Source: a virus. From it: 64,000 nucleotides of DNA. The stretch is taken from UHGV virus genome UHGV-1363143. One strand, written 5' to 3'. The notes beneath the pieces were generated by a model. It had not been told where the DNA came from. It ran no database searches and saw only the letters and a list, made by a program, of their open reading frames with translations. The position numbers were made by a program, and so were the translations under genes. Positions 1-64,000 of the stretch are shown in pieces (positions within the stretch are counted from its first letter, which is position 1; every line of letters begins with the position of its first letter).

Positions 1-414
1 TTTTTCATAAGCTTTTGTAAAATCAGTTGTGATTAAGTGAATATTACTACCAATTTCACATTGATTATTCATATATCTATAATCTTCTTTAACTACAAAT
101 ACACCAATATTATCAATTTCATCGGAAGTTAATTCGAAGATTTTTTCTTGTCCCTCTCCATAAACGTAATGTTTATAAATAGCGTCATTATTATCAATAT
201 CTTCTTCTAATGAATGAACTATCCATTCTTCAATTTGCTCATCTGTTACATCTGGTGAGTCTCCTATTAAACAATCTTCCTTATTGTATGCCCATTCCTT
301 TTCGCTATCTAGACAGAACTTTCTAGCTTCATCTAAATTTAAAAATATTCTTGTAGAATGCTCTGCTGCTTCCTCTAAATCTGTCCAAATTATATTGACT
401 GCATATGCTTTCAT
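1..414 (-). CDS. hypothetical protein, N-terminal part (gene continues beyond the window start)
   Basis: ATG at 412-414 (minus) preceded by a GGAGG RBS. It reads MKAYAVNIIWTDLEEAAEHS... with no stop before position 1. It is absent from the ORF track because it is incomplete. Confidence 0.4.
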   Translation of the reverse strand, partial: MKAYAVNIIWTDLEEAAEHSTRIFLNLDEARKFCLDSEKEWAYNKEDCLIGDSPDVTDEQIEEWIVHSLEEDIDNNDAIYKHYVYGEGQEKIFELTSDEIDNIGVFVVKEDYRYMNNQCEIGSNIHLITTDFTKAYEK

Positions 415-416
415 AG

Positions 417-716
417 TTACGCAACCTCCCCAGCAAATAATTCTTTTGTAACTTGATCAGCTAAGTTATAAGCCAAATCAGAAACAAGGTCTGTATTAAA
501 CAGTCTTTCTGCTAATGTTTTTATAAAGATTTTTCTTTCTTCATCTGATAATGTTCTGTCTATAGCTTCTTCACATTCACATACTCTTGACTCTGCTTCC
601 ATAAAGCAAAAAGCTTCTGATGCAGAATCATATATTTTTGACTCTATGTTATTTTCTTTTAAAAATTTTAATAAATTAACCTTCTCTTCCATGCTTATAT
701 CTAATTCTAAGTACAT
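417..716 (-). CDS. hypothetical protein (99 aa)
   Basis: ORF in the same orientation as its neighbours, tightly packed with them. Confidence 0.4.
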   Translation of the reverse strand: MYLELDISMEEKVNLLKFLKENNIESKIYDSASEAFCFMEAESRVCECEEAIDRTLSDEERKIFIKTLAERLFNTDLVSDLAYNLADQVTKELFAGEVA

Positions 717-744
717 TGTATCTACCTTCCTTTGTCAATAATAA

Positions 745-760
745 GAGGCCCTAAGGCCTC
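745..760 (-). terminator. putative intrinsic terminator after groEL
   Basis: Hairpin gaggcc-ctaa-ggcctc at 745-760, followed on the minus strand by a U-rich stretch (uuauuauu). Confidence 0.35.
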
Positions 761-766
761 ACAGTA

Positions 767-2585
<1,819 letters not shown>

Positions 2586-2596
2586 ATTTATACCTC

Positions 2597-3289
2597 CTAT
2601 AAATTGTCCAAAGTTCTATCTGGATTTTTAATCAATTTATATCTTATTTCATATAAATGTTCTTCAAACTCTTCTAAGTTTGTTATTTCTATACGATCAT
2701 AGTCACAGTATAGTTCAAAGCAACCACAGTTAAGTTCTTCATCTTCTTCATCAGTAGTTTCTTCTCCATTGGATAACTTTTTCCAATATGACTTAAGTTT
2801 TTCTACCTTTTCGCTTGTGAAAACTCTTTCTTGACAATCAAAGTTGTGATAATGACTGCATGATACAACATAATTCTTTTCAAGTATTTTCTTTTCTAAT
2901 AAAAAATTTATTACTTTTTCATCAAGACTATTTATTTCATTTCTTTTTATGTTTCTCTTAGAAAGTAATCTATCAAGTTTTATCTTTTCTTCTTCTGAAA
3001 TAAAATCAATCTCTTTTATCTCTTTAAAGTAATGAACACCTAAAATTTCAGGATATAATTCTGCTTTTTTAGCTTCCATTATTTCTTTTACGTTAGACGT
3101 AGTTTCATCATTGTTCATATATATTATCAACTTAAAAAACTCTTTAACTTCTTGATAAGACAATTTTTTTACATCTTCTAAGTCTATATTGCTGCTCATA
3201 TCTTTTAATTCTTGATATTTTTTTAAAGCAATATTATCAGCATTTTTATACTCTTTATTTTTTTCTAGAATTTCTTTTACGCTATACAT
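2597..3289 (-). CDS. hypothetical protein (230 aa)
   Basis: ORF, co-directional, Glu/Lys-rich. Confidence 0.4.
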   Translation of the reverse strand: MYSVKEILEKNKEYKNADNIALKKYQELKDMSSNIDLEDVKKLSYQEVKEFFKLIIYMNNDETTSNVKEIMEAKKAELYPEILGVHYFKEIKEIDFISEEEKIKLDRLLSKRNIKRNEINSLDEKVINFLLEKKILEKNYVVSCSHYHNFDCQERVFTSEKVEKLKSYWKKLSNGEETTDEEDEELNCGCFELYCDYDRIEITNLEEFEEHLYEIRYKLIKNPDRTLDNL

Positions 3290-3304
3290 AATTAAGTCTA
3301 CCTC

Positions 3305-3712
3305 CTACCAGTACCTTAATCCTTCTTTAGGTATTTCTATTTTTCTAGTAGTCATATAATAAGCTATTCTATTGACATATCTTGCTCCTTCTACTAGCCA
3401 AGCTTCTTCATCTTCACAATCAATAACAGTATAAACATGTACATCTGAGAAAGTATTTGCGACCTCATTAGCAGCTCTACAATCATCCCATCTGAATTTG
3501 TCTCTTAAAAATTCTACTTTTTCATTTCCCCCTGGCATAATAAAATATTTTTCATTATCTTTAAAGAAATTTTCTAGAGCCTCCTCCTGTGCATCTGTCA
3601 TTTCATCAACTTCTATGCAATAACCTCCACATTCAGGACATCCTTCATCATGTTCATCTGTTTCAACAATCTCTTCTCCTAAGTAATCACATTCTTGACA
3701 TCTCCAAGCCAT
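3305..3712 (-). CDS. hypothetical zinc-ribbon protein
   Basis: CxxC...CxxC pairs (CQECD / CPECGGYC) at the N-terminus. Confidence 0.4.
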   Translation of the reverse strand: MAWRCQECDYLGEEIVETDEHDEGCPECGGYCIEVDEMTDAQEEALENFFKDNEKYFIMPGGNEKVEFLRDKFRWDDCRAANEVANTFSDVHVYTVIDCEDEEAWLVEGARYVNRIAYYMTTRKIEIPKEGLRYW

Positions 3713-3739
3713 CTTTGTCTCCTCCTGTATATTTAATTT

Positions 3740-4324
3740 TTATATAATTGATACTTTCGTAGTTTTTATATTAAATGTCTTGCATAATAGATAGTCAATG
3801 TAACCATCTTGCAATACATTGTCCTTATTAACTCTTATAGGTTTTGCAAACTTACCGTTTTCCTTATAATAAGTTAATTTATTTATAACTTTATCAGGTG
3901 ATGGAGTGTGCTCTTTAAAAACTTCTTGTATTTCGATATCATCAACATTTACAAGCATTAAGTTTTCATTAAGCTCATCACATTTCTTTTGAGCTTCTTC
4001 TCTTGTTAAGAATAAGCTCTCTTCTGATCTATTTAACATTTGTGAGCCACAATAACCTTTATACTTTACGACAGATTCTCCATTGTTATTAACTTCAATC
4101 TTAGTTTGCTTAATTACAAAAGGGGTTTCATGTACTATGTTAGTAGTTTTCTTTGATGTAAATGAACCTGCTCCCATACATTCAGGGCATCTCATATTCT
4201 TATTGTTAAATTTAATAGTTCCTTCACCTTCACATATTTCACAAGGTATTTCAACTTTAACCTTTTTTATGGTATATAAACTTTCTCCATTTAGAAATTT
4301 AACTGGTATTTGCAATGTATTCAT
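3740..4324 (-). CDS. hypothetical zinc-ribbon protein
   Basis: CEICEGEG...CPECMGAG double CxxC motif. Confidence 0.4.
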   Translation of the reverse strand: MNTLQIPVKFLNGESLYTIKKVKVEIPCEICEGEGTIKFNNKNMRCPECMGAGSFTSKKTTNIVHETPFVIKQTKIEVNNNGESVVKYKGYCGSQMLNRSEESLFLTREEAQKKCDELNENLMLVNVDDIEIQEVFKEHTPSPDKVINKLTYYKENGKFAKPIRVNKDNVLQDGYIDYLLCKTFNIKTTKVSII

Positions 4325-4352
4325 AATAATTTCTCCTTTAGTTTTTTATTTT

Positions 4353-4682
4353 TTATACAGCAAAGAAGTTAAGTGACTTACACTTTGGACAACAAGGCTC
4401 TCCATTAAGTATTAGTTCCTCAGCTTTTTCTGCTGTAATTTTATATTTATCTATTAGTTTGTTAGCATCTATTGTATCCAAATCAAAATGTAGAGGATTT
4501 GGACCTGGTTCTGGTTTTACTATAAAAAATTCTTTAACATGAATTAATCCTTCATAACCTTCTACCTTCCAAAGACCTGTTTCTCCTATGTATTTACAAT
4601 CAATACATTCATTTGAAAATCTTTTTGACATTATTCTACCTCCAGTTATGTATAAACAATTACCTTGTTTAATATTATGCAA
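4353..4682 (-). CDS. hypothetical protein with C-terminal CxxC zinc ribbon
   Basis: CIDCKY... CCPKCKSLNF motifs. Confidence 0.35.
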   Translation of the reverse strand: MHNIKQGNCLYITGGRIMSKRFSNECIDCKYIGETGLWKVEGYEGLIHVKEFFIVKPEPGPNPLHFDLDTIDANKLIDKYKITAEKAEELILNGEPCCPKCKSLNFFAV

Positions 4683-4737
4683 ATAAAAAAAGATAGACTA
4701 TTATTTTTGCCTATCCTATCGAAATATAGTTATTAAA

Positions 4738-5151
4738 TTATTCGCCTCTTAATATTTCTAATTGATCCTTTTCATTTTTAAGTTTTCTGATTAATGCTGT
4801 AATGCAATCGTCAATAGTGTGATTTCTACCACAATAAAACTTAATATAAAAATATTTTCCTATAATTTTTATATCAATTCTTACAGTATTCTCTATAGTA
4901 AAACTTTTATTTATTCTATTATTTATAAGTTCTTTATTGTCTTTAAAATATGATGAACATTCATGAATAATATAATCTTGAACTACTCCACTTTCTAATA
5001 TTTGTTTTAAAATTGTATTATTTAAGTAAAGCTTTTTCTTATTAAAACTTGCTGAAAATCTAAGAGTTGCCATTAAGCATTGCTCCATAGATGTTTTTAT
5101 ATCATTGTCAGTATTGTTATTTATTATTAATTTTCCTGAGTAATATCCCAT
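4738..5151 (-). CDS. hypothetical protein (137 aa), immediately downstream of the mazF-like gene
   Basis: ORF 4 nt downstream of the toxin gene; no recognisable motif. Confidence 0.4.
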   Translation of the reverse strand: MGYYSGKLIINNNTDNDIKTSMEQCLMATLRFSASFNKKKLYLNNTILKQILESGVVQDYIIHECSSYFKDNKELINNRINKSFTIENTVRIDIKIIGKYFYIKFYCGRNHTIDDCITALIRKLKNEKDQLEILRGE

Positions 5152-5154
5152 ATT

Positions 5155-5532
5155 TTACACCGCCTTAAAAGGATCATCTTGTTTAATGTAAGATTTTCTT
5201 CCGAATTGTATGTCAGCAGCTTGATCTATTTTATTCATATATTCAACTGATAATGAGCCTATTTTTTCTCTTAACTGAGTCTTATTAATAGTAGTAATTT
5301 GTTCTAATAGAGCCATAGAAGGTTCTTTTAAACCAAAGCCTTCAATTAATACATGCACACATAACTCTTTAAGCTCACTACTCAATGGAATAGCTTGAAG
5401 AACTGGTGCGAATATGTTATTTGTGTTATTTGAATAAATTATTACTGGTCTAACGCCAATTTGCTGATTCCCTATTCCATACAATTCAGCATAGAAAATA
5501 TCTCCTCTTCTTATTTTTGGTCCTCTCCCCAT
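5155..5532 (-). CDS. mazF: MazF/PemK (NdoA)-family endoribonuclease toxin
   Basis: RGDIFYAELYGIGNQQIGVRPVIIYSNNTNN...LLEQITTINKTQL aligns along its length with Bacillus NdoA/MazF ([29 protein letters not shown]...). Confidence 0.7.
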   Translation of the reverse strand: MGRGPKIRRGDIFYAELYGIGNQQIGVRPVIIYSNNTNNIFAPVLQAIPLSSELKELCVHVLIEGFGLKEPSMALLEQITTINKTQLREKIGSLSVEYMNKIDQAADIQFGRKSYIKQDDPFKAV

Positions 5533-5550
5533 GTTTATCCTCCTGTATGT

Positions 5551-6045
5551 CTAAAAGTAAATCCTTTCTTTTTTCTTTAAATCAATAATCCTTTGATTAG
5601 CAGAGCCTGTATATAGCTGTGCACCTTCACGATTATCTATTTCGAACCTTCCATCAGCTAAGTAATCAGCTATTGAAAGTATTTCGTGTATATATGAATT
5701 ATTCATACCTATTAACTGCTCATAGGTTCTACCAGAATAAATCATTATATTAAGTGATGGGCATTCAGACTTTATTCTTTTACAAAGTTCTAATATTTCC
5801 TTTGGTTGCTCCATAGGATCTCCACCACTAAGAGTAACTCCTTCTATAAATGGACTAGATTCTATATGTTCCATTATTGTATCTATAGGCATACTTACTC
5901 CTAATTCTTTGTTCCATGTATGAGTGTTATGACACCCAGGGCACCCCATTGAGCACCCTTGAGTGAATAGAACATATCTCATACCAGGTCCATTGGCTAA
6001 ACTATCATATAGTTCACCTGCTGTTTGTATGTTCATATAATGCAT
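5551..6045 (-). CDS. nrdG: anaerobic ribonucleotide reductase activating protein NrdG (radical SAM)
   Basis: GCSMGCPGCHN cluster motif and SGGDP motif. The track ORF (5551..6156) overlaps nrdD; the likely real start is MHYMNIQ at 6045 or 6036. Confidence 0.8.
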   Translation of the reverse strand: MHYMNIQTAGELYDSLANGPGMRYVLFTQGCSMGCPGCHNTHTWNKELGVSMPIDTIMEHIESSPFIEGVTLSGGDPMEQPKEILELCKRIKSECPSLNIMIYSGRTYEQLIGMNNSYIHEILSIADYLADGRFEIDNREGAQLYTGSANQRIIDLKKKERIYF

Positions 6046-6049
6046 CTCC

Positions 6050-8218
6050 TTAAAGCTTTTCTTTTTGAGCGTTAGCATAGATTTTTGCGTCGCTATCATT
6101 ATTATGAGCAACTCTATCAGCTCTTTCAGCTTCCTTACCTGCACCAAATCTTTCATCTAAAGCTAAATATCCTGTTATTCTAGATACACCTTGTATTTTT
6201 CTAGAACCACAATTAGGGCATTCTTCTTCAGTTCTTAATAACTGTCCACATTCTTTACAGTATCTAACGTGGAAGTTAATTCCGATATATCCCATATTGG
6301 TATTAGTGAAAGTCCAAGTAATTATTTTTTCTATTTCTTCTGGTGTAGGATAATCATCTAATTCAATATAAGAAATTCTTCCACCATTACATAATTCGTG
6401 GAATGGAGCTTCCTTTTGGATTTTCTCCTTAACAGATATCTTAAATCCTGGATTAATATGATATCCATTAGTATAGTAAGCATGGTCTGTTACTCCTTTT
6501 ATTTCACCGTACTTAGCTTTGTCTATTGCAATAAATCTACCGCAAAGACCTTCTGATGGTGCAGCATAACAGCTCCAATTTAATTTATCTATTTCTTTAT
6601 ACTTATCACAGTATTCTCTAATCATTCTTACTACAGTATCAGCTATTTCTAAAGCTTTTTCATCTTCACCATGATGTTTACCGATAGCAGCCATTAACAT
6701 TTCATGTATTCCAATAAATCCTATTGCATAAGAACCTTGTTTTAAGATAGGTTCAATAGAATCATTTGGCCCAATTTCTTCTGCTCCCACATACATATTA
6801 TTTTCAGTTAAGAAAGGAATGTCTTTTCCTTTTAATTGCTTTAATACACTATATCTGTATAATAATGATTCTCTAGTTAAATCAAGCATTTTTAATAAGC
6901 TATCATATAAGAACTTAATCTTTTCTTCATCTGAACATCCAGTTTCTTTTTGGTGTAATGAAGCTTCTATACCTAATCTAGGTAAATTGATTGTTGTTGG
7001 TGCAATATTGCCCCTTCTCTTAGCTCCTTTAGGCCCATTGATATTATCAATAGTACTTGTTCTACATCCCATTGTGCTTATTCTTACTCCTTGCTCATGT
7101 AAAGGTAAGTTATAAGAAGCATCAATATTTAAGAATGTTGGGTTTAATCTTCTTGAAGCTACTTCACAAGCTATTTTGTATAAGTAGTAATATGGATCAC
7201 CAGGATTTCTATTAACTCCTGACTTAACTGCGAATACCATATTAGGGAATATTAATTGCTCACCAGCACCTAATCCTTTTCCATATTCTATTAATGCATG
7301 CTTACATACTAATGCAGCATCGTCATCCTTAGGTAAACCTATATTTAAAGAAGAGAATACTATTTGAGATCCACTTCTTGATTCCATAGTAGATAAATTG
7401 TACATTACTGATTGCATGGCTTGGCCTACAGCTTTATCAAGCTTAGCCTCAACTCTTGCTTTTATAACATCTTCAGGTTGACCAACCATTAATGCTGAAT
7501 ATTCTTCATATATTTCATCTCTTGTAGCTTTTACAAATACAGCCATATCATTATCGAAGTCATCTATACTTTGTCCTCCGAACATTTGATTTTGAGCACA
7601 TTGTAATAAGATACAAGCTAATTCAGCAGCAACATTAATTCTTTTAGCTGGTCTAATTGTTCCGTATGAAGTTTTAAAACCTGTCTTCAATGGTTCTAAG
7701 CTATGAGAGCAACAATTAAATGTTAAGTTAAAAGCATCTAAATCATGAAGATGATAATCTCCTTGCTCATGTGCTTTCGCAATATGTTTAGGCATGTTAG
7801 CTAAGTTTTGCCACTTATTTGATTCAGAAGCTATTCTTAATAGCTTTGCTCCAAAGTTATTACCAACATTACCATTATCTCTATCAGTATGAACACCAAT
7901 CTTTCTAATAGCTTTCATTATGTCAGATTTAGTTTCTCTTACTTCATTTCTTTCTTTTCTATAATCTAAATATGCATCTTTAGTTAATCTAAATCCATTT
8001 ACATATATAGCTGTTTGAATGAAATCTTGTAGTTTTTCAACTGTGATTTCTGTTTTATTTAACTCTGATATTTTAGCTTCAACTACATCTAAAATAACAT
8101 TAAGAACTTCAGCGTCTATTATTTGTTTTGCACTTTTAGCAGCATTAATAACTGATGCAGCTACCTTTGTTCTATCATAATTTGTTTTTCTACCATCTCT
8201 TTTTATAATTGTAATCAT
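6050..8218 (-). CDS. nrdD: anaerobic ribonucleoside-triphosphate reductase NrdD
   Basis: 722 aa with a C-terminal Zn ribbon (CKECG...CPNCG) and the glycyl-radical motif RITGYLA. Confidence 0.9.
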   Translation of the reverse strand: MITIIKRDGRKTNYDRTKVAASVINAAKSAKQIIDAEVLNVILDVVEAKISELNKTEITVEKLQDFIQTAIYVNGFRLTKDAYLDYRKERNEVRETKSDIMKAIRKIGVHTDRDNGNVGNNFGAKLLRIASESNKWQNLANMPKHIAKAHEQGDYHLHDLDAFNLTFNCCSHSLEPLKTGFKTSYGTIRPAKRINVAAELACILLQCAQNQMFGGQSIDDFDNDMAVFVKATRDEIYEEYSALMVGQPEDVIKARVEAKLDKAVGQAMQSVMYNLSTMESRSGSQIVFSSLNIGLPKDDDAALVCKHALIEYGKGLGAGEQLIFPNMVFAVKSGVNRNPGDPYYYLYKIACEVASRRLNPTFLNIDASYNLPLHEQGVRISTMGCRTSTIDNINGPKGAKRRGNIAPTTINLPRLGIEASLHQKETGCSDEEKIKFLYDSLLKMLDLTRESLLYRYSVLKQLKGKDIPFLTENNMYVGAEEIGPNDSIEPILKQGSYAIGFIGIHEMLMAAIGKHHGEDEKALEIADTVVRMIREYCDKYKEIDKLNWSCYAAPSEGLCGRFIAIDKAKYGEIKGVTDHAYYTNGYHINPGFKISVKEKIQKEAPFHELCNGGRISYIELDDYPTPEEIEKIITWTFTNTNMGYIGINFHVRYCKECGQLLRTEEECPNCGSRKIQGVSRITGYLALDERFGAGKEAERADRVAHNNDSDAKIYANAQKEKL

Positions 8219-8304
8219 CTTTAGTAACCTCTTTTCTTTGCTAATTTCTTCATACTCTATTATTACTAATAGCTAGCTCCTTATTGTGGGTGCTAGCTAT
8301 CAAA

Positions 8305-8919
8305 TTAATATATTTTCTTCTTCTCAGCAAAGTGGTCTACGATGTATTTACTCCAACCTTCTAATTTTTCATAATTAGCTATTAATTCATTTATGTCCAT
8401 CCATTGGCCAATTAAATTGTCCTTTTCTTTAACTATAACTTCACCAGTAGCATGTGCTAATATCACAACTCCTGTATGATCACTTGTACTTGAAGCTAAA
8501 TCTCTTACATAACCAATTATTTCTAATGGTTTTAATATATCAGCTTGAACTTCTTCAAATAATTCTCTTACAGCTGCTTTGAACAATACTTCTCTTCCTT
8601 CATCACATTTATCTATGTGACCTCCACAAGCTATGCTTACTTTATCGACAAGTCTTGAATCACCAGCAACTCTTTTTGTTGTAAATACTTTTTGACCGCT
8701 TTCATCTAATATTAGAATATACGGTATTATTTGTTGCATATAAGGTTGTCCTTCTGCATCATACCTATAAATAAATTCACCCATAGAATCAAACTGTCCC
8801 CAAATTCTAACATCATGTTTTAATGGCGTAAATCCGTCAGGTATAAACTCTACTTTTGAATATGGAACAGCAAAAACTTTTTCTTCACCATATTTGGCTA
8901 TCAATTGTTTTCTATTCAT
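8305..8919 (-). CDS. Nudix hydrolase
   Basis: Nudix box GGHIDKCDEGREVLFKAAVRELFEEVQADI (Gx5Ex7REUxEExGU). Confidence 0.7.
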   Translation of the reverse strand: MNRKQLIAKYGEEKVFAVPYSKVEFIPDGFTPLKHDVRIWGQFDSMGEFIYRYDAEGQPYMQQIIPYILILDESGQKVFTTKRVAGDSRLVDKVSIACGGHIDKCDEGREVLFKAAVRELFEEVQADILKPLEIIGYVRDLASSTSDHTGVVILAHATGEVIVKEKDNLIGQWMDINELIANYEKLEGWSKYIVDHFAEKKKIY

Positions 8920-9212
8920 TACACTAATTCTCTCCCATTTAAACCTTTCTTGATTTTAGTTGATAATCCTAATCTAATAGTTCTACTATCAGGAATAACA
9001 ATCTCCTCTTTAGTTGTAGGGTGTTTTGTTTTCTTTCCTGGCACTGTGCCATATTTAAAAACTGCGAAGTTTTTTATTCTAACTTCTTCTCCTTCTTCAA
9101 CAAGTATCTTTGAGATCTCATTAAATGTATCTTCTATAATGTTGTGCGCATCTTTTTGAGATATTTTTTGATTCTCTGATACTCTTTTAGATAAATCTTT
9201 AATATTCTTCAT
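8919..9212 (-). CDS. HU/IHF-family DNA-binding protein
   Basis: 97 aa; the KKDAHNIIEDTFNEISKIL...FAVFKYGTVPGKKTKHPTTKEEIVIPDSRTIRLGLSTKIKKGL pattern matches the HU fold. Confidence 0.7.
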   Translation of the reverse strand: MKNIKDLSKRVSENQKISQKDAHNIIEDTFNEISKILVEEGEEVRIKNFAVFKYGTVPGKKTKHPTTKEEIVIPDSRTIRLGLSTKIKKGLNGRELV

Positions 9213-9257
9213 TTGTGTTCTATCCTTTCGTAAGTCTATATTATAAATTATGTCAAA

Positions 9258-9300
9258 TAAAAAAAATAAGATACCGTAGGGAACTATTTAAGCTCCCTAC
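9258..9300 (-). terminator. rho-independent terminator
   Basis: Hairpin gtaggga-N11-tccctac (9276-9300) followed on the minus strand by U8 (the A-run at 9261-9268). Confidence 0.6.
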
Positions 9301-9306
9301 TTTTAA

Positions 9307-9639
9307 TTACCTTGGTTTAACTTGCTTATTACTTCTCATTCTTAACATAGTTCTATGACATTTAATACATTCATAAGGTCTACACCCTATATTATAGAAT
9401 TGTTGAACTGCCATACATGAGCTATGTGCTTTACCTCTTTTAGGAGTTTCGCCTGTTGATTTTGCGTAATAATTCTTAATACATTTTATTTTTGTCTCAT
9501 TAGTTAATAGGATAGAATCAAATACTATTGTATCTATTTCAGGTTGTCCATCTACTGAATTAAAATTAAGAATTTCTTCTAAATCTTTAATGTTAATGCC
9601 TTCTATCTGATTTCTTGTTTTTCTTTGAAATATGTTCAT
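9307..9639 (-). CDS. hypothetical protein with Cys/His cluster
   Basis: ORF; CMAVQQFYNIGCRPYECIKCH cluster. Confidence 0.4.
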   Translation of the reverse strand: MNIFQRKTRNQIEGINIKDLEEILNFNSVDGQPEIDTIVFDSILLTNETKIKCIKNYYAKSTGETPKRGKAHSSCMAVQQFYNIGCRPYECIKCHRTMLRMRSNKQVKPR

Positions 9640-9651
9640 AAATTCACCTCA

Positions 9652-10116
9652 TTATAATGCTTGCCAACACTCAGGGCATAGCAAATTTAAAGTATCACCA
9701 TCTACAGTGGCACAACAACTGCAAATGTCTTTTCCACAAGTGCTACATTTAGCAGCATCTTCTTTAAAGGTACTAGCTCCACATCCTTCACAAGTATGAT
9801 CTAATACAAGTGGTTCAGCTACAAATGTGGTTTTAGGCTCAGCTTTTTTTTGAGCTGCTTTTTCTTGTTTCATTTTTTCTTGCCTATTTTTATTAGATAG
9901 TTCATTTATTCTATCTCTATCAACCTTTGGCTTACCAGTAAAAGGATCTATTTCTACTTTAGGTTTTAGTTCCTTTTCTTTAGTACGTATCATGTGATTA
10001 TTATTAAAATCACAGCTGTCGATAGTGATACTTGCATGAACCATATGTTTTGCAATATCACTATAAATATTGCAAATTGGCTTTATATCACATTCTTTGC
10101 AAAGTGACATAAACAT
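9652..10116 (-). CDS. hypothetical Cys-rich protein
   Basis: Several CxxC pairs at both termini with a Lys-rich central region. Confidence 0.4.
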   Translation of the reverse strand: MFMSLCKECDIKPICNIYSDIAKHMVHASITIDSCDFNNNHMIRTKEKELKPKVEIDPFTGKPKVDRDRINELSNKNRQEKMKQEKAAQKKAEPKTTFVAEPLVLDHTCEGCGASTFKEDAAKCSTCGKDICSCCATVDGDTLNLLCPECWQAL

Positions 10117-10122
10117 TCCTCC

Positions 10123-11280
10123 TTAAAGTCGCATATTCATTCTCTTAAGAATATATTCTTTCATGACCATTCTTTCGGCTTCGTAAGGAATTTCTTCAAG
10201 TACCTTTTTGATATCTTTATATTGCTTTAACTTTAATTCATTAATCTGACTATCATATGAATTAACTATCTTTTGCATCTTATACTGTCCATAAGTAAGT
10301 GCATTGGTCTTTATATAATCTTCAATATCACATTTAAGCTCTATTGATAATTCACATAAATCTTTGTTGCCAGGTAGGATTAATATTTTAGAATAGATCC
10401 CCTCAGAAGCCAGTTTGTTAATAGCTTTTTCTGCAGCAGCTATTCCTGGTCCATCTCCATCCATTATGAATACAGGAGTCTTATTCCAATTCTTGATTAC
10501 TTTTACATGTTCATCTGTAAAAGCTGTTCCTAATGTTGCAACTATATTTAATGCATTATACTTATCTGCCATTATTACATCCATTGGTCCTTCAGTTATT
10601 CTTATTTCCTCGAAGCTCTCTATTATATTATGCGAACCATAAAAATAACTAGACTTGTTGAATATCTTACTTGTAGGACTGTTTTTATATTTATCATTTC
10701 TTCCTTCAGGAACTTCAAGCCATCTCTTAGTAAATCCTATTGGATACTTATATCTATTAAGTAATGGGAATACTATCTTTTCTCCTTCAAAACCAATCAT
10801 CCATTTTTTAATATCCTTATCACTTAAACCTCTATTATATAAATAGTTTAATGGTACAGAATATAAATTTTTTATATAACTTTCAGTTTGTATTCTTCTA
10901 AGTTTATATAATTTATCAAATTCTGAACTGGGAATAGGTATCTCATACTTTTCACAAAGATCATAAACTGCTTGTTTCCAATTAACTCCTTCTATCCATT
11001 GATAAAAAGCTATACAATCAGAACCATAATTTTTATGTTCTTTGCTAGATGTATTTTTATCTCCAGAATGACAGACCATACAAGCCCAACTATCAAACTG
11101 ACTGTTTCTATATCCTCTCTTCCAAATTCGGAAAGATGGGTTTTTATCATCATGATTAGGGTGAGGACACTTACCTTGATATATATTGGTGCCTGCTTTA
11201 TGGAGAGCTGTGTATTCTGAAACAAGTTCTACTAAATCTACCTTTTCTTTTATTTCATTAATAAACTCTTGCGGAAACAT
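10123..11280 (-). CDS. DnaG-like DNA primase (zinc finger + TOPRIM)
   Basis: CPHPNHDDKNPSFRIW CHC2-type zinc finger, and a TOPRIM motif EGPMDVIM...IMDGDGPG. Confidence 0.7.
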   Translation of the reverse strand: MFPQEFINEIKEKVDLVELVSEYTALHKAGTNIYQGKCPHPNHDDKNPSFRIWKRGYRNSQFDSWACMVCHSGDKNTSSKEHKNYGSDCIAFYQWIEGVNWKQAVYDLCEKYEIPIPSSEFDKLYKLRRIQTESYIKNLYSVPLNYLYNRGLSDKDIKKWMIGFEGEKIVFPLLNRYKYPIGFTKRWLEVPEGRNDKYKNSPTSKIFNKSSYFYGSHNIIESFEEIRITEGPMDVIMADKYNALNIVATLGTAFTDEHVKVIKNWNKTPVFIMDGDGPGIAAAEKAINKLASEGIYSKILILPGNKDLCELSIELKCDIEDYIKTNALTYGQYKMQKIVNSYDSQINELKLKQYKDIKKVLEEIPYEAERMVMKEYILKRMNMRL

Positions 11281-11315
11281 GTTAGAATTTACTCACCTCT
11301 TTCGATTTTGTGTAT

Positions 11316-11341
11316 GTAAAAAGACTCCCTTTAGGGAGTCC
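11316..11341 (-). terminator. rho-independent terminator
   Basis: Hairpin gactccc-ttta-gggagtc followed by UUUUU on the minus strand. Confidence 0.55.
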
Positions 11342-11346
11342 TTGGC

Positions 11347-12315
11347 TTAGTTTTTAGAACTATCTACTATTCTTACTGATCCATTTGCTTGTACAGTTTT
11401 AGTAGCAATTTCTTGTACCTTAGCATAAGCATCATCTAGTTTAGTTTTTGTTACTTCATGAGCAGCTCTTTCACTTGATAAAGCTTCTTCTAATGAAGCA
11501 ATTTTTTCTTCAAGTCTTTCTTTTGCCCATTTAGCTTCTTTTTCAATATAGCTCTTTTGAATATTGAACTCTTTAGAAGCCTTATCTCTACCTTCTTTGA
11601 ATGAAGATTCTTTAATTTCTTCAATCTTATCATTTAAATTAGCAATATGTTCATTTAATTCTGCATTTTTAGCCTCAATTTCTTCAACCTTAGATTCTCT
11701 TTCAGCTACAGCTAATTCCTTTTCTGCTAATACGGATTCTCTAGAAGCTTTTTCATCTTCCCAAGCATCATTATCCTTTTGTCTTTCTCTCTTTAGGTTA
11801 TATTCAAATTCTTCTTTTTCTCTAGCTCTTTCTTTTTGAAGTTTAACCTTTTCTTCTTGGAATTCAGCTCTTAAATCAGTTTTTAATTTATCATATTCTT
11901 CATTTAATTCCTTAACTGATTTAGCAACTTCTGCTCTCTTTTCAGCTAGATTTGCATTCATTTCCGCTACTTTAGCTTCATAATTAGCATCAAGCTCTCT
12001 ATCCTTATCCTTAGCAGCATTTATTAATGCTTCTAAAGAATCAGCTTCCTTCTTTATGCTATATAATTCTTCTATTTCTTCTTCTAATAAGTCTACAGTC
12101 TTTAATAGAGCAGTATACTTATCCTTCATATCATCATTTAATATTTCTAAATCAATTATTTCTTTTGCTTTAGCCTTTACTTCCTTTATTTCCTTAGCCT
12201 TTACAACTTCTGCAGTAGTAGTTCTTCCTTCTTTTAATCTCTTGATTTCTTCTTGCGCTGCATTGTATGCCTCTAATATTTGATCCTTTGTGTTTTTTGA
12301 TGTTACTTTTGCCAT
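11347..12315 (-). CDS. hypothetical coiled-coil protein (Lys/Glu-rich)
   Basis: 322 aa of highly charged heptad-like sequence. Confidence 0.4.
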   Translation of the reverse strand: MAKVTSKNTKDQILEAYNAAQEEIKRLKEGRTTTAEVVKAKEIKEVKAKAKEIIDLEILNDDMKDKYTALLKTVDLLEEEIEELYSIKKEADSLEALINAAKDKDRELDANYEAKVAEMNANLAEKRAEVAKSVKELNEEYDKLKTDLRAEFQEEKVKLQKERAREKEEFEYNLKRERQKDNDAWEDEKASRESVLAEKELAVAERESKVEEIEAKNAELNEHIANLNDKIEEIKESSFKEGRDKASKEFNIQKSYIEKEAKWAKERLEEKIASLEEALSSERAAHEVTKTKLDDAYAKVQEIATKTVQANGSVRIVDSSKN

Positions 12316-12630
12316 TTAAAATTCCTCCATCTCTCTTGTTAAAAATCATTTTAAATCTACATACTTTATATTATGTGAATAATAAAAAAAAGAGCATTAA
12401 AATGAAAAAGCTTCCACTCTAATATCTCTATTTTGATTCTATATCCCAAATTGTTATATTTTTATAATTTTTAGCATACCAATATCCAAAATCTTCGTAA
12501 TTATCAAAGTATCTGTATTGGTATCCATCTTGGCTAAATCGTTGATTATACTTCACTCTTATCATTAGTTCACCTTTAAATATATTGAATATCATAGAGG
12601 CTATTAAATAGCCCCTACATAATTAAAAAA

Positions 12631-13383
12631 TTACTTAATTTCAAATTTATCTTCCTGAGTTTGAATTGTTACAGAAGGGATAACAGTATCTCCTAAATAG
12701 AATTTACCATCTTCAATTCTTCCATTTTTCTTAAGCATACTCTTATCAAGCTTCTCAACTGTTTCTACTTTTATTAAGTCAGGATTCACTTCTTTAACTA
12801 ATGATTTAAGTTCATCCTCATCTCCATAAATATATTTAGGTTGCTGCTTTTTAAACGATAAGTTTCCATATGGAAGTTTTATAGTCCTAGTTTTTTTGCC
12901 TTCTAATTCTTGCATAGCAAAATCTTTTAATATACTAGAGAAATATGATTTCTTTCTATCTATTTCATCTTGTCTTTGCTTTCTAAATGCATTAACTGCC
13001 TTTGAAGTTCTTTCAATTTCTGAATCACATAACTCATTCATTTCTGTTTCTTCAAGTATTAATTGATTATAAAGCTTAATATAGAAATTAGCTTGAGCCT
13101 TAGTCATTGAACCTGGTTCTTCTATAGAATCCACATTTAAATCAGTCTCTGCAAATTCATTCATAAAATCTCTTAGTTCTCCTAAGAAATCTTTTGCAAA
13201 TGCATTTTGAGGCTCTGTAACAGGAGTCTCTACTTTTTCTTCTTTTGGAAGTAAAGTATCAACCATATCTCCAAAAGGCATAATATTATTAGGCTTTTGT
13301 GAGAACGGGTTATTTTTAATTGCTCCTGGTGGTGGAGCAGGAATTGGCATAGGTGGTACAAGTCTTGCATTTTCCATTAACAT
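12631..13383 (-). CDS. hypothetical protein
   Basis: ORF with a Pro-rich N-terminus. Confidence 0.4.
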   Translation of the reverse strand: MLMENARLVPPMPIPAPPPGAIKNNPFSQKPNNIMPFGDMVDTLLPKEEKVETPVTEPQNAFAKDFLGELRDFMNEFAETDLNVDSIEEPGSMTKAQANFYIKLYNQLILEETEMNELCDSEIERTSKAVNAFRKQRQDEIDRKKSYFSSILKDFAMQELEGKKTRTIKLPYGNLSFKKQQPKYIYGDEDELKSLVKEVNPDLIKVETVEKLDKSMLKKNGRIEDGKFYLGDTVIPSVTIQTQEDKFEIK

Positions 13384-13390
13384 ATCCTCC

Positions 13391-14452
13391 TTAAATAAGA
13401 TTTTTGTTTATATAATCCATTATTGTATTTAACCTTTGATTATAATTACCGCCAACTTCAACAATTTTATCTTCAAATCCTCTTTCGATATACATATGTT
13501 TAAGTCTTTGGTGTAATTTTTCTCTTTTTTCTTGGTCGCCGTTAAGTCTTTGGCCATCTGATACCCACTCAACGTCTGGCTTAAGTAAAAATACTACATC
13601 ATATTTATCAGGATCTACACAAGCTTCTACTTGTGCATTTCTCTCACCCATATATAAAATGCTATAATATTGGGTAATAGTTGCATCTGTATCAAAGAAA
13701 CATAATTTATTAGCACATCTTAAAGCTTCGTAATCTTGCTCAACTTGTTGATGAGCAATTCTAGAAAAGTCTTGAGTAGTAAATATCTCCTCATTTCCTC
13801 CAAGGAATCTTTGAGCATAATATCTACCTACTTCTTCACTCCAAGAGGTGTGATATAATTTAGCCAATGATTTAGTTAAAGTAGTTTTCCCACAACTTTC
13901 ACTTCCAGCTATTAATACTTTCTTAGTAAAGAAAGGTCTTGCAGGTCCTAATATATGATCCCAATGTTTGATAGGATTGCTTCTAATTTCAGTAGCACTA
14001 ATGTTATAAGTAGTTCTCATTGGATCAAATAGATCTACCTTAGCATTAGGGAAATACTCTTCTAGCTTTTCTACATATTCATGCTCTCCACAAAAGAAAA
14101 CATCTATATTGTCTCCTACTGCTCCTTTCATTAGTTCAGCCCACATTGGCCATCCATTAGGATACTCAGGTATATTAGATTCATCTAATTTAACTACTTT
14201 GATGTGAGGCATATCTATAAGCTCTTGAGATAACCATTGTATTCTAAGGTTAACATTAATTTCAGGAATGCCTGATTCTTTACAGATTCTTCTGCTTCTT
14301 TCTATATTGTCACTTACTACTACATAAAGTTTTTGAACCTTTGTGGCAGCATTTAATATAGCTGTTAAATGTCCTCTATGTGGAGGAAGGAATTTACCAA
14401 AGTAAACTCCAACCTTAGGCATATCATTTAAATTGAAAATTGAACCACTCAT
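13391..14452 (-). CDS. nadR: NadR-like bifunctional NMN adenylyltransferase / ribosylnicotinamide kinase (no HTH domain)
   Basis: GKFLPPHRGHL nucleotidyltransferase motif near the N-terminus, and a Walker A AGSESCGKTTL in the C-terminal kinase domain. Confidence 0.75.
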   Translation of the reverse strand: MSGSIFNLNDMPKVGVYFGKFLPPHRGHLTAILNAATKVQKLYVVVSDNIERSRRICKESGIPEINVNLRIQWLSQELIDMPHIKVVKLDESNIPEYPNGWPMWAELMKGAVGDNIDVFFCGEHEYVEKLEEYFPNAKVDLFDPMRTTYNISATEIRSNPIKHWDHILGPARPFFTKKVLIAGSESCGKTTLTKSLAKLYHTSWSEEVGRYYAQRFLGGNEEIFTTQDFSRIAHQQVEQDYEALRCANKLCFFDTDATITQYYSILYMGERNAQVEACVDPDKYDVVFLLKPDVEWVSDGQRLNGDQEKREKLHQRLKHMYIERGFEDKIVEVGGNYNQRLNTIMDYINKNLI

Positions 14453-15133
14453 TTATTTCACCTCTTTTATTTGAGCCTTTTTCCATGAATATAATCCAAA
14501 TATAGAATTGCATAGGTAAACTATCCACATAATTAATGTAGCCATCTCTCCTACACCATTTATTAAAGAGAATGCCCACATGATTATTGATACTACATTG
14601 ATAATAACCCATATCACCCATTGCTCCATAAATTGTTTAACCATTAATATCATTGCAATGATAGATAGAATTGTTGAAGTTGAATCTAAGAATGGTAGAT
14701 AATTACCTAAAGACTTTAAGAAGAATCCATAGAAAATAACTAAGGAAACTGATATTCCGACTAATCTAATTCTTCCTTCTGTGCTAAGACTTTTTGATTC
14801 TATTTCTCCATCATTCTCTTCCTTAGCTTTCTTCCACATATAAAGACCTATAAATTGCATAGGCAAGTAATATAACGCATTTAACATTACTTCTCCATAG
14901 AAGCTAGCTTGGTAAGATAAAATAGCATAAGTAGAAACATTAATAGCACCAAATAAATAATTTAATGACATTCTCTTAGCTACTAGGATTACAGATAAGA
15001 TACCTGTTAATGAAGATACAATCGCTAAGGGACTATCTCCCCAATAAAGGCTTAAACCTAGTGTAGATAATGTCGCAACTGTTACCCATAAAATTTCATA
15101 AAGCTTCCAGTTTTTAAATATTGTTTTGTTCAT
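14453..15133 (-). CDS. pnuC: PnuC nicotinamide riboside transporter
   Basis: 226 aa polytopic membrane protein; the LYEILWVTVATLS...GILSVILVAKR...YWGD pattern is PnuC-like. It abuts the nadR-like gene. Confidence 0.75.
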   Translation of the reverse strand: MNKTIFKNWKLYEILWVTVATLSTLGLSLYWGDSPLAIVSSLTGILSVILVAKRMSLNYLFGAINVSTYAILSYQASFYGEVMLNALYYLPMQFIGLYMWKKAKEENDGEIESKSLSTEGRIRLVGISVSLVIFYGFFLKSLGNYLPFLDSTSTILSIIAMILMVKQFMEQWVIWVIINVVSIIMWAFSLINGVGEMATLIMWIVYLCNSIFGLYSWKKAQIKEVK

Positions 15134-15239
15134 ATACTTTTCTCCTTCGATTTTTGTTTCAAAATTATGTTATGTCTTAAAAAATAAAAAGACTACTTTT
15201 ACGAAAAGCTTCGCAAAAATAGTCATATTTTATTTATAA

Positions 15240-15262
15240 AAATAGAGACTGCTATGCAGTCC
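15240..15262 (-). terminator. putative terminator overlapping the SNF2 gene stop
   Basis: Hairpin gactgc-tat-gcagtc followed by UUUUUAU on the minus strand. Confidence 0.4.
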
Positions 15263-17093
15263 CTTTAGCTAAACTCTTAATTAGCTCTAAATCATAATTT
15301 TCTTTTTTAGCAACAACTTTTAGTTGAATTTCATCCCAACTCTCTTGTGCTATTAGTTGATATACAAATACGTTATCATGAACGCTATCAGCTCTTTCTA
15401 GTCTACCATGTCTCTGTGTCTGAATAGCATAACTACCAGCTATATCATATTCAATTAGATATTTGCATTTAGATAAATTTAAACCTTCAGCTCCAGCATC
15501 AGATAACAATAATACCTTATAATCTGGATTATCTCTAAATTTATCATATACTTCAACACTTCTTTCTTGTGATGATAATGTTCCATTAACATATGCTATT
15601 TTAATGTTTTTATTGTATTTATGGATCCTCTCAGTTATAACGTGTTGCATTCTTTCAAATTTTGAAAATACAGCAACCTTTTCTCCTGATTCAACAATTT
15701 CTTCTATTAAATCCATAAATAAATCCATCTTAGGATTCTTCTTTGTTTTCACTACATACTTTTTAGCAAATTCAGAATCACTATCCTCTAAAAGCTTTGG
15801 TTCGTTTGCAATTTCTTGAGCAAATGTTTGTAGTGCTAATATTTGAGCTCCTATTTTTTGAAGCTCAGGATTTAATTTAGCTTCTAGCTCTGTTCTACAT
15901 TTAGATCTTATTGCGAAATCTTGTTCCTTCAATTCATCTAATTGTTGCATGATTGTATTATTCATATCATACTGTTCTTCTGTAAGTGTAACATACCTTT
16001 GAATGACCTGTAATTTAGGTAATTGATCACTTATTTCTTCTTTTGATTTAATCATAATATATGGTCCAATAGTTTTAGTAAGTTTATTGCCGTTACGCAC
16101 TCCTGCAATCCTGCCTCTCCCTGCCCATTTAATAAATTCAGATGAGAATTTACTCCATGAAGGAAATAAGTCTGGTTTAATAAATTTAAAAATTGAATAA
16201 ACGTTTTCAGGATTTTTTGTAATAGGAGTAGCTGTTGCTCCAACCTTTATTTTTGCTTGGAACTCTTGTAACGCTTTTGATCTTTTACTATCTTTTGAAC
16301 CTATCATGTGAATTTCATCAGCAAAGATAAAATCTAATTTCATTGAATGAAGTTGTTGACGAATAGTATCATCAAGTAAGGCTTCATAATTAACTACAAA
16401 CAAATCATGTCCTTCAAACTGTTCTTTAAACTTAGAGGATATCTTTTCTTCTAATCTTAAATTCTCAAGTTTAATATCACTGATTTTATCTTTGTCTTTT
16501 ATCTTGTCTAGTGTTTTAATTAACTTTTTATTCTTGTTAATTTTAGACTTTGTGTATGCTGAAATACTTGATGGCGATTCAACTGCTACAGCTTTTAAGT
16601 CACTAAACTTGCTAACTTCATTAACCCATTGAGTTTTTAATGAAGCTTTTACAACAATTAAGCCTTTTCCTGAAATCATTCCTCTTTCAGTGGCCTCGAT
16701 AAACATTCCTATTCCTGATGGAGTTTTACCAGCTCCACAAGGCAATACTAGTAAAGCATTATTATTATCAAGTACGAATTTAATAGCCTCTCTCTGATAT
16801 ATATATGGCTTTAATTTCATGGATAAGCCTATTTCATCAAGTGATTTATCGTATCTTCGTATTTTAGGTAAACTGTGTTCTACACTTATGTTTAAATAAC
16901 TATAAGCATTGATAAAAGATTGAAGATCTTCTTCATACAGTTCCCATTGTTTAGTGATAAAATTGAAGTGTACAAATGGATTGTACACAACAATATTTAA
17001 AAATTCACTAAGTTCAGTTTTTTTGCCCAAGAATTTCAACCTATATTTTCTAGAAATAACTCTTTCTATTTTTAATAGTTCCATAGGTTGCAT
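15252..17093 (-). CDS. SNF2/RAD54-family helicase
   Basis: LPCGAGKT Walker A, DEIHMIG (DEAH box), and a helicase C region SDAGAEGLNL...QTQRHGRLER. Confidence 0.8.
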   Translation of the reverse strand: MQPMELLKIERVISRKYRLKFLGKKTELSEFLNIVVYNPFVHFNFITKQWELYEEDLQSFINAYSYLNISVEHSLPKIRRYDKSLDEIGLSMKLKPYIYQREAIKFVLDNNNALLVLPCGAGKTPSGIGMFIEATERGMISGKGLIVVKASLKTQWVNEVSKFSDLKAVAVESPSSISAYTKSKINKNKKLIKTLDKIKDKDKISDIKLENLRLEEKISSKFKEQFEGHDLFVVNYEALLDDTIRQQLHSMKLDFIFADEIHMIGSKDSKRSKALQEFQAKIKVGATATPITKNPENVYSIFKFIKPDLFPSWSKFSSEFIKWAGRGRIAGVRNGNKLTKTIGPYIMIKSKEEISDQLPKLQVIQRYVTLTEEQYDMNNTIMQQLDELKEQDFAIRSKCRTELEAKLNPELQKIGAQILALQTFAQEIANEPKLLEDSDSEFAKKYVVKTKKNPKMDLFMDLIEEIVESGEKVAVFSKFERMQHVITERIHKYNKNIKIAYVNGTLSSQERSVEVYDKFRDNPDYKVLLLSDAGAEGLNLSKCKYLIEYDIAGSYAIQTQRHGRLERADSVHDNVFVYQLIAQESWDEIQLKVVAKKENYDLELIKSLAKGTA

Positions 17094-17101
17094 TCCTCCA
17101 T

Positions 17102-17941
17102 TTAGTCATGAACTCCAATTATATCTAGCATTTCTTTACAGATATTAACTGTTTCTAGCTCAAGATCGTATTTTTCGCAGATATAAATAGCTGATTTTCT
17201 GCTCAACAGGTCTTTAGCCAACGAATCTCTTTCTTCTTTATCTATATAGCATTGTTCATCTAAAGAATCATATAGTAATTTAAATTTCTTACCAAGTCTT
17301 TTGTATACCTTAGGAATATACGATTTTGATACCTCTGCTTCCTCGGCTATTTCCGCTTGGCTTTTCCCTTTTATTTTAAGAAGATAAACTCTTCTTTCTT
17401 TATCTGTGCAGGCATCTATTAGTTCTAATAAAAGGTAAATAAAGTCAAGCAAGAACTCTTGAAATACTACTACATCATCTATATCACAATTATCTCCCAC
17501 TAAATTCAAGAGTTCTATACTTTTCTTATCCGAAGAAGGATTAGGAATTATAGAATCTAGCGAATAATTCATCTCATTTCTTAATATGTTATTTTTTTGA
17601 GCCTCTAAAGAACGTTTAATCATTCCAAGCTTGGACTCACATACTATAAATATCCATGATGACAATCCAGATCTATCTAGATCACATTTATTTACATTTT
17701 TAAATATGTGCGCCCATAGCTCATTATGCATATCTTCTAGATCGTATTGACCTTTACTCAAAGTATTAATGGCTGGATACCACTTTTTAGATATATCCCA
17801 CACTAATCTATCATACTCTTCATAAAATATAGTTGTTTCCGGTTCTTTACCATCAATAACACACTTCAGAAATTCTTTATTGCTATTAATATTTTTTAAA
17901 TTCATAATTCTCCTCCCCATTTTACAGACACTATTCTGCAT
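17102..17941 (-). CDS. sigma-70 family RNA polymerase sigma factor (small, sporulation/ECF-like)
   Basis: A region 2-like segment, and a region 4 HTH LTDKERRVYLLKIKGKSQAEIAEEAEVSKSYIPKVYKRL. Confidence 0.5.
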   Translation of the reverse strand: MQNSVCKMGRRIMNLKNINSNKEFLKCVIDGKEPETTIFYEEYDRLVWDISKKWYPAINTLSKGQYDLEDMHNELWAHIFKNVNKCDLDRSGLSSWIFIVCESKLGMIKRSLEAQKNNILRNEMNYSLDSIIPNPSSDKKSIELLNLVGDNCDIDDVVVFQEFLLDFIYLLLELIDACTDKERRVYLLKIKGKSQAEIAEEAEVSKSYIPKVYKRLGKKFKLLYDSLDEQCYIDKEERDSLAKDLLSRKSAIYICEKYDLELETVNICKEMLDIIGVHD

Positions 17942-19181
17942 ATCTATACATATATTGCTTGTCTATTTCTGTAACAAATCTCGACTCTTGAGTCCTGATA
18001 TAGCTTCCTTGCTTAAGCGTATAAATAGGCCTTGTAATAAAAAGGAGTTTTTTTGCTCGTGTAACGGCAACATACATTAACCTTCGTTCTTCTTCGTAAT
18101 CTGCCTCTGTAGTTGCTCTATATGAAGGTATTACTCCCTCATTTGATCCTGCAATAATAACAATATTCCATTCCAATCCTTTACTGCTATGCATAGTTAA
18201 TAACTGTACGCAGTTCTCTTCATCCTGATTTTGTTCTGCAATAGTGCTATCTAAATTTATATTGTCGGATAATTCTTCCATACTTTCAAAGTGAGTGGCT
18301 AATTCTATTAGCTCTTGAATATTTTCTATTCTATCGTCAGCAATGTTTTTCTTTTCACTCTCTCTGATATAAGGAATATAACCTGTTATTCTTAGCATAG
18401 TCTCTATTGCAATGTCTGGAGTGTTAGTCTCCATTTCTACAGATAGTTCCCCTACTATATCAAGAAAATCTTTAGCACTTGACTTTGCTTTTCCTGTTAA
18501 ATTTATTTGCTCTAATGCTTCAATTAAATTACATGAATTTGTTTTTGCAAAGTCAATTATTTTCTCGACTGTTTTGTCTCCTAGTCCTCTTTTTGGTGTG
18601 TTTATTGCTCTTGAGAAAGCAATTGTATCATTAGGGTTTATTATTAACCTAAAATAAGAAATTATATCTTTAATTTCTTTTCTACTATAAAAGTTGGTTC
18701 CTCCTACAATTTTATAAGGAATTCTATATTTAAGAAGAGCATCTTCTATTTGTCTAGATAGATAGTTCATTCTATATAAAATAGCTATATCACTGTACTT
18801 GTAACCATATTTTTTAACTGATAATTCAATTAATTTAACTATTCTTGCTGATTCTGCCATAGGATCTTTTTCAGGAAAAAATATAATTGGATTACCTTTT
18901 TCATTATTAGATCTTAAGCTTTTTTCTACTAGCTGTTTATTATTACTTATTAAACTTTTAGAAGCGTCAACTATCATTGAAGTACTTCTATAATTAGTAT
19001 TTAATAGATGTACTCTCATGCCAGTAAATATGTTTCTCATATTCATTACAGCTTCTATCTTAGCACCTCTAAAAGCATAAATGCTCTGGTCATTATCAGC
19101 AATCATACAAATATTTTGGTTTTCTCCTGTAAGAAGATATATTAATCTTAAATCCATTACAGAAGAATCATGACTCTCATC
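17931..19181 (-). CDS. UvrD/PcrA-family helicase, 3' exon (motif II onward: DESHD...QSIYAFRGA...VTRA)
   Basis: The frame stays open upstream of the annotated Met through KKDESHDSSVMDL. Motifs III-VI of superfamily 1 helicases are present. Confidence 0.6.
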   Translation of the reverse strand, partial: DESHDSSVMDLRLIYLLTGENQNICMIADNDQSIYAFRGAKIEAVMNMRNIFTGMRVHLLNTNYRSTSMIVDASKSLISNNKQLVEKSLRSNNEKGNPIIFFPEKDPMAESARIVKLIELSVKKYGYKYSDIAILYRMNYLSRQIEDALLKYRIPYKIVGGTNFYSRKEIKDIISYFRLIINPNDTIAFSRAINTPKRGLGDKTVEKIIDFAKTNSCNLIEALEQINLTGKAKSSAKDFLDIVGELSVEMETNTPDIAIETMLRITGYIPYIRESEKKNIADDRIENIQELIELATHFESMEELSDNINLDSTIAEQNQDEENCVQLLTMHSSKGLEWNIVIIAGSNEGVIPSYRATTEADYEEERRLMYVAVTRAKKLLFITRPIYTLKQGSYIRTQESRFVTEIDKQYMYRYAE

Positions 19182-19761
19182 CTTTTTTGTAAATCTAATT
19201 AATAATATAATGTTTCATCTTTTTAGAATAATCTCCTTTCAACACGAACTTACGTTCTTATCATATTTTAGCATATTTCCAATATATACTCAATAATAAA
19301 TACATTTAACAAAAGTATTTATTATTCACAAAAAAAGCGTAACATTAACAATAATATTAGATTTTTCTTACTTTCGCAAGTGTGGACTATATCATCATCT
19401 CATAATTACTAATTTTAGCCCTATTGCTAGTTCTAGTTTTATGAGAATGCCTCTTGTTTCACGCAGAGTTACCTTTCGGCACTTTGCTAGTCTCTGAACC
19501 TTCTTCCACCCTGGCATATAATTATATGTTACATTGGAAGCTTGGCTGCTGATTCCCCATTATTAAGGTCCTTAGCACCATCATATTTAATGATAGCTTT
19601 TATTTCAGCTTAGACTATCCTTAGTTATTTTTTCTGCCTTTCGGCGACATTCACGCTTGTCCTTACGGACTACGTTGTAGTTAACTTAGGCTTTAGGGAT
19701 TGTTCCAGCAATTAAAGAGGTACGCACACTACGTCACCGTAATATGGGCCGATGAGTTCAG
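19182..19761 (-). ncRNA. candidate self-splicing group I intron (ORF-less) interrupting the UvrD-type helicase gene
   Basis: About 580 nt with no ORF and higher GC than its surroundings. It has two cGAAAg tetraloop hairpins on the minus strand. The 5' exon ends in U (gtt) and the insert ends in G. The exon join restores YQYIV|DESHD (motif II). Confidence 0.5.
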
Positions 19762-20407
19762 CAACGATATATTGGTATTGTCTATTGATTTCAGATTTGA
19801 CTTCAGGGAATTGTTCTAACAATCTAACCGTCTTATAAATTAAATCATCAAAATCTACACAGTTATCTTGCATCATTCTGGAATGATAGAGTTGATAGAG
19901 TTCTGCGAATTGTCTTTCTATTGTATTGGTTGATTCTCTCAACGCTTGACTTGGACTTATTAGCTGACATTTATAATCTGATATTTTCCATAATACCTTA
20001 TCAGCTTCAAAATTGTAACCAGATGTTTTAATGATTTCTTTCATTAATTTCTTGCAATCTTCAGTATCGCATATACTAAAAGATTTAGTAAGTCCAATAT
20101 AATTTGCATATTTTCTTAAAAATCTACTGCATACACTATGGTATGTACCGACCATTATACTATTTGCTTCAGGTCCTATAGTAGCAGTTACTCTTTCTTT
20201 GATTTCCATAGCTGCTTTCTTAGTAAATGTAAATAATATAATTTTATCAGCCGGTATTCCGCTTTTAATCATGTTAGCTGTTCGAACTACTAAGGTAAAA
20301 GTCTTACCAGCTCCTGGACCAGCTATAACCATTGAAGGTCCATGAATATCTATTGCGGCTTCCTTTTGTTCATCATTAAGTCTATTAAATAATTCTGATA
20401 GTTCCAT
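19762..20407 (-). CDS. UvrD/PcrA-family helicase, 5' exon (Walker A GPGAGKT to motif II start)
   Basis: AGPGAGKTFTLV Walker A. The ORF then runs into a nonsense tail (AELIGPYYGDVVCVPL) that is intron sequence. Confidence 0.6.
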
Positions 20408-20456
20408 TTTAAGCCTCCAAATAAAAAAGGGGAGTTGTTTAATACTCCCTCAATAC

Positions 20457-20660
20457 TTAATTCAATTTTATAGTAACTGGTGATGAGGGATCTGCTTCAT
20501 AAAATTCTTTTGTTTTTTCTTTTGATACAATTGTTCCACCTAATGCAAGCTCTAAATCTTTAGTTCTTTCTATACATGAAGTACCTGCAAATCCTTCCTT
20601 AGCTTGAAATGTATATCCACCTTTTTCATTTATTCTTATTTCAACTGTTTCTTTTCTCAT
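20457..20660 (-). CDS. hypothetical protein (67 aa)
   Basis: ORF, co-directional. Confidence 0.35.
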   Translation of the reverse strand: MRKETVEIRINEKGGYTFQAKEGFAGTSCIERTKDLELALGGTIVSKEKTKEFYEADPSSPVTIKLN

Positions 20661-20669
20661 GATTGCCTC

Positions 20670-21392
20670 CTAGTTTTCAATATCTTTTAATATTGCCTCA
20701 ACAGTTTCTTTTGCTATTGACGCAAGATTGATATCATAAGAAATAGTATTAAAATAATCATCATCATTTAATACATTTCTATTTGGATATCTTTTTAAAA
20801 CAAGTTTATTCTCTCCAATATTGTTTTCTATTTCTTCTAGTAAAATTATTGGAGCATTATCTAGCTTCACTACTACTCCATTTGGAAAATTATCATCATT
20901 TCTTTTGAAAGTTAATTCTCCTACTATAGTATTAATTACTAATTCTTTTACCTCTGCCATATTTTCAATATAATTTTCAAGATCTGTTTTAAATTTTTGC
21001 AACTGTTTTGTTCTATCTTCTGTATTTAGTTGCAAAAACATTAATAGGCTATCAAAATCATATTTATCAATATAACTCATAGTATTGCTCATAATATTGT
21101 ATGGCAATATTATCATTTTCACATTATCATAACCATCTTCTTTGTTTTTCGATTTAATTGCATCCTCTATATTATTTGTATATAAGAATTTAGATAAATC
21201 ACTATATTTATCATAATATATTAGTGCAGTTGCTTTTGGTAACTCATCTGATTTATTAACTAATTGTTTAACTATAAATTCAATACTATCGTTTAAATAT
21301 ACTGACAGAGTATGAACGTTATTAATTTTTTGTTTAAGTATAGTAACTGTTCCTATATCTGTATATAATTTCATCTCGATTTTATCTATCAT
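20670..21392 (-). CDS. hypothetical protein (240 aa)
   Basis: ORF. Confidence 0.4.
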   Translation of the reverse strand: MIDKIEMKLYTDIGTVTILKQKINNVHTLSVYLNDSIEFIVKQLVNKSDELPKATALIYYDKYSDLSKFLYTNNIEDAIKSKNKEDGYDNVKMIILPYNIMSNTMSYIDKYDFDSLLMFLQLNTEDRTKQLQKFKTDLENYIENMAEVKELVINTIVGELTFKRNDDNFPNGVVVKLDNAPIILLEEIENNIGENKLVLKRYPNRNVLNDDDYFNTISYDINLASIAKETVEAILKDIEN

Positions 21393-21445
21393 GTATTCGC
21401 TCCCCCAATATCTTTAAGGTTATCACTTCAGTCTTTTAAATTATA

Positions 21446-21856
21446 TTATACTACATAACGACTTGCTTGTATAACAATTTCCTTTGTCTTACTATCTATG
21501 GATATATCTTCCTTGTTTATTGTCCATCCTTGTTTTTCACATTGAAAAATTACATCATGCTTTTTATAAGCTTGTGATAATCTATCTATAAAAGTCTTTT
21601 CATCTATTCCTGTACAGAAGAAATCACCAGCTACTTCTAGGTTAGTGTTTTTTCCTTCTTTTATGAATTTTATTCCTATTGATAATGGCTTCCCATCTCT
21701 AACGAATCCAGCGTCAACTTTTTCTGTTATCCAAGTATTTTGAATTAACTTAATATCATGGTCTATAGTTAATCCTAAATCTTTTGCTGCTCTTGATAAT
21801 AATGTTTTTTTACAGTTTACTAATACTTTTGAATTATAAGTTGTTAAATGTGACAT
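21446..21856 (-). CDS. hypothetical protein (136 aa)
   Basis: ORF. Confidence 0.4.
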   Translation of the reverse strand: MSHLTTYNSKVLVNCKKTLLSRAAKDLGLTIDHDIKLIQNTWITEKVDAGFVRDGKPLSIGIKFIKEGKNTNLEVAGDFFCTGIDEKTFIDRLSQAYKKHDVIFQCEKQGWTINKEDISIDSKTKEIVIQASRYVV

Positions 21857-22182
21857 TGAGATCTCTCCTTTTGTTTTAAAAAATATTTATATTTCTTCCC
21901 ATTTAGGGATACATACATATTATTATGACTTGTTTTACTTAAGTGAAGTTTTAAAGCTGGTATATAATGTTTAGCAGCAAATACTTCTCTTAAACCATTT
22001 TTCGAATTATAGAATATTGGCATATATTCTATTTGATTACTTTCTAAATAATCTAAAATTATTACTTTTGTTAATGTGCTATGAGGTTTCCCATTCATAC
22101 TATATAATCCAAATGCTTCAGCTATTTCTTTTGGATATAACATATGCTCTTCAGTTTTTATTTCTAAATAAAACTTATACAT
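21844..22182 (-). CDS. hypothetical protein (112 aa)
   Basis: ORF. Confidence 0.35.
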   Translation of the reverse strand: MYKFYLEIKTEEHMLYPKEIAEAFGLYSMNGKPHSTLTKVIILDYLESNQIEYMPIFYNSKNGLREVFAAKHYIPALKLHLSKTSHNNMYVSLNGKKYKYFLKQKERSQCHI

Positions 22183-22559
22183 TAGAATGGATCATCTTTT
22201 TGATTAGATATATATTTATTGATTAAATCTTTATACATATCTTCTCTCATAGCTAAATAATCTTGTTCAGAAATAAATGGTGGTCTATTTCCTTCAAAAA
22301 TAGGTTTTACTAATGATTCTAATATTTCTTTTACAAGAAAAAATCTTACTTGTTCTCCCATAACATCATTAAATATTTTTTTAAATGCAGCTAAACTCGA
22401 TACCTTTTTCACAAATTCATTTGCAAGATTTTCATATTCTTTGATTTCTTTATATCCATTTGCTTGTACTATTTTTAACTTATTTAATGCTTCTGGATTA
22501 TCAGCATTAGCTACTGGCTCTGTTTTTTTTAAGCTTATGTTAATAACATTTGATGACAT
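22182..22559 (-). CDS. hypothetical protein (125 aa)
   Basis: ORF. Confidence 0.35.
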   Translation of the reverse strand: MSSNVINISLKKTEPVANADNPEALNKLKIVQANGYKEIKEYENLANEFVKKVSSLAAFKKIFNDVMGEQVRFFLVKEILESLVKPIFEGNRPPFISEQDYLAMREDMYKDLINKYISNQKDDPF

Positions 22560-22569
22560 ACATTACCTC

Positions 22570-24228
22570 CTAACCTCTTTTTAAATCATCTATTGAAAGA
22601 ATTCTTGATATTTCTTTATTATTGTTAATATTACAACCATATTCATTGATTAATTGATTACTAAATCTAGCTCTACTTTTTGCATATTCATTTAGTGCTG
22701 CAATTTTTTCTCTAGATGATTTGGCTACAGGAATAACTTCAACACAAGCTTTTTGAATATCTTCTTGTGTAATTTCTTTATTGCCATCTTTTCTGTATCT
22801 AGAAAAAGCTTTCTTTAATGTATTCTTAACAGCTTCTTTGATTTCTGCTCCAGTAAAATCATTTGTTATGTCAGCAGCATAAGTTAATAAAGAATCGTCT
22901 AAACTTTTTCCTAACTTATTAAAATGTATATTAAATATATCTTTTCTTTCATCCTTTTCAGGTAATCCAAAATACCATATAGCATCTAATCTACCAGCTC
23001 TAGTAAGTTCAGGTGGTAATTGTGACACATCATTTGATGTCATAACCACAAATACTCCATGATCTTCTGCTAAGAATTCTAATATAGCTCCTATTGATCT
23101 TGCCATAGTACCTGCATCACTTGAACCACTTGATTGCATACCTGATAAAGTTTTTTCTACTTCGTCAATCAATAATACACATGGAGCTGTAGCCTTTATC
23201 ATTCTAATAGCTTGAGCCATATTTTTTTCTGAACTACCCACTTTTGAATCTAAAATTTTTGACATATCTAATTTTAAAAATGGAAGGCTCATTGATGTAG
23301 CTAAAGCTTCAGCTAATAAAGTTTTTGCAGATCCTGGTACACCTAATGCTAAATATCCTTTTGGTTTTACACACCCAAATTCCATTGCCTCTGGTGTCAT
23401 AGCATCCATTACTTCATCAATCCAAGATTTAAAACCAGCATTTCCTCCAATTTCATCAAGACTTGAATTTGGGATTTTATAATCTAGCACATTTGATTTT
23501 TTTACCAGCTCTATCTTATAATTGCTAATTTCATCTACAGAGATTGTTTTATTTTTAACCAATGATATTCTAAAACTACACGCTATTTCTTCCAATGTCA
23601 ATCCTTTACAGGAATTTATTATCAATTCTTTATCCTCTTCACTGACTGGAATGAAGCCTGGTGTTCGTTGACCTGCCATTAAAGCTGCATTAAGAATGTT
23701 CCTAATTAAATTTTCGTCAGGTGTATTATAATCAACTACTGAGAAGATTTTTTCATGTTCTATTGGTATCTCTGTTACTGGAGAAATTATAATAATTGTA
23801 TTATAGTTTAGGTACTTTCCTTCAACTATATCTCTAAGCATTCTTTTTATATTTGGATTATCTATCATAAGATGAAAGTCTTTTAATATGAAGATATTAT
23901 TTTTATCTTCAATTACAGTTTGTCCATCCTCTTTCATCATTTCAATAGTTTCATCATCCATTTCTATACCTCTAGTAATGTCGTATATAGTTTTTAATAA
24001 TTTATCGACACCAATAGAAGGATCTAGTTTATTTTCTCTATTTGAAGTTAATTCTACCTTCTTTATACCAGTAGCAAATGAATGAACATATATTGGCATA
24101 GGTATTCTTAAAGCTGTAGAAACTTCTTTTATGTCATTAATAACTGCTTCTTCTTCATATGTATTTATCCAAATACATTTTGCCTTAGCGTTTATTAAAT
24201 TTAAAACTTCGTTCATACACTCTCTCAT
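22570..24228 (-). CDS. AAA+ ATPase (classical AAA domain at the C-terminus)
   Basis: LGVPGSAKT Walker A, LLIDEVEK Walker B, and a second region of homology SNDVSQLPPELTRAGRLD. Confidence 0.7.
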   Translation of the reverse strand: MRECMNEVLNLINAKAKCIWINTYEEEAVINDIKEVSTALRIPMPIYVHSFATGIKKVELTSNRENKLDPSIGVDKLLKTIYDITRGIEMDDETIEMMKEDGQTVIEDKNNIFILKDFHLMIDNPNIKRMLRDIVEGKYLNYNTIIIISPVTEIPIEHEKIFSVVDYNTPDENLIRNILNAALMAGQRTPGFIPVSEEDKELIINSCKGLTLEEIACSFRISLVKNKTISVDEISNYKIELVKKSNVLDYKIPNSSLDEIGGNAGFKSWIDEVMDAMTPEAMEFGCVKPKGYLALGVPGSAKTLLAEALATSMSLPFLKLDMSKILDSKVGSSEKNMAQAIRMIKATAPCVLLIDEVEKTLSGMQSSGSSDAGTMARSIGAILEFLAEDHGVFVVMTSNDVSQLPPELTRAGRLDAIWYFGLPEKDERKDIFNIHFNKLGKSLDDSLLTYAADITNDFTGAEIKEAVKNTLKKAFSRYRKDGNKEITQEDIQKACVEVIPVAKSSREKIAALNEYAKSRARFSNQLINEYGCNINNNKEISRILSIDDLKRG

Positions 24229-24255
24229 ATGTTTGTCTCCTTTCCTGTGTGTTAA

Positions 24256-25131
24256 CTAAAAATCAAAATCAGCAAATAAATTATTTACAATATCTTGATC
24301 TGCGTTATTGGTATTAAACATAGATTCTCTACTAGCAAGCAATTCTGCTCTTTCATCAAAATAGAAATCATAATCTAATATATTATTGTTTGTTTCTGCT
24401 ATTATTGGTTCATCACAAGGAACAGAATAGCAATTAGTTACTTTAAGTTTATACTGTCTTATTATTCCTTCTGTATTACTTATGATATCAAAATCATTAA
24501 TTACGAAATTATAATGACCAGTAAAAAATTCTATTTTTGATACATTTATATCTTTTAATGAGATATAAGATACTACATCATTTAAGTTAATTAGAAATTC
24601 ATTATCATCACTTAATGAAGTTTCAAAGCTATTAATAATTGCTACAACTTCATTATTTGTATTTATGATTCTTCCAACAAAATCATATTTTTTATCTGCA
24701 AGAATCTCTCCAGTGAATGCGAAGAAATCTCTCATTAATTCGTCTATTGCCTTTCTTTTAACTTCTAATATTAATTCATGTTCTTCAAAAGAACGATTTT
24801 GGTATATAGTTTCACATAATGCATCTGTAAAATCCTGAATTTCTATCTTTGCTGCAGTAGCTTTATGATCATTAATTATTGCAGATACATTAACATTAAT
24901 AGGATCTATATCTTTATTGAATTCACATACAAACGATATTTCTGTTTTACCATTTTTGCATGTAGCTTTATTAATAGTATCTACTTTTATAGGAACTATA
25001 ACTGCTTTAGACACTTCTTCTAGTAGCAAATAATCATATGTTCCATCATCTTCACATACAAAACTAGCATAAACACCTTCTTTACCAGTCAAATCTACTT
25101 GTTGTATACTATTTCTTTCATATAAAGCCAT
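24256..25131 (-). CDS. hypothetical protein (291 aa)
   Basis: ORF immediately downstream of the radical-SAM activase-like gene. Confidence 0.4.
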   Translation of the reverse strand: MALYERNSIQQVDLTGKEGVYASFVCEDDGTYDYLLLEEVSKAVIVPIKVDTINKATCKNGKTEISFVCEFNKDIDPINVNVSAIINDHKATAAKIEIQDFTDALCETIYQNRSFEEHELILEVKRKAIDELMRDFFAFTGEILADKKYDFVGRIINTNNEVVAIINSFETSLSDDNEFLINLNDVVSYISLKDINVSKIEFFTGHYNFVINDFDIISNTEGIIRQYKLKVTNCYSVPCDEPIIAETNNNILDYDFYFDERAELLASRESMFNTNNADQDIVNNLFADFDF

Positions 25132-25141
25132 ACTGTACCTC

Positions 25142-25822
25142 CTATCCTATAAAATAAGTCTTACATTCTAAATCTTTTAAGATATATTGCAAGTCATTGC
25201 TATTAGTTAAGAACATGCTATCTATATCTCTCATGGCAAATCCATACTTCTTTTTTGTATTCCATATAATTTGATTTCCTGAGCCTACTGAACTTAATAA
25301 TCCATCTTCTTTTTCTCCATCCCATAGTCTTTCATCTTGCTTATACTCCCCATCAACTATAATATCTACGATTTTAGCTAATCTTCCTAGCTTATCTCTG
25401 AATATACTTTCTGGAGTTAAAGCTGAATTAACTATAAGACCTTTACCTATATACTTCTTTAGTTCTAAATGAGTATAAATCATAATGTGAAATCCATATT
25501 TTTTAAGTTCTTCACACAAAATTAGTAGATTATCTATTTGATCAGTTGGTTCACCTCCACCAATAGTTATATATTTATTAGGAGCAAATTCATTTATATG
25601 TTTAGCCATATCTATTGGATTGTGACTAATTTCTGCTTTTGAAACATCCCATGTACTGCTGTTAAAACAACCTTTACATGGATTACCTAGCATAGCCTTT
25701 TTACATCCTAATAAAAATATCTCTGTTCTATTATTATCATCTGGACTAGGGCCTGCAGTTTTTACACTCCATCTTACATCCCTCAATAATAATCCATTTA
25801 AATCATTGTTAGCCTTGTACAT
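25142..25822 (-). CDS. NrdG/PflA-family radical SAM activase-like protein (second paralog, divergent cluster motif)
   Basis: GCKKAMLGNPCKGCFNSSTWD aligns with the NrdG GCSMGCPGCHNTHTW but carries a 4-residue insertion, and IGGGEPT matches SGGDP. Confidence 0.5.
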   Translation of the reverse strand: MYKANNDLNGLLLRDVRWSVKTAGPSPDDNNRTEIFLLGCKKAMLGNPCKGCFNSSTWDVSKAEISHNPIDMAKHINEFAPNKYITIGGGEPTDQIDNLLILCEELKKYGFHIMIYTHLELKKYIGKGLIVNSALTPESIFRDKLGRLAKIVDIIVDGEYKQDERLWDGEKEDGLLSSVGSGNQIIWNTKKKYGFAMRDIDSMFLTNSNDLQYILKDLECKTYFIG

Positions 25823-25835
25823 AGTTTGTTCCTCC

Positions 25836-26045
25836 TTATATTATTGAATATTTCACTATTTGATTTGTTACATCCGTTTCACATGCTGAACAAACATAGA
25901 TAGTTTTTTTATTACCCTTAGTTAATTTAATTCCTGATGGTGTATTAGTTCTTCTTAAAGTAAACACATCATTCTCTTTGAATACTACACCTTTACATTT
26001 AGGGCATTGTATATATTCATTTTCATTAAGCATATTGATTGCCAT
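25836..26045 (-). CDS. hypothetical zinc-ribbon protein (69 aa)
   Basis: CPKC...CSAC. Confidence 0.35.
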   Translation of the reverse strand: MAINMLNENEYIQCPKCKGVVFKENDVFTLRRTNTPSGIKLTKGNKKTIYVCSACETDVTNQIVKYSII

Positions 26046-26096
26046 TGAAACTACCTCTTTTCTCTAAATCTTGATAGCAAAAATAGGGAGGAGCTA

Positions 26097-26852
26097 TTAA
26101 GCTCCTTGTGCTTGCTCTTGAGCAGAAACTAACCCTTTTAAGTAATTTACAAACTCTGAAATGTTTTCAGGCATTAAATAGTTTGTTGTTGGTAAAGCAC
26201 CATTTGAGAAAGTATTTATATAATTATCCATATCTGCTTCAACTAATCCATATTTCTTTTTGAACTCATCTAAATAAGCAAAATCTTCTTTATGTTCATC
26301 TAATGCTTCTTCAGTCCATGGATCTTCATAATTCATTAAATTAAAGAAATAAGCTTCATTTTCATCTCTGTATAATTCTAAGCCTATACCAAACATAGTA
26401 GCAGCTTTTTTAAGAGCATCAGTATTGGCACCTTTAAAGATATTTTCTTGCTCAGATTGTCCTCCAACTAAACATTGTGCTCCAGGAGCTGTTTTTGAAA
26501 TTTGATAAAAGCGTCCAGAATCATCTTGTAGATGAACTGTTAATCTACCTATTACATGAGCAACTGGTTGTTGTGGTTCATATTCAGGTGAATCAAGATT
26601 TACTTTCTTTCCATTTACGTACTTTACTTTTATCATCTTAGGCTCACTTTGTTGGATAAATCTTTCGATTATATCCCATGACCATCCTGTATACCCAAAA
26701 GTAGCGTTTAATTTATCAATAACTGCTTGTCCACTTACATATGTTAAGCTAGTTTTTCCCGCAGGCTTTTGTTTGTGGATATACTCTGGTAATGGAGTTG
26801 CAAGAGCTACTTTTAATTCTTTAGGTGTGTTTATTACTTGTAATTCTGACAT
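26097..26852 (-). CDS. Rad52/Sak-type single-strand annealing protein
   Basis: The LTYVSGQAVIDKLNATFGYTGWSWDI...HVIGRLTV...TDALKKAATMFGIGLELY pattern matches the Rad52 N-terminal domain. Confidence 0.55.
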   Translation of the reverse strand: MSELQVINTPKELKVALATPLPEYIHKQKPAGKTSLTYVSGQAVIDKLNATFGYTGWSWDIIERFIQQSEPKMIKVKYVNGKKVNLDSPEYEPQQPVAHVIGRLTVHLQDDSGRFYQISKTAPGAQCLVGGQSEQENIFKGANTDALKKAATMFGIGLELYRDENEAYFFNLMNYEDPWTEEALDEHKEDFAYLDEFKKKYGLVEADMDNYINTFSNGALPTTNYLMPENISEFVNYLKGLVSAQEQAQGA

Positions 26853-26864
26853 AAATTTGCCTCC

Positions 26865-27320
26865 TTAAGTTTCAATAATTAAATTTGGATTATACTCAGT
26901 CAATGTCAAGCTGTCTATATCATCGTTTTCGATGTTGATTTTAAACATTTTTATATCATTTTCTATCATGAATTTAGTCATAGTTGGCTCAAACTTATCT
27001 GATATAACACATACAAATGCTAAATTACCTGCTACATCAACATAGAAATTTCTGAATTCTAGCTGCTTTTTTAATTCATAAACAAGATCTCTCATTTCTG
27101 AATTATATTTAACTTCGAAGAATACAGGGGCCACATGTTTAAATGGACTTGGTTTAAGTCCGTAGGCCTCCCTGTCTACTTCTAAGTTAGCAGCTATATC
27201 AACTCTAAAATTTCTAAAACTATATTCAGTTCGCCAAAAACGTAGTTGAGGGAAGTAATCTTCCCATGAATCAACTATTTTTTTTACTATGTCTTTTTCC
27301 TTTAATTTGGTTTTAGACAT
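26865..27320 (-). CDS. hypothetical protein (151 aa)
   Basis: ORF. Confidence 0.4.
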   Translation of the reverse strand: MSKTKLKEKDIVKKIVDSWEDYFPQLRFWRTEYSFRNFRVDIAANLEVDREAYGLKPSPFKHVAPVFFEVKYNSEMRDLVYELKKQLEFRNFYVDVAGNLAFVCVISDKFEPTMTKFMIENDIKMFKINIENDDIDSLTLTEYNPNLIIET

Positions 27321-28426
27321 TAATTATTAGAATGACTTTTCTCCATTTTTATTGCTGAAGACATTGTAATAAGTACATCTGATTTATATTTAATAGTGTC
27401 CATAACACTCTTTAAGAAATAGAATCTATTTTTAGTTTCATCATAAACTTCATATAGATTTACATTTTCTCCTTCTGGAGTAACATAATTCATTACTGCA
27501 AGAACTCCAGCTTTCTTTCTAATAGTTTCATTAGCACCTTCTAGGCTAGCAAATTTAACTCTTTCAATTAAACCTTCAGTATCCTTATTTGATAAGCTTT
27601 CGAATAAAGACTTAGTATCTACAAAGTTAACCCATATTTTTTCTCTTAAAGCATTTAATTTGGCTATAGTTTTTTTCATAGCTCCTTCTTGCATGTCTGA
27701 TTCAATAACTATCTTATCTGATTCTTCAATAACTTCTTTTCTGAAGTTTTCCCATTCTTCATCTACAAACTTACTTTTAATAGCTTGTATAGCTTCAGAA
27801 TACTTTATACTAGTAGTTGGCATCTTAAATAAAGTTTCTATTGTTTCAGTAACTTCTGGAGTATCAACTACTTCTTTTGTAGTAGCTTCTTCTGCTTTCT
27901 TTCTAGTTGAAGTTTTTCTACTCTTTGTTTTAGTCTCTTTTTTAGTTTCAGCTTTAGCTTTAGTAGCCTTCTTTTCTTCAACTGCTTCTTTTTTAGTTTC
28001 AGCTTGAGCTGCAGTTGGTTCTTCAACTTTAGTTTCTTTTATATCCTTAATCATTTCTTCAGTAGAAACTTCTTTAGCCTTTTCCTTAACTTCTTCCTTA
28101 GTGTCAGCTTTAGCTTCAACTGGTGCTGGAGTTGGAGAAGTCGCTGGCTTTACTGGTGCTGGTACTGCCCCTGGTTTTGGTACGGCCATTCCTGGTGCTT
28201 TAGGTACTCCTGGGAAACTTGGTTTACCTATAGGTGCAGCTGGTTTACTTGGTACTGCTCCTGGTGCTACAGCTATATTGAATGGTGCTGCTGGTGCAGG
28301 TGTTCCCTTAGGTGCAAATGGATTATTCGTGCTATTAGTCATCTTAGTTCCTCCTGATGTTGCGAATGGATTAACTCCTCCGCCGATTCCTGGTTTATTT
28401 GCTTTAACGTTATCTAAAAAACTCAT
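27320..28426 (-). CDS. hypothetical protein with low-complexity Pro/Ala/Lys-rich N-terminal half
   Basis: 368 aa; residues 1-200 are PAPV / KxEKK repeats and the C-terminal 170 aa look globular. Confidence 0.45.
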   Translation of the reverse strand: MSFLDNVKANKPGIGGGVNPFATSGGTKMTNSTNNPFAPKGTPAPAAPFNIAVAPGAVPSKPAAPIGKPSFPGVPKAPGMAVPKPGAVPAPVKPATSPTPAPVEAKADTKEEVKEKAKEVSTEEMIKDIKETKVEEPTAAQAETKKEAVEEKKATKAKAETKKETKTKSRKTSTRKKAEEATTKEVVDTPEVTETIETLFKMPTTSIKYSEAIQAIKSKFVDEEWENFRKEVIEESDKIVIESDMQEGAMKKTIAKLNALREKIWVNFVDTKSLFESLSNKDTEGLIERVKFASLEGANETIRKKAGVLAVMNYVTPEGENVNLYEVYDETKNRFYFLKSVMDTIKYKSDVLITMSSAIKMEKSHSNN

Positions 28427-28484
28427 AATTCTTGTCTCCTTTATCTTAATTTTTATATAATATTTCTTGTCTTAAATTTACTGT

Positions 28485-29099
28485 TTATATAATTATGTCA
28501 AGCATCTTACTAGCTGCTTCCTCGGCTGTTATGTTTGTAGTATCAATTATTTCTACCTTAGCCTTTCTAGGCTTATAAATATGAATCATATTTAAATAGT
28601 TTAGATTGGCTCCTAATAGATCAACTTTTTCAGAATCTTTGTCCAATCTATTCACTTCATTTCGAAGTTGCATTCTTCTCTTCTTTTCTTCTTCTGATAC
28701 CGTAAAGAAGAAAATAATATTTGGCTCAACTCCATTTAAAGCCTCTTTATTTAAATTGAAGACTTTTTTATGGCCAATACCTTTCATTACACCTTGGTAA
28801 TATAGTGAAGAATATATAAATCTATCACATATAACTGTTTTACCTTGGTCTAATAAATCTTTAATTTTTTTAGTATGCTCTGCTCTACTTGAAGCAAAAA
28901 GATAAGCTTCAGTTAGTGGATCCATATTGTTTTTAAATATTAGCTCTCTAATATCTTCTGCCACAACATTATCTAGTCCACCTGGTTCTCTTGTGAAAAC
29001 TACATTATCATCTGAACCATATAATTCTTTAAGCTTACTAAGTGCTAAAGTCTTACCAGCAAAGTCCATACCTTCGGCTATAATGAATTTCCCAGCCAT
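28485..29099 (-). CDS. tmk: thymidylate kinase
   Basis: P-loop GMDFAGKT, the TREPGG motif, and DRF/Y-type LID context. Confidence 0.8.
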   Translation of the reverse strand: MAGKFIIAEGMDFAGKTLALSKLKELYGSDDNVVFTREPGGLDNVVAEDIRELIFKNNMDPLTEAYLFASSRAEHTKKIKDLLDQGKTVICDRFIYSSLYYQGVMKGIGHKKVFNLNKEALNGVEPNIIFFFTVSEEEKKRRMQLRNEVNRLDKDSEKVDLLGANLNYLNMIHIYKPRKAKVEIIDTTNITAEEAASKMLDIII

Positions 29100-29132
29100 G
29101 CTATCTCACCTCTTCATATTTAAATTATGTTT

Positions 29133-29160
29133 AAAAATAAAAAAAAGCGAATTACTTCGC
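29133..29160 (-). terminator. rho-independent terminator
   Basis: Hairpin agcgaa-ttac-ttcgct followed by U8+ on the minus strand. Confidence 0.55.
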
Positions 29161-29275
29161 TAAAAATTTGAATATTTTAAATGTAAACCTTTTCTTGTAC
29201 TTTGTACCAAAGCAACTATTAGTGCATTTCGGTACATTTTTACATGTATTACAATCTTGAATCATATCTATCACC

Positions 29276-29656
29276 TTACTGAAATATTGAAACCCCTTCA
29301 TTAAATTCTTCTGCAATATCTCTGAAGAAGTCTTTAAATTCAATTTTTTCATTTGTTATTATTGTACAATCAGCTCCAAGGTAATTTAACTTTTCATGTC
29401 CTACTGATGATACAAAAGCTTTTTCTCCATCTTTGATATGCTTTTTAATTAAATTATAGTAATCATTTTCCGAAAATTCTTCGTCACCATCTTCGTCTAT
29501 TGTGCTAAATAATGGTCCATAAATAGCTACTGTCACTTTATTATTAGAAATGTTAAAGAATTCAGTGCCATTAACTCTTTCTAATTCATCCTTAAATGAA
29601 TCTATATCCTTAACTTCAAACCAATTTGATGTTGTATAACTATTATAATCTGCCAT
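29276..29656 (-). CDS. hypothetical protein (126 aa)
   Basis: ORF. Confidence 0.4.
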   Translation of the reverse strand: MADYNSYTTSNWFEVKDIDSFKDELERVNGTEFFNISNNKVTVAIYGPLFSTIDEDGDEEFSENDYYNLIKKHIKDGEKAFVSSVGHEKLNYLGADCTIITNEKIEFKDFFRDIAEEFNEGVSIFQ

Positions 29657-29670
29657 GTTAAATCTCTCCC

Positions 29671-29973
29671 TTAATCTAGATTTTCATTATTCTCTATTCT
29701 TAATCTCAACTCTTCTTTTAATAATCTATAAATCCTAAATTCTTCAGGCCATATGTAAGCTTCATATGCTTCCCTTTCAATTTTCTTTATAGTATTAATT
29801 AGATGAGTATAGTCAAATTCATTTGGAAAAAGCTTTCTTCCATTTTGTGAAACCCAATAACCTTTATTTTGGCGTATACTATACTCTATATCTCTTCCGT
29901 CTTTCATCCTTATTCTAGATCTCATATCAAAGCTATTTCTTAATGATTCATAGTAGCTATTCTCTCTACTCAT
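29671..29973 (-). CDS. hypothetical protein (100 aa)
   Basis: ORF. Confidence 0.4.
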   Translation of the reverse strand: MSRENSYYESLRNSFDMRSRIRMKDGRDIEYSIRQNKGYWVSQNGRKLFPNEFDYTHLINTIKKIEREAYEAYIWPEEFRIYRLLKEELRLRIENNENLD

Positions 29974-29982
29974 AGTTATCTC

Positions 29983-30720
29983 CTAAAAAGGTAACTGTAT
30001 ATTGCCTATCCCACAATTAGGATTTTTAGCTAAAGCAATATTAAAAGCATTATATAAATCAGTTAAGAAATTATCTTTATACATATTTAAGATTTCTTCA
30101 TCAAATTTCTCAGCCATTTGTCTAAAAAATCCTGGATGGAAAGTTGGGATTACAGGATATCCTCTATATTCAAATCCTTGTCCCCTACTTTCTAATATAG
30201 ATATCTTTGTTGTACTTAACGCATTTGATGAAACACTACCAAGAGTTATGATAACCGCTGGATTAAGTGCGTCAATAACTTTATCTATATGAGCTTTACA
30301 AGTAGTACGTTCTTTTACACTAGGAATTCTTTTATTTATAGATCCTTTAACTTCTCTAGCTGGATAACAATTAACACTATTCATCATATAAATAGCATTT
30401 CTATTTGCATTGATTACTCCAAGGGCCCTATTTAGAGTATCACCATCTGTATCCATTAGAGGTAATGTTACTGCATTTCTTTGAAGGTATTGTTCTTCAG
30501 AAACATCATCACTAATCATAAGAATAGATGAATTTATATCTCCATAAGTTATTGTTTTTACTCCGAAGTTACAAAGTTCACAATTATTACAAGATTTAAT
30601 GTCGTTATTAATTTTTTCTAATGCATAGCCTTTAACTATGTTTTGTGTATACTTTATAGGATCTTCAGGGTTAGTCATTTTAACTAAAGCCAAAATTTTA
30701 TCTTCTACTGTAATATTCAT
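29983..30720 (-). CDS. uracil-DNA glycosylase family 4-like protein
   Basis: The CNNCELC Cys motif, the LMISDDVSEEQ region and HPGFF (HPSxL-like) fit the UDG superfamily family 4 layout. Confidence 0.5.
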   Translation of the reverse strand: MNITVEDKILALVKMTNPEDPIKYTQNIVKGYALEKINNDIKSCNNCELCNFGVKTITYGDINSSILMISDDVSEEQYLQRNAVTLPLMDTDGDTLNRALGVINANRNAIYMMNSVNCYPAREVKGSINKRIPSVKERTTCKAHIDKVIDALNPAVIITLGSVSSNALSTTKISILESRGQGFEYRGYPVIPTFHPGFFRQMAEKFDEEILNMYKDNFLTDLYNAFNIALAKNPNCGIGNIQLPF

Positions 30721-31380
30721 CTATAGGCCTCCTTCAGCTAATTTAAATTCTAATTCTTTTATTTTTGCTTTTAATAATTCATTCTCCGCAAACAACTTAG
30801 CTGATTCTGCTTCTTTTAGCATTGCCTTTTTCTCTGCAATGTTTATCTTGTACTCTGCACCTTTTGCTACTCTTCTATCTTCAACCATTGTTTTAACCAT
30901 TGACATTATAGTGTCAGATTCTACTACAATATAGTGGTCACGATCTTCATCCTTAAATGCAAACTTTAAGTACCAAAATTCTTTATCAGCTTCTTTAGCT
31001 TCTTTGTTCAGTTTAATTAACCAACTTTTTTGAATAGTGAATGATTCCTTACCTGGTTGTCTACCTTCATTTTTCTTTTGGTGAGTTTTTAATTCTTCCA
31101 TTATGTTAATAATTCCTCGAATTTCTTCATCACCTTTGATATTACCAGCTCCACTGTTAGGAGTCATTCTTGAGGATACATCACTAAGTAGGTCATGGTT
31201 ATTTACATGATTCCTTGCTTCAAATAATGATCCTTGTCTTTTAGTAACCTTAGCCTTGGCCATAGTCTGTTTTTTCTTAAACTTCGGTTCATAATGATAG
31301 TCTGGTGCTGTACATAAATGGCACTTACTATCTTCATTCTTACAATCTGTTCTACCCCAATCGCAACTCATTTCTTGCAC
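30721..31380 (-). CDS. hypothetical protein (219 aa) with N-terminal CxxC and C-terminal coiled coil
   Basis: ORF; possibly a nuclease or resolvase, but no diagnostic motif was recognised. Confidence 0.35.
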   Translation of the reverse strand: MQEMSCDWGRTDCKNEDSKCHLCTAPDYHYEPKFKKKQTMAKAKVTKRQGSLFEARNHVNNHDLLSDVSSRMTPNSGAGNIKGDEEIRGIINIMEELKTHQKKNEGRQPGKESFTIQKSWLIKLNKEAKEADKEFWYLKFAFKDEDRDHYIVVESDTIMSMVKTMVEDRRVAKGAEYKINIAEKKAMLKEAESAKLFAENELLKAKIKELEFKLAEGGL

Positions 31381-32005
31381 CTCCTATTAAATTTGGTTGT
31401 AGCTTATGTGACAATAATTTAAAATCATTTTTTCCATAAAACCCTACTCTTACTGTACAATACATTTGAAACATATTATTCCATCTTGGTACTGTTTCCT
31501 CATTTTTATATATTAAGTGATTAACAGCTATTAAAGTTGCTTCTTCACCATACATAATTGTATTTAGATTTCTTAATAACTTTGGAACATTTTGATTTAC
31601 TTTCATATCAAAACCATTCTTCTCATTCTCAGTTAATATTTCTGGAATAGAATCTATAATAAAAAGATCTACTACATTAATAGTACTTTTTACAAAATTG
31701 ATAATCTCAGTTTCGTCATTAGTAACACAAAGTATTAGTTTTTCATCTTTTGTTAAGCCTCTTGCTTCTAAAAAACCTAATGATTTAGTAGAAGTAGCTA
31801 TATAAGCTACAACTACTTCTTCATTTTTTAAATTTTCTATAATATCAAATAAGAAGCTAGTTTTACCTATGTCTGGCTCACCAGTTATTTCTGTTATCTT
31901 TCCTATAGGTAATCCTCCTCCTATTAAATTGTCAAATGCATTTATATTTGTTTTTAAGCATTTAAAAGGTCTTTTATTAAGAGGCAATGGAAATCTTGTT
32001 AACAT
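31352..32005 (-). CDS. Sak4-like RecA-paralog ATPase (KaiC/RadA core)
   Basis: FDNLIGGGLPIGKITEITGEPDIGKTSF Walker A in a RecA-like context; about 217 aa, the same size as phage Sak4. Confidence 0.5.
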   Translation of the reverse strand: MLTRFPLPLNKRPFKCLKTNINAFDNLIGGGLPIGKITEITGEPDIGKTSFLFDIIENLKNEEVVVAYIATSTKSLGFLEARGLTKDEKLILCVTNDETEIINFVKSTINVVDLFIIDSIPEILTENEKNGFDMKVNQNVPKLLRNLNTIMYGEEATLIAVNHLIYKNEETVPRWNNMFQMYCTVRVGFYGKNDFKLLSHKLQPNLIGGARNELRLG

Positions 32006-32330
32006 TTAATTCACCCACTTGTCTTATAAAATTGTATATAATTTTTTGCTCTGACTTAAATTGATTTGGTTTTAATGTATTTAAGTTTATTGATATAGCT
32101 TTAGTGTTTTCATTTATAACGTCTTGAAGATCAATTGAACTCAATACGTTATTCTTTAATTTAGTTTCTGCAGATTTGAATACAAAGAAGTATATTTCTT
32201 GGCCTATGGCAAAATCAATTAATACAATATCATTTAGGAATAAGTCTTTAGATGTGAAAGGTCTATCAAGCATAGCTATATTTTTAATATTATTTCTTTT
32301 AAGAATTAACGCTCTATCAAAAATATTCAT
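31977..32330 (-). CDS. hypothetical protein (117 aa)
   Basis: ORF. Confidence 0.35.
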   Translation of the reverse strand: MNIFDRALILKRNNIKNIAMLDRPFTSKDLFLNDIVLIDFAIGQEIYFFVFKSAETKLKNNVLSSIDLQDVINENTKAISINLNTLKPNQFKSEQKIIYNFIRQVGELNVNKISIAS

Positions 32331-32364
32331 TAAGAGAAAAGGGAGATATTACTCCCTAAACCTC

Positions 32365-33561
32365 CTATTTTTTCTTTTTCTTAGCTTTGCTAGCTATTGC
32401 TATAACATCTTCTGGATCTAATACTTCTTCCATCTCTTTTTCTATATCTGCTTCCTCGATCTTAGCTTCTTCTACTTCTTCATCAGACATAGCTACTATG
32501 TCTCCTTTAATCATTGACTGTAAATTAGCAAAGAATTGAGGATTATTCATACAATATTGTCTGAACTTTGCAGCACCTTGCCATTGCATTTTTTCTCCAT
32601 TAATAATTCTTGCTTCGCCATTTTCATCAGGTAATCTTATAAATGCCCCAGCCTTAGCCAGTATTCCTTGGCTTACTGCTAAGTCCAATGCTTCAAGATA
32701 AATTTCGGTACCTTGTCCATAGATTGCATAATATTGAGTCTTAACGTAAGGGAATCTATCAGTAACAACGTGGTTCTTTCTAACAGTAACTCCTATTTTT
32801 ACTCCATCTTCTCTTTTGATAGGATCAGCTTCTTGTATTGATAACCTTCTTAAGTCAACAATTAGCATAGCTCCATATTTAATAGCTACTCCACCAGAAA
32901 GAGTAAGTGGATCACCCATAACCATTCCTCCAATTTGAGTTGTTAGATGTTGAACGATTACCATGGCAACTTCATTTTCTTCTACTATAGAAGTTATTTT
33001 TCTCATCATCTTAGCATTCATTCTTGATTGAGCACCTACTTGTAAAGAATTCATATCTTTCTTGAATTCTTCTGATGGTACTAAGCATTTTAATGAATTG
33101 ATTACTACCATATCTGCAACACCTGCAGCAAGATATGCTTCAATTCTATTTATTGCTTCTTCACCAGCACCATCTCTATCATGCTCAATTAAAATGAATC
33201 TTTCTCTATCTATGCCAAACATATCAAGAGTTTTTTCTTTTAATGATGCTTCTGATTCTAGCCATATTGCAACGAAGTCTGGATTCTCTCTATGATGTTT
33301 ACCAATAGTTTCAAGTAAGATTGCAGTCTTACCACTATCTTCTTTTCCTGTAACTATTGATATATTACCTACAGGCCATCCTCCACCTATAGCTTCATTA
33401 ACATTCATAGAAGGAGTTGCTATGAATTTAGCTTTTAACTTTTCTTGCATAGCTTCACTCTTACTAACTCTACCTACTATGTCCTTACCTGCCTTGTCAT
33501 TGATCTTCTTTGAAATATTGTCAACCATTTTTAATCTTTCTGCTAAGCTCTTTTTTGCCAT
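32365..33561 (-). CDS. recA: RecA recombinase
   Basis: GGGWPVGNISIVTGKEDSGKTAI Walker A, loop L1/L2 regions, the ...TQIGGMVMGDP...GGVAIKYGAMLIVDLRR motifs, and a polyK tail. Confidence 0.85.
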   Translation of the reverse strand: MAKKSLAERLKMVDNISKKINDKAGKDIVGRVSKSEAMQEKLKAKFIATPSMNVNEAIGGGWPVGNISIVTGKEDSGKTAILLETIGKHHRENPDFVAIWLESEASLKEKTLDMFGIDRERFILIEHDRDGAGEEAINRIEAYLAAGVADMVVINSLKCLVPSEEFKKDMNSLQVGAQSRMNAKMMRKITSIVEENEVAMVIVQHLTTQIGGMVMGDPLTLSGGVAIKYGAMLIVDLRRLSIQEADPIKREDGVKIGVTVRKNHVVTDRFPYVKTQYYAIYGQGTEIYLEALDLAVSQGILAKAGAFIRLPDENGEARIINGEKMQWQGAAKFRQYCMNNPQFFANLQSMIKGDIVAMSDEEVEEAKIEEADIEKEMEEVLDPEDVIAIASKAKKKKK

Positions 33562-33572
33562 ACTACACGCTC

Positions 33573-33920
33573 CTATAACTTTGTATTCTTTAGGATTTTT
33601 TCTAAACTCTCAGAAATAAACTTATAAGATTCTATTTGTCCTATTACATCTGGAGTCTTAGGTAATTCTGATAGTAGATTAATCCTTTGTTTTGCTATAC
33701 CTGAAACTAATCTTAAGATCGGTTTACAAGTATACATATCAAATAGCCCATCTTGATCTTTGCATAATGTAGCAGCTTCCTCTAAAAGGATTGCTACTAC
33801 ACTATGCTTTACTGCTTTTTCATTATCAAATTTGGAAGATGATAACATTGCCCCAATATAATTAACTAATCCAGCTCTAATTTGAGTTTGGTCATTTGAA
33901 TAAGCCATCTTATTCTTCAA
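33573..33920 (-). CDS. hypothetical protein (115 aa)
   Basis: ORF. Confidence 0.4.
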
Positions 33921-36384
33921 CCTCCTCTGAATTATAAGAACTTACCGAGATTCCTACTATTGCATCTCCTTCATTTAAAGTTAATAGCTTAACTCCTGAA
34001 GCAGATCTTCCAGTAATAGAAATATCTTCAGCCTTAACTCTAATCATTAAGCCTTGTTCAGTAACTATAAATATGTCATCTTCATTATTGACTGTATCGG
34101 CTGCTATGATATAACCTGTTCTTTCATTAATCTTATGAGAAACTATACCTTTTCCTCCACGACCTTGAATTGTATACTCATCTATAGCAGTTCTCTTACC
34201 TAATCCTGATGAAGTTAAAGTAAATAAGTAAGCCTTATTACATAAACTCATGCCTACAACATAATCATTTTCATTTTTGAACTTCATACCAGTAACTCCA
34301 GTAGCAGTTCTACCCATTGGTCTTATGCTCTTTTCATCAACTGTAGTTCTTAATGATAAACCTGTTGCAGTATTTAAAATAACAGTATCTCCTTCTGATA
34401 CAAGAAGTACTGCTGTTAAGCTATCTCCTTCTCTAAACTCAATTATCTTAGTAACAGATAATCTTGTTGATAGCTTATCAAGTGGTAATCTTTTAATAAC
34501 ACCTTTTTGTGTAGCTATTAATAAACTCTTAGAGGTATCATTTGTGTTTGCTGCTATTACATTTACAATATGTTCTCCATTTTCAGTATCTAAAGATAAG
34601 AAATTAAATATAGACTTACCTCTAGCGCCCTTATTGCTCTTTGGTATCTTATAAGCTTTTAATAGATGAACTTTACCTAAATTAGTAAAGAACATTATGT
34701 TATCCTTACTATTAGTAGTAAACATATACTTAATGATTTCATCTTCCTTAGTATTAGCCGCCTTAGTTCCCTTACCGCCTCTTCTTTGAGTGTTATATTC
34801 ATCTTCACTTACACTCTTAATTAAACCAGTATCAGTAATTGTTATAACTAAAGCTTCATCTTTTATAAGATCCTCTTCATTTATTGATGAAGAATCATTT
34901 GTAATGCTAGTTCTTCTTTCATCTGAGAACTTATTTCTTAAAGCATTAAATTCTATCTTCATGGTTTGAAGTAAAGCATTATTATCAGTAAGTATTTGGT
35001 ACCAAGCTGACATATTAGCTTCAATAGAAGCTTTTTCTGCATTTAACTTCTCCTCAGAAGCTTTGCTTAAAGTCTTAATCTTCATTTCAGCAATATATTC
35101 TGCTTGTTCTTGATTAAAACCTAATTCTACTAATGCTTGTACAGCATTATCTGAATGTCTAATAGCGTAAATAACTCTATCAAGCATATCTCCCTCAAAA
35201 CACATTAAGATACCATTGACAATGTTATATCTCTTTTCTGCTTTTGCATAATCATATTGTGTTCTTCTAATGATTACATTAGCAGCATGAGCTAAAAAGC
35301 TATTTAATATTTCATATATGTTTAAAACCTTAGGTTCACCATTTATAATTACAGTATTATTAATAGAGAAATTGCATTGTAGATCTGTATGTTTTAATAG
35401 CTTATTGATTGCTAATTGAGGATTAGCATCTTTTTTAAGTTCAACAACTATTCTTATACCTGTTTTATCAGATTCATCTCTAACTTCTTTAATTTCTCCT
35501 ATAATAGCAGGTTTATCTGGCTTACCTTTTTCTTTAGTTACTCTAGATAAGGCATCCATTCTTTCTACTAATTTAGCTTTATTAACCTTATAAGGAATTT
35601 CTGTGATGATAATATTATTTTTTTCATCAGCTTCAAAAACACCTCTTACAGTAACTCTGCCGTTACCTGTCTTATATGCTTCTTTAACTGTATCAATATT
35701 TACAATAGTTCCTCCTGTTGGAAAATCAGGAGCTTGTAATAATTCAATTATTCTATCTATTGATATTGATTCTTCAGTCATAGTGCAATCAATCATATAA
35801 TCTAATGCATTATAAACATCATTTACATTATGAGGTGCCATATTAGTAGCCATGCCGACTGCTATACCCATATTTCCGTTAAGTAACAAATTAGGTACAA
35901 GTGAAGGCAGTACAGCTGGTTCAACTTCTTCTCCATCAAAGTTTGGAACTAAATCTATGGTGTTTTTATTTATATCTTCCATCATAGTTTGACCATATAC
36001 AGATAACTTAGCTTCTGTATATCTCATTGCAGCTGCTCCATCACCATCAATAGATCCAAAGTTTCCATGTCCAGCTATCATTGGATATCTCATAGTAAAA
36101 TCTTGAGCCATTTTTACCATCGCTTCATATACTGATGAATCACCGTGAGGATGATATTTACCTAATACATCCCCTACGATTCTTGCACTCTTTTTATATG
36201 GCTTATCAAATGTTAATCCTAGTCCATTTGTTCCATATAATATTCTTCTTTGAACTGGCTTTAAACCATCATATACATCAGGTAAAGCTCTTTCGGTAAT
36301 TACACTCATAGCATAATCTACAAAATGTTTTTTCATAGAATCTGCTATACTTACCTTATCAATTCTTTCAATTACATCTGACAT
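33910..36384 (-). CDS. gyrA: type II topoisomerase subunit A (GyrA/ParC-like)
   Basis: The [27 protein letters not shown] start and the active-site Tyr region AAMRYTE. Confidence 0.9.
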
Positions 36385-36411
36385 GTTTATACCACCTTTT
36401 TCTTATAGTAT

Positions 36412-37035
36412 TTATTTGTTTACAGCTATCACTTGAGATGAACTTATTTCATAAGCTAACCTTTCTTGCTTATTGCCATCTGCATCTCTTTTGAAATATT
36501 TTCTTGATTGAAATCTTCCTGTAATTTCAAACTCTGTAGAGATATCTTTACCAAATACATACTTAGAATCCTTACCCCAAGCTAGTATTGCTAGATAGTC
36601 TGACTTATTGAAAGGTCTATTAACAGCTAATATAAAATCAATTACTTTTCTTCCTGAATAGGTAGTTCTATGCTTACCTTTCTTACATAAGTAACCTCTT
36701 AGCTTAACTTCATTCACAAACGTGCCTTCTTTTGACACTTCTGCGTCTTTTGCAAATAAATAAGTTTCTACGCTTCCGTCAGCTTTATTAAAAGTTCTTA
36801 TTTGACCTTCAAAACTAACGTAAGCCGCTGATTTTATTTCAGCGTCTAGTAATTTTTCTGAGACTACAACTGGAAGTATGTCTATTTCTCCACTTTTTCT
36901 CTCAACATCAACATCAACTATTAAGAAATCTTCTCCTAGTGTACTGTGATACTTTCTATAATCGCTTGATATTTTTCCAGATAATCTTGCTATATTATTG
37001 TTCATTAATTCCATTTCTTCTTCCTCCGTTAACAA
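36412..37035 (-). CDS. SSB-like OB-fold protein inserted between the topoisomerase subunit genes
   Basis: C-terminal 110 aa: the FILAVNRPF...LAILAWGKDSKYV...GRFQSRKYFKRDADGNKQERLAYEI pattern matches the SSB OB-fold (LAVNR / AWGK / GRLQTRSYEDKDGNKR). Confidence 0.5.
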   Translation of the reverse strand: MLTEEEEMELMNNNIARLSGKISSDYRKYHSTLGEDFLIVDVDVERKSGEIDILPVVVSEKLLDAEIKSAAYVSFEGQIRTFNKADGSVETYLFAKDAEVSKEGTFVNEVKLRGYLCKKGKHRTTYSGRKVIDFILAVNRPFNKSDYLAILAWGKDSKYVFGKDISTEFEITGRFQSRKYFKRDADGNKQERLAYEISSSQVIAVNK

Positions 37036-38969
37036 TCAATATTTGCTTCTAATGCATGTTGCATAATAAATTCTCTTCTTGGAATTACTTCTTCACCCAT
37101 GCATAAACTTAGCATATATTCATCTTTTTCTATGTCATCTATAGTTATTTGCTCTAATGTTCTAGTAGCAGGATTCATAGTTGTTTCCCATAATTCTTCA
37201 GGATTCATTTCTCCTAATCCCTTAAATCTTTGAACGTTAGTTACTTTATTTCCATATTGAGCTATAAGAGCGTCTCTTTCTTGTTCATCTTTAGCAAAAT
37301 AATTTTGCTTATTAATAACAAGCTTATATAATGGTGGGCAACTAAAATACATATAGCCATTTTCTATAAGTGGCTTCATATATCTGTAAATATAAGTTAA
37401 CCATAATGTTTTGATGTGAGATCCATCAACATCGGCATCACTCATAATTATGATTTTGTGATATTTTAATTTAGATATATCAAATTCTTCACCTAATCCA
37501 CATCCACAAGCTCTTACTAAATCCATAAGTCTTTCATTTTTAACTACATCATGCAATCTTTTCTTCTCAACATTTAGAGGTTTACCGAAGATTGGTAATA
37601 TAGCTTGAAAGTATCTATCTCTTGCTTGTTTTGCAGATCCACCCGCTGAATCACCTTCAACTATATAGATTTCACATTCTTCAGCTTTTCTGCTTGTACA
37701 GTTACTTAACTTTCCAGCTAAACCTGTAGGATTATCAGAATTCTCTTTTATCTTTCTTACAGCCTCTCTTGCTTTTTGAGCAGCTAGTCTAGCTTTAGAT
37801 GCGTTTGCAACTTTATCAACTAGAGCTTTTGCTATAGCTGGATTATGGTCAAATAGCTCGGCCAAGTTTTCTTCAACAATCTTTTTAACAGCTTGTCTTA
37901 CAGATGTCATTTTTATCTTTGCCTTACCTTGCCCATCAAAGAATGGATCTTGAACTCTAATGCTAACAATCGCTGTTAACCCTTCTAATGCATCTGATGA
38001 ATCAAATTTTATATTTAATTTTCTTTCATTAATGCAATCTGTAACTACTTTTGTAATTGCTGTTTTTAATCCTGTTACATGGTCCCCATGTTCTGTTGTA
38101 GCAGCATTATTACAGAAACTTAATATATGTTCAGTATCATAAGTATCTGTATATGTCATTCCTACATATACCTCTACGCCATTGTGTTCACCTTGAATAG
38201 TAAAGGTATCAACTATCTTTGTCTTACCATTAACCTTACTTTCAACCAGTTCTCTTATACCTTCATCAAATTGATATGTTTCTTCTAATTTAACTTCATC
38301 ACCTTCTGATACATATAGGTAATTCATTAATCCTGGATTTAAGTAAGCAAGAGTTTTTAATCTACTTGCAACATCATTAACATTAATAATGTCATCTTCT
38401 TTCCATATAGTTCTGTCTGGTTTAAAGATAACCTCTGTTCCTGTATCAGCTGGATCTAATCCTTCTTCTATTATTGTTAAATCTTGAGCTTTAATACCTT
38501 GTTGGAAAGCTATTTCATATTTCTTTCCTCCAGTTTTTACTCTTATAACTAACCATTCTGATAAAGCATTAACAACTGATAAACCAACTCCATGTAATCC
38601 TGTAGTTTTAATTCCATTTTCTTTAGATTTAAAACCACCCTTTCCATCATCTTCTACATTGAACTTACCACCACCATGTAGAGTAGCTGCAGCAATTTCA
38701 ACTTGTGATATATTTGGATTCTTTTTAGAAGGTGCGACAGGTATTCCTCTACCATTATCTAAAACAGTGATAATTTCATCTTGGATGTAAACTGCTATTC
38801 CAGTAGCATACCCTGATGTATATTCATCTAATGAGTTATCTGCTATTTCAGTTATCATATGAGTTATATGAGGTAAATACATTCCAGGTCTAATTCTGAC
38901 GCAATGCGGGAATTCTAGTTCAATTACTTCTGCTTGTTGTATTTCTGACATTCTTATCTTTCCTTTCAA
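37029..38969 (-). CDS. gyrB: type II topoisomerase subunit B (GyrB/ParE-like ATPase + TOPRIM)
   Basis: GHKL ATPase motifs (VLDNGRGIP, GLHGVG), the QTK loop, and the TOPRIM motif EGDSAGG. Confidence 0.9.
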   Translation of the reverse strand: MKGKIRMSEIQQAEVIELEFPHCVRIRPGMYLPHITHMITEIADNSLDEYTSGYATGIAVYIQDEIITVLDNGRGIPVAPSKKNPNISQVEIAAATLHGGGKFNVEDDGKGGFKSKENGIKTTGLHGVGLSVVNALSEWLVIRVKTGGKKYEIAFQQGIKAQDLTIIEEGLDPADTGTEVIFKPDRTIWKEDDIINVNDVASRLKTLAYLNPGLMNYLYVSEGDEVKLEETYQFDEGIRELVESKVNGKTKIVDTFTIQGEHNGVEVYVGMTYTDTYDTEHILSFCNNAATTEHGDHVTGLKTAITKVVTDCINERKLNIKFDSSDALEGLTAIVSIRVQDPFFDGQGKAKIKMTSVRQAVKKIVEENLAELFDHNPAIAKALVDKVANASKARLAAQKAREAVRKIKENSDNPTGLAGKLSNCTSRKAEECEIYIVEGDSAGGSAKQARDRYFQAILPIFGKPLNVEKKRLHDVVKNERLMDLVRACGCGLGEEFDISKLKYHKIIIMSDADVDGSHIKTLWLTYIYRYMKPLIENGYMYFSCPPLYKLVINKQNYFAKDEQERDALIAQYGNKVTNVQRFKGLGEMNPEELWETTMNPATRTLEQITIDDIEKDEYMLSLCMGEEVIPRREFIMQHALEANIDC

Positions 38970-38996
38970 TACTATTTTTTATCTTAAATGTATCTC

Positions 38997-39305
38997 CTAT
39001 TGCTCTTTGGCAATGTTTTTTTGAATTTTGTCTGCTATATTAATTAAATTATTAGGTAAATTAATAACAGTTATTAAAACTGTTCCCCTGAATAAATAAA
39101 TTTTTCTATTGTACACCCTTAAATTATTAGCATTCTTATGTGTGAGATACAATTTATCAAGATAGTGTCTAAGATTACCTTTTGCTTGTGCATGAGTAAT
39201 ACCATGTTCTAATGCTTTATTTGCAATCTTATCTGCTATCTTTTTACTTACACCAAGTCTATCTTTTGTTCTTTGCTTGGCGTGATTAGTAACTATAGCT
39301 TCCAA
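38997..39305 (-). CDS. hypothetical protein (102 aa)
   Basis: ORF. Confidence 0.35.
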   Translation of the reverse strand: MEAIVTNHAKQRTKDRLGVSKKIADKIANKALEHGITHAQAKGNLRHYLDKLYLTHKNANNLRVYNRKIYLFRGTVLITVINLPNNLINIADKIQKNIAKEQ

Positions 39306-39307
39306 AG

Positions 39308-39694
39308 TTACTCTAATACCTCTGGTTTAATACAACCTGTAATATGACCAAGAATAGCCTTTATCCCTGCGATCAAATTCTCTTCTTTGGTAAAGTTTGT
39401 ATCTATAGTTAAATCTGCTTTAATAATTTTTGCTTCAGGTGTTACTATAGCTAGTTTCTCTCTAGCAACTAATTGAATCTTTGGTTCTCCTTTAGGCCCT
39501 TTATGAGTAGCAGCTACTATTATAAAATCACGATTTTGTATAGTGAATGGAGCCATAGGATTGTTAGCTAATGATTTAGCTGTATATAAAGCAACTTCTT
39601 GAATTTCTTCTTCTAAAGCAACTTCATCATCTATTTGCTTTGTTAAAGCTTTCTCTGCTTCATCAAATTTCTTTAATTCTTCATTAATATTCAT
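39308..39694 (-). CDS. hypothetical protein (128 aa)
   Basis: ORF. Confidence 0.4.
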   Translation of the reverse strand: MNINEELKKFDEAEKALTKQIDDEVALEEEIQEVALYTAKSLANNPMAPFTIQNRDFIIVAATHKGPKGEPKIQLVAREKLAIVTPEAKIIKADLTIDTNFTKEENLIAGIKAILGHITGCIKPEVLE

Positions 39695-39738
39695 TTGCTA
39701 TACCTCCAGTTGACATAAATAAGGCTAACAGCCCTAGA

Positions 39739-40287
39739 TTAAAATCTAGGGTTGCTAGCACCTGTTGGTACTCCTGGCATTGCTGGAGCTCCTGGTCTAC
39801 CTGCTGGCATTCCTCCTGGTACTCCTGGCATTGCTGGAGCTCCAGGTCTACCTGTTGGAGAACCTGGTACCCCTGGTCTACCCATTGGACTTGCTGGTGT
39901 TGCTGGTGCAAATGCTTGATCTCCTGCATTGTTTTGAGGTAATCTCTTAGTAAATGTAAATTCTGATACATCTAAGCTAACATTGTTTTGTATGTTACCA
40001 TCTTTATCTTTATATCCAGCATTGAATCTTGCTGTAACTTCAATACTTGAGAATTCTTTTCTCATAGGATCATTCTTATCTAATTGACTAATTTGTTGTA
40101 ATTGATCTGCATAGTATCCCCATGCTGTGAAGTTAATTAAAGCTTCATCATAATATCCTTGGTCATTCTTTGTATTTAATTGAACATTCATTGCCCAGTT
40201 CATTCTTGATTTTTTATCTCCATTTGCTGGAGTATATTTCCCTTCAAACATTGGTAATCTTCCTGCTAAAATTACTAAATTCTTCAT
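39739..40287 (-). CDS. ssb: single-stranded DNA-binding protein with Pro/Gly-repeat tail
   Basis: MKNLVILAGRL...FTAWG OB-fold, and a C-terminal (GRPGAPAMPGVP)n repeat ending NPRF (an acidic/aromatic tip analog). Confidence 0.8.
   Translation of the reverse strand: MKNLVILAGRLPMFEGKYTPANGDKKSRMNWAMNVQLNTKNDQGYYDEALINFTAWGYYADQLQQISQLDKNDPMRKEFSSIEVTARFNAGYKDKDGNIQNNVSLDVSEFTFTKRLPQNNAGDQAFAPATPASPMGRPGVPGSPTGRPGAPAMPGVPGGMPAGRPGAPAMPGVPTGASNPRF
39745..39900. repeat. 36-bp tandem repeat encoding the PG-rich SSB tail
   Basis: cctggcattgctggagctcctggtctacctgctggc... is repeated about four times with variation. Confidence 0.7.
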
Positions 40288-40409
40288 AATTAATTTCTCC
40301 TTCGATTTATATATTTTTTGTTATTCATTTTCTTAATAATAAAAAAATGATTCGCATGCCTTTATATTATGCGAACCATTTAAAAAAACCTATTTGTATC
40401 GTAAATTTT

Positions 40410-41468
40410 TTATGCTGTTTGAGCCATTGATTGTTGTATGAAGTAAATTAATCCTACAACATTAGTGTCATCAATATTGTCTATAGTTAATGTAGCATTA
40501 TCAAAGTATTGTCTTACATATCCATTTAATTGATCAGCTGACATTTCTGCTTTATAAGAATTTAACCAAGCATTAGCATTGTATAACTCAACGCAATCTA
40601 AGAACCAGAATATGTTTCCATCACTAACATACGTATCAATAGTTGCTCCTGGAGTTTGATATGCTTCAGCTATTAAATTATTTAAACCTTCTTTTGTTAA
40701 CCAGCTATTTTCCCATTCTTGTAATCTCACTCTAGCTTTAGCCAATTCATCTTGAATAAAGTATAAGAATGCTTCTATTGTAGATGGATTAATTTCAGCT
40801 AATGTTGCAGAAGTTCCATCTGTAAAGTTATGATATAAAGTATCTAATTGGGCTGGATTGTTTGCGTAATCAAATGAAACCTTATAAGCCTCTAATTGAT
40901 CTAAATGTTCTTGCTTGTATTCTGCAACTGGAGCAGTAGCTTGTGGAGCTGGAGCAGGTGCAGTAGCTTGTGGAGCTTCAGCTACAGGTGCAACTGGTGC
41001 TTCGTTCATTATAGCTTGTCCTTGTGCATTAGCAATTTCTTGCTTCTTAGCTTCTAATTCTGGAGTCATTGCATTATTATATGCCAAAACTCTTTCTGGA
41101 ATAGCGAAATCCTCATCATTTAAATATGGTATACCATGTTGATCATACGGTAATGTCCATTGATCTCCTGCAATAGCATTATCTATAGCAGCAGCTACCT
41201 TTTGATTATTAGCTTGTAATTGTTCAATTCCTTCATTTAATGTAGATTCTCCTACTTTTTCTGGAGTACCTAAATCAATTCCTGTAGCATTAACAGCTTC
41301 ATGTTCTTGAGGTAGATTAATTACTGAAGTATTTCCTTGTAAATATACAGCTAATGCATGTGCAATAGAAGCATATGCCATTGGTTTTGCATTAATATCA
41401 CTCATTACATCTGCTGCTGTAATTGCCTTGTTTATATTATTCACAAATAATTCATTTAATTTACTCAT
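40410..41468 (-). CDS. hypothetical protein with Ala/Pro/Gln-rich internal repeat
   Basis: APVAPVAEAPQATAPAPAPQATAPVAE repeat. Confidence 0.4.
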   Translation of the reverse strand: MSKLNELFVNNINKAITAADVMSDINAKPMAYASIAHALAVYLQGNTSVINLPQEHEAVNATGIDLGTPEKVGESTLNEGIEQLQANNQKVAAAIDNAIAGDQWTLPYDQHGIPYLNDEDFAIPERVLAYNNAMTPELEAKKQEIANAQGQAIMNEAPVAPVAEAPQATAPAPAPQATAPVAEYKQEHLDQLEAYKVSFDYANNPAQLDTLYHNFTDGTSATLAEINPSTIEAFLYFIQDELAKARVRLQEWENSWLTKEGLNNLIAEAYQTPGATIDTYVSDGNIFWFLDCVELYNANAWLNSYKAEMSADQLNGYVRQYFDNATLTIDNIDDTNVVGLIYFIQQSMAQTA

Positions 41469-41493
41469 GTTTTTTATCTCCTTTATAATCCTT

Positions 41494-42264
41494 TTATTTT
41501 AATTCAGATTCTATTTTTATAAATTTATCGTTTATTTCATCGAACAATTTTTGCTCGAATTGTTTGTCTGTAAATTCAAATTCAGAACTCTCCATGTAAT
41601 CCATATTATTTAAATATAATTTAGGTCTACCTGGGTTTTCATCATCATTTGGTAGTACATATGGTTTTATGCCAATTTTAATCTTGTTTAAAAGATTGCT
41701 GATATGCAAATTAGTCAACCAATTACTATCTTCATAGTTAAGTGGATATACTTTTTGATCATCTAAATATTCTATGGCCATATGTTTGCTATCTAAATTC
41801 TCTAGTTCTAAAATATTTGAATCTTCTATGCCCTTTTCTGAAACTGTTAAGTCTGCTTCTTGAGATAAGTCTTTATGTTGTATCACAAAAACTACCTCTC
41901 CTTTTTCATTAACTGTTAATTTTCTTACATAATCATATGTGTCAATGTATAGGTTATTTAACTTCACAACGTCATATTTTCTTTGTCCCGCAAGAATATT
42001 ATTTCTTTTTAGAACAGTAACTGTTAGCTTAACATCTGGAGTTATTATATTGCACTGATAAAACCTATCAGGCTCAACAGGAGGTATGACTCCAAAGTTT
42101 TGAAGCCACATTTCCTTTGCCTTATTTTCTTCTATTCCTTGAGCTTTCATATTGTTTAAGAAATCATCAAGTATTTCTCTTGTTTCCACATGCTCATTTC
42201 TCCATTCAACCAAGCTTGGATTATTAATTGGTCTTGTAATAGGCTGAATGTAATTCACTGTCAT
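41494..42264 (-). CDS. hypothetical protein (256 aa)
   Basis: ORF. Confidence 0.4.
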   Translation of the reverse strand: MTVNYIQPITRPINNPSLVEWRNEHVETREILDDFLNNMKAQGIEENKAKEMWLQNFGVIPPVEPDRFYQCNIITPDVKLTVTVLKRNNILAGQRKYDVVKLNNLYIDTYDYVRKLTVNEKGEVVFVIQHKDLSQEADLTVSEKGIEDSNILELENLDSKHMAIEYLDDQKVYPLNYEDSNWLTNLHISNLLNKIKIGIKPYVLPNDDENPGRPKLYLNNMDYMESSEFEFTDKQFEQKLFDEINDKFIKIESELK

Positions 42265-42272
42265 CTCCTCCT

Positions 42273-43520
42273 TTAACTAGCTTCATCTACATATTCTAAT
42301 TGAGGATCTCCTTCTTTAGTTAAACACTCTTTAGTCAATGTAATCTTAGATACTTTTGTATCAGGTAAATCAAACATGTAATCTGTCATGAATTCTTCCA
42401 TAACTGATCTTAATGCTCTAGCCCCTGTACCTGATTCTATTGCCTTATCAGCTATAGCTTCTAAGCATTCTTTTTCAAATTCTAACTCTATACCATCAAC
42501 TTCAAATAGAGTTTTGTATTGTCTTACTATAGAATCTACAGGTTCAGTAAGAATACTTACTAATGCATCTCTATCAAGTTCTTCTAAAGTACATATAACT
42601 GGTAATCTACCAAGTATTTCAGGCATCATACCAAACTGTCTTAAATCTTTTGGAGTTATTTTGTGAATTAACTCATTATAAGAATGTTCTTTAGAAGCTA
42701 CTTCTTTATTTTGAGTAAGACCTATTTTAGATTTCTTATAAATTCTTCTTTGAATGATTTTTTCTATATTCTCAAATGCGCCCCCACAAATGAATAATAT
42801 ATTAGAAGTATCTATTTGATAACATTCTTGATTTGGATGTTTTCTATTCCCTGACATAGGTACAGATACAACATTTCCTTCAAGCATTTTTAATAGTGCT
42901 TGTTGCACACCTTCACCAGAAACGTCTCTAGTAATAGATACATTTTCTCCTTTACGACCAATCTTATCTATTTCATCTAAAAAGACGATTCCATTTTCAG
43001 CTGCTTTGATATCACCATTAGCATTATCTATTAACTTCTTTAGAACTGTTTCTACATCATCACCTACATAGCCTGATTGAGTTAAACTAGTTGCATCTTG
43101 TATTGCATAAGGTACGCCCATTTTCTTTGCCATAGTTTCAACAAATAGTGTCTTACCACTACCAGATGGTCCTACCATAAGTACATTAGACTTTTTCAAC
43201 TTCATATCTGTAGCTACATTATTATTGTAGAAAGTTCTCTTATAGTGATTATAAACTGCTACTGCTATAACTTTCTTAGCTCTTTCTTGATTAATAATAT
43301 AATCATCAAAGTGCTTTTTCATATCTGATGGTTTTAATCCAACTTCTAATTCTCTGCTATTAACTTTATAGTTAGCCATAGCAGTTTCTATTGCATCGTT
43401 ACATATTTTCACGCAATGTTCACATATAAGTAATTCAGAATTTATATCTGATCTTAGTAATAATGTACTTCCATCAATGTCGTATGAACTCCCGCAATAT
43501 CCGCATGTTAATTTATCCAT
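42273..43520 (-). CDS. clpX: ClpX ATP-dependent protease ATPase subunit
   Basis: N-terminal C4 zinc-binding domain (CGYCG...CEHC), and the [44 protein letters not shown] motif. Confidence 0.85.
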
Positions 43521-43541
43521 AAGTCATTCCTCCATTTTTGT

Positions 43542-44510
43542 CTATCTGTATTCAATATTGAGTTTATCTAGCACATGTGCCATTCCTAGTCCCTTTTCAG
43601 GAACCCATATTCCTTCATCATTATATGTTCCGCCTCTCATACAGTAATCGTACATTTCAGGATGTGATTCTTTCATTCTCTGAAATCTATTTTTACCTTT
43701 TTCCATATGACAGCCGAAAATACACCCAACACAGCCTGTACGCTTTTCTCCTGTTGTTTTGAATTTCTTTTCATTATTATCATAAACAACTTCACCATAC
43801 ACTTCTGCTATGTCAAGTTTATATTCATAAATGTATTGAAGAATGTCTTGTTCTGTCCAAAAACCTAATGGATTGGACTTAGGCTCACTGCAATTAAATG
43901 CATTACAGCCACCATTATTTAAATATCTTATTTGCCTGTTTTGACTTTCATCGGCCATAACTCCAGTTATAGGAATTCGGCCAGTTTTTTTATTATATTT
44001 TTTGAAAGGTCTTTTTTTCATAACATCGCAACACTTCTCACTTATTTTGAAGTCAGCTGAATTTAATAAGTAATGCCACTTATCACTCAGTTTACCTGCT
44101 CTGCCTTTTTCATCTCCATGCAATAACTTATTTCTATAAGCTGAGCTTAAATTTTGGGTAGTAAGTTTTCTAAATGCCATAGCTTGAGATTTAGAAATGC
44201 AAGGATACCCATAATGAGTTATTGTTTGAGCATAATTCATATCAGGTCTTATAACTTCATCAGCAATTTCTTTCGCTTTGTCAATTACTTCTCTATATTC
44301 CAAAGTAGTATTACAAAATACACTAGGTATATCTGGATATCTATTTTTTACTATATGATGTAAAACTGAACTATCTTTACCTCCACTTATAGATGTATAT
44401 AATCCATTAGTAGTAAATTGATATACAGCTTCATCAAGTCGCCTTTCAGTTTTTGCAATCTTAAGCTCTAATGGCAATGCTTGTGCCATCTTTAGTTCTC
44501 CTATATTCAT
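43542..44510 (-). CDS. PAPS reductase-family PP-loop protein
   Basis: SGGKDS PP-loop about 40 residues from the N-terminus, and a Cys cluster at the C-terminus. Confidence 0.55.
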   Translation of the reverse strand: MNIGELKMAQALPLELKIAKTERRLDEAVYQFTTNGLYTSISGGKDSSVLHHIVKNRYPDIPSVFCNTTLEYREVIDKAKEIADEVIRPDMNYAQTITHYGYPCISKSQAMAFRKLTTQNLSSAYRNKLLHGDEKGRAGKLSDKWHYLLNSADFKISEKCCDVMKKRPFKKYNKKTGRIPITGVMADESQNRQIRYLNNGGCNAFNCSEPKSNPLGFWTEQDILQYIYEYKLDIAEVYGEVVYDNNEKKFKTTGEKRTGCVGCIFGCHMEKGKNRFQRMKESHPEMYDYCMRGGTYNDEGIWVPEKGLGMAHVLDKLNIEYR

Positions 44511-44726
44511 TCCCGCTTCACCTATTAATTACGTATTGCCGTATGTTAATAGGAAAATCGTGATTTCAGTTATATAACTATAACCTTCAGCTCATTAGCT
44601 TAGGAGGGGATTTTTTAACGTCTTTACCTCATCGCTTTTTTCGCAACTATTCAAATGGCTAATCGGAATAATTACTATGACAACCTTGGTTAGCCAAGGA
44701 CTTGAAGCGTTTTGGGAATGTATATT

Positions 44727-45014
44727 TTAAGCAACTATTTTAAGATCTGCATATCCCTCATGCTTTGAACTTAGAATTTCAACATTAAGCAAAGCTCTAT
44801 GAGGGTATTGTTCATTATATTCATTGATAGCTAAAAGCATTTTTCTTTCTGCTTCCTCTTTACTAGATGCAACAATGTATCTATAATCTTTCTTTTCATT
44901 ATTTCTTCTAGTAAAATACTTAAGTTTAACCTTATAAACTGGTTCACTTAAGTTCGAGGACATTAATCTTCTGTTAACTTCATCTAAATAATTAATATCT
45001 ATAACAGCTTTCAT
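44727..45014 (-). CDS. hypothetical protein (95 aa)
   Basis: ORF. Confidence 0.4.
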   Translation of the reverse strand: MKAVIDINYLDEVNRRLMSSNLSEPVYKVKLKYFTRRNNEKKDYRYIVASSKEEAERKMLLAINEYNEQYPHRALLNVEILSSKHEGYADLKIVA

Positions 45015-45409
45015 AAAGTACCTCCTATATTCTTTTATTTTCTTTTGATGTATCTATATTAGAACTATTGCATTTTGGACACTTTGAGCCTTTGCTACCA
45101 CCATAAACGCAATATATACATCCACAATTTAAACATCTCGCCATAGTTATTACCTCTCATCATTTAAGCAATCTTGGCATATTCCATTTGGAGTAGAATG
45201 ATGAAAGTCCCCATAGCTATCCTTATAACAAAAATCAAAAGACTTACATTCAATGCAAGTTTCTAAAGCTATTAAAACTTTACCTGTAGGTGAATCAATA
45301 TAAAAATTTTGCTTCATATATATTCTCCTTACTTTCTACTTGGTTTTGGATAAGTAGCTGGTTTACACCTAACTACTCCACCTCCACCATTGTATGTTTT
45401 TTATTTGAG

Positions 45410-46024
45410 CTAGATAATCTCATCAATCAATCCCATTTCTAATGCCCTTTCAGGTGAAAGAAAGTTATCTCTCTCACATTCATTCCACATTGTAGCAGGA
45501 TCTGTCTTTCCATTAGTCGAATTGGCCATCATCTCAGTAAGCTTTTTCTTCATTTCCATAATTCTAGCAGCATGAATTTGAATATCTGTAGCTTGTCCTT
45601 GATAGCCACCTAATGGTTGATGAATCATAACTTCTGAATTAGAAGTACAATATCTATGTCCTGGTTCTCCTTGAGATAATAAAAATGCACCCATAGATGC
45701 TGCCATTCCCATACACACTGTATGAACTGGTGATTTAACTTTATTCATTGCATCAAGTATTGCCATTCCATCTGTAATAGATCCTCCTGGACTATTAATA
45801 TACATAGTTATTGGATCATTACTTTCTGAATCTAGGAATAAAAGCTGTGCTTGAATTAACACAGCCATTCTAGATTCTACTTGTCCAGTAAGCATAATTA
45901 CCCTATCCTTTAATAGCCTAGAGAATATGTCCATTGATCTTTCTACTCTTCCATCTTGTTCTATAACCATTGGAACTGTTAATGATCCTATTGGTTGTAA
46001 TGTTGTACCATAAAAATTATTCAT
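45410..46024 (-). CDS. clpP: ClpP protease proteolytic subunit
   Basis: [16 protein letters not shown], the catalytic Ser in GMAASMGA, and the MIHQP motif. Confidence 0.9.
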
Positions 46025-46056
46025 AATCTTGTCTCCTTTGTATATAAAATTGTTTA

Positions 46057-46911
46057 TTATTCTGCTGAGTTTCCTCTCATATCTATGATTGCATCAGAAC
46101 CTGAAACAGTAGGTAACTTTCCGTCCCACTTTTCAATCTTCTTGTATTCAACCATTTCACTTGTTATAGATTTTTGTAATTCTTCATTTGCTCTAGCTTC
46201 ACCTTGAGCTTTAATTAATTGAGCATCAGCTTCACCTTGAGCTTCTACTTTTTTTCTTTCAGCTTCAACGATTGCTTTTTCCTTTTTTTGTTTCTCAGCT
46301 TCTAACTCTTGAGCTGCCTTACTTCTTTCTGTTATAGCAGCTTCAATAGTTGAATCAACTCTAGTTTGAGTTAAGTTAGCACTTTCAACTACAACTCCAA
46401 ATTCAGCTAATGATTTCTTTAAATGTTCAGTAATGGCTCTATTAAGCTCACCCTTCTTTTCCATATGAGCTTCAAGAACACTATATTGAGAAGTCACTTC
46501 ATTAACTAATGTCTTTATTTTTCCTATAACAATGTTATTGATTATATCTTCTCCACTCATTCCTCTGTATCTGCTATATAAATCTGGAACTTTATCAGCA
46601 TCAAATGAATATGACATTTCAAAATCAACATTCATTTTTCCATCTCTAGCGATTACATCAAATGAGTTATCTTTTTTTTCATCTCTTTGCATATATAGTT
46701 GTTCTGTAGCTACACTGTATTCAGTTACTTTTTTTGTTGGAGATATCAAATGCCACCCTTGAGGCAAGATTTCATCTTGGACTCCACCATTCATAGAATA
46801 CTGTACTCCAACATATCCAGCAGGTATTCTTTCTATACATATAAATGTACCTGCTGCTCCACCCAATACTAATACTCCTGCAATAATTGCACCTATCATA
46901 CTTTTTTTCAT
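46057..46911 (-). CDS. SPFH/band-7 (prohibitin/stomatin-like) membrane protein
   Basis: N-terminal TM helix, an SPFH domain, and a C-terminal coiled coil ([38 protein letters not shown]). Confidence 0.75.
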
Positions 46912-47092
46912 TTTGTTACTCCTATCTATTCATATTATTTTTGAATTTATTTGATATTTTTATTGCCAGCAATCCTATCCAATAAAATAAATTTGATAAC
47001 AAGAAGAATAAAATTGCTAGTACACATAAAACTAGCACATAAAATACTATATTCATTTAGTCCTCCTACCTTAGTTATCTATACTGCTATAT

Positions 47093-47314
47093 TTAAAACC
47101 CTGTATTAAATTTTGCTGTTATTTTAGCTTTCTTAAATCCATATTTGTCAGTTAAATGTTTAATTATTAACTCATCAGTTGTATAAAAGTATTCCGAATC
47201 CTCTTGTAATGATGGAGCTTCATCACACATGTTTTTGAATTCTTCTTTTGTATATTCTTTTTCATTGGATAAAATGCAATGACACTCATATCCATATACA
47301 TCATATAAAAACAT
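47093..47314 (-). CDS. hypothetical protein (73 aa)
   Basis: ORF. Confidence 0.35.
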   Translation of the reverse strand: MFLYDVYGYECHCILSNEKEYTKEEFKNMCDEAPSLQEDSEYFYTTDELIIKHLTDKYGFKKAKITAKFNTGF

Positions 47315-47345
47315 ATTTTATGTCTCCTTTTTTAGTAGTTCCTCT

Positions 47346-47621
47346 TTACAGTCCTAAAGATAGTTTTATAATTTCAATAGCTTCAGCTGTAATAGTAACT
47401 ATCATCCAATCATTTTTACGTTCACAGTAAATCTCATTAGGATTTTTTAATATTGCTCCACCTTTTAAAAGAATGTAGTAATCATCTTTATACATAAAAT
47501 GTACTCCATCCCATTCTGGTCTTGTTATAAAACTTTTAGCATCTCCATCTAATAAATGTGATTCCTTTACTGCTTTGTCGTATGTTAATTCTCCTAATAA
47601 AATTTCCTCCCAGTATTTCAT
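47346..47621 (-). CDS. hypothetical protein (91 aa)
   Basis: ORF. Confidence 0.35.
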   Translation of the reverse strand: MKYWEEILLGELTYDKAVKESHLLDGDAKSFITRPEWDGVHFMYKDDYYILLKGGAILKNPNEIYCERKNDWMIVTITAEAIEIIKLSLGL

Positions 47622-47641
47622 TAGTTTATCCTCCTAATATA

Positions 47642-47854
47642 TTAATTTTGTAAATCCCAATCTATATAGTTAAAGCATGTATAGCCAATCCATATAGATA
47701 TATCTAAACACTTGTCTCCGTTTTTTTTCTTAGCTCCATTGGAGTGAATAGTAAACATAGGTTTACCTCCCCATTCTTTATGAGCTTTTTTGTAGTTATT
47801 TATTTGAAATACTTTTGTTTCATTATCCCACCATTTTTCAAAAATACGTTTCAT
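47642..47854 (-). CDS. hypothetical protein (70 aa)
   Basis: ORF. Confidence 0.35.
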   Translation of the reverse strand: MKRIFEKWWDNETKVFQINNYKKAHKEWGGKPMFTIHSNGAKKKNGDKCLDISIWIGYTCFNYIDWDLQN

Positions 47855-47902
47855 ATATGTCTCCTTATCTTAATAGCCCATACTAAGATGGGCAAAGTAT
47901 AA

Positions 47903-48568
47903 CTATTCTAAAGTCCAAGTACCTTTAAATAATGCCATAATAACAATGATTTCTGGTCTTATTCCTGGTGACGCTTCAGTTATAGCGAATCCTGGTACAC
48001 CATCTTTAGAAGTAATGTAACCTGTTGCTTCTGTACCAAACATATCTACTGTAAAGAAAACCTTATTACCTGCGATCGCCATTTCTAATGCTTTTGGACC
48101 ATTTATTGTTTCAGATTTCTTTTTCTTAAACTCTAAATTTACAAAATGAGAATCTATTGAAGCTGGGAATACAGCATTTTCTGTTACTATAAGTAAAGTC
48201 TTACTGTCGATGTCATATCTAATTACATCTCCTTCTTCACTGATAAAAGTTCCTCTATAACCATTATCAAATTCATCTACCATTTCAATAAAATTATAAG
48301 TTAACTCTGATTCATCTACTTTTTCTTTTATATCCTTTAAAATCATTTTCATGAACTCTGGGAATGAAGATTCTCTGTTTGATTCAACTTCTTCTTTCAT
48401 TGATTCACTTATTCCATCACAGAATTCTTTCTTATCACAGTTATCACAATCACATTCATGTTCTTCTCTATTTGTTTCCTCAGCTGTAATAGCTCCTAGT
48501 ATCATTTTTATTGCATCTTCCCCTGATATCTCTCTCATTCTTACTTCACTCATTTTATATTTCCTCAC
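47903..48568 (-). CDS. hypothetical protein (221 aa)
   Basis: ORF with a Cys/Asp-rich N-terminal segment. Confidence 0.4.
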   Translation of the reverse strand: MRKYKMSEVRMREISGEDAIKMILGAITAEETNREEHECDCDNCDKKEFCDGISESMKEEVESNRESSFPEFMKMILKDIKEKVDESELTYNFIEMVDEFDNGYRGTFISEEGDVIRYDIDSKTLLIVTENAVFPASIDSHFVNLEFKKKKSETINGPKALEMAIAGNKVFFTVDMFGTEATGYITSKDGVPGFAITEASPGIRPEIIVIMALFKGTWTLE

Positions 48569-49043
48569 TTTCGCTTTTTCTCTTTATATCCTTGTCTATC
48601 ATCAAACATCCAAATAAATGATCTAATTCATGTTGAAATACTACTGCTTCTAGGTCTTTAAGTAGTTTCTTTACTTTTTGTCCATTTTCATTAATGTACG
48701 CTACTTTTAACATCTTGTATCTTCTTGTAAGACTTTTAGTCTCTGGTATGGATAAACAAGATTCACTAAAGAAACCTATTTTATTTGGATACATCTTAAT
48801 GATTTCTGGATTTATGCAAACAGTAATCTCTTCTATATTTCTTGGATTAACCATTGCAAAAGCCATCTTATTTACTCCAATTTGTGGAGCTGCTATTCCA
48901 AGACTTGTATTTCCTTCACCGAAATGAGCTTTTAATGAAGTAATCAATTCTTGTTCTTTTTCTACAGATTCAATAGGTTCAGAAATTTTTCTTAACACCT
49001 TTAAATCTTCTTCTGATTCAATAGTTAGTATTCTATTATTCAT
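48555..49043 (-). CDS. def: peptide deformylase
   Basis: The GIAAPQIG, ESCLSIPE and QHELDHLFG motifs. Confidence 0.8.
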   Translation of the reverse strand: MNNRILTIESEEDLKVLRKISEPIESVEKEQELITSLKAHFGEGNTSLGIAAPQIGVNKMAFAMVNPRNIEEITVCINPEIIKMYPNKIGFFSESCLSIPETKSLTRRYKMLKVAYINENGQKVKKLLKDLEAVVFQHELDHLFGCLMIDKDIKRKSESEEI

Positions 49044-49151
49044 CCTTCCTCCTTATACTGACCAAAACTTTTTTCGTTTCGGTTCGATATTTTATATTAT
49101 GTTTTTATAAAAAAAGAGCCTACTAATGTAGACTCAAAATTATAAACTTTT

Positions 49152-49520
49152 TTATGCAGCTCTTTTTACAACTAATAAATCCCTTGCTCCTCCTAGAGGA
49201 TCGTTGCCTTGGTACTCTATACCAAAAGCTAAGTATTTAGTATTTGAGCTTTCTTTTAATTTATTAAGATTATGAACTATTCTTTCTAGTCCTTCACTAT
49301 TTATAGGCTCTTTTATTGTAGATGACTTCTTACCACAGATAGGTTTATCATAAGAAGCATATATGTATAAACTTTCTATTTTAGTATGAGGACACTTTAA
49401 TTCTTTTTTAATTTCATTTATTTCTTTTTCTAAATTTCCTAATGTTAAATCACTAATATTTTTTATCATAGCGAAACCTCCAATACGAAACATAAAAAAG
49501 CACAAAAGGACACCAACCAT
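49152..49520 (-). CDS. hypothetical protein
   Basis: ORF. Confidence 0.35.
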   Translation of the reverse strand: MVGVLLCFFMFRIGGFAMIKNISDLTLGNLEKEINEIKKELKCPHTKIESLYIYASYDKPICGKKSSTIKEPINSEGLERIVHNLNKLKESSNTKYLAFGIEYQGNDPLGGARDLLVVKRAA

Positions 49521-50039
49521 ACGAAGATATCCTGTTATGCTTTAATTTGCTTATAGTTTAAAATTAATTATTCTTTATTTCTCTTTGAGTAATTCTTTTA
49601 ATTCTTGACCTAGATATCTTATGTAACATTCTTTTATCTTTTGATCTGAGCTTTGTATTTTGAACTACTATCTTTTCATAAAAATCTAAAGCAGTTGCTT
49701 CTTTCGAATTATTCTGTTTAAATAAATCCATAATGCTATCAATCCTTTCTTTATTCAGAAATTAATTTTGCATTTACATATTTATTATCTAACTTTTTCG
49801 TCATTTACCTCATAAATATAGTTAAACTTCTTTTACAAATATTTTTCCATTGGGAGCAGTATAAAATATATCTCTTTTAAATGACATAAGATAAGAAACT
49901 CCTGGAATAACTAATACATTCATATCTGTAATAATAGTATTTAATTCAAAAGTTGCAATCACTTCTCTTGTATCTTTTTTAAAAATAACTAAAATTTGCA
50001 TTATTCAACCTCAATTTATAATTATTCTCTTTTATATAA

Positions 50040-50068
50040 AAAACCCAGGGCCTTTCGGACACCTGGGT
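50040..50068 (-). terminator. rho-independent terminator downstream of the tRNA operon
   Basis: Hairpin cccagg...cctggg followed on the minus strand by UUUUUU. Confidence 0.5.
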
Positions 50069-50074
50069 ATGATC

Positions 50075-50149
50075 TGGCGGAACTAGTAGGATTCGAACCT
50101 ACAACCTATCGGTTAACAGCCGAGTGCTCCACCTTTGAGCTGTAGTTCC
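50075..50149 (-). tRNA. tRNA-Asn (GUU)
   Basis: Manual cloverleaf with acceptor ggaacta/tagttcc, T-loop GGTTCGAATCC, anticodon loop cuGUUaa, and CCA encoded. Confidence 0.7.
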
Positions 50150-50934
50150 ATAATTCCAGCGTCCGTATGGACCTGGAGATCTCCTTCTATCTTAGATAGA
50201 TGAGCTAATGTAAGCACCACATTTTATAATCCCTTGCATGGATTGGGCAGGCACCATTATTTTTACATGCATGGTTGCATTGACCTAGCTTACTTTTTGT
50301 TCTTTCGGTCTTATTGATTATTACTATCCCACTCGTGAATAGCATATTTGTTTGAAACAATCGCCTGCACAATGCAAGCCCCAGAAAGAGTTTATCTTTC
50401 AAAATTAATGCAAGGTGGGGTGGCGTATCCCACATCTCTAACCATAACAATATATGTAGTATAGACTGCCTGTTTCTACTTCTTGCATTTTTATATCTAA
50501 TTGCTTACTTGAAAAACACGAGCTAATTACATTAGCTACTAAAACTCATAAGCATAAATATACCTTCTTATAAGAGTTCCTAATCTATGTCTAAATAAGA
50601 AGTATATTAGTTTCATAAGGATATAGATTAGGTTTCACCTTACTTTTTATTATTGCTTGAAAAAACCCTAAAAATTACTAAGCAATATATATATTCTTCT
50701 CACTTCCGAAACCAGCACTCCATGTCCTTCGAATATATAGTTTTTTTGTTTCGCTGATCTGGTCCTCTATGCAAAACTTTAAAGGGAAATTTGCTTACCG
50801 CCACAGTTCCTTCCTGCTCGTCCATAAGCTATTAAGTAGATAAATTACTCCTACTTAACTAGTGCGTCTCCAGTGAGCATAGTAAATCAGGCCAATCAAA
50901 TCAGCTAAATACCAGAGGCTTGAGAGGTTCTATT

Positions 50935-51008
50935 TGGAGCTCCTACTCAGAATCGAACTGAGAACAGAAGATTACAAGTCTACCGTTTTACCTTTAAACT
51001 ATAGGAGC
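50935..51008 (-). tRNA. tRNA-Thr (UGU)
   Basis: Cloverleaf with acceptor gctccta/taggagc, anticodon loop cuUGUaa, and CCA encoded. Confidence 0.6.
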
Positions 51009-51164
51009 ATATAATACTTTCGGTGTGCTACAGAAATCTAAGTTTCTGTTAATAGGCAAGGCTGTCTATATCAGGTATTCAGTAATTATGTACACTTTTA
51101 ACTGAACCATACTATATATCCCTACACGCTACTCTTAACTATAAGAACACCGAAAATATTATAA

Positions 51165-51239
51165 TGGTACTCCATGGGGGACTCGAACCCCCGATACACG
51201 ATAGAAAGTCGTGTGGCTTAACCACTTGCCGAATGGAGC
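51165..51239 (-). tRNA. tRNA-Glu (UUC), probable
   Basis: Cloverleaf with T-arm ggggg/ccccc and anticodon stem cacga/tcgtg; the loop cuUUCua has an unusual U37. Confidence 0.5.
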
Positions 51240-51318
51240 ATAATTTGTGCTATCTCTTTTAGCTTGTACTTCGCCAAGGATGATAGCTATCCTTATCTGT
51301 ACAAATTACAGATTTCTC

Positions 51319-51390
51319 TGGTGCAGATTGCTGGAATCGAACCAACCCTTATAATCTTATAGAAAACGCTCTACCTTGAGCTAATCTGCA
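51319..51390 (-). tRNA. tRNA-like element with intact acceptor, D and T arms but no foldable anticodon stem (possible pseudo-tRNA)
   Basis: gcagatt...ggttcgattccagcaatctgcacca carries the right length between the D and T arms, but the segment UUUUCUAUAAGAUUAUA cannot form a 5-bp stem. Confidence 0.3.
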
Positions 51391-52418
51391 TATTATATTT
51401 CCAGAGCTTTCAGATCCTATCTCTGGTACTCAACTTTTGCAGCATTATTGATTCTCTGCTTATCCACATTCTCTTGAATGTATTGAGTTATGCCTGCCTT
51501 GTTTAATGAGTGGCTTATCTCATCTAATAGTACACTACTCTACACCATTGATTATATCAACCTTGCGGGCTGTTCAGGCTGCTACCCCTTATACGCTCTC
51601 CGATATAGAACAATCAAGCTTTTGCGAAGCTATCATGCGCTTCATTCACTTTTCAGTGTGAAGCATTAAGACACTTTCATGCACTACGAGGATGAACTTT
51701 CGCTTTTATATAGAATTAATATCTGTAAATTCTTAAATATTGTTTTATTTCCCAAAACATATAGCTTAAATTCATCATTCATTAAATTTTCAAACTGTAG
51801 ATGTGTCATCCTATCAGCTCGCTTCCCTTTTGAGGAAGTAAATACTGGACACCTACATAGCTTTCACTCAACTAAGTTACTAACTGGTAATAAATCATAC
51901 TCTAGGATACCTCCGTCTCTCAACTTCTAAGGTCCTATTTCATTTTTATTACTGGCCAATGCTCTTGCCTGTTAAACTCGAACTACTAACCTTCTGCTAT
52001 AAATAGTTTATTTCATTAGTTTTGGTGTGTGCTATCTGATTACCAGTCAGAAACTCCTTCAGAGAGTATATCCCCTACTTTCTTACCAGCGTTGCCCATA
52101 AGCGAGCTTTCGCACCTAACTTATAAAACCTTATCCAATAATCGTCTTTATCTCTTCCGCCTACTGAATAACATTTAAATTTATGCAGATTGCTTGAATT
52201 AACCTAATATTTCAAGGCGAGAATTTGTTAAATTCCCTTTACGCACATCACTGTACGCTATTCATGTCAAGCCATGTTTACTTATTTTTTTTATAGAACC
52301 TAGTACAGATTCTTGTATGTAATTCCTACCTCTATTACATACTAGGCTCTTGCCTACCGATGTTTTCCTTATTTAAAACTAAGTACTGAAAAGAAAACTC
52401 ATAACCAAAAATCGTACT

Positions 52419-52494
52419 TGGTGAAGGTAGAAGGGTTTGAACCTTCGGCCCCAGCATTAAAAGTGCTATGCTCTACCAACTGAGCTATACCTTC
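52419..52494 (-). tRNA. tRNA-Lys (UUU)
   Basis: Cloverleaf with D-arm gctcagttggtagagc, anticodon loop cuUUUaa, and CCA encoded. Confidence 0.75.
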
Positions 52495-52501
52495 ATATTA
52501 T

Positions 52502-52578
52502 TGGTAGTGGATATAAGAGTCGAACTTATCACCTTCTGCGTATCAGGCAGATGCTCTAACCAAATGAGCTAATCCACT
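52502..52578 (-). tRNA. tRNA-Ile (GAU)
   Basis: Cloverleaf with anticodon stem tctgc/gcaga and loop cuGAUac. Confidence 0.75.
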
Positions 52579-52584
52579 ATATTA

Positions 52585-52669
52585 TGGTGGGAACTGATGG
52601 AGTCGAACCACCCGAGCTAAAGCAACAGATTTACAGTCTGCCCCGCTACCATCTACGGTATAAATTCCC
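52585..52669 (-). tRNA. tRNA-Tyr (GUA), type II (long variable arm)
   Basis: 85 nt, anticodon loop cuGUAaa, long variable arm. Confidence 0.65.
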
Positions 52670-52763
52670 GTATTGACATTGTTAATTGGCTAAATTATTA
52701 TAATTGTAAATGTACTATACTTACAAAGAACTAGATCAATCTTCGGATTGGTCTTTTTCTTAT

Positions 52764-52850
52764 TGGCAGGGGCTGTAGGATTCGAACCTACGTGGTGTTG
52801 TGCACAATGGTTTTGGAGACCACCGCCCTCGACCTCTAGGCAAAACCCCT
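52764..52850 (-). tRNA. tRNA with Trp anticodon (CCA) and an atypical 15-nt variable arm
   Basis: Acceptor and anticodon arm (gguggu-CUCCAaa-accau) resemble bacterial tRNA-Trp, but the gene is 87 nt with the insert ugugcacaacaccac before the T-arm. Confidence 0.5.
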
Positions 52851-52985
52851 GTAAATCTCCCGATTAGTTTAAAGACATTTATGGGACTGGTCATTAGAGA
52901 GGTCTTATGTATAAATTAAAACGTTATGCATAAATATATTATGTTAACATCTATAAAAAGACTACTGATTTGAAAAACTTTTTTA

Positions 52986-53072
52986 TGGCGGAGAGTCTGG
53001 GACTCGAACCCAGAAGCCATTACTGACCAACAGTTTTCAAGACTGTCTGACTACCAATTATCACAACTCTCC
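52986..53072 (-). tRNA. tRNA-Ser (UGA)
   Basis: 87 nt with acceptor ggagagt/actctcc, anticodon stem acagt/actgt, loop cuUGAaa and a long variable arm. Confidence 0.7.
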
Positions 53073-53090
53073 ATGTTTATAGGAGAAAAC

Positions 53091-53170
53091 GAAATAGGTG
53101 ATAGGAATTGAACCTACACTTACTGCCATCCCTATCTCTAGCTGGCCTTGCTTCATTCTCCTGTTGCAAC
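53091..53170 (-). tRNA. tRNA-like remnant (T-arm-like gtagg-ttcaatt-cctat only)
   Basis: An 80-nt spacer between tRNA-Gln and tRNA-Ser contains a T-arm-like hairpin and a 7-bp aggagaa/ttctcct pairing, but no canonical cloverleaf. Confidence 0.25.
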
Positions 53171-53245
53171 TGGCGGAGGTGGAAGGGATTGAACCTTCGA
53201 ATGATGGAATCAAAATCCATTGCCTTACCACTTGGCGACACCTCT
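53171..53245 (-). tRNA. tRNA-Gln (UUG)
   Basis: D-arm gccaagtggtaaggc (Gln-like), anticodon loop uuUUGau, weak 1-72 pair, and G73. Confidence 0.65.
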
Positions 53246-53446
53246 ATATAAAATGGCAATTTTACCGTTTGCCAAACGTTCTATGGTTTATACAAAAACT
53301 CATATCGTAAAATTTAAACGGGCTTAAGTGCCCTAAATTCTGGCATTTCACCACGGGTATTTAGCAACCCAGGATTTTTATTATTGAATCTAATAAATTA
53401 AGATCCGTTCTAAGCACTGCAAAAAAATCTTAAAAAAATTTCGCTT

Positions 53447-53522
53447 TGGTCGGAGTTACAGGACTCGAACCTGTGATCTCATGGTCCCAAACCATGCACC
53501 TTACCATCTAGGCCAAACTCCG
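53447..53522 (-). tRNA. tRNA-Pro (UGG)
   Basis: cggagtt acceptor, anticodon stem catgg/ccatg, loop uuUGGga. Confidence 0.75.
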
Positions 53523-53531
53523 ATATATAAA

Positions 53532-53623
53532 TGGCGGAGGACACAGGATTCGAACCTGCGGAGGAACTTTCGTCCCTCGAATGCTTAGCAAGCACCTGCC
53601 TTAAACCTCTCGGCCAATCCTCC
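53532..53623 (-). tRNA. tRNA-Ser (GCU)
   Basis: 92 nt with ggaggat acceptor, loop uuGCUaa and a long variable arm. Confidence 0.7.
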
Positions 53624-53713
53624 ATATTAATAGCTCATTTTGGTCAGTTGAGCTAAACTGTAGTCTATAAGACTAAAAAATGAACATTGGAATTTAATAT
53701 TGAATTGAATTAG

Positions 53714-53790
53714 TGGCGACTCACAAGGGGATCGAACCCTCGACCTCTGGCGTGACAGGCCAGCACTCTAACCATCTGAGCTAGTGAGCC
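53714..53790 (-). tRNA. tRNA-Asp (GUC)
   Basis: Anticodon stem ctggc/gccag with loop cuGUCac. Confidence 0.75.
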
Positions 53791-53796
53791 ATATTA

Positions 53797-53885
53797 TGGT
53801 GTCGTGAGAAGGATTCGAACCTCCAACCACCTGAGTCTTGTTAATGGAGCTCCCTCAGTGCGTATACCAATTCCGCCACCACGAC
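53797..53885 (-). tRNA. tRNA-Leu-like gene with an expanded 18-nt anticodon loop
   Basis: Leu-type D-arm gcggaattggtatacgc and good acceptor/T arms, but ctgag-[ggagctccattaacaaga]-ctcag replaces the 7-nt loop. Confidence 0.4.
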
Positions 53886-54000
53886 ATATCTATGTTTCTA
53901 TATTATGTGCCTTCTAAAAAAAAGACTACTCCTGAAAAATGTTTTTTAGATTTTTCGTCGTACTTCATTATTACAAGCTATATTTTTCTTATACACATTT

Positions 54001-54034
54001 GAAAATAAAAAAGCTGGGAATTTTTTATCCCAGC
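54001..54034 (-). terminator. rho-independent terminator after the endolysin gene
   Basis: Hairpin gctggga-N8-tcccagc followed by UUUUUUAUUUU on the minus strand. Confidence 0.6.
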
Positions 54035-54040
54035 CTTATA

Positions 54041-55018
54041 TTACAGCTTTGCTAATAAATCATTAGCTATTGCATTAATGTTTCTTGACCATGTGGTACC
54101 TTCGCAATATTTTGTATTTACATTCCATATGCTAGGTCCATTATAATGAGCTCCTCCTTCAGTAAGGTAAGCAGTATTAATAAGATTAGCTATATAATTT
54201 AAGCTCTCTCCCCAATTATCAAATCTTCTCCATGAGTTACCTTTTTTAACTCCACCAATATTATTATATGTTCTAGCTAAATAAGATCTTCCATGTCCTG
54301 ATTCTTCCGAGTTAAGTGCTATTAAGAATATTGCATTTACATTGTATTTCTTTTCTGCATAATAATATGCTTTTGATAATGATTGTAATGCACTGCCCTC
54401 TAACATTTTATGAATTTGAGACTCTGATAAATTACTTAATTCTCTCAAGTTATAAGGATTATAATGAGGAATTCCATCTACTTGTTTTTGTACTTTTGGT
54501 TCCTTATATACTTCATATGGTGGGTTTTCTTGATATTGTTCAACTAATGACATATCAATAAAACCTTCTTTGCCATTATAATTAATTTTTAACCAGTTCC
54601 ATTGTCTTTCAATTATCTCAAAAGTCATACCTTTTCTAAATAAAAGAATTACTTCTGAATCATAATTAGGTTCTGTTCTAAAACGAGAATAGTCAGCGAT
54701 AACTTGTCCATATTTTTGATGTTCAGTTTTTAATCTTTGCTCTTCTTCTAACCTTTCTTGCTCTAGTCTTTTTTGTTCAACCATTTCTAAATGTTTCTCA
54801 TAAATGTTTTTGGGACTCATAAAAATAGGATTTGTAAGAGATTGGTCTTCTATTGATAGCTCTATTGCTGCAGGTTCTAATTTATTATTAATACGCATGT
54901 TATTACTTGCAGTATCAAAACAATGTACTGGCAAAAATGTAGATGTATATGCATATAAACCAGCTAAGCATTTAGCTAAATGTGTCATAAAAACACTCCT
55001 TTCTGATTTCTCCCTCAT
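54041..55018 (-). CDS. endolysin: N-terminal SH3-like domain + GH73 N-acetylglucosaminidase
   Basis: C-terminal LNSEESGHGRS...YNNIGGVKKG...WRRFDNWGESLNYIANLI matches the GH73 (FlgJ/LytD-type) catalytic region. A central SH3-like segment reads FRKGMTFEIIERQWNWLKINYNGKEGFID. Confidence 0.6.
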   Translation of the reverse strand: MREKSERSVFMTHLAKCLAGLYAYTSTFLPVHCFDTASNNMRINNKLEPAAIELSIEDQSLTNPIFMSPKNIYEKHLEMVEQKRLEQERLEEEQRLKTEHQKYGQVIADYSRFRTEPNYDSEVILLFRKGMTFEIIERQWNWLKINYNGKEGFIDMSLVEQYQENPPYEVYKEPKVQKQVDGIPHYNPYNLRELSNLSESQIHKMLEGSALQSLSKAYYYAEKKYNVNAIFLIALNSEESGHGRSYLARTYNNIGGVKKGNSWRRFDNWGESLNYIANLINTAYLTEGGAHYNGPSIWNVNTKYCEGTTWSRNINAIANDLLAKL

Positions 55019-55043
55019 ATCCTGTATTACTATTTAGGATAAT

Positions 55044-55664
55044 TTATTTAATATTCTTTCTTCTTTTGTAATCTGCTAGGCTAATTACATTATTTTTATT
55101 CTGTTTAAATCCAGACACTATAAAGGCTAGTGTATATAAAATTGCATCTGTTTCGTCATCTGAATAAGTGTTATCCATGATTATATCTTCGTACAAATCC
55201 AATATCAGAATTCTTTCTTGATCTTGAATAATGATAAGAGACAATTCATTGTCGAATAGCACTTCGTATTCAAATGTTTTATTTTTTATATCAAAATTGA
55301 CTTCCCCATATACTCTTATAATGTTGAAATCAGGTAAGTAAATGTTAGGCATATAATCAGTTCTTAAATAAGAGCAATTTTCTGTTTCAATTACTTCTGC
55401 ACTTAAACAAGTAAGAAGTTTATTAAATTCTTTTGCTTTGTTTAATGAAATGATTGCTTTGCCTTTTTCTAATAATCCTGTATATGTATCATGAAAATAA
55501 TTAGATATTTCTTTTAATACTTTAGCTACAGCATTATCTTTTGCTAGCATAATTTCATAGTCATATTCATCGAATACATCATCAAATATGCTTTCATTTG
55601 CATTTACTTTAAATACACAGTTATTTTTCATTTGCATCCCTCCTATATATACATAAAGCGGCAA
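55044..55664 (-). CDS. hypothetical protein (206 aa)
   Basis: ORF. Confidence 0.4.
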   Translation of the reverse strand: MPLYVYIGGMQMKNNCVFKVNANESIFDDVFDEYDYEIMLAKDNAVAKVLKEISNYFHDTYTGLLEKGKAIISLNKAKEFNKLLTCLSAEVIETENCSYLRTDYMPNIYLPDFNIIRVYGEVNFDIKNKTFEYEVLFDNELSLIIIQDQERILILDLYEDIIMDNTYSDDETDAILYTLAFIVSGFKQNKNNVISLADYKRRKNIK

Positions 55665-55724
55665 TTAAGCCGCTATTTTTTAACTCAACAATATATTTTA
55701 TGTTGAGCTATGTAGAAATGAATA

Positions 55725-55988
55725 CTATTTAAGGTATTCAAGTATATCTTTATGGGATTGGATAGTATTTTTTGATTTAAAGTATTTGATATAATTCTCT
55801 CCATATGATTTGAATATGGACTGTAATCTTATGTGTCTTGAACTTATATATTTTTCTTTTCCTGTTCCTTTACATCTAGGACAATCTTCTTGAACATAGT
55901 AATCAGTTCCTCCAATAAATGGATTGAATTCATTGCCTTTTTTAAATACTAAAAAACTCTTCCTCCCCTTACATAATGAACATTTCAT
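55725..55988 (-). CDS. hypothetical zinc-ribbon protein (87 aa)
   Basis: CSLCKG...CPRCKGTG. Confidence 0.35.
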   Translation of the reverse strand: MKCSLCKGRKSFLVFKKGNEFNPFIGGTDYYVQEDCPRCKGTGKEKYISSRHIRLQSIFKSYGENYIKYFKSKNTIQSHKDILEYLK

Positions 55989-56748
55989 GTTAGGTCCTTT
56001 CTTTTATAGAGATTAGGAGTTGCTAGATGATAAAACTGTTTAAAGCTAATACATAAAACAATGACGAAACAGTTTATGCTATTTTATTACATAAAAAAAA
56101 GATTATAAAAAATATAATCTTAGTAATTCTGTGCTTTTCCCTTGTATTTCGAAAGAATCTTTTATTTTTTTTTATTCACAAGTAGTCTATTATTTTTTAG
56201 CAACATAATATAAAAACGTTAAGCGATTAACAGTACATATTATGGAGCATACACCAAAGATGAATGCAGTTGCCCTATTACTTAAACATGGGAACCTTGC
56301 AAAAGGAGTCTTGCGAAGACTATAAAGATTTCCTACCGAAAGGTAAGGATACAGAAAGCACAGCTGATGCAAAATAGTGCCTCTGGACAGTAAATGGCCA
56401 TTCCCCTAGCACATGGTCGTTCAGGTTGAGACGTGATGACGACGTAATGGTCAGGAGGGAGTTCTGGGTGCATAGATGCACGGGAACTATAAGCAATTAC
56501 ATGGACAGAACCAATGTAGCAAAAGCTTATAGGTGTTTAACACATAACTGCTAGGGTGTAAGATAGTGATACGATTGACATATACGAAGCACAGATTATA
56601 GTTATTCTTTATTGATTGTAAAATTATATAGTATTTTGTATTTTTTTACAATTGGTAAGGAAATAACTATATCCGTTCCACTCCGAGCATGCCGAAGTAC
56701 AGGTGCTTTTCGCTTCTCTATACAAAACGTTCATAATTTTAAACGCTC

Positions 56749-56943
56749 CTACTCATCGACTGTATCATACGCCTTGGTTCTCTCCCAACCGTACTCTTTC
56801 CCACTAACGACTTCTAGTTTTTCTGTTTCAGCTATCTCAAGTATAGAGTTGCTGATCCTTCTCATAATATCTTCTCTCTGAGATTCTGTCTTATCAGCAA
56901 AATCAATCTCAACAAGAAGCTGGTATATTGGTTGTTTTGCCAT
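56749..56943 (-). CDS. hypothetical protein (64 aa)
   Basis: ORF with an RBS. Confidence 0.35.
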   Translation of the reverse strand: MAKQPIYQLLVEIDFADKTESQREDIMRRISNSILEIAETEKLEVVSGKEYGWERTKAYDTVDE

Positions 56944-57073
56944 TTAAAAGCCTCCTACTTTTTTATTTTTAAAGTAGTCTTCTTCTTTAGCTTCTTAAAT
57001 AACTTATCTAATTCTTTATCCTTATTATTCATTATTGCTTGTACCTCTCTTTTTAAAATATTTATTTAGATTG

Positions 57074-57108
57074 TTGACATAATAATAAATTCTTATACAT
57101 ATAATTTT
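57074..57108 (+). promoter_or_regulatory. putative sigma-A-type promoter for the 57137 gene
   Basis: TTGACA at 57074-57079 with TATAAT-like hexamers 17-20 nt downstream. RBS gaaagggg sits before the ATG at 57137. Confidence 0.35.
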
Positions 57109-57136
57109 ACATAACACTATTGAAAGGGGTACGCTT

Positions 57137-57700
57137 ATGTTAAATACAGTTAAAAAGCCATCATTATTATGTAGAGTAGCAATCGGAATTGATAATTTCA
57201 TAGAGAGACTATTTGCAGTAGAAAGTGATCCTGAATTCGAATTATGCATACCAGATAGTATTCTTCATAGAACTGAACTTATATGTGAATACATTAAAAC
57301 TGAAAAAGGATATGATTTCGAAGTTGAAGGATTTCTTATGCTTTTATATTTAGACTTCATAAAGAATTGTATTAAAAGCTACAATCCACGCAAAGTATTT
57401 AAGCAATTAACTAAGGAACACTATCAAGATCAATATTTGACTGCTGTTAACTGTGGTGTCCCTGAGATAATACCTATTATTAAATACAGCAAAACTAATC
57501 TAGTTATCAGTATGGCCGAAGAAGACGTTAGGAAGGGCCAACTAATACTAGATGAATTATATGACTTATATGGATATAGAATTCCTTTCTCCAAACTTCT
57601 TGAAAACCTATGGATAGGATTCATTGAAGATTACAAAACTGGAGAAAATAAAAGAGCTTATTACTCAATAGTAAAAATTCTTAAAGAATGCATTGATTAA
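57137..57700 (+). CDS. hypothetical protein (187 aa)
   Basis: ORF; first gene of the plus-strand module. Confidence 0.4.
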   Translation: MLNTVKKPSLLCRVAIGIDNFIERLFAVESDPEFELCIPDSILHRTELICEYIKTEKGYDFEVEGFLMLLYLDFIKNCIKSYNPRKVFKQLTKEHYQDQYLTAVNCGVPEIIPIIKYSKTNLVISMAEEDVRKGQLILDELYDLYGYRIPFSKLLENLWIGFIEDYKTGENKRAYYSIVKILKECID

Positions 57701-57814
57701 GCTCCCTTGAATATGCGTTGTATTTTTCGATTCTTTTCGAAAAAACATTGCTTTTATAATAATTTATAGGTACAATGTAGATACAACGTATATGCAAAAA
57801 AGCTTAGGGAGGTA

Positions 57815-58819
57815 ATGTTAATGTCAAAGAATTCTAAGAAGTATGTTTTAGTACTTGACTTGGGTAAAGGTGTAGCGAAAGGTTTAGGCTGTGAAATCAC
57901 AGATAGTATACCTAATCCAGAATCATTAAAAAAATCTATGTTTGAAACAAAGAGTTATGATTTAAATAAAGGTTATACTGAATTACAAGGAAATTCTCAT
58001 AAAGTAGATTTCAATGGTAGCTCAGTAATTTTAGGTGAACAAGGCGTAGATCGTAGCTTTGAAACTAGTAAAACTACTCCACTTCATCAAATGTGTGCTT
58101 ACACATTAATTAGCCAATATCTTGAACCTGATACTAAGGATAATGAAATATATCTTGTTCTTGCTTGTCCTATAACAGTATTAAAGAGTGATAAAGCTAA
58201 GCAAGAATATAAAAACCTTATTAAGGGTGATGGACCTATATCAATAACTGTTAATGATAAATATTATGAATTTGAAATTAAAGATATCTTAATTAAGGCT
58301 GAAAGTTCAGGAGTATTATATTTAATGCCTGAAGAATTTAAAGATAAAAAAATTCTAGTGGTAGACTTTGGTGGTCTTAATATGACTAATACTATCTTTA
58401 CTAATGGAGTATGTGTTAATCCTGAAAATGATAGATTTGCTGAAGAATGGGGATCTGTTGAATTAATCAATAAAGTAAGTAAACACTTAACAGATTATTC
58501 TAAAGGTAATATTGTAGATTTCCAAACTTCTGAAGAAGCTTTAAATAGAGGTCACTTATTAGAATATGGAAAACCTGATTTAGCTTCTACTGAATATATA
58601 GAAAGAGCTAAACAAGAGTTTATAGATGACTCTCTTAAAAAATTAGCTAGACATAATGTAAGAACAAAGAACTTAGATAAAATAATCTATATTGGAGGAA
58701 CTAGTTCTTACTTAAAAGACCAAATAAAAGCGTTACCTAATGGTCAAATCACAGATAATCCTCAATGGTCTTCCGTAGAAGGCTTATTAAAAATCGCTAT
58801 TAAAAAATATATTAAATAA
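57815..58819 (+). CDS. actin-like segregation ATPase (ParM/StbA/Alp family)
   Basis: Three actin-fold phosphate/adenosine motifs spaced as in ParM: LVLDLGKG, ILVVDFGGLNMTNT and IIYIGGTSSYL. Confidence 0.55.
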   Translation: MLMSKNSKKYVLVLDLGKGVAKGLGCEITDSIPNPESLKKSMFETKSYDLNKGYTELQGNSHKVDFNGSSVILGEQGVDRSFETSKTTPLHQMCAYTLISQYLEPDTKDNEIYLVLACPITVLKSDKAKQEYKNLIKGDGPISITVNDKYYEFEIKDILIKAESSGVLYLMPEEFKDKKILVVDFGGLNMTNTIFTNGVCVNPENDRFAEEWGSVELINKVSKHLTDYSKGNIVDFQTSEEALNRGHLLEYGKPDLASTEYIERAKQEFIDDSLKKLARHNVRTKNLDKIIYIGGTSSYLKDQIKALPNGQITDNPQWSSVEGLLKIAIKKYIK

Positions 58820-58821
58820 CC

Positions 58822-59139
58822 ATGTCTAAAAGACCAGGCTCATTTGTTTTCACATTTAGTAAAAAGAACGAAGATGTGAAAAATATCATTGACAATAAAA
58901 AGAAATCCGATAAAAATTTTGTAAAAACTGACTACATGTGTGCTGCAGTTAGATTTTATGAAAAATATAAGGATAACTTTAATGATAACTCTTCTCTTAG
59001 CGAGAATGATGTAATAAGAATAGTCAATGAAATATTAAAAAACAATCAAATTAGTGTTGATAGTGATGTGAATGTAATTAATACTTCACTTAATTTAAAC
59101 ACAGATCACATATCAGATAGCGATTTAGAGGAAGATTAA
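58822..59139 (+). CDS. hypothetical protein (105 aa), possible ParR-like adaptor
   Basis: Small ORF 3 nt after the parM-like gene; no motif recognised. Confidence 0.3.
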   Translation: MSKRPGSFVFTFSKKNEDVKNIIDNKKKSDKNFVKTDYMCAAVRFYEKYKDNFNDNSSLSENDVIRIVNEILKNNQISVDSDVNVINTSLNLNTDHISDSDLEED

Positions 59140-59174
59140 AGCACTGTATAATTCAGTGCTTTTTTGATATAATT

Positions 59175-60500
59175 ATGAATAATAGAGAGGTGATAAATGT
59201 GGACGAATACTTATTTAGTTTTATTATAGAAAATATAAATAAAGATAAGGAACTTAAAGAATTTTATGATAAATATTATTATGAATATTCTGAGATACCT
59301 TATGAGGATTACATAAAAGAATTATGCATTGATAATCCTGAATTCTTTAAATCTGAATTTGATGAGCATAGAAAAAAGATTTTAAAAGCCTATATAAACA
59401 CTCGCTCAAGATTAAATAAAAAAGCGGTAGTTATAGGTAGACTTATAAACTTTCCTTTAGCATCTGAATCTAAAAAAACTACCTTGAAATCAATTGTTGA
59501 CAACGAATTGAAGTTATTACTAATTGAAAATATAAAAGAATTTTTTGAAGTAAATTCTAAAATCACTGAAAGACCTTTATCTTTAGATGGAATGTACACT
59601 ACTAAAGAAAAAATGACTTTATATGATGCTGATTCTACATTAGATATTAACGATAGAAAAGCCTATATGAGTGAAGAGAAATATAAACGTCAGATAGGCA
59701 TTGTTCAACCTCTATTCTTTGCAAACCCTACTACTGAAGTAATATTTGTAAAAAAAGGTGAAAAGTCATATCTTAAGTCAAAATCAATGGATACTAAAGA
59801 CCAAAAGATAATGGACTTTTTAATAGAAGAATATAAACAAGTAATGTACTATCCAGATCAAGTTTTAATTTATCCTATTCATCAAATATCAAAGCTGATA
59901 TATAACAGAAAGGGTAAACAATATTTAGACTTAACTAGGGATAGATTAGCTAAAATAGGTAACTTAGGTCAGATAGTTTTTAATGATTCTATAATTAATA
60001 AAAAAGATGCACAAGGTAAGTTAATAGATCCTAAAGATAATTACGAAATAGTAAGTTTTTTCGATATTCAATTCTTCACTAATGAATTAGGTGTACGTTT
60101 TTGTAAAATACTTATGTCTAGATCTATTGAATATGATTTAAAAACTAGCAATACAATAAAGCTATACAAACATAAGATTGAGCAAATAAAAAATGACTTT
60201 ACAGCTATCTTTGTAAACTTTATTCAGTCTCAGCGTATTAACTCTTTAATTTCTGATGAAGATGAGGCTATAGTACCATATAAAGTAATTAAAACTGGAA
60301 TAAGACTTCCTAATGCAAGAAGTAAAGTTAAGAATTTAAAAGTAATTGAAGAATCTTTAGAAGAACTAGTTAATATGAACTTCTTAATTGATTCTTATGA
60401 AGTTAAAAATACTTATATTAAATTGCATTTCATACCATTTGGATATATAGAGCTAAAAGAACTTAAACTTGATTCTAAGGCTAAAGAGTTAGAAATCTAA
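59175..60500 (+). CDS. hypothetical protein (441 aa), candidate replication initiator
   Basis: Large ORF ending 5 bp upstream of the iteron array. Confidence 0.3.
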   Translation: MNNREVINVDEYLFSFIIENINKDKELKEFYDKYYYEYSEIPYEDYIKELCIDNPEFFKSEFDEHRKKILKAYINTRSRLNKKAVVIGRLINFPLASESKKTTLKSIVDNELKLLLIENIKEFFEVNSKITERPLSLDGMYTTKEKMTLYDADSTLDINDRKAYMSEEKYKRQIGIVQPLFFANPTTEVIFVKKGEKSYLKSKSMDTKDQKIMDFLIEEYKQVMYYPDQVLIYPIHQISKLIYNRKGKQYLDLTRDRLAKIGNLGQIVFNDSIINKKDAQGKLIDPKDNYEIVSFFDIQFFTNELGVRFCKILMSRSIEYDLKTSNTIKLYKHKIEQIKNDFTAIFVNFIQSQRINSLISDEDEAIVPYKVIKTGIRLPNARSKVKNLKVIEESLEELVNMNFLIDSYEVKNTYIKLHFIPFGYIELKELKLDSKAKELEI

Positions 60501-60519
60501 TTTTCTAGCTCTTTTATTT

Positions 60520-60855
60520 TTTAAATTACAGATGCATTTTTTAGGTACTATATTTAAATTACAGATGCATTTTTTAGGTACTATATAAAAAAGAGATGCA
60601 CTTTTTTGGTGCTATATCGACACAGAAGTGCATTTTTTAAGTGCTATATTGATACTTTTTTTATAAGTGCATTTTTATCAATTATTTAACCTTTAAAAAG
60701 TTTTTTAAAATTTATGATTTTAAAACTAGAGATGCATTTTTTAGGTACTATATTAATATAGAAGTGCATTTTTTTGGTGCTATATTAAAACTAGAGATGT
60801 ATTTTTTAGGTACTATATCAACATAGAAGTGCATTTTTTTGGTGCTATATTAATA
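60520..60855. repeat. iteron array (candidate replication origin or partition centromere)
   Basis: About nine direct copies of a ~24-bp unit (agatgcattttttaggtactatat / gaagtgcatttttttggtgctatat variants) at about 31-34 bp spacing. Confidence 0.7.
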
Positions 60856-60918
60856 CTTTTCACAAATTAGACATAATAATTTTTTTAATATAAACTATGT
60901 TTATAATTAGAATATTAT

Positions 60919-61935
60919 GTGAAAGGAGTGAAAACTATGGTAACAAAACAGATGATTAAATTAAGTAAGCAACTACTTTTAGACTTATCTTCTCTTAAAT
61001 ATACTCAAGATGACAGTGTAAACCTTCAACCAGAGTATAGAGATTATAAGAAATGTAGTGCTAATTGTCCGTTTTATAAAAATAAGGATGTTTCATTGTT
61101 TTGTCAAAAAGAGTGTGTATTTGTTTTATCTACTAGCTCATTAATAAAGCCTAGAGAAAACATACTTACTTATACTCAAATAAAACAGTTATTATATTAT
61201 AACTCAACTGTATTTGAAAACAATGGAATAACCATAGAGCTTTCACATAAGGATGTAGCTAAAGCTATTAACTGTTCGGAAAGAACAGCTAGAGATAATA
61301 TTAATGCTTTAGTTAAAGCTGGTTACATTGTAATATCTTCATATAATGATAATAAATACAAGGTGTTTATCAGGGATTATCATAAGTATCATGAAAATGG
61401 TAATCGTGGACATCTTTATTTGAGCAATAAATGTTTTAAAGCTTTAATAAAAATAGATAACATAAATACATTAAGATTAGCTTTAGTTGGATTAGTGCGT
61501 CTTGATGATATGCGTGCATCTAAAGATAAAAATCCTTCTAAAGAATTATCTTATAAAGCTCTAATTAACTTATTGCCTTCAAATATAACTTGCCCTAAGC
61601 AAATAGTTAAAATATTTACTAAGGCTAAAGAATTATTTAAAATGACATTCAAAGACGAATCTATATCTATATCTTTTAATAAGGACATAGATTCATTGGC
61701 ATACGCAAAAAGCCTTAATAAAAATAATAAGAAGGCATTATCTAAATTCCTTAAAAGATTTGAATTAACTGTAACTAATAAGGATAAAGAAGATCTTCTT
61801 CAAATGTCTATCCAATATAATATTCATATTGTAACAAAGGCGTTTAATTATATAAAGGATAAAAATCCTGATGAGTTAGGATCATATTTAAGAACAGTTA
61901 TAAGAAATAACTTCAATTCTTTAATTTCTTGTTAA
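60919..61935 (+). CDS. HTH-containing protein, candidate replication or regulatory protein
   Basis: HTH-like segment VAKAINCSERTARDNINALVKAGYIVI. Starts 60 bp after the iterons. Confidence 0.35.
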   Translation: MKGVKTMVTKQMIKLSKQLLLDLSSLKYTQDDSVNLQPEYRDYKKCSANCPFYKNKDVSLFCQKECVFVLSTSSLIKPRENILTYTQIKQLLYYNSTVFENNGITIELSHKDVAKAINCSERTARDNINALVKAGYIVISSYNDNKYKVFIRDYHKYHENGNRGHLYLSNKCFKALIKIDNINTLRLALVGLVRLDDMRASKDKNPSKELSYKALINLLPSNITCPKQIVKIFTKAKELFKMTFKDESISISFNKDIDSLAYAKSLNKNNKKALSKFLKRFELTVTNKDKEDLLQMSIQYNIHIVTKAFNYIKDKNPDELGSYLRTVIRNNFNSLISC

Positions 61936-62744
61936 ATTAGGGCTTTTTTGTTGTGCCCTTTTTTATTATTTTTACCTATTTGGGATATAAAACTAATGAT
62001 AGCTATTACATTTTATATTATTTTTGTTGATAACCTGTTGATAATATGTGAGTAATAGCTTTTTTATTCACAAGTCAAGGAAAAAAAGATTGTTAGTAAT
62101 TAAAAATAAACTGTTTATAAGTAAAAAAAATTTGTTACTAAAATTTTTTAATATCTTAATAACAAAAAAATATATGTATATAGTTTTAAAAAGATGTGTT
62201 GATAAGAATTTATTAAATCGAAGTTAATTCCATGAGTCAAGTATTTATCCTATCTAACACATCCTTGAAGCATAAATTTATTAACACTAACTTCTCTCCT
62301 ATAACTTCTGTTTTATAACCTCTGCTCTATTAACGACTGGAGAGATAACTACTAATATATATATGTCATAATTTTTTAAGTATGCTTCTATTTATTTTAT
62401 TTAAAGTATTCCCTACTGTTTTTCTTTTAGCTCTTTTGATAATCTTTTTGGGATTACCAGTAAGTACAGTTTCTATATCATTAATTGTAGAAGCTATTTT
62501 ATTAATAGTTCTAGATGTATCGTAAAAAACTTTAGATATTTTTTTCACTTAATACTCTCCTTTCATATTAAGGTTTTAATATTCAAAATTCAAGATATTT
62601 TATAATATATTTTCAATTTTAAATATTATTAAATTTCCTATTAGTAAATCTAATATACTCTATATTATAGAATAAAATAGATTTTCGTTGTATATCGAAA
62701 AAAATGTGCTATAATTTTCTTATAACTATAAAAAAGGGAGATGA

Positions 62745-63560
62745 ATGTTTATGCCTAAAACTATAGCTATAGGTACCTTTAAAGGTGGAGTTGGAAAAAC
62801 AATGACTACTTTTAATTTAGCAGGTATATTAGCTGAGAGAAATTACAAAGTATTGTGTATAGATGTAGATCCTCAAGGAAATCTAACAAGTAATCTTGGA
62901 ATTAATAGAGCTAATAATGGCTTAGTTGGTGTTGAAGCTATATTTAGTGAAAACTCTACAGTTAATCTTAACGATATAATAATAAAAAGTCCAATAGAGC
63001 AACTACCAACATTAGATCTTTTACCTAGCACAGTTTTGCTTCATAAATCTGAATTATTTATGGCATTAGCTCCTGCTAGAGAACTAAAGTTAAAGTATTT
63101 CATGATGGATAATAAAGAGGTTCTTGATAACTACGATTATATTTTAATAGATACTAATCCTAGTATGGGATATCTTAATCAAAATGCATTTGTAGTTGCA
63201 GATAAAATTATTATGCCAGCAACTGCAGATTTATCAGATTTAGATGGAATACATCTATTCTGTGCATTATGGGATGATTTAAGAGAAAAATTACGTATAG
63301 ACGATAATATAGCTGCTGTAGTTACTACTAAGAATGACAAAAGAGTTTCTCTTGATAGAAGTTTTATTGAACATATTAAAACTACAGAAGATAATGAAGA
63401 TATAGCAGAATTATTAGTAGATACAATAATTCCTGTCAATGTTACTCTTAAGGAAGCAGCAATGAGCTGTCAACCTATTAATCTTTATAATAAGAATTGT
63501 ATTGGTTATCAAGCTTATAAAAAATTGGTAGATGAGCTATTCGAAAGAGGTGTATTCTAA
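62745..63560 (+). CDS. parA: ParA/Soj-family partition ATPase
   Basis: Deviant Walker A KGGVGKT (IAIGTFKGGVGKTMTT) and the typical ParA length and downstream motifs. Confidence 0.85.
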   Translation: MFMPKTIAIGTFKGGVGKTMTTFNLAGILAERNYKVLCIDVDPQGNLTSNLGINRANNGLVGVEAIFSENSTVNLNDIIIKSPIEQLPTLDLLPSTVLLHKSELFMALAPARELKLKYFMMDNKEVLDNYDYILIDTNPSMGYLNQNAFVVADKIIMPATADLSDLDGIHLFCALWDDLREKLRIDDNIAAVVTTKNDKRVSLDRSFIEHIKTTEDNEDIAELLVDTIIPVNVTLKEAAMSCQPINLYNKNCIGYQAYKKLVDELFERGVF

Positions 63561-64000
63561 TGGCCAGAAAGTCTACAGGTAATAAATTCAGTTCCATTGC
63601 TAATTCAACTCCTCGTAATTTACCATTTAGAGAAACTCTTACCATAGAAGATAGAATTGCATATGATAAGCTTAGTCCTGAGGAACAAAGTGGATATGAG
63701 CAGTTTTGTATTGATAATGTAAATAATAATAGTATTGAAGATTATCTTCACTATAGTAAATCAAAGTCTACTCCTAAAATAGTAACTAAAGCTACTAAAA
63801 ATACAACTAAACCTATTGAACAGCCAGTAGAAATAAATATATCAGAAACTAATATAAAAACTGATATAACTGATTATAATCCAGTTCAAAGTGTTCAAAG
63901 TATGATAAATAAAAACTTATCTATTGAAGAAGAAGCTGGTAAAAATATATCTGTTTATTTAAGTGCTGAAGCATTAAACGTAGTTTCTGTATATATGAAA
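63560..64000 (+). CDS. hypothetical protein, 5' part (possible partition partner of ParA), continues beyond the window
   Basis: ATG overlaps the parA stop (taATGg). The frame stays open to the window end and the protein is Lys/Asn-rich. Confidence 0.35.
   Translation, partial: MARKSTGNKFSSIANSTPRNLPFRETLTIEDRIAYDKLSPEEQSGYEQFCIDNVNNNSIEDYLHYSKSKSTPKIVTKATKNTTKPIEQPVEINISETNIKTDITDYNPVQSVQSMINKNLSIEEEAGKNISVYLSAEALNVVSVYMK

Follow-up and report, generated by a model that had tools for sequence, protein, structure and literature searches.

The question raised by this locus is whether a phage-borne pnuC gene, the nadR-like gene beside it and a nearby Nudix hydrolase gene form one NAD+ salvage set, and whether such a set would be a new route of NAD+ supply during infection. 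A preliminary description of the window (the whole stretch of 64,000 nt from virus genome UHGV-1363143 that was analysed) had claimed both. Its gene assignments were borne out: pnuC is adjacent to an HTH-less nadR-like gene, the three open reading frames were recovered on the minus strand with the Nudix gene 4,472 bp (about 4.5 kb) from nadR, and the profile matches of all three (PF04973, AAA_28 and PF00293) were far beyond chance. [quoted passage not shown]

A human-gut metagenome contig of 238,204 bp matches the window with 100% identity across 21 kb. A phage origin is supported by PHROG matches, replication genes of phage type and an array of 14 tRNAs, and the carrier is a jumbo phage from the human gut, uncultured, with a genome of about 238 kb at 31% GC. 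No capsid or tail genes were identified among the about 40 window ORFs that were run against profile libraries, and a megablast search of the phage collection gave no match to the carrier genome. The phage also encodes, outside the window and 1.2-3.1 kb from its start, a 632-aa NAD+-dependent DNA ligase (LigA) with a KMDG adenylation motif. The ligase gene belongs to the same gene block and is about 16 kb downstream of the pair.

Table 1. Features of the pnuC-nadR region and of the neighbouring Nudix-nrd genes (window coordinates; those of nrdG were converted from locus L001 through mapping at 100% identity).
Feature	Coordinates	Strand	Remarks
nrdG, radical-SAM activase of NrdD	5551..6036	-	161 aa; Fer4_12 / Radical_SAM matches
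nrdD, anaerobic ribonucleotide reductase (RNR)	6050..8218	-	ATP-cone and NRDD Pfam matches on the identical L001 gene
YmaB/TM1382-type Nudix hydrolase	8305..8919	-	204 aa; PF00293 E 5e-9; phrog_8902
HU-like DNA-binding protein	8919..9212	-	PF00216 E 3.5e-16; heads the HU-Nudix-RNR block
Terminator-like hairpin	9276..9300	-	lies between the pnuC...primase genes and the HU-Nudix-nrdD-nrdG genes and separates the two blocks
nadR-like bifunctional NMN adenylyltransferase / ribosylnicotinamide kinase, HTH-less	13391..14452	-	353 aa; cassette gene 2
pnuC, PnuC-type NR transporter	14453..15133	-	226 aa; cassette gene 1
Two tandem terminator-like hairpins with U-tracts	15191..15264	-	follow the SNF2 helicase stop and precede pnuC

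The PnuC family assignment was given by profile searches (PF04973, E 1e-46; phrog_1880, E 3e-60), and the protein scored 150 bits against the TIGR01528 PnuC equivalog, for which the cutoff is 42.45. It matched the structure of Neisseria mucosa PnuC (4QTN) with an E value of 8e-43 and 38% identity, and it is 39% identical to the Bas30_87-like PnuC of phage Wa28. The substrate-site positions Q93 and N179 are kept and correspond to Q94 and N180 of Bas30_87. At the position of the Bas30_87 contact N45 there is a Gly (G44), as there is in N. mucosa PnuC, an NR transporter, and the 4QTN contact Q196 is a Met, the same replacement as in Bas30_87. The equivalog score, the 4QTN match and the conserved Q93 and N179 thus point to an NR transporter as in NARP3.

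The NadR-like protein matched phrog_3462 (E 2e-106) and contains a cytidylyltransferase-like domain at residues 16-158 (CTP_transf_like, E 4e-5) and an AAA_28 domain across residues 178-340 (E 7.5e-34). Its alignment to the NadR profile NF005988, which has 411 positions, runs from 61 to 406. Nothing in it matches profile positions 1-60, where the N-terminal HTH would be, and only 12 residues lie ahead of the NMNAT domain. Since the HTH domain is absent, the protein is, judged from its domain content, an enzyme only and no repressor, unlike the canonical trifunctional NadR. The best match among solved structures was PDB 9x6f/9x6h (E 1e-70, 39.5% identity), which is a 99.7% match to the Bas30_86-like NadR of phage Wa28 and corresponds to the NARP3 enzyme Bas30_86; 1LW7 (E 1.5e-57), 8X7F and 6GYE were also matched. 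The NMNAT motifs HRGH (25-28) and ISATEIR (151-157) are present, as are Walker A (GSESCGKT, 183-190) and Walker B (FFDTD, 252-256) of the kinase, and these four motifs do not vary in 16 homologues of 59-81% identity. Nine Bas30_86 residues named in the NARP3 paper (K10, F11, S37, E80, P84, G89, F110, I141 and D275) are identical here; most of the nine had been tested by mutation (PMC13464706). Two others are replaced conservatively (E230 by Asp and D115 by Glu), and five residues of the modelled NR pocket are altered (K163 to Pro, D164 to Phe, R167 to Lys, S112 to Gly and V139 to Tyr). These pocket positions are derived from docking, and several differ in bacterial NadR as well.

The two genes are co-directional, and the pnuC TAA is followed by the nadR ATG with no gap. 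A strong Shine-Dalgarno sequence (GAAGGAGA) lies 8 nt 5' of the pnuC ATG. The abutting stop and start codons point to translational coupling of pnuC and nadR. The tandem hairpins upstream of pnuC have a fold energy of -31 kcal/mol (z = -6.5), and none of 200 shuffled sequences folded as well, suggesting that pnuC-nadR begins a new or attenuated transcription unit. The hairpin at 9276..9300 has a fold energy of -16.4 kcal/mol (z = -4.8), and the terminator scan of the region found 12 sites where 2.5 were expected. In the promoter scan, promoter-like matches occurred at the background rate and none could be assigned to the cassette. The cassette sits between the SNF2 helicase and Mu Gam genes, the latter being the gene after nadR, and its neighbours are replication genes (SNF2, Gam, primase and RNR).

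The tight pnuC-nadR cassette is kept at the SNF2-Gam site in an 81%-identical relative (L098), the pnuC-nadR order was also found in four further jumbo phages, and orthologues occur on many contigs of 170-256 kb. Relatives L011, L012 and L014 have no pnuC-nadR in the locus, and the SNF2-Gam slot is variable. For pnuC, dN/dS was 0.17 against L098, and for nadR it was 0.10, values that show purifying selection on the two genes. The nearest cellular NadR proteins (58-62% identity) are encoded on the chromosomes of Clostridia from gut and rumen, for the most part Christensenellales, which indicates an ultimately cellular origin. The NadR lineage of the window groups with Clostridia NadR, apart from the clade of enterobacterial phages. 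Among 80 bacterial nadR loci, none has pnuC within 4 kb, and hence the pairing of the two genes is a phage feature.

From these results we propose that pnuC-nadR is probably a NARP3-type NR salvage cassette; what the two proteins do, when they are expressed and how the phage gains from them is inferred. In NR salvage by bacterial PnuC and NadR, uptake is driven by phosphorylation of NR. NR would diffuse across the host membrane through PnuC, the C-terminal P-loop kinase of the NadR-like protein would convert NR and ATP into NMN, which would be trapped in the cell, and the N-terminal NMNAT domain would adenylate NMN to NAD+. The probable translational coupling and the place of the pair after the hairpins, within the replication-gene block, argue that both genes would be co-expressed during genome replication, so that NAD+ may be kept up during infection. 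One likely benefit is that the phage withstands defences which deplete NAD+, such as SIR2 and TIR, as was shown for the homologous Bas30_86/87 pair; another is that its own DNA ligase, which depends on NAD+, is supplied. The preliminary description had proposed replenishment of NAD+ against such defences. In substance this proposal stands: the pair has all the sequence features that conversion of NR to NMN and NAD+ needs, and the experiment behind the defence part is that on Bas30_86/87.

That description had also counted the Nudix hydrolase with the set; on such a reading it could act, for instance, as an ADP-ribose or NADH pyrophosphatase like NatV of NARP2. Such an arrangement has precedents, since NMNAT-Nudix fusions such as KVP40 NatV are known, and in three relatives a Nudix gene is close to nadR, directly adjoining it in L096 and L100 and 2.3 kb away in L097. 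However, these NadR-linked Nudix proteins are NudE- or ADP-ribose-diphosphatase-like with a canonical Nudix box, and the window protein is unrelated to them, matching that of L096 with an E value of only 0.04. The ADP-ribose-diphosphatase-like type is absent from the window, where Mu Gam follows nadR instead. The window Nudix, which had no match in NCBIfam, is of the TM1382/YmaB (BSU17400) type: PDB 3E57 (TM1382) matched its residues 43-192 (E 1.7e-13), and it is 30-33% identical to proteins of phages SP-15 (annotated BSU17400-like) and SPbeta and to HSE3 gp107, an identity measured to phage YmaB-like proteins. The annotations of these phage relatives are BSU17400-like or 'deoxyribonucleotide synthesis'. 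The nrdD gene is directly downstream of the Nudix gene. The adjacency of HU, Nudix and RNR genes is conserved in L011, L012, L014 and L098, with NrdD or NrdE/F/D as the RNR partner, and the first three of these have no pnuC-nadR in the locus. Five genes and the terminator-like hairpin lie between Nudix and nadR. Bacillus subtilis YmaB has a reported (preliminary) dNTP pyrophosphohydrolase activity, and its gene is in the nrd operon (PMC5960316). The window protein resembles the YmaB/TM1382 family in its length of about 200 aa, its N-terminal extension, its atypical Nudix box (GGH-x9-E-x7-RE-x2-EE) and the adjoining RNR genes; the B. subtilis gene follows class Ib nrdEF, whereas the window gene precedes class III nrdD-nrdG. 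A joint role of the three genes in NAD+ salvage is very unlikely, and the Nudix protein was ruled out as a cassette member by its type, its RNR synteny and the hairpin. It probably serves a separate function alongside the RNR genes, as a nucleotide pyrophosphohydrolase like YmaB.

The pair itself could be read in other ways. If it were a passenger that the phage had recently taken up from a host, and that is inactive or of no relevance to it, the closeness of NadR to chromosomal proteins of Clostridia would be accounted for. However, the GC content of pnuC and nadR (31-33%, GC3 19-26%) is that of the neighbouring phage genes and not the average 58.5% of the bacterial nadR loci, none of those loci has pnuC within 4 kb, the orthologues are spread over many large contigs, and the intact catalytic motifs and low dN/dS (0.10-0.17) are not those of the inactive domains that the preliminary description had allowed for; such a passenger is extremely improbable. 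The Pnu family comprises several substrate classes, other members carrying thiamine, riboflavin or deoxynucleosides. PnuC might thus carry a substrate other than NR, with NadR acting only on host-derived NMN or NR, and the two replaced contacts (Met at Q196, Gly at N45) would fit. There is little chance of this, as the equivalog score is far above its cutoff, the pnuC-nadR linkage is tight and conserved, the Gly is shared with N. mucosa PnuC and the Met with Bas30_87, which binds NR experimentally (PMC13464706). A reading with the same NR-to-NAD+ biochemistry is that the selected role is not counter-defence but metabolic autonomy, as in the NAD-jumbo phage idea: the cassette would feed NAD+-consuming replication enzymes, notably LigA, or make up for weak NAD+ synthesis in the host. 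Because LigA is encoded by the same phage, in the same block of genes, NAD+ supply for its own replication is a live alternative or additional role. LigA is also found 1.5 kb upstream of pnuC in relative L099, the cassette is set amid replication genes, and over 50% of the NAD-jumbo phages were reported to carry a gene for an NAD-dependent ligase (PMC11662467). On the other hand, LigA and two SIR2-domain genes are found in L011, whose examined 20-kb locus lacks pnuC-nadR, and therefore LigA does not need the cassette nearby; a variable slot is typical of accessory or counter-defence cargo, and the sole experimental evidence for such a pair concerns counter-defence (PMC13464706). We give metabolic autonomy a considerable chance, somewhat short of even. 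The two roles are not mutually exclusive.

As an NR salvage cassette, the pair can be compared with several known systems. The bacterial PnuC and NadR proteins (1LW7 of Haemophilus influenzae, 8X7F of E. coli, 6GYE of Lactococcus lactis and 4QTN of N. mucosa) are of the same families, with the same predicted chemistry. Enterobacterial NadR, however, carries an HTH repressor domain at its N-terminus and its gene is not linked to pnuC, whereas the window pair is HTH-less and adjacent, and the closest bacterial homologues, the Christensenellales nadR genes, also differ in having no pnuC within 4 kb. NARP1 (Adps and Namat) and NARP2 (Nampt and the NMNAT-Nudix NatV) are likewise phage-encoded systems of NAD+ reconstitution, and NARP2 ends with an NMNAT step; they differ in enzymes and in substrates, which are ADPR and nicotinamide, or nicotinamide and PRPP. 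The window NadR is not fused to a Nudix domain, unlike NatV, and the window had no tblastn match to the L096 protein of the NAPRTase family. A catalogue published in 2024 (Microbiome; PMC11662467) lists 'NAD-jumbo phages' from animal guts that have NAD+ salvage genes, among them pnuC (in 68 of 174) and nadR clusters, and notes that such phages occur in the human gut too. The carrier shares with them its gut jumbo phage nature and the combination of NAD+ salvage genes with NAD+-dependent enzymes such as LigA; that catalogue is based on annotation, whereas the window pair is a tight cassette between SNF2 helicase and Mu Gam.

The closest likeness in kind is to NARP3, in which a phage encodes a PnuC-type transporter together with a bifunctional RNK/NMNAT NadR without HTH as a cassette of two genes. 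The window NadR conserves the catalytic motifs and most of the residues to which the NARP3 paper draws attention. The window pair is only 38-40% identical to Bas30_86/87, its order is pnuC then nadR with abutting stop and start whereas nadR precedes pnuC in T5-like phages, and its carrier is a low-GC gut jumbo phage instead of a siphovirus of about 110 kb; function was demonstrated for Bas30_86/87, whereas the window pair is known from its sequence. The claim that the route is novel beside NARP1 and NARP2 did not hold, as the NARP1/2 paper of 2024 had already put forward a phage NadR-PnuC operon as a third way to NAD+ (bioRxiv 10.1101/2024.02.11.579819, Discussion and Fig. S3), jumbo phages of the gut with both genes were catalogued in the same year, and the name NARP3 came with the experimental demonstration (Sci Adv, August 2026; PMC13464706). 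Hence the pnuC-nadR pair is a distant member of the already known NARP3 kind and not a new route.

The three ORFs that the preliminary description had grouped into a phage NAD+ salvage set were all found where it had placed them, on the minus strand, and each matched its respective profile (PF04973, AAA_28 and Nudix). The 226-aa pnuC product matched PF04973 (E 1e-46), phrog_1880 and TIGR01528, the equivalog of the PnuC nicotinamide-riboside (NR) transporter (150 bits against a cutoff of 42). Its identity was 38% with 4QTN, the N. mucosa PnuC structure (E 8e-43), and 39% with the Bas30_87-type protein. The 353-aa NadR-like protein carries a cytidylyltransferase-like NMNAT domain (residues 16-158) and an AAA_28 P-loop kinase domain (residues 178-340). 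Since its alignment to NF005988 starts at position 61 and covers positions 61-406 of 411, the HTH repressor domain is absent, as had been claimed. Among solved structures the best match was 9x6f/9x6h (E 1e-70, 39.5% identity), followed by the NadR of H. influenzae, E. coli and L. lactis. Because the 9x6f/9x6h chain is 99.7% identical to the NadR of the T5-like phage Wa28, we took it as the structure of Bas30_86, the HTH-less NadR in the NARP3 paper.

The catalytic motifs of the NadR-like protein were all found intact (HRGH 25-28, ISATEIR 151-157, Walker A GSESCGKT 183-190 and Walker B FFDTD 252-256), and they did not vary among 16 homologues of 59-81% identity. Mutagenesis or structural work had singled out a number of Bas30_86 residues; among these, K10, F11, S37, E80, P84, G89, F110, I141 and D275 are identical here, and the replacements of E230 and D115 are conservative. 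Changes were seen at several pocket positions derived from docking (K163, D164, R167, S112 and V139). In PnuC, Q93 and N179 are retained, and positions that differ from one reference match the other. When the two genes were compared with their orthologues in a relative of 81% identity (L098), dN/dS was 0.17 for pnuC and 0.10 for nadR, within the range of neighboring core genes, with dS above 1 and near saturation. The GC and GC3 of both genes are those of their neighbors. The possibility that the pair is an inactive passenger is contradicted by the intact motifs, the dN/dS of 0.10-0.17 and the neighbor-like composition.

The nadR ATG comes straight after the pnuC TAA, and both genes have strong Shine-Dalgarno sites. 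Two strong U-tract hairpins precede pnuC (-31 kcal/mol, z = -6.5). A search upstream of pnuC for an NAD+ riboswitch or a pnuC-motif RNA gave only chance-level matches, even at permissive Rfam thresholds. Sigma-70 sites occurred at the background rate (43 against 49 expected), and therefore no promoter was assigned.

The Nudix gene, proposed earlier as the third member of the set, lies 4,472 bp downstream of nadR and belongs elsewhere. Its only significant structural relative was T. maritima TM1382 (3E57, E 1.7e-13; PF00293, E 5e-9). Among its phage homologues are SP-15 gp092, whose annotation notes a similarity to B. subtilis BSU17400, HSE3 gp107 ('enzyme involved in deoxyribonucleotide synthesis') and an SPbeta-like protein. 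BSU17400, the Nudix beside nrdI, nrdE and nrdF, has been described as TM1382-like and linked to deoxyribonucleotide synthesis (PMC11904672), and dNTP pyrophosphohydrolase activity has been reported for YmaB of the nrd operon (PMC5960316). In the window, HU is directly upstream of the Nudix gene and nrdD-nrdG directly downstream. The order HU, Nudix, ribonucleotide reductase (RNR) recurs in the 81%-identical relative (with NrdD) and in three relatives whose examined locus has no pnuC-nadR (L011 and L014 with NrdD, L012 with NrdE-NrdF-NrdD). A terminator-like hairpin (z = -4.8) divides the HU-Nudix-RNR block from the upstream genes. The Nudix proteins that abut or accompany nadR in three further jumbo phages (L096, L097 and L100) are NudE/ADP-ribose-diphosphatase-like and share nothing with the window Nudix beyond the fold motif (E 0.04). 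Hence this RNR-linked protein of the YmaB/TM1382 type should be dropped from the NAD set.

The order pnuC, nadR is constant within the phage family, and the spacing varies. The 81%-identical relative has the pair abutting at the same site between SNF2 and Gam. In L096, L097, L099 and L100, small ORFs spanning 1.1-2.7 kb separate the two genes, and such spaced pairs are often accompanied by NAPRTase, a DarG-like macrodomain, NADAR and LigA. In L096, L097 and L100, from other ~250-kb jumbo phages, a looser NAD/ADP-ribose island contains a NAPRTase-family gene, PnuC, small ORFs over 1-2.7 kb, NadR, the abutting Nudix and a DarG-like macrodomain or NADAR. None of the relatives' SIR2, LigA, NAPRTase, Macro and NADAR proteins had a tblastn match in the window. 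L011 and L012, which are more distant relatives, keep the backbone of SNF2, Gam, primase and HU-Nudix-RNR (44-53% identity for SNF2 and primase); their SNF2-Gam slot is filled with different cargo, and pnuC-nadR is absent from the locus. The cassette in the window lineage is accessory cargo of a variable slot. Both of these loci have a SIR2-domain gene within the replication module, located between primase and HU, and L011 has a second SIR2 gene that adjoins LigA.

The source of the window is an undescribed gut jumbo phage. A stretch of 21,062 bp is 100% identical to a 238,204-bp human-gut metagenome contig (ERZ28636782 scaffold_19), and at least 10 gut contigs carry an identical NadR protein. 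Megablast of a 7.4-kb region gave no DNA-level match among 50,697 deposited phage records, indicating a phage without a close deposited relative; neighboring proteins such as SNF2 are at most 27% identical to those of known phages. Replication genes of phage type are present (topoisomerase II subunits, UvsX-like recombinase, primase, Mu Gam, and SNF2 and UvrD helicases). The GC content is ~31% throughout, and one strand holds nearly all genes up to ~56 kb, near which gene orientation and GC skew change sign. A host in the Firmicutes is hinted at by the strong Shine-Dalgarno sites and by SH3_3 or Amidase endolysins and a SpoIIID-like gene found in relatives.

Other features are listed in the table. 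GOLLD, a large structured RNA with no known function, has been described from phages and Lactobacillales, and the copy here is carried by a gut jumbo phage. The UvrD halves are separated by ~550 nt, and the L012 counterpart is a single 630-aa gene; the arrangement may stem from an intron or from what is left of a homing endonuclease, or the split may be genuine. At gathering thresholds, Rfam had no match there. No obvious antitoxin was identified for the PemK/MazF homologue, which has homologues in L014, L098 and L099.

Coordinates of features in the window and in related phage loci (L011 and L012, relatives with no pnuC-nadR in the examined locus; L096, L097 and L100, other jumbo phages; L101, the same phage as the window)
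Feature	Sequence	Position	Strand	Remarks
pnuC	window	14453-15133	-	
nadR-like	window	13391-14452	-	
Nudix	window	8305-8919	-	
Terminator-like hairpin	window	9276-9300		
GroEL-type chaperonin	window	767-2368	-	
PemK/MazF-type toxin homologue	window	5155-5532	-	directly after nrdG; E 2e-19
Sigma-70-like factor	window	17102-17941	-	
UvrD-family helicase, two ORFs	window	17931-19157 and 19712-20407	-	N-terminal 231 aa, C-terminal 408 aa
PAPS-reductase-like protein	window	43542-44510	-	
tRNA array	window	50075-53885	-	14 genes
Skipping-rope RNA	window	50407-50489	-	adjoining tRNA array; RF02924, 58.2 bits (gathering score 36.7)
tRNA-Tyr(ata)	window	51319-51389		in array; odd ARAGORN call, weak Rfam support (34.5 bits)
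GOLLD RNA	window	51412-51857	-	within array; RF02032, 171.8 bits (gathering score 150), E 1.6e-46
ParB-like partition protein	window	57815-58819	+	
LigA, NAD+-dependent DNA ligase	L101	11682-13580		632 aa; ~1.2-3.1 kb beyond window position 1; KMDG motif, OB and BRCT domains
NAD/ADP-ribose island	L096	1-12626		
NAD/ADP-ribose island	L097	7052-14012		
NAD/ADP-ribose island	L100	5380-9654		
SIR2-domain genes	L011	7488-8273 and 18228-18968		
SIR2-domain gene	L012	8256-9071		

The NadR lineage of the window is common to many contigs of 170-256 kb (62-93% identity). In the species-genome scan a single NadR query confirmed no relative, and an alignment query gave the cellular relatives. The nearest of these (58-62% identity) are chromosomal, enzyme-only proteins of gut and rumen Clostridia, mainly Christensenellales, in which an HTH-less NadR of 347 aa is a widespread chromosomal gene. 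With three PnuC queries, pnuC was found within 4 kb of nadR in none of 80 bacterial loci, and therefore capture of a ready-made operon was rejected and the pairing is regarded as a phage construction. The phage GC of 31% contrasts sharply with the ~58% of the Christensenellales loci holding the nearest NadR. Judged from the mean GC of the bacterial loci (58.5%), the acquisition is old enough for full compositional amelioration. Longer NadR homologues (410-615 aa) were considered as PnuC-NadR fusions and proved not to be; the extensions are zinc-ribbon repeats or an unfamiliar ~140-aa domain. Where the bacterial HTH would be, P0079 (615 aa) has about six CxxC...C..C zinc-ribbon repeats, P0070 (415 aa) has a single zinc ribbon, and the N-terminal part of P0078 and P0086 (488-496 aa) is the unrelated ~140-aa domain. 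These extensions may be genuine fusions that perhaps bind nucleic acids, or they may result from mis-called starts or gene-calling artefacts.

The chemistry of NARP3 and of bacterial NR salvage is the best-supported one for the pair. PnuC would facilitate NR entry, the RNK domain would phosphorylate NR with ATP to trapped NMN, and the NMNAT domain would adenylate NMN to NAD+. The NAD+ may serve counter-defence, a role supported by experimental work with the homologous pair and by the accessory-slot behavior. A contig of the same phage (99.99% identical to window 1-10443) carries LigA, and the gene block that holds pnuC-nadR thereby also encodes an NAD+ consumer of the phage's own. Because the same phage encodes this ligase, and LigA lies 1.5 kb upstream of pnuC in a relative (L099), supply for the phage's own replication is equally plausible. 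The two roles are compatible. Sequence alone cannot separate own-enzyme supply from counter-defence, and a genome with its own ligase matters for the reading of NAD+ pathways called 'anti-defence' in jumbo phages. A more specific scenario seems to us rather unlikely as a whole: a gut cassette independent of the enterobacterial-phage NARP3 would combine a Clostridia-type enzyme-only NadR with a separately acquired PnuC, would have been compacted from a dispersed NAD/ADP-ribose island to a translationally coupled pair, and, in an anaerobic host of the Firmicutes type, would serve mainly to supply the phage NAD+-dependent ligase and not for counter-defence. If true, it would mean convergent evolution of phage NR salvage under a different selective driver.

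Both genes already have PHROGs families, and tblastn found NadR in 776 and PnuC in 474 deposited phage records, including phages of Enterococcus, Bacillus, Lactobacillus and Prevotella for NadR and of Bacillus and Prevotella for PnuC. The NARP1/2 study noted that phage NadR genes are usually in an operon with PnuC, which may represent another NAD+ reconstitution pathway (bioRxiv 10.1101/2024.02.11.579819, Discussion and Fig. S3). Also in 2024, 174 'NAD-jumbo phages' were described from animal guts, with pnuC in 68 and nadR clusters in some, and both roles were proposed, namely feeding phage NAD+-dependent enzymes and counter-defence (PMC11662467). In August 2026, Bas30_87 and Bas30_86 were characterized and named NARP3, in a study that showed NR import and the conversion of NR to NMN and NAD+, gave crystal structures, and demonstrated that the pair rescues from NAD+ depletion by Sir2-HerA (PMC13464706). 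The route thought undescribed had therefore been published, as a proposal in 2024 and as NARP3 in 2026. The preliminary description had read the pair correctly and its defence logic was reasonable, but the route was not new and the Nudix was misassigned.

The window cassette brings little conceptual novelty and is modestly useful in two respects. One is an annotation lesson: a phage Nudix near NAD genes does not always belong to NAD metabolism, as the YmaB type goes with RNR genes and the ADP-ribose-diphosphatase type with nadR. The other is the question of independent assembly across phage lineages: an identity of ~39% to the characterized pair and a different gene order suggest that the PnuC and NadR solution was assembled more than once. 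The window pair is a distant addition to the known NARP3-type cassettes, and it widens the reach of NARP3-type NR salvage from ~110-kb enterobacterial phages to a lineage of human-gut jumbo phages that is uncultured and low in GC. Its order is pnuC followed by nadR, whereas T5-like phages have nadR followed by pnuC, and its NadR shares only 38% identity with the NARP3 archetype and 33-37% with the NadR of gamma-proteobacteria.

Follow-up and report, generated by a model that had tools for sequence, protein, structure and literature searches.

A helicase gene interrupted within motif II

The DNA analysed here (the window) is a 64,000-nt stretch of the virus genome UHGV-1363143. Its minus strand carries a UvrD/PcrA-type superfamily 1 (SF1) helicase gene in three parts: exon 1 (20407..19760), a 578-nt insert that is very probably a group I intron (19759..19182) and exon 2 (19181..17931). 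Exon 1 comprises 216 codons, from Walker A to ...YQYIVA, and its last codon, GCU, ends in the 5′ splice-site uridine U19760. The insert begins with GAACUC and ends with ...AAAAAAG, the final residue (G19182) being the omega-G. Exon 2 has 416 codons plus a stop, opens with GAU GAG (DESHDSS...) and encodes motif II onward, including motif III (QSIYAFRGA) and UvrD_C. The break thus separates A from DE within the beta-strand/DExx motif of Walker B. Exon 2 overlaps a neighbouring 279-aa gene (17102..17941), whose similarity to sigma-70 region 4 is weak and below threshold (19.8 bits against a Pfam cutoff of 25.7), so that this assignment is tentative.

On unspliced RNA the gene is read as two open reading frames. 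ORF1 (19712..20407, minus strand, 231 aa) ends in a UAA at 19714..19712, within J3/4, and its terminal 15 residues, ELIGPYYGDVVCVPL, are non-helicase, in line with an earlier note on this DNA that had described a nonsense tail. ORF2 (17931..19157, minus strand, 408 aa) starts at an ATG at 19157 that lacks a suitably spaced Shine-Dalgarno sequence; as that note had also observed, the frame is open upstream of this Met, as far as 19214. In Pfam searches, positions 1–217 of the UvrD-helicase profile matched ORF1 (E 1e-51), and positions 219–269 together with UvrD_C matched the frame opening at DESHD (E 1e-70). Since the profile halves abut with exactly one position left over, the two frames are, as had been proposed, the N- and C-terminal halves of one SF1 helicase; after joining, Ala216 fills profile position 218.

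Removal of the insert yields an uninterrupted helicase reading frame. The predicted spliced product, of 632 aa, aligns end to end with an intact 632-aa homolog, P0001 (70% identity, 100% coverage), and the junction residues YQYIVADESHD are identical in the two proteins. P0001 is encoded in a syntenic locus (DUF1257, DUF2997, helicase, 269-aa gene, SNF2), and this intronless relative fixes the exact junction; three further intronless homologs (P0003, P0006 and P0007) also read YQYIVADESHD unbroken. The earlier note had correctly concluded that motif II is back in frame once the exons are joined, that the 5′ exon ends in U and that the insert ends in G. Of the insert it had delimited (19182..19761), the 3′ boundary holds but the 5′ boundary shifts by 2 nt: the intronless homologs place the junction after Ala216 (GCU, 19762..19760) and not after Val215 (YQYIV). 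In every public assembly examined, the helicase is called as proteins of 231 aa and ~408 aa, which should be joined into one of 632 aa.

Homologous introns of 443–524 nt occur at the identical codon boundary in nine related loci (L001, L008–L013, L016 and L017), which represent eight independent lineages and lie on contigs of up to 245 kb. The Ala codon at the junction is GCU in all ten intron-bearing alleles and GCA in the intronless L005. Differences in insert length are confined to peripheral loops, the core being conserved, and no frameshift or stop was seen in either exon among the ten loci examined. A degenerate coding pattern for the ligated junction (YQYIVADESHD) had no match in JGI contigs and so gave neither a spliced cDNA nor an added intronless allele. 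Two intron-specific patterns recovered one contig each in IMG/VR, only that of a ~90%-identical relative, and the intron pattern likewise found only this relative's contig in JGI metagenomes. A megablast search of 10000..30000 against isolated phages had no match, indicating that there is no close cultured relative.

The insert matches the group I intron family

In a focused Rfam scan of 751 nt, the kind of check that the earlier note had called for, the group I model matched the insert (RF00028, Intron_gpI) with 53.7 bits and an E-value of 9e-13. The match spans 19769..19365 on the minus strand and covers the full model (1–253 of 253), with a score only 3.7 bits above the gathering score of 50. 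The intron was missing from the output of whole-window Rfam scans, whether run at the gathering threshold or at E up to 0.01, which we attribute to speed filters and not to absence. Default Rfam filtering on long sequences misses this intron, which makes a focused scan worthwhile for split genes in AT-rich phage genomes.

The 5′ ~395 nt, which form the core, have a GC content of 0.35–0.45, compared with 0.26–0.33 in the flanks and 0.20–0.24 in the 3′ ~185 nt; an earlier description of the insert as GC-richer than its surroundings applies to the core but not to the 3′ part, which is AT-richer.

The predicted structure contains the helices of a group I ribozyme. In P1 (19748..19762), GCU of exon 1 plus GA of the intron (19762..19758) pair with UCGGC (19752..19748), with U19760•G19750 as the splice-site pair and just three exon base pairs. 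The overlapping guide CUCAUC (19756..19751) can form P10 with the exon-2 sequence GAUGAG (19181..19176). P2 (19725..19746) is a 9-bp stem with a GNRA cap (GUGA). The 5′ strand of P3 (CCUCUU, 19720..19715) is followed by the J3/4 UAA, the two occupying 19712..19720, and its 3′ strand is AAGAGG at 19455..19450. P4, P5 and the P5 extension fill 19547..19711; P4 pairs 19710..19705 with 19552..19547, and the P5 extension is a branched domain of ~140 nt with an A-rich segment and hairpins capped by GUAA and GAAA. The P6 stem-loop (19503..19540) pairs CUUCCA (19540..19535) with UGGAAG (19508..19503). P7, the predicted guanosine-binding helix, forms a pseudoknot with P3; its 5′ strand G(A)GACUA (19488..19494) pairs with UAGUCC (19389..19384), matching the Rfam consensus AGACUA...UAGUCu. 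Between P7 and the 3′ strand of P3, at the position of P7.1/P7.2, lies an extra GAAA-capped hairpin (19463..19487), a single composite with internal loops. P8 (19396..19449) has a loop that carries ~48–56 extra nt in the window compared with the ~90%-identical relative L001/L021 (alignment gap 19447..19400), and the P9 hairpin (CUUGC-GAAA-GUAAG, 19367..19380) appears both in the Rfam alignment and in single-sequence folds. The GAAA hairpins noticed earlier are real, but there are three of them (19645..19636, 19480..19471 and P9 at 19380..19367) and not two, besides the GNRA loops of P2 and the P5 extension.

As had been noted, the insert lacks a coding sequence: its mechanically called ORFs reach at most 45 aa, and none encodes a homing endonuclease of the LAGLIDADG, GIY-YIG, HNH or His-Cys box type. 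A 40-aa ORF at 19395..19517 falls within P6–P8, with part of it in the P8 insertion specific to the window, and we regarded it as non-coding. No ORF is conserved among the ten homologous introns, the longest one called being 50 aa (L011). No second copy of the intron was found elsewhere in the window by nhmmer with the intron alignment.

Other kinds of insert do not fit. The group II boundaries GUGYG...AY are absent (GAACUC...AAAAAG), there is no reverse transcriptase ORF, and no group II Rfam model matched at E up to 10. An intein is discounted by stops in all frames of the insert, and an IStron-like chimera of a group I intron and an insertion sequence by the lack of a transposase ORF and a tail of just ~185 nt. 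Programmed frameshifting and translational bypass are rejected too, given the length of the insert (578 nt, far beyond what either could span) and its nature as a conserved ribozyme.

Covariation supports the ribozyme fold

To this fold we compared ten sequences, the window intron and those of its nine relatives. Over 83 proposed pairs (P7 included), 97.2% of cells are paired, and compensatory double changes are seen at 40 of the 83. None of 500 shuffles reached the observed percentage paired or the compensatory count, and slid controls were only 35–41% paired. RNAalifold alone recovered P1, P2, P3, P4, P5, P6 and P8, with compensatory changes at 39 of 81 pairs. Chance is excluded by these controls together with the Rfam E-value.

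P1 and P7, which had been looked for specifically, are both present, as is P10; P1 and P10 show compensatory changes, and P7 is invariant. P1 is fully paired in all ten sequences, with the splice-site U•G kept in every one and a compensatory G-C to A-U change at the neighbouring pair. P10 covaries in L012 and L016, where a synonymous change of exon GAG to GAA is accompanied by a change of guide CUC to UUC. The guide pairs with the ligated exons over 7–9 bp in nine of the ten sequences; in L013, P10 is reduced to 4 bp. P2 is paired throughout, with compensatory changes at two pairs and a loop that stays GNRA, and P3 shows a G/G mismatch in L009 and L013 unless a bulged register is assumed. Many compensatory pairs fall in the P4–P5-extension region (helices 4–11). 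Such changes also affect all six pairs of P6 and eight of the nine pairs of the hairpin at the P7.1/P7.2 position, and P8 was recovered as covariation helix 15. P7 is 98% paired and, being invariant, contributes no covariation evidence. The terminal G is present in ten of ten homologs, though the preceding tail sequence is not conserved.

Given the family match, the intronless allele, the covariation and the boundary rules, we conclude with high confidence that the insert is a bona fide ORF-less group I intron in motif II (Walker B) of a phage SF1 helicase gene, as the earlier note had proposed. That the helicase RNA is spliced is predicted from the sequence, as are catalysis by the intron and its efficiency in vivo. 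In such a scheme, exon 1, intron and exon 2 would be transcribed together and the 5′ ~395 nt of the intron would fold into the P1–P9 ribozyme core. An exogenous guanosine bound in P7 would attack the phosphodiester 3′ of U19760, marked by the U•G pair in P1, and the guide 3′-CGGCUACUC-5′ would align GCU of exon 1 with GAUGAG of exon 2 through P1 and P10. A closing helix would loop out the AT-rich 3′ domain, allowing the terminal G19182 to reach the G-site, and ligation would produce GCU|GAU and the 632-aa helicase (...YQYIVADESHD...). Unspliced RNA would give only the 231-aa fragment, halted at the UAA in J3/4.

The 3′ peripheral domain

The last ~185 nt of the intron (19183..19366) form an AT-rich tail that is poorly conserved in sequence. 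In the predicted fold, which has an MFE z-score of -3.0, the tail is closed by a long-range helix of 19364..19356 with 19199..19191, which would bring the 3′ splice site beside the core. End-to-end closure of the tail is predicted in all ten homologous introns even as their sequences differ. A 3′ tail this long and unconserved could make splicing less efficient.

Within the tail lies a putative sigma-70-like promoter motif (19265..19293, minus strand), with a -35 box TTGAGT (19293..19288), a 17-nt spacer and a TG-extended -10 box TAAAAT (19270..19265); no other strict match with a TG occurs on this strand anywhere in the window. The looser motif TTGnnn-N16-18-TAnAAT occurs on the sense strand in six of nine independent lineages (antisense, one of nine), compared with 0.98 expected and a maximum of 5 in 2000 dinucleotide shuffles, figures to be read with the motif definition having been chosen post hoc, after the sequences were seen, and with the tails being related by descent. 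Further along (19195..19239) come a Shine-Dalgarno-like AAAGGAG (19239..19233) and an ATG (19218..19216) opening a 7-codon mini-ORF, MKHYIIN. Elsewhere this arrangement occurs only in the close relative L001, where the ORF has 3 codons, and it may be the vestige of a lost intron ORF.

Alternative interpretations

The helicase could instead be split by nature, with two genes each translated on its own and the group I-like insert either a relic without activity or a structured spacer of unrelated origin. Gene callers report two proteins in all relatives (P0002–P0025 and the fetched loci), and the promoter-like motif is located in the insert, upstream of exon 2. A gene boundary inside the Walker B beta-strand, between A and DE, is hard to reconcile with this arrangement, however, and neither a start codon nor a ribosome-binding site is conserved for the second half: called starts among relatives read MDLRL..., MDESHD..., MKKDESHD... 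or carry a 36-aa extension, and the MDESHD... start uses an AUG at the intron's own terminus. Nor would a relic be expected to retain 40 compensatory pairs, the U•G pair, the terminal G and a covarying guide. We consider a split gene very unlikely. That the helicase is a pseudogene, broken by insertion and left with a decaying mobile element, might be suspected from the interrupted frame and the lack of an endonuclease gene in the insert, but all helicase motifs are kept in both halves, at 63–100% identity, across many lineages and in conserved synteny. Moreover, the insert varies in length in peripheral loops alone while its core is conserved, and the arrangement recurs in contigs of many independent samples, so that a dead gene is extremely improbable.

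For the tail of the intron, we give about even weight to its being what is left, after decay, of a homing-endonuclease cassette, with the promoter motif a functionless relic or a by-product of AT-richness. The order in the window and in L001 (promoter motif, hairpin, AAAGGAG, ATG, and an ORF cut to 7 or 3 codons) is that of such a cassette; intron ORFs in phage T4 are expressed from their own promoters, and that of sunY lies 3′ of the core. The motif is also not over-represented across the whole window (2 matches against 4.1 expected). On the other hand, no endonuclease ORF is retained in any of ten relatives, and the sense-strand excess of the motif stands out in tails that are otherwise unalignable. 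A more doubtful possibility is that the tail has been kept because it carries a functional promoter of sigma-70 type, a selfish intron having been co-opted as a regulatory module, which we regard as rather unlikely. If so, transcripts would start within the intron, 15–75 nt before the 3′ splice site across relatives, providing a second transcription entry independent of splicing and of readthrough past the hairpin/terminator that precedes the helicase. It would serve helicase exon 2, the overlapping 279-aa gene and the SNF2 helicase, and could explain the persistence of an intron that lacks an endonuclease. A promoter of this kind, if real, would mean that an intron had been recruited to regulate genes, a more surprising outcome than the intron itself.

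Comparison with known systems

Group I introns in phage DNA-metabolism genes are a well-known kind, and the present case is solidly supported but ordinary: a well-supported added case, here in Walker B of an SF1 helicase. The closest likeness is to introns of Firmicutes phages (Herelleviridae and relatives), which belong to the same ribozyme family, reside in DNA-metabolism genes and in many cases lack an ORF. The segment from P3 to the P5 extension (19730..19534) is 71–78% identical in DNA to Firmicutes-infecting phages, and similarity to the P5 extension was found in introns or unannotated gaps of Staphylococcus, Listeria, Brochothrix, Enterococcus, Lactococcus and Klebsiella phages. In Brochothrix phage A9 the matches are flanked by pieces of an RNR gene and reach 39 bits with the RF00028 model; at the Listeria LPJP1 and Staphylococcus Metroid loci carrying the P5-extension segment, Rfam gave no match at E up to 0.001. 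The Metroid locus has an HNH gene downstream. Unlike the Firmicutes phage introns, the present one belongs to an uncultivated jumbo phage (~240 kb), where it interrupts motif II of a UvrD/PcrA-like helicase; it has a long AT-rich 3′ domain, and no nucleotide match extends beyond the intron segment. The nearest helicases of isolated phages, those of Bacillus phages 0305phi8-36, Edson and WH1, are uninterrupted and 37% identical.

In architecture the intron recalls that of T4 sunY (nrdD), an IA2 intron with a compact 5′ core, a long looped-out 3′ region and a remote 3′ splice site whose return depends on pairings close to the 3′ end. Each of the two introns resides in a phage gene of nucleic-acid metabolism, but the 3′ region of sunY encodes the endonuclease I-TevIII, whereas that of the present intron is only ~185 nt long and has no ORF. 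Members of the IA2 subgroup (T4 td/sunY, Twort type) have extra P7.1/P7.2 helices between P7 and the 3′ strand of P3; here, a check for IA2 traits by inspection found one GAAA-capped composite hairpin at that position and a large P5 extension.

In the absence of its own endonuclease gene, the intron could have been passed on by vertical descent, by recombination with co-infecting relatives or with help from a free-standing endonuclease. ORF-less group I introns are known to spread by 'collaborative homing' with free-standing endonucleases (PMC3984707), and the present intron resembles them in lacking an ORF, in being inserted at a strongly conserved motif within a phage gene and in its patchy presence among relatives. 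It differs in that no free-standing endonuclease gene adjoins the helicase in the window; LAGLIDADG ORFs are found in L010, L011 and L017, within or next to the SNF2 gene at a distance of ~2.5–4 kb.

Four helicase homologs (P0008, P0033, P0045 and P0115) carry inteins in motif III (DNDQ|C...HN|SIY), ~35 residues downstream of the intron site, showing that a second kind of self-splicing element targets an adjacent conserved motif of this helicase gene. An intein is translated in frame and spliced at the protein level, whereas the present insert contains stops and would act at the RNA level. Relatives ranging from intronless alleles to those with an intein in the next motif offer a natural series for studying the targeting, gain and loss of self-splicing elements.

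Results

Two minus-strand ORFs, 231 aa at 19712..20407 and 408 aa at 17931..19157 in the ORF listing, had been read in the earlier note as halves of one superfamily 1 helicase. Pfam searches agree: residues 10–215 of the first ORF match positions 1–217 of the UvrD-helicase profile (E 1e-51), and the frame running from DESHD at 19181 matches positions 219–269 followed by UvrD_C (E 1e-70), with exactly one profile position absent between the two parts. The two ORFs are thus halves of a single SF1 helicase domain, and no sizeable ORF lies between them on the minus strand. As had been noticed, the first ORF ends in a nonsense tail, comprising 15 non-helicase residues before the stop codon UAA at 19714..19712, and the second frame stays open 5' of its first Met, up to 19214. 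The tail (ELIGPYYG, KLIGPYYR and so on) is kept among relatives because it overlies the P1–P2 RNA and not because of the protein it encodes. Base composition bears out only part of the claim that the insert is GC-richer than its flanks (0.26–0.33): this holds from ∼19760 to 19400 (0.35–0.45), whereas the block from ∼19360 to 19190 is AT-rich, with a GC content of 0.20–0.24.

In order to place the boundaries, we relied on uninterrupted homologs (P0001, P0003, P0006 and P0007) recovered in a protein search with the conceptually spliced product, of which P0001 (632 aa) is 70% identical to the query at 100% coverage. Since all four read ...YQYIVADESHDSS... over the junction, the last residue of exon 1 is Ala216 (GCU, 19762..19760), not Val215, and exon 2 starts from GAU at 19181. 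Three nucleotide-level placements of the intron give the same mRNA because the intron and exon 2 both begin with GA. Only one, 19759..19182 (578 nt), combines a U preceding the 5' splice site with a G as the last intron nucleotide, the two boundary features that the earlier note had named. The insert given there, 19182..19761, is 2 nt too long on the 5' side. Ligation of the exons would create the junction ...CAATATATCGTTGCT/GATGAGAGTCATGATTC... (slash, splice junction). P0001 shares its gene order with the window (AAA ATPase, small ORFs, DUF1257, DUF2997, helicase, a 269-aa gene in P0001, and SNF2 helicase) and is thus an orthologous, intron-free allele.

Rfam scans of the whole window listed no group I intron, either at gathering thresholds or with E values of up to 0.01. 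Narrowing the scan to 19100..19850, much as had been proposed as a check, gave a minus-strand match: RF00028 (Intron_gpI) at 19769..19365, with 53.7 bits (gathering score 50), an E value of 9e-13 and model positions 1–253 of 253 covered. As the 751-nt scan exceeded the threshold and the whole-window scans were silent, we attribute the earlier misses to the filters applied to long input. Rfam scans of the 64-kb window could likewise conceal further divergent introns; nhmmer with our own intron alignment found no second copy of this intron in the window. The Rfam alignment contains P1, P2, P3, P6, P8 and a GAAA-capped P9 (19380..19367, minus strand), P4–P5 with a ∼170-nt insertion within L5, P7 with the conserved elements GGUUCAGAGACUA and AUGAUGAUAUAGUCC, and a hairpin inserted between P7 and the P3 3' strand.

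The same protein search yielded many C-terminal-half proteins of ∼408–444 aa with 63–100% identity (P0002–P0025, P0066). Nine such loci were fetched (L001, L008–L013, L016 and L017, on contigs up to 245 kb), and all nine are split at the identical codon boundary by inserts of 443–524 nt. The closest public relative (L001/L021) is a 241-kb contig with ∼90% nucleotide identity; its helicase protein is 97% identical to that of the window, and the P8 loop of the window (19400..19447, minus strand) has ∼48–56 nt more. Across the ten introns, alignment is good over the 5' ∼370 nt. Conservation in sequence stops soon after the 3' strand of P7: P9 aligns poorly except among the closest relatives, and what follows is essentially impossible to align. 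RNAalifold on the ten cores (alignment A1) predicted P1, P2, P3, P4, P5, a branched P5 extension, P6, an extra hairpin after P7, and P8, with compensatory changes in 39 of 81 predicted pairs. When pairs were counted after one spurious hairpin had been taken out and P7 put in as a pseudoknot, standard pairs filled 97.2% of 825 cells (shuffle mean 85.5%) and both-sided changes occurred in 40 of 83 pairs (shuffle mean 23.2). Neither value was attained in any of 500 shuffles, and sliding the 3' partners by 1–3 columns left only 35–41% pairing. In L009 and L013, P3 has a G/G mismatch that only a bulged register would remove. The P1 and P7 pairings that the earlier note had required are both present; P7 (G(A)GACUA / UAGUCC) is invariant in the ten introns, which fits the family consensus and carries no covariation signal.

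Splice-site recognition can be followed across the same ten introns. In each, the 5' exon ends in GCU, with the U paired to a G of the guide sequence, and the intron ends in G; the P1 pair next to the U-G alternates between G-C and A-U. The window guide 3'-CGGCUACUC-5' pairs unbroken over 9 bp with the ligated exons 5'-GCU/GAUGAG-3', which corresponds to the classical P1/P10 alignment. Exon 2 carries a synonymous GAG to GAA change in L012, L016 and L013; a guide C to U change matches it in L012 and L016, and L013 retains 4 bp of P10. In 10/10 intron-bearing alleles the Ala is encoded by GCU, compared with GCA in L005, an intronless allele, a contrast that would fit a splicing constraint on the third position, with a single intronless DNA sequence for comparison.

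A neighbour-joining tree built from the C-terminal halves, with no bootstrap, groups the intron-bearing sequences in one clade, inside which the intronless pair P0001/P0003 is nested between P0066 (split) and the rest; the more distant intact P0006 and P0007 and the intein-bearing P0008 fall outside. Taken at face value, this tree would imply that the intron was either lost precisely in the P0001 lineage or transferred laterally. Four homologs of 951–1003 aa (P0008, P0033, P0045 and P0115) contain an intein (Pfam PF14890) in motif III (DNDQ/C...HN/SIY), ∼35 residues downstream of the intron site, so that one gene family is targeted by the intron (motif II) and by inteins (motif III). LAGLIDADG ORFs occur in or beside the downstream SNF2 helicase gene of L010 (5083..7224), L011 (5116..6345) and L017 (5090..7227), which suggests a second intron or an endonuclease insertion that is absent from the window, where the SNF2 gene is intact (15252..17093). 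The L010 ORF parts a short N-terminal ORF from the remaining SNF2 gene, and that of L017 comes after a truncated 511-aa SNF2 ORF.

Between P9 and the 3' splice site lie ∼185 AT-rich nt. In its minimum free energy fold, the tail of the window (z = -3.0 compared with shuffles) is closed by a long-range helix, 19364..19356 with 19199..19191, after which 9 nt remain before the terminal G. The tails of all ten homologs are predicted to close end to end in this way, by differing sequences, with the 3' strand of the closing helix ending 0–9 nt before the splice site and duplex z-scores of -0.7 to -5.0. Given this recurrence among the predicted folds, the tail appears to behave as a looped-out peripheral domain that would return the remote 3' splice site to the core. 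The loop of the window and of its ∼90%-identical relative holds first a promoter-like motif, then a small GNRA hairpin, AAAGGAG and finally ATG plus 7 (or 3) codons, an order that looks like the stump of an expression cassette. The motif, TTGAGT-17-TAAAAT with a TG extended -10, lies at 19293..19265 on the minus (sense) strand. Downstream of the tail come exon 2, then a 279-aa gene overlapping the stop codon of the helicase and resembling sigma-70 region 4 below threshold (19.8 bits against a cutoff of 25.7), and then the SNF2 helicase. The spacer separating the DUF2997 gene from the start codon of the helicase holds a terminator-like hairpin with a T-run (20449..20430, minus strand), which leaves no space for a promoter after it; a hairpin also occurs in this spacer in most relatives, often lacking a T-run.

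Elsewhere in the window, a minus-strand array of 14–15 tRNA genes (50075..53885), including one call with an odd anticodon, ATA (51319..51389), has embedded in it a full-length GOLLD RNA (51412..51857, minus strand, 171.8 bits in Rfam) and a skipping-rope RNA (50407..50489, minus strand, 58.2 bits). The gap between ORFs 59175..60500 and 60919..61935 contains two blocks (60488..60860, plus strand) of a ∼33-nt unit, approximately AGAWGYGCATTTTTTWGGTRCTATAT, in about ten copies, which may represent iterons, an origin or arrayed extended -10-like sites. Nearly all genes are on one strand for ∼55 kb. The genes at 767..8218 and 33910..43520 (minus strand) include those for a GroEL-like chaperonin, anaerobic RNR NrdD, GyrA, GyrB, and ClpX-like and AAA ATPases, a content indicative of a jumbo phage whose host is anaerobic and low in GC.

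Discussion

The observation made in the earlier note holds, and every computational test at hand favours, at the level of sequence, the group I intron proposed there. The intron belongs to a long-known kind; the feature with the most potential interest is the conserved promoter-like motif in its looped-out 3' domain.

Within the window, the motif alone is not significant: TTGAnn-N16-18-TAAAAT matches twice where 4.1 matches would be expected. A strict sigma-70-type match (TTG and at least 4/6 in the -35, a spacer of 16–18, at least 5/6 in the -10) is found on the sense strand of 7/10 tails against 1.1 expected from mononucleotide shuffles, with a criterion set after the sequences had been seen, tails of common ancestry and AT-rich DNA prone to such matches. 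With the window's close relative dropped and dinucleotides shuffled, 6/9 lineages match compared with 0.98 expected (maximum 5 in 2000), and only 1/9 has an antisense match. Strict matches have a density of 6.2 per kb within the tails, compared with 0.42 per kb over all loci, and apart from the tail motif the minus strand of the 64-kb window has no strict match that includes TG. Because of the post hoc criterion, the shared ancestry and the AT-richness, we keep a functional promoter as a minority hypothesis and consider it rather unlikely. Alternatively, the motif is a relic of a lost endonuclease cassette. The T4 sunY intron has the same layout, with an endonuclease gene in the loop. The tail loop differs from it in having no ORF in any of the ten homologs.

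A megablast of 10000..30000 found no near match to the window among isolated phages. The closest helicases in such phages have no interruption and share 37% identity; they belong to Bacillus jumbo phages (0305phi8-36, Edson and WH1). At the DNA level only the intron (19730..19534, P3 through the P5 extension) finds counterparts in isolated phages, at 71–78%, and these involve Staphylococcus Twort-/K-like, Listeria, Brochothrix, Enterococcus, Lactococcus and Klebsiella phages. Those in Brochothrix A9 sit between ribonucleotide reductase gene fragments and score 39 bits on RF00028; the Listeria LPJP1 match comes after an rpoB-like fragment, and that of Staphylococcus phage Metroid after the tail-tube gene, upstream of an HNH gene, Rfam giving no hit at either of these two loci. 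In staphylococcal myoviruses, group I introns are known in helicase, RNR, endolysin and polymerase genes, and an intein is recorded in the Twort helicase (PMC5526547). ORF-less phage introns and their possible mobilisation via free-standing endonucleases have been reviewed (PMC3984707).

Follow-up and report, generated by a model that had tools for sequence, protein, structure and literature searches.

The 64,000-nucleotide stretch of the virus genome UHGV-1363143 analyzed here (the window) probably belongs to a jumbo phage that encodes its own ClpXP and that carries, beside clpP, an unrelated and recently inserted cassette with a prohibitin-like SPFH gene. The source of the window is an uncultured element of about 240 kb with low GC content (~31%) from human gut metagenomes, most likely a jumbo phage that infects a Gram-positive member of the Firmicutes, perhaps one that is Clostridium-like. 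The exact ClpP of the window is also found on human-gut contigs of up to 0.2–1 Mb, the exact SPFH protein on a 238-kb contig, and the sister sequence is an IMG/VR contig of 241 kb. The window further contains replication genes typed with PHROGs, an endolysin and 14 tRNAs. Given the ParA-like and actin-like partition genes that are present, and given that structural genes were not found within the window, a phage-plasmid or another large mobile element is an alternative, which we do not favor.

Genes of the Window

The features discussed below are the following.

767–2368, minus strand: GroEL-type chaperonin
42273–43520, minus strand: clpX, intact ORF of 415 aa, AAA+ unfoldase
43542–44510, minus strand: PAPS-reductase-like gene
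44727–45014, minus strand: orf95, small ORF between clpP and the PAPS-reductase-like gene
45025–45144, minus strand: orf39, small ORF in the same interval
45150–45317, minus strand: orf55, small ORF in the same interval
45410–46024, minus strand: clpP, intact ORF of 204 aa, serine protease of the true ClpP type
46050–47335, minus strand: insertion of 1,286 bp (orf73, orf44 and the SPFH gene)
46057–46911, minus strand: SPFH gene, intact ORF of 284 aa, prohibitin/HflKC-like, phrog_200
46922–47056, minus strand: orf44, small single-pass membrane protein of 44 aa
47093–47314, minus strand: orf73
48555–49043, minus strand: peptide deformylase (PDF)

A sequence-only reading of this DNA had reported complete clpX, clpP and SPFH genes together with groEL and peptide deformylase genes; its coordinates for the first three, all on the minus strand, are exact, and the other two lie where it put them and have profile matches. 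The deformylase matches PF01327 (Pep_deformylase, 113 bits) and is located ~2.5 kb from clpP in all clade members examined, with synteny upstream of clpP in L054, L057 and L092–L095. The chaperonin, 43 kb from clpP, matches Cpn60 (PF00118, 270 bits) and phrog_5725 (569 bits). With motif-intact clpX and clpP, a deformylase nearby and a more distant GroEL in a phage-type genome, the term "proteostasis toolkit" used in that reading is a fair label.

The ClpP and ClpX Proteins

ClpP matches the Pfam family CLP_protease (PF00574) over the full length of the domain with 224 bits (cutoff 20.2) and the curated true-ClpP family NF001368 with 262 bits (cutoff 249); its score for the stricter equivalog TIGR00493, 249 bits, is under the cutoff of 308.6. 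The catalytic triad, which the sequence-only reading had singled out for checking, is retained, and alignment to the triad motifs of E. coli ClpP places it at Ser110 (AASMG), His135 (IHQP) and Asp186 (ERDNF). ClpP structures in the PDB match the protein at E ~1e-64, and its identity to Clostridium ClpP is 66–67%. A TM scan found no TM segment and Pfam no NfeD domain; the NfeD1b_N profile gave 19 bits, under its cutoff of 40.

The PHROGs matches of ClpP are head-maturation protease families (phrog_94 with 130 bits, phrog_2976, phrog_133 and others), and the homologue in Atu_ph07 is labelled "head maturation protease" in RefSeq, as would be expected of a ClpP-fold prohead (capsid maturation) protease instead of a partner of ClpX. 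We consider it extremely improbable that the protein is such an enzyme. The NF001368 score and the matches to PDB and Clostridium ClpPs given above argue against it, and the profile of the ClpP-related head maturation protease, NF045542, reaches only 84 bits, under its cutoff of 120. Moreover, clpX directly follows clpP in cousin genomes, and clpP is situated within the replication module, where its neighbors are replication and metabolism genes and portal or capsid genes were not found nearby.

ClpX scores 538.5 bits with the NCBIfam equivalog NF003745 (cutoff 359) and 516 bits with TIGR00382 (cutoff 371), with residues 3–411 covered, and the alignment with E. coli ClpX covers residues 4–410. 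The motifs of the unfoldase are in place: Walker A (GPSGSGKT, 117–124), Walker B (FLDEID, 180–185), the GYVG pore loop (150–153), the RKH loop (226–228), a ClpP-docking loop of the IGF type that reads IGL (266–268), and the sensor-II arginine within GARALR (366–371). No TM segment was found by the TM scan. At the N-terminus, Cys6/9/33/36 (CGYC, 6–9; CEHC, 33–36) align to the Cys pairs of E. coli ClpX with a longer spacer between the pairs; Pfam zf-C4_ClpX is absent from the matches at E<=0.01, though both pairs align. These features hint at a diverged zinc-binding domain and at an altered choice of substrates or adaptors. In E. coli, the zinc-binding domain of ClpX recognizes lambda O and MuA.

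An Old clpP–clpX Unit in a Clade of Gut Phages

Both genes are common to a clade of uncultured gut phage contigs of 226–249 kb. The conserved order, as seen in L093, L094 and L095, is PDF, one ORF, a variable slot, clpP, clpX, two ORFs, an SSB-like gene and, further along, gyrB, SSB and gyrA, with clpP and clpX directly adjacent in all three contigs. In the window the two genes are not adjacent, and the 1,889 nt between them hold four ORFs. One is the PAPS-reductase-like gene (PF01507, 57 bits; phrog_424, 164 bits), which lies in a lineage-specific insert splitting clpP from clpX and was not found between these genes in L093–L095. The other three, orf55, orf39 and orf95, have no family matches in Pfam or PHROGs and are kept in the sister contig, L057. 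Judged by gene order and phylogeny, clpP–clpX is an old two-gene unit of the clade, vertically inherited and ancestrally adjacent, that was split by a 1.9-kb insert in the sub-lineage of the window.

In a neighbor-joining (NJ) tree the ClpPs of this clade form one group of uncultured gut contigs, apart from Clostridium ClpP, while phage ClpPs overall are polyphyletic. The ClpX proteins of the phage clade span 58–93% identity, versus at most 56% for cellular ClpX among the matches listed. The question whether the genes are host-derived or belong to an ancient phage lineage, raised by the sequence-only reading, is one on which these comparisons favor an old phage lineage for ClpP and ClpX alike.

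The SPFH Protein and its Mobile Cassette

The SPFH protein matches Pfam Band_7 (PF01145) with 78.7 bits (cutoff 23.6) and phrog_200 with 228 bits. It consists of an N-terminal TM helix (about residues 3–24 to 3–27), the SPFH domain and then a 62-residue helix (187–248), as seen in the AF2 model (pLDDT 80). In a Foldseek search with this model the top matches were PHB1/PHB2 (E=2e-16), and the top PDB matches of the protein are PHB1/2, HflC/K and erlin. The family profile likewise favors prohibitin (103–114 bits) over stomatin (40–41 bits) and the PH stomatin (25.8 bits), the E-values being 6e-32 for PHB2 and 1e-9 for stomatin. The single TM helix comes after basic residues (MKK), a pattern that runs across the family, and the relatives in L069, L104 and L113 have a lipobox with its Cys, as lipoproteins of the Bacteroidota type. 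From the positive-inside rule and the lipoboxes of these relatives, an extracytoplasmic location is predicted for the SPFH domain, with a TM anchor whose N-terminus is inside.

The small ORF directly upstream, orf44, is separated from the SPFH start by 10 nt. ORFs homologous to it, likewise small and with a TM segment, immediately precede SPFH in at least 9 contexts besides the window (L087, L090, L096, L098, L001, L005, Bacillus phages B13 and AR9, and Kayvirus), and in L132 the small TM protein and SPFH are apparently fused as one protein. By this recurrent gene order, the phage SPFH gene has in orf44 a conserved partner upstream, and the two form a two-gene cassette.

The place of the cassette beside clpP is shallow. 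Homology between the window and L057 in blastn ends at 47336 and restarts at 46049, and in L057 the two break points are just 8 bp apart; ClpP and ClpX of L057 are 95% identical to those of the window, and exactly the segment 46050–47335 is missing. The same empty junction is present in L092, and the adjacency of SPFH and clpP was not found in L057 or L092–L095. The slot of L098 holds orf44 and SPFH only; orf73, which has no family matches in Pfam, is a further insertion that is present in the window and absent from L098 by blastn break points. In one cousin the hypervariable slot upstream of clpP is occupied by an Acb2/Tad1-like gene. In a 226-kb cousin (ERZ22273556 NODE_1) SPFH is at ~149 kb and clpP–clpX at ~167.5 kb, 18 kb apart. 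The nearest SPFH homologues (64–71% identity) occur in four contexts other than that of the window, beside D5 primase/FolD, between GyrA and RecA, or near NrdD among them, and in 53 IMG/VR SPFH loci no ClpP or ClpX was found up to 10 kb away. On this comparative evidence, the position of SPFH beside clpP is the result of a recent cassette insertion.

Is the SPFH Protein Tied to ClpP?

The sequence-only reading was correct that clpP is directly beside the SPFH gene. Between the stop of the SPFH gene and the start of clpP, both on one strand, there are 32 nt that include an AAGGAGA ribosome-binding site; since the gap is short and no terminator was predicted in it, co-transcription of the two genes is plausible. 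From the adjacency that reading also drew a mirror of the bacterial stomatin–NfeD pairing and a possible scaffold for a membrane-associated protease. Neither proposal is supported. The SPFH protein is of the prohibitin type (114 versus 41 bits), ClpP is without a TM segment or NfeD domain, the linkage is not conserved, the adjacency goes back to the 1,286-bp insertion, and an SPFH domain predicted to be outside the cell would not meet a cytoplasmic ClpP.

A functional coupling of the two proteins, as a membrane proteolysis hub, as a cage co-regulated with a cytoplasmic protease, or as a stomatin–NfeD analogue that uses a true ClpP, nevertheless has points in its favor besides the close same-strand arrangement. 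A phrog_200-type SPFH gene comes right after a true ClpP gene in L069 (35-nt gap) and after one in L132 (one 96-aa ORF between), both huge-phage contigs unrelated to the window. Such independent neighbors were thus seen in 2 of 24 ClpP lineages dereplicated at 70% identity, against ~0.2 under a uniform-placement null (nominal P ~0.02, a rough estimate). There is also a proposed precedent, as NfeD1b was suggested to have arisen by recombination of an NfeD-SPFH operon next to a ClpP gene (Hinderhofer et al., PMC2636767). We still regard coupling as improbable. Wherever relatives of a lineage were found, the adjacency proved shallow: besides its absence from L057 and L092–L095, the SPFH of L103 is 78% identical in nucleotides (87–91% in protein) to that of L069, yet only SPFH is common to the two contigs and ClpP was not found within 6 kb. 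For the SPFH of L132, no relatives were found in IMG/VR. The order of the genes is unlike among the window, L069 and L132, and the 18-kb separation in one cousin, the prohibitin type of the SPFH protein, its predicted topology and the soluble, NfeD-free nature of ClpP all speak against a dedicated partnership.

The three unrelated lineages may also be read together: true ClpP and phrog_200 SPFH would have been juxtaposed independently, above the uniform-placement expectation, through repeated selection for a link between Clp proteolysis and SPFH cages, for example to control membrane-protein turnover in infection. We hold this for a long shot. If true, such a recurrent link would recall how NfeD1b is proposed to have originated, and if functional, the juxtaposition would connect Clp proteolysis to SPFH cages. 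So far, to our knowledge, only FtsH-type and NfeD proteases are known to be linked to SPFH cages.

Proposed Roles

In the explanation that we prefer, of a phage with its own ClpXP and an unrelated SPFH cassette, ClpX would unfold substrates and dock by its IGL loop on a predicted ClpP tetradecamer with a normal Ser-His-Asp triad. The clpP–clpX unit sits in the early/replication module, with PDF on one side and gyrase genes on the other, and it may provide extra or re-specified cytoplasmic proteolysis in infection: quality control together with PDF and GroEL, the elimination of certain proteins of the host or the phage, or both. The SPFH protein, of the prohibitin/HflKC type, is probably a cage-forming membrane protein, held by one N-terminal anchor with its bulk predicted outside the cytoplasm. 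The SPFH–orf44 cassette, having landed in the slot just upstream of clpP only recently, is probably read through with clpP without being functionally dedicated to ClpP; the most probable targets of the SPFH protein would be membrane proteins, such as FtsH-type proteases or lysis or secretion factors.

Host ClpXP acts on lambda O and MuA complexes, and the phage ClpXP could similarly be dedicated to remodeling or destroying replication or recombination complexes and not to general proteostasis. The location of clpP–clpX inside a conserved gene block that also contains SSB-like, gyrB, gyrA and recA/uvsX genes, and the diverged zinc-binding domain of ClpX, with zf-C4_ClpX not detected and a longer Cys-pair spacer, are consistent with such a dedication, as is the position of clpX near topoisomerase genes in Agrobacterium phage Atu_ph07 (PMC6102473). 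However, the argument is one of gene neighborhood, in which PDF, a proteostasis gene, is equally conserved on the other side, and the conserved downstream genes orf256 and orf352 have no function that could be recognized. We therefore think an exclusive replication role rather unlikely.

Comparison with Known Systems

The ClpP, ClpX and SPFH genes of phages were all known before, and the window is mostly an ordinary case of huge-phage gene types. Bona fide ClpP and/or ClpX have been described in phages of more than 200 kb, among them Atu_ph07 (gp676/gp2), Sinorhizobium phage Phosso, Bacillus phage G (gp258) and Lak phages (PMC7824862, PMC6102473), which in this respect are like the window; huge phages with their own ClpXP, chaperonin and deformylase are already documented. 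The known huge-phage proteins, though, are only 43–58% identical to those of the window, whose ClpP is in an NJ clade of its own, with clpP and clpX ancestrally adjacent. What the window adds is a well-defined uncultured gut clade with an old, vertically inherited clpP–clpX and a ClpX that may differ in specificity. Bacterial ClpXP (E. coli, Clostridium spp.) has the full-length alignment, the triad and the ClpX motifs in common with the window, but here the genes are virus-encoded, the loop tripeptide is IGL, ClpX stays within the limit of identity to cellular ClpX given above, and the zinc-binding domain escapes Pfam and has the longer inter-Cys spacer.

PHB1/PHB2 and HflK/HflC share with the SPFH protein an N-terminal TM anchor, the SPFH domain and a long coiled-coil helix, and their bulk is non-cytoplasmic, as predicted for the phage protein. 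The latter differs from them in its low identity (~18–20%) and in being encoded by a single gene, not a heteromeric pair, next to a 44-aa membrane protein; no FtsH gene was found within the window. The stomatin–NfeD operons (PH1511–PH1510; QmcA–YbbJ) likewise have an SPFH gene beside a gene for a ClpP-fold protease on the same strand. In the window, by contrast, the protease is a soluble true ClpP with Ser-His-Asp and without TM segments or the NfeD OB-fold domain, SPFH is of the prohibitin type and the linkage is not conserved.

Closer relatives are the phrog_200 members of the Kayvirus mbpV–mbpS pair (PMC7150955), AR9 g180–g181 and B13 g44–g45, in which SPFH is 35–36% identical to that of the window and a small ORF with an N-terminal TM segment is directly upstream of SPFH, as orf44 is here, or overlaps it. 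The Kayvirus pair is in the lysis region, whereas that of the window is upstream of clpP, and MbpV is longer (102 aa); the pairs of AR9 and B13 are in other contexts. The generalization that the prohibitin-like genes of phages are accompanied by a tiny membrane partner, fused to the SPFH protein in one case, may be useful, as may the hypervariable accessory slot identified upstream of clpP and the precise natural SPFH-plus/SPFH-minus pair of near-identical phages that the window and L057 provide.

Gene Layout and Clp Proteins

From 1 to about 55 kb all ORFs of the window (GC ~31%) lie on the minus strand. The clpX, clpP and SPFH (prohibitin/HflKC-like membrane protein) genes proposed in the sequence-only reading were confirmed by ORF calls and family matches, with coordinates that proved exact, and its GroEL (767-2368) and peptide deformylase (PDF; 48555-49043) were recovered by family searches. 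The genes discussed here are:

42273-43520, minus strand: ClpX, 415 aa; NCBIfam ClpX equivalog, 538.5 bits (cutoff 359)
45410-46024, minus strand: ClpP, 204 aa; Pfam CLP_protease, 224 bits; NF001368, 262 bits (cutoff 249)
46057-46911, minus strand: SPFH, 284 aa; Band_7, 78.7 bits; phrog_200 (the PHROGs family of phage SPFH), 228 bits
46922-47056, minus strand: orf44, small single-pass membrane ORF, sequence MNIVFYVLVLCVLAILFFLLSNLFYWIGLLAIKISNKFKNNMNR

The 5' to 3' order on the minus strand is PDF, orf221, orf70, orf91, orf73 (47093-47314), orf44, SPFH, ClpP, orf55, orf39, orf95, a PAPS-reductase-like gene (43542-44510), ClpX, orf256, orf352, SSB-like, GyrB, SSB and GyrA. SPFH and clpP are separated by 32 nt, which contain a ribosome-binding site, and no terminator was predicted between them; clpX, 1,889 nt downstream of clpP, is not adjacent to it. 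Two conserved neighbours, orf256 and orf352, matched nothing in Pfam or PHROGs, and tblastn of orf352 against phages was likewise empty.

The window protein was taken in that reading to be a true ClpP, and alignment with E. coli ClpP bears this out: the catalytic triad, Ser110, His135 and Asp186, is present and lies in conserved motifs. A prohead protease was considered and rejected, as the ClpP-related head-maturation model scored 84 bits, below its cutoff of 120, and the surrounding genes are replication genes. ClpX aligns with E. coli ClpX over residues 4-410 and retains Walker A (117-124), Walker B (180-185), the GYVG pore loop, the RKH loop and the sensor-II motif, and its ClpP-docking loop has the tripeptide IGL in place of IGF. 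Its Cys pairs 6/9 and 33/36 are kept, with more residues between them than in E. coli ClpX, and Pfam did not report zf-C4_ClpX; the zinc-binding domain has thus diverged. No hydrophobic segment was found in ClpP or ClpX.

Lineage of the clpP-clpX Pair

In a neighbor-joining (NJ) tree, the ClpPs of the window's phage clade group together and are separate from cellular ClpPs; among the named cellular sequences, those of Clostridium spp. are nearest (66-67% identity). The remaining huge-phage ClpPs are scattered over the tree, a pattern that points to repeated, independent acquisition. ClpX gives the same clade (58-93% identity); cellular ClpX sequences are set off from it by a gap, reaching at most 56%, and none stands out as donor. 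Because of the separate ClpP clade and the gap that sets off the ClpX clade, the pair is, as judged from the sequences, an old phage lineage and no recent capture from a host. The choice between a host-derived and an ancient origin, left to phylogeny in the sequence-only reading, falls, on tree and identities, in favour of the latter.

The closest IMG/VR relative is L057, a 241-kb viral contig with ClpP and ClpX 95% identical to those of the window. Four further clade members (L092-L095, contigs of 226-249 kb) have ClpPs 68-82% identical to the window's. The surroundings of clpP in these four contigs were as follows.

Table. Surroundings of clpP in four clade members
L093, L094, L095: upstream, PDF, an ORF of ~185-250 aa and a variable slot; clpX directly after clpP
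L092: slot upstream of clpP with one 92-aa ORF; clpP-clpX insert present; clpX itself broken by a LAGLIDADG ORF

Downstream, all four carry two conserved ORFs without assigned function, an SSB-like gene and gyrase genes. The slot is empty in L093 and L095. In L094, a 245-kb cousin, it is filled directly upstream of clpP by a gene with an Acb2/Tad1-hairpin domain (7552-7911), a family of anti-CBASS/anti-Thoeris sponges; this gene suggests that the slot gathers accessory or counter-defence genes.

The broken clpX of L092 (11578-14256) consists of a 154-aa AAA fragment, the LAGLIDADG endonuclease ORF and a 284-aa ClpX C-terminal part. In four other loci (L058-L061) the ClpX tblastn match falls into two pieces with 430-1,200 bp between them. 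These arrangements suggest invasion of clpX by a homing element of the intron or intein type. Only the window's sub-lineage has the PAPS-reductase-like gene (phrog_424) between clpP and clpX; PADLOC gave weak BrxP/SspD matches for it, which suggest a role in DNA modification. For SPFH, ClpP and the small neighbours PADLOC found no defence-system matches, and for ClpX generic AAA matches only.

Type and Topology of the SPFH Protein

A profile built from 20 members of the SPFH family was matched to solved PDB structures and was closest to prohibitins.

Table. Profile matches of the SPFH family to solved structures (E-value)
Prohibitin 1/2: 6e-32 to 1e-28
Erlin: about 1e-17 to 1e-13
HflK/HflC: about 1e-14 to 1e-13
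QmcA: about 1e-10
Stomatin: about 1e-9
Pyrococcus stomatin: 5e-5

The AlphaFold2 model (pLDDT 80.3) has a TM helix (3-24), the SPFH domain and a 62-residue helix (187-248), and Foldseek placed PHB1/PHB2 at the top (E=2e-16), then HflC, erlin and HflK. Since basic residues precede the single TM helix across the family, and the relatives in L069, L104 and L113 instead have a signal peptide with a lipobox Cys, we infer that the SPFH domain would lie outside the cytoplasm, like those of HflK/C and prohibitin. Direct scaffolding of cytoplasmic ClpP by this domain is unlikely, because it is predicted to be outside and neither ClpP nor ClpX has a hydrophobic segment. The lipoprotein anchor of the PHROGs family annotation was rejected for the window protein, which has no lipobox, though relatives have one.

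Origin of the ClpP-SPFH Adjacency

A further question is whether the position of SPFH beside clpP reflects a functional pairing, as the sequence-only reading proposed by likening it to the stomatin-NfeD pair. Junction states upstream of clpP were read from blastn break points.

Table. State of the junction after orf91
Window: orf73, orf44 and SPFH; homology to L057 ends at 47336 and begins again at 46049, which makes 46050-47335 (1,286 bp) an insertion
L098 (SPFH 94% identical): orf44 and SPFH, without orf73
L057, L092: empty, with only 8 bp between the break points in L057

With L093-L095 serving as outgroups, insertion is the parsimonious reading of these states. The GC of the cassette, 0.307, is the same as that of the window, which rules out a compositionally foreign cassette. 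The small membrane ORF travels with SPFH: homologues of orf44 lie upstream of SPFH in six further loci (L087, L090, L096, L098, L001 and L005) and occur in Bacillus phages B13 (L099; g44) and AR9 (L100; g180), and the Kayvirus homologue (L101), MbpV, is longer than orf44 (PMC7150955). Across phages, in many contexts unrelated to one another, such an ORF is kept immediately upstream of prohibitin-like SPFH. L132 (a 463-kb high-GC contig) has a similar segment (MGIVFFLMF...) apparently fused onto the N-terminus of its SPFH protein (6926-7831).

Phage SPFH genes are widespread (690 phage records matched), and none of 53 IMG/VR SPFH loci had ClpP or ClpX within 10 kb by tblastn. Of the nearest homologues (64-71% identity), one adjoins FolD and a D5 primase (a Clostridium perfringens contig), one is flanked by GyrA and RecA (a 248-kb contig) and one is near NrdD (a 72-kb contig). 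On ERZ22273556 NODE_1 (226 kb), a 66%-identical SPFH is found at ~149 kb and clpP-clpX at ~167.5 kb. A search of genome contigs returned SPFH relatives of at most 39% identity in assorted MAGs, none with ClpP nearby, and did not point to a host. L102 and L103, huge-phage contigs of 339 kb and 387 kb (SPFH 6001-6831), share 78% nucleotide identity over SPFH alone, with unrelated flanks; because the homology is limited to this gene, the comparison indicates that SPFH moves between phage genomes.

A selected link between the two genes was weighed on 73 viral ClpP loci, which form 42 clusters at 90% identity and 24 at 70%. Two of the loci carry a phrog_200-type SPFH, both less than 600 bp downstream of a true ClpP: after a 35-nt gap in L069 (a 339-kb contig), and beyond one 96-aa ORF in L132, whose SPFH has no relatives that we could find in IMG/VR. 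About 0.2 such cases would be expected, a nominal P of ~0.02 by our rough post hoc estimate, whose null of at most one SPFH per ~300-kb genome, uniformly placed, is unrealistic for modular phage genomes. However, the SPFH of L103 is 78% nucleotide-identical to that of L069 with no flanking homology and no ClpP within 6 kb, and gene order is unlike among the window, L069 and L132. The adjacency is shallow wherever relatives were found and the SPFH domain is predicted to be extracytoplasmic, and a functional pairing is unsupported. Most likely, the adjacency is a recent insertion of a mobile small-TM and prohibitin-like cassette into the hypervariable slot upstream of clpP.

Relation to Known Systems

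The stomatin-NfeD pairing needs an SPFH of the stomatin type, NfeD as its partner and conservation of the operon (PMC2636767, PMC4208085), and none of the three was found at the window locus. ClpP, ClpX and SPFH of the window belong to known kinds. Jumbo-phage ClpP was described as a patchy, probably host-directed peptidase and a translocase or assembly-chaperone role was considered possible for ClpX (PMC7824862); Atu_ph07 encodes seven Clp-family proteins, with clpX near topoisomerase genes (PMC6102473). Among the most frequent "virulence-factor" matches of a 2026 jumbo-phage catalogue are clpP and htpB, and gut Jug phages often carry CLP_protease. With ClpX, ClpP, GroEL and PDF all confirmed, description of the element as carrying a proteostasis toolkit is reasonable. 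A GroES-like gene was not recognised beside GroEL. A nearby 194-aa ORF (3740-4324) has a sub-threshold Anti-TRAP match (24 bits, cutoff 32); by our reading it resembles a DnaJ-type zinc finger and might be a co-chaperone-like protein.

Nature of the Element

An identical ClpP occurs on 11 metagenome contigs, human-gut assemblies among them, the longest in the 0.2-1 Mb class, and an identical SPFH protein on a 238-kb contig. A cultured relative was not found: the 5.2-kb region had zero Megablast matches among 50,697 phage records, and a 552-aa ATPase used as query matched only mycobacteriophages, at 29% identity. Clostridium-like Firmicutes of the gut are candidate hosts. The window encodes, besides a glucosaminidase-SH3 endolysin, NrdD/NrdG, thymidylate kinase, UDG, Rad52, Mu Gam, UvsX/RecA-like, primase, helicases and topoisomerase II subunits. 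The coding strand changes near 56 kb, and genes for an actin-like partition protein (57815-58819; phrog_691) and a ParA-like partition protein (62745-63560; phrog_164) follow on the plus strand; they hint at either plasmid-like maintenance, as in a phage-plasmid, or a phage cytoskeleton. Because the 64-kb window has no virion genes and has these partition genes, the safest label is jumbo phage, possibly phage-plasmid.

A 231-aa ORF (19712-20407) resembles UvrD/REP helicases in their N-terminal domain alone and may be a piece of a split gene. At 13391-15133 there is an NAD+ salvage pair, a NadR-like NMN adenylyltransferase (NMNAT; phrog_3462) beside a PnuC NMN transporter. Fourteen minus-strand tRNA genes are clustered at 50075-53885, where local GC is raised to 0.37-0.39; an odd 71-nt "tRNA-Tyr (ata)" call (51319-51389) may be spurious or mark a pseudo-tRNA.

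Follow-up and report, generated by a model that had tools for sequence, protein, structure and literature searches.

The 785 nt between the tRNA-Thr and tRNA-Asn genes, at positions 50150-50934 of the window (the whole stretch of DNA that was analysed; 64 kb of a genome of about 240 kb), are probably a functional, multi-module non-coding RNA region that belongs to the minus strand of a tRNA/GOLLD operon. Pairwise and multiple alignments with related phages divided this block into seven modules, which follow each other in the RNA in the order A1-A2-B-C-D-E-F, i.e., from high to low coordinates, module C being a skipping-rope RNA. Judging from the aligned sequences, A1, A2 and the X family to which it belongs, E, F, and the skipping-rope RNA keep their base-pairing via compensatory changes. 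A sequence-only reading of the locus had proposed a structured RNA, and this was borne out by the match to the Rfam family RF02924, the compensatory changes, the conservation in five related phages, and an open reading frame (ORF) that is not conserved. Instead of a single fold, however, the block shows itself to be composed, like a mosaic, of about seven modules that fold independently.

The two bounding genes were located with ARAGORN, both on the minus strand, and leave a gap of exactly 785 nt (50150-50934) in full agreement with the borders proposed before. The upstream boundary is tRNA-Thr(TGT) (50935-51008; 65.3 bits with the Rfam tRNA model), the encoded CCA end of which adjoins module A1, and the downstream boundary is tRNA-Asn(GTT) (50075-50149; 65.2 bits). 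Inside the block, neither ARAGORN nor the Rfam tRNA model detected a tRNA or pseudo-tRNA. The array comprises 14 minus-strand tRNA genes between 53885 and 50075, and its remaining spacers measure 6-200 nt (ARAGORN). A predicted intrinsic terminator, read from the sequence at 50036-50068 on the minus strand (CCCAGGUGUCCGAAAGGCCCUGGG followed by UUUUUU), closes the tRNA/ncRNA operon and is also kept in the related phage L003; a simple terminator scanner missed it because of an internal mismatch in the stem. A second terminator (54010-54037) closes a lysin-like gene upstream of the array. With a terminator on either side, the array together with its spacers has the appearance of a single transcription unit on the minus strand. 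The same operon carries the conserved 3′ domain of a GOLLD RNA (51412-51857, minus strand; Rfam RF02032, 171.8 bits vs. a gathering score of 150, E = 1.5e-47), which lies outside the 785-nt block, 480 nt or three tRNA genes upstream, and which also has matches in the related phages L003, L006, L009, and L012. The nearest cellular homologues of the lysin, an SH3-glucosaminidase, were from Clostridium species. As element E of the block is moreover common with Clostridium perfringens siphophages, a Clostridium host is indicated, and the sequence data thus point to a Clostridium-type jumbo phage with a genome of about 240 kb as the source.

The GC enrichment ascribed to the block is real but modest and patchy. 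The block has a GC content of 35.7%, compared with 30.2% for the window minus the tRNA array (sd 2.8% for 785-nt windows), which is a difference of about two standard deviations and a value attained by only 2.2% of equally long windows elsewhere. Modules A1 and F at the ends reach 42-45% and the skipping-rope RNA 41%, while module B (25.6%) is below background. Both GC-rich palindromes quoted earlier are present: ccagcgtccgtatggacctgg (50156-50176) forms the second of the two hairpins in module F, and gcaaggtggggtggcgtatcccac (50411-50434) is the 3′ hairpin of the skipping-rope RNA together with the closing stem. Folding of the whole block gave z-scores of -2.7 (sense) and -3.7 (antisense), while the MFE z-scores of the single modules ranged from +0.6 to -1.45 (B, -1.2; D, -1.45), with F (-3.75) as the exception. 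Folding energy by itself does not mark the block out, and the support is comparative.

The 81-aa ORF with unusual Cys/Trp content is also present (50205-50450, minus strand; TTG start, 5 Cys, 3 Trp) and is the sole ORF of at least 60 aa in the block, where four further ORFs of 34-41 aa occur. That this ORF marks a decayed or very small protein gene has hardly any probability in our view. An 80-aa version is found in L003, but with a different start, and the ORF is truncated to 43 aa in the related phage L020 and absent in L006, in which no ORF reaches 40 aa. Also, the window ORF has no Pfam match, and it overlaps the skipping-rope RNA and element E, both conserved as RNA structures and present in other settings as well. 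Nothing pointed to a decayed protein-coding gene, an origin that the sequence-only reading had taken into account.

For the identification of catalogued RNAs, the region 49000-55000 was scanned permissively with Rfam 15, an analysis that had been suggested for this block. The only non-tRNA matches above gathering score were GOLLD and a skipping-rope RNA, both on the tRNA strand. Within the block, only the skipping-rope RNA and the flanking tRNAs were significant at E≤10, all other matches (E 0.4-7) being on the opposite strand, and neither GOLLD (RF02032) nor ROOL (RF03087) had a match inside 50150-50934 at this threshold. The co-orientation with the flanking tRNAs was thereby confirmed, as the RNA is on the tRNA strand, i.e., the minus strand. 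Module C is a divergent phage variant of the skipping-rope RNA (RF02924; 50407-50489, minus strand) with 58.2 bits in cmscan vs. a gathering score of 36.7 (E = 3.4e-13; model positions 1-80 of 80), and catalogued RNA accounts for about 83 of the 785 nt. Its counterparts in L006 and L020 reached 57.8 and 60.8 bits, respectively. In the cmscan alignment, all helices of the phage RNA are paired except for the variable middle hairpin, and the closing stem P1, two 5-bp hairpins with 9-nt loops, the GAGAU linker, and the AUACGCC.C loop are present. In an alignment with 34 bacterial members, the 3′ loop AUACGCCAC matched the bacterial AUACGCCGC at 8/9 positions and GAGAU was kept, while the first (5′) hairpin loop deviates at 3-4 positions (phage AACAGGCAG vs. 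consensus AAAUGGCUC).

Related phages carrying the block were obtained by pattern scans and by protein homology. Pattern scans of IMG/VR and JGI metagenomes yielded L015, which is the window's own species (99.9% identical), and L003 (= L016), a phage of 241 kb with about 90% identity. More distant relatives, namely L006/L007/L008 (245 kb), L009 (227 kb), L012, and L020, were found via homologues of the peptide deformylase and the SH3-glucosaminidase flanking the array; in the even remoter relatives L010/L011 and L014 the cassette is absent. In IMG/VR, scanning with five patterns and with one protein returned only one relative and one E-bearing contig, and the JGI metagenome scan only the window's own species and again L003. 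Among GenBank phages no close relative was detected, the matches of the block there being element E in two C. perfringens phages and matches to tRNAs, and a search of a plasmid collection with the block gave no match.

Comparison of the six phage lineages revealed a block length of 485-974 nt and a variable module content. The modules are A1 A2 B C D E F in the window, A1 A2 B X C′ D E F in L003, A1 A2 B X C D E′ F in L006, A1 X C D E′ F in L020, A1 X E F in L012, and A1 X C-like F in L009. In all six phages, A1 adjoins a tRNA 3′ end (tRNA-Glu, not tRNA-Thr, in L020), F adjoins the 5′ end of tRNA-Asn, and a member of the X family directly follows A1. These constant parts, the position in a tRNA island beside GOLLD, which is the typical setting of large phage RNAs (PMC5737381; PMC12286853), and the z-score of -2.7 for the whole block would also fit a single large ornate RNA with one global fold like GOLLD or ROOL, of which the modules would be domains. 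We consider this improbable, however. The interior modules are kept, lost, replaced, or duplicated individually; B, the skipping-rope RNA, D, and E are each missing somewhere, E is swapped, and X is duplicated. Furthermore, the skipping-rope RNA and E occur elsewhere as free-standing small RNAs, and the search for conserved long-range pairing was as negative as that for ROOL or GOLLD within the block.

Module A1 (50793-50934, minus strand) is a domain of about 140 nt, for which three stacked helices around an optional hairpin and two further hairpins are predicted. Each of the six phages in the clade has one copy, and the identity in L003, L006, L009, L012, and L020 is 88-95%, compared with 55-85% at the third codon positions of the peptide deformylase gene. 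In the RNAalifold structure of A1, 97.9% of the cells pair vs. 31-49% in slid controls, and three pairs have double changes. The covariance model for A1 (R2) detected exactly one copy per phage.

Module A2 (50650-50792, minus strand) is a short member of a family that we define here as X and that is, as far as sequence comparison can tell, a new RNA family of about 145-190 nt with A2 and the 190-nt X as paralogues. A2 has the helices H1-H4, and the full 190-nt X copies of the relatives contain an extra helix H5, which A2 lacks. A model with the helices H1-H5 (R1) was built solely on the five 190-nt X copies of L003, L006, L009, L012, and L020, hence excluding A2. It recovered the window segment 50650-50792 end to end (51.1 bits; E = 1.4e-8) and all three A2 copies in full length (51-52 bits; E about 1e-8), and nothing else in 246 kb. 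A2 pairs in all four helices H1-H4 and has the joining sequences of the family, i.e., the ACCA.(A)UC loop, AAAAACU, GAGUG..UGGU, CUUAGUA, and AGGG(G)UUU. In the X alignment of eight sequences, which was fitted to the model and for which A2 was used when choosing between alternative helices, 95.6% of the cells pair vs. 36-42% with partners slid by 1-3 columns. Double changes occur in 19/44 pairs, mostly tracing to the single old split between A2 and X, so that independent events are few among only six phage lineages. In a shuffle test, none of 500 shuffles attained the observed values on four of five measures, and the fifth, further pair types, was attained by 5/500. The sequences of H1, H2, and H4 are wholly different between A2 and X with the pairing retained. 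Covariation, for which an alignment of related phages had been recommended, is thus present, and in X it is unusually clear given so few sequences. In addition, X has a possible pseudoknot between the 5′ CCUCU and AGGGG inside H4, which rests on invariant positions or one-sided changes.

Module B (50490-50649, minus strand) is AT-rich and contains a 10-bp hairpin formed by the inverted repeat CCUAAUCUAU/AUAGAUUAGG as well as an AGCUAAU/AUUAGCU hairpin. It is confined to the three closest phages, with 87-94% identity in L003 and L006, and is absent in L009, L012, and L020. B is the weakest module; the sequences are too few for covariation, and its hairpins are those predicted by MFE folding (z -1.2). 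A candidate pairing of 11 nt between B and the E/F junction (50527-50537 with 50203-50213) is missing in L003, and the junction is kept where B is absent; we rejected it and treated it as a repeated AUUAGCU word. Module D (50323-50406, minus strand) follows directly 3′ of the skipping-rope RNA, and MFE folding predicted four short hairpins (z -1.45). It is 80-93% identical in L003, L006, and L020, each time after the skipping-rope RNA, and includes a weak terminator-like hairpin with a poor U tract (50363-50379). As with B, the hairpins of D yielded no usable covariation.

Module E (50206-50322, minus strand) contains an element of about 108 nt that is common to unrelated C. perfringens siphophages. 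By blastn, the segment 50206-50313 (108 nt) has 83-85% identity to an unannotated gap of about 860 bp in the phages vB_CpeS-17DYC and XP41-N3. There, an intrinsic terminator comes after E, TACTACATTT iterons come next, and no tRNA is nearby. E is also present in the siphophage-like IMG/VR contig L004. Between the jumbo-phage and the siphophage clade, three pairs of E differ on both sides and keep the pairing. In L006 and L020, another element of about 60 nt takes the place of E. For all three of A1, A2/X, and E, the search against Rfam gave no match (A1 and A2/X at E≤10), and a genome scan for E found nothing. A1, X, and E are accordingly candidates for new RNA families absent from Rfam 15, known so far from one jumbo-phage clade and, for E, additionally from siphophages.

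Module F (50150-50205, minus strand) consists of two predicted stable hairpins forming the 5′ leader of tRNA-Asn. It is found in all six phages with 86-95% identity in the relatives, and each hairpin has one double change, the second hairpin with a compensatory change from G-C to A-U in relatives. With an MFE of -21.5 kcal/mol (z -3.75), F is the only module with outstanding folding energy. A very stable hairpin pair at this site, together with the start of A1 at a tRNA 3′ end and the end of F at a tRNA 5′ end in every relative, raises the question of a passive or cis-acting spacer, the hairpins of which would guide or protect the processing of the polycistronic tRNA precursor and would serve no further purpose. 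Such a role may hold for F alone. For the block as a whole we judge it to be unlikely, since the other spacers of the array have 6-200 nt, and 785 nt are therefore not needed for processing. Also, the unpaired nucleotides in A1, X, and E are as strongly conserved as the stems, the skipping-rope RNA is an independent RNA gene in bacteria, and E occurs in phages without a nearby tRNA.

Conservation of the modules far exceeds that of synonymous sites in genes nearby. For L020, the identity to the window is 55% at the third codon positions of the peptide deformylase gene, and 88%, 93%, 80%, and 91% in A1, C, D, and F, respectively. For L009, the values are 62% at the third codon positions, 88% in A1, and 86% in F, and for L006 they are 74% at the third codon positions, 97% in A2, 94% in B, 100% in C, and 93% in D. 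Recent recombination of the cassette between phages, and not selection, could partly be behind this high conservation.

The substitution pattern in the conserved helices is informative on the strand. G-U cells clearly outnumber A-C cells (27 vs. 3 in X; 28 vs. 0 in A1), an excess that fits an RNA from the minus strand; neither DNA cruciforms nor an antisense RNA would fit it. Thereby, the excess also bears on a function at the DNA level, i.e., a replication origin, a packaging site, or a recombination hotspot. The block is indeed non-coding and has many inverted repeats, and the siphophage copy of E adjoins the TACTACATTT iterons. Nevertheless, we regard a DNA element as very improbable, as the block itself contains neither iterons nor families of direct repeats, includes a strand-specific Rfam RNA, and shares with the siphophages an element which is located upstream of a terminator there and therefore inside a transcript.

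For the skipping-rope RNA, Weinberg et al. (2017; PMC5737381) describe a terminator that follows the RNA, no self-cleavage, and a "compelling association" with a protein encoded nearby. Members of the family occur in Firmicutes and in phage-like contexts. To survey bacterial loci, one genome per species was scanned for a conserved 24-base core. This resulted in 38 loci, of which 34 were of the Clostridia type; the other four are chance matches, and Rfam found no skipping-rope RNA in the three of them that were checked. Of the 34 loci, 17 lack an adjacent PBECR3 gene and were verified with Rfam (61-79 bits); the identification of the 17 with PBECR3 rests on the core pattern. Upstream sequence was long enough at 30 loci, and at 17 of these a PBECR3 gene (122-147 aa) on the same strand ends 30-98 nt before the RNA. 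These upstream genes encode solo PBECR3 proteins (PF18812; E 1e-18 to 1e-31), and remnants of PBECR3 are present at two further bacterial loci. From these loci, we identify the neighbouring protein associated with the skipping-rope RNA as PBECR3, a predicted BECR-fold RNase. Domains of the PBECR type have been predicted to be RNases that act in phage-host conflict (PMC5512222). The bacterial loci have a TATAAT box between the PBECR3 gene and the RNA and a clean terminator after the RNA; the bacterial skipping-rope RNA is therefore its own gene. Two bacterial loci have tandem copies. Literature searches revealed no link of the skipping-rope RNA to AbiF-type RNA systems.

The phage copy differs from these RF02924 members in several respects. 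It scores 58 bits, whereas the Rfam-checked bacterial members score 61-79 bits, and it is embedded in a tRNA operon, whereas the bacterial copies stand alone, each with a promoter and a terminator of its own. No rho-independent terminator is found directly 3′ of the phage skipping-rope RNA, the operon terminator being located 340 nt further on. No PBECR3-like ORF was detected at E≤10 in the 64-kb window, which covers part of the genome of about 240 kb, or in the phage loci L001-L020 of about 20 kb. With an altered first loop, no terminator, and no PBECR3 neighbour, the function of the phage RNA may therefore differ.

For the block as a whole, we propose the following course of events. It would be transcribed together with the tRNAs; RNase P, cutting at the 5′ end of tRNA-Asn, and the processing of the tRNA-Thr 3′ end would release it. 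During infection, the freed modules would work in trans, which is also the proposal for GOLLD and ROOL of phage tRNA islands. The most economical reading of the phage skipping-rope RNA is that it engages a PBECR3-type RNase from the host or a resident prophage, which we put forward as a tentative suggestion. The phage RNA may titrate or neutralise the host or prophage PBECR3 RNase as a decoy or antidote and thereby have a role in phage-host conflict; this possibility, to which we likewise give less than even chances, arose because the bacterial RNA adjoins a PBECR3 gene and the phage copy occurs without such a gene within reach. The companion modules might have analogous roles, given that they turn over like accessory elements and that E is shared horizontally. 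Extended to the entire cassette, this would lead to an RNA-based counter-defence island, in which orphan small RNAs bind and neutralise host or prophage RNases and the neighbouring tRNA genes replace cleaved tRNAs, a reading that we consider rather doubtful as a whole. If it were true, the gain, loss, and swapping of modules would be the trace of an arms race, and the phage RNAs would be orphan copies of RNAs that partner conflict proteins in bacteria and temperate phages.

Here, the skipping-rope RNA occurs in a jumbo phage of the virulent type, and the gene that usually adjoins it does not accompany it. With PBECR3, the orphan motif of 2017 has obtained a testable partner, and RNA decoys against RNase-based defence become experimentally addressable. 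The locus also adds an exchangeable cassette of small structured RNAs to the phage tRNA islands that already hold GOLLD and ROOL. With these two families (PMC5737381; PMC12286853), the block has in common that a structured ncRNA lies beside phage tRNA genes and is probably co-transcribed with them. It differs in being a string of small exchangeable modules, without a sequence or structure match to either family.

The tRNA cluster of phage T4 contains the stable non-tRNA RNAs "species 1" and "species 2", which are released from the same precursors by tRNA-processing enzymes. The block resembles this case in that T4 also has small stable RNAs among its tRNA genes. There is no sequence relation, however, and the two short RNAs of T4 compare with a 785-nt block of seven modules here, including families that also occur outside tRNA clusters.

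A phage-encoded pseudo-ToxI lets phage escape the type III toxin-antitoxin system ToxIN. The skipping-rope RNA may be seen in a similar light, as its gene in bacteria adjoins PBECR3, a small gene with an endoRNase fold, occurs sometimes in tandem copies, and is found in the phage as RNA without the protein. In contrast to type III systems, the skipping-rope RNA follows the protein gene, i.e., the order is reversed, and it is usually a single-copy fold of three hairpins instead of a 36-nt repeat. The phage RNA thus resembles type III toxin-antitoxin systems in a possible mode of action and not in family membership.

The spacer block between tRNA-Thr and tRNA-Asn shares its tRNA operon with a GOLLD RNA (RF02032), which was matched on the minus strand of the window at 51412-51857 with 171.8 bits. 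The 560 nt separating this match from tRNA-Lys are probably the variable 5′ half of GOLLD, whose 5′ limit probably lies at about 52418. A GOLLD RNA was also present in four related jumbo-phage loci (L003, L006, L009, and L012). Directly after GOLLD, an odd tRNA-like gene (51319-51389, minus strand) was called by ARAGORN as Tyr with anticodon ATA and reached just 34.5 bits with the Rfam tRNA model; its counterpart in L006, L009, and L012 was reported by ARAGORN as 'tRNA-???' with unassigned anticodon. Additional small structured RNAs may be located in the remaining spacers of the window's tRNA array. In the 156-nt Thr-Glu spacer (51009-51164, minus strand), UUUCGGUGU and ACACCGAAA can make up the two sides of a long-range stem, accompanied by an internal hairpin.

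Within the block itself, the word AUUAGCU recurs at three minus-strand sites, namely in the optional hairpin of module A1 (50895-50910), in the hairpin of module B (50520-50540), and at the beginning of module F (50150-50205), where it is invariant in all six phages, i.e., the window and its five jumbo-phage relatives. This recurrence could reflect a common recognition site for a protein or RNase, or else chance.

Among the relatives, L020 (5538-6127) carries a tRNA-Asn 5′ half followed first by an ORF of 140 aa that weakly matches HNH endonucleases and then by an intact tRNA-Asn, and in L012 (9260-9390) tRNA-Asn is chimeric and duplicated in part. Both disruptions look like homing-endonuclease traffic at the tRNA-Asn gene. 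Between tRNA-Trp and tRNA-Ile of the L009 array, a candidate twister-P1 ribozyme (1580-1652) was found at 48.6 bits (E 9e-8), short of the gathering score (67.2 bits); a counterpart of this candidate was not found in the window.

Outside the jumbo phages, an unannotated gap of the Clostridium perfringens siphophage vB_CpeS-17DYC (L001, 2345-2960) contains a terminated RNA of ~290 nt with element E as its 3′ half, followed by a run of TACTACATTT iterons that is possibly a replication origin. Among the bacterial genome loci L022-L059, the skipping-rope RNA of Clostridia usually follows a solo gene for the predicted RNase PBECR3 (PF18812) at a distance of 30-98 nt, as at 17 of the 30 informative loci, and PBECR3 remnants were detected at 2 further loci. 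Behind PBECR3, the skipping-rope RNA has a TATAAT box and a terminator of its own, and tandem copies occur in L035 (three) and L037 (two). In Romboutsia sedimentorum (L022, 6622-6698), ~480 nt from a skipping-rope RNA, a Flavo-1 RNA (RF01705; 63.8 bits) was matched in a Firmicute, beyond the usual taxa of the Flavo-1 family.
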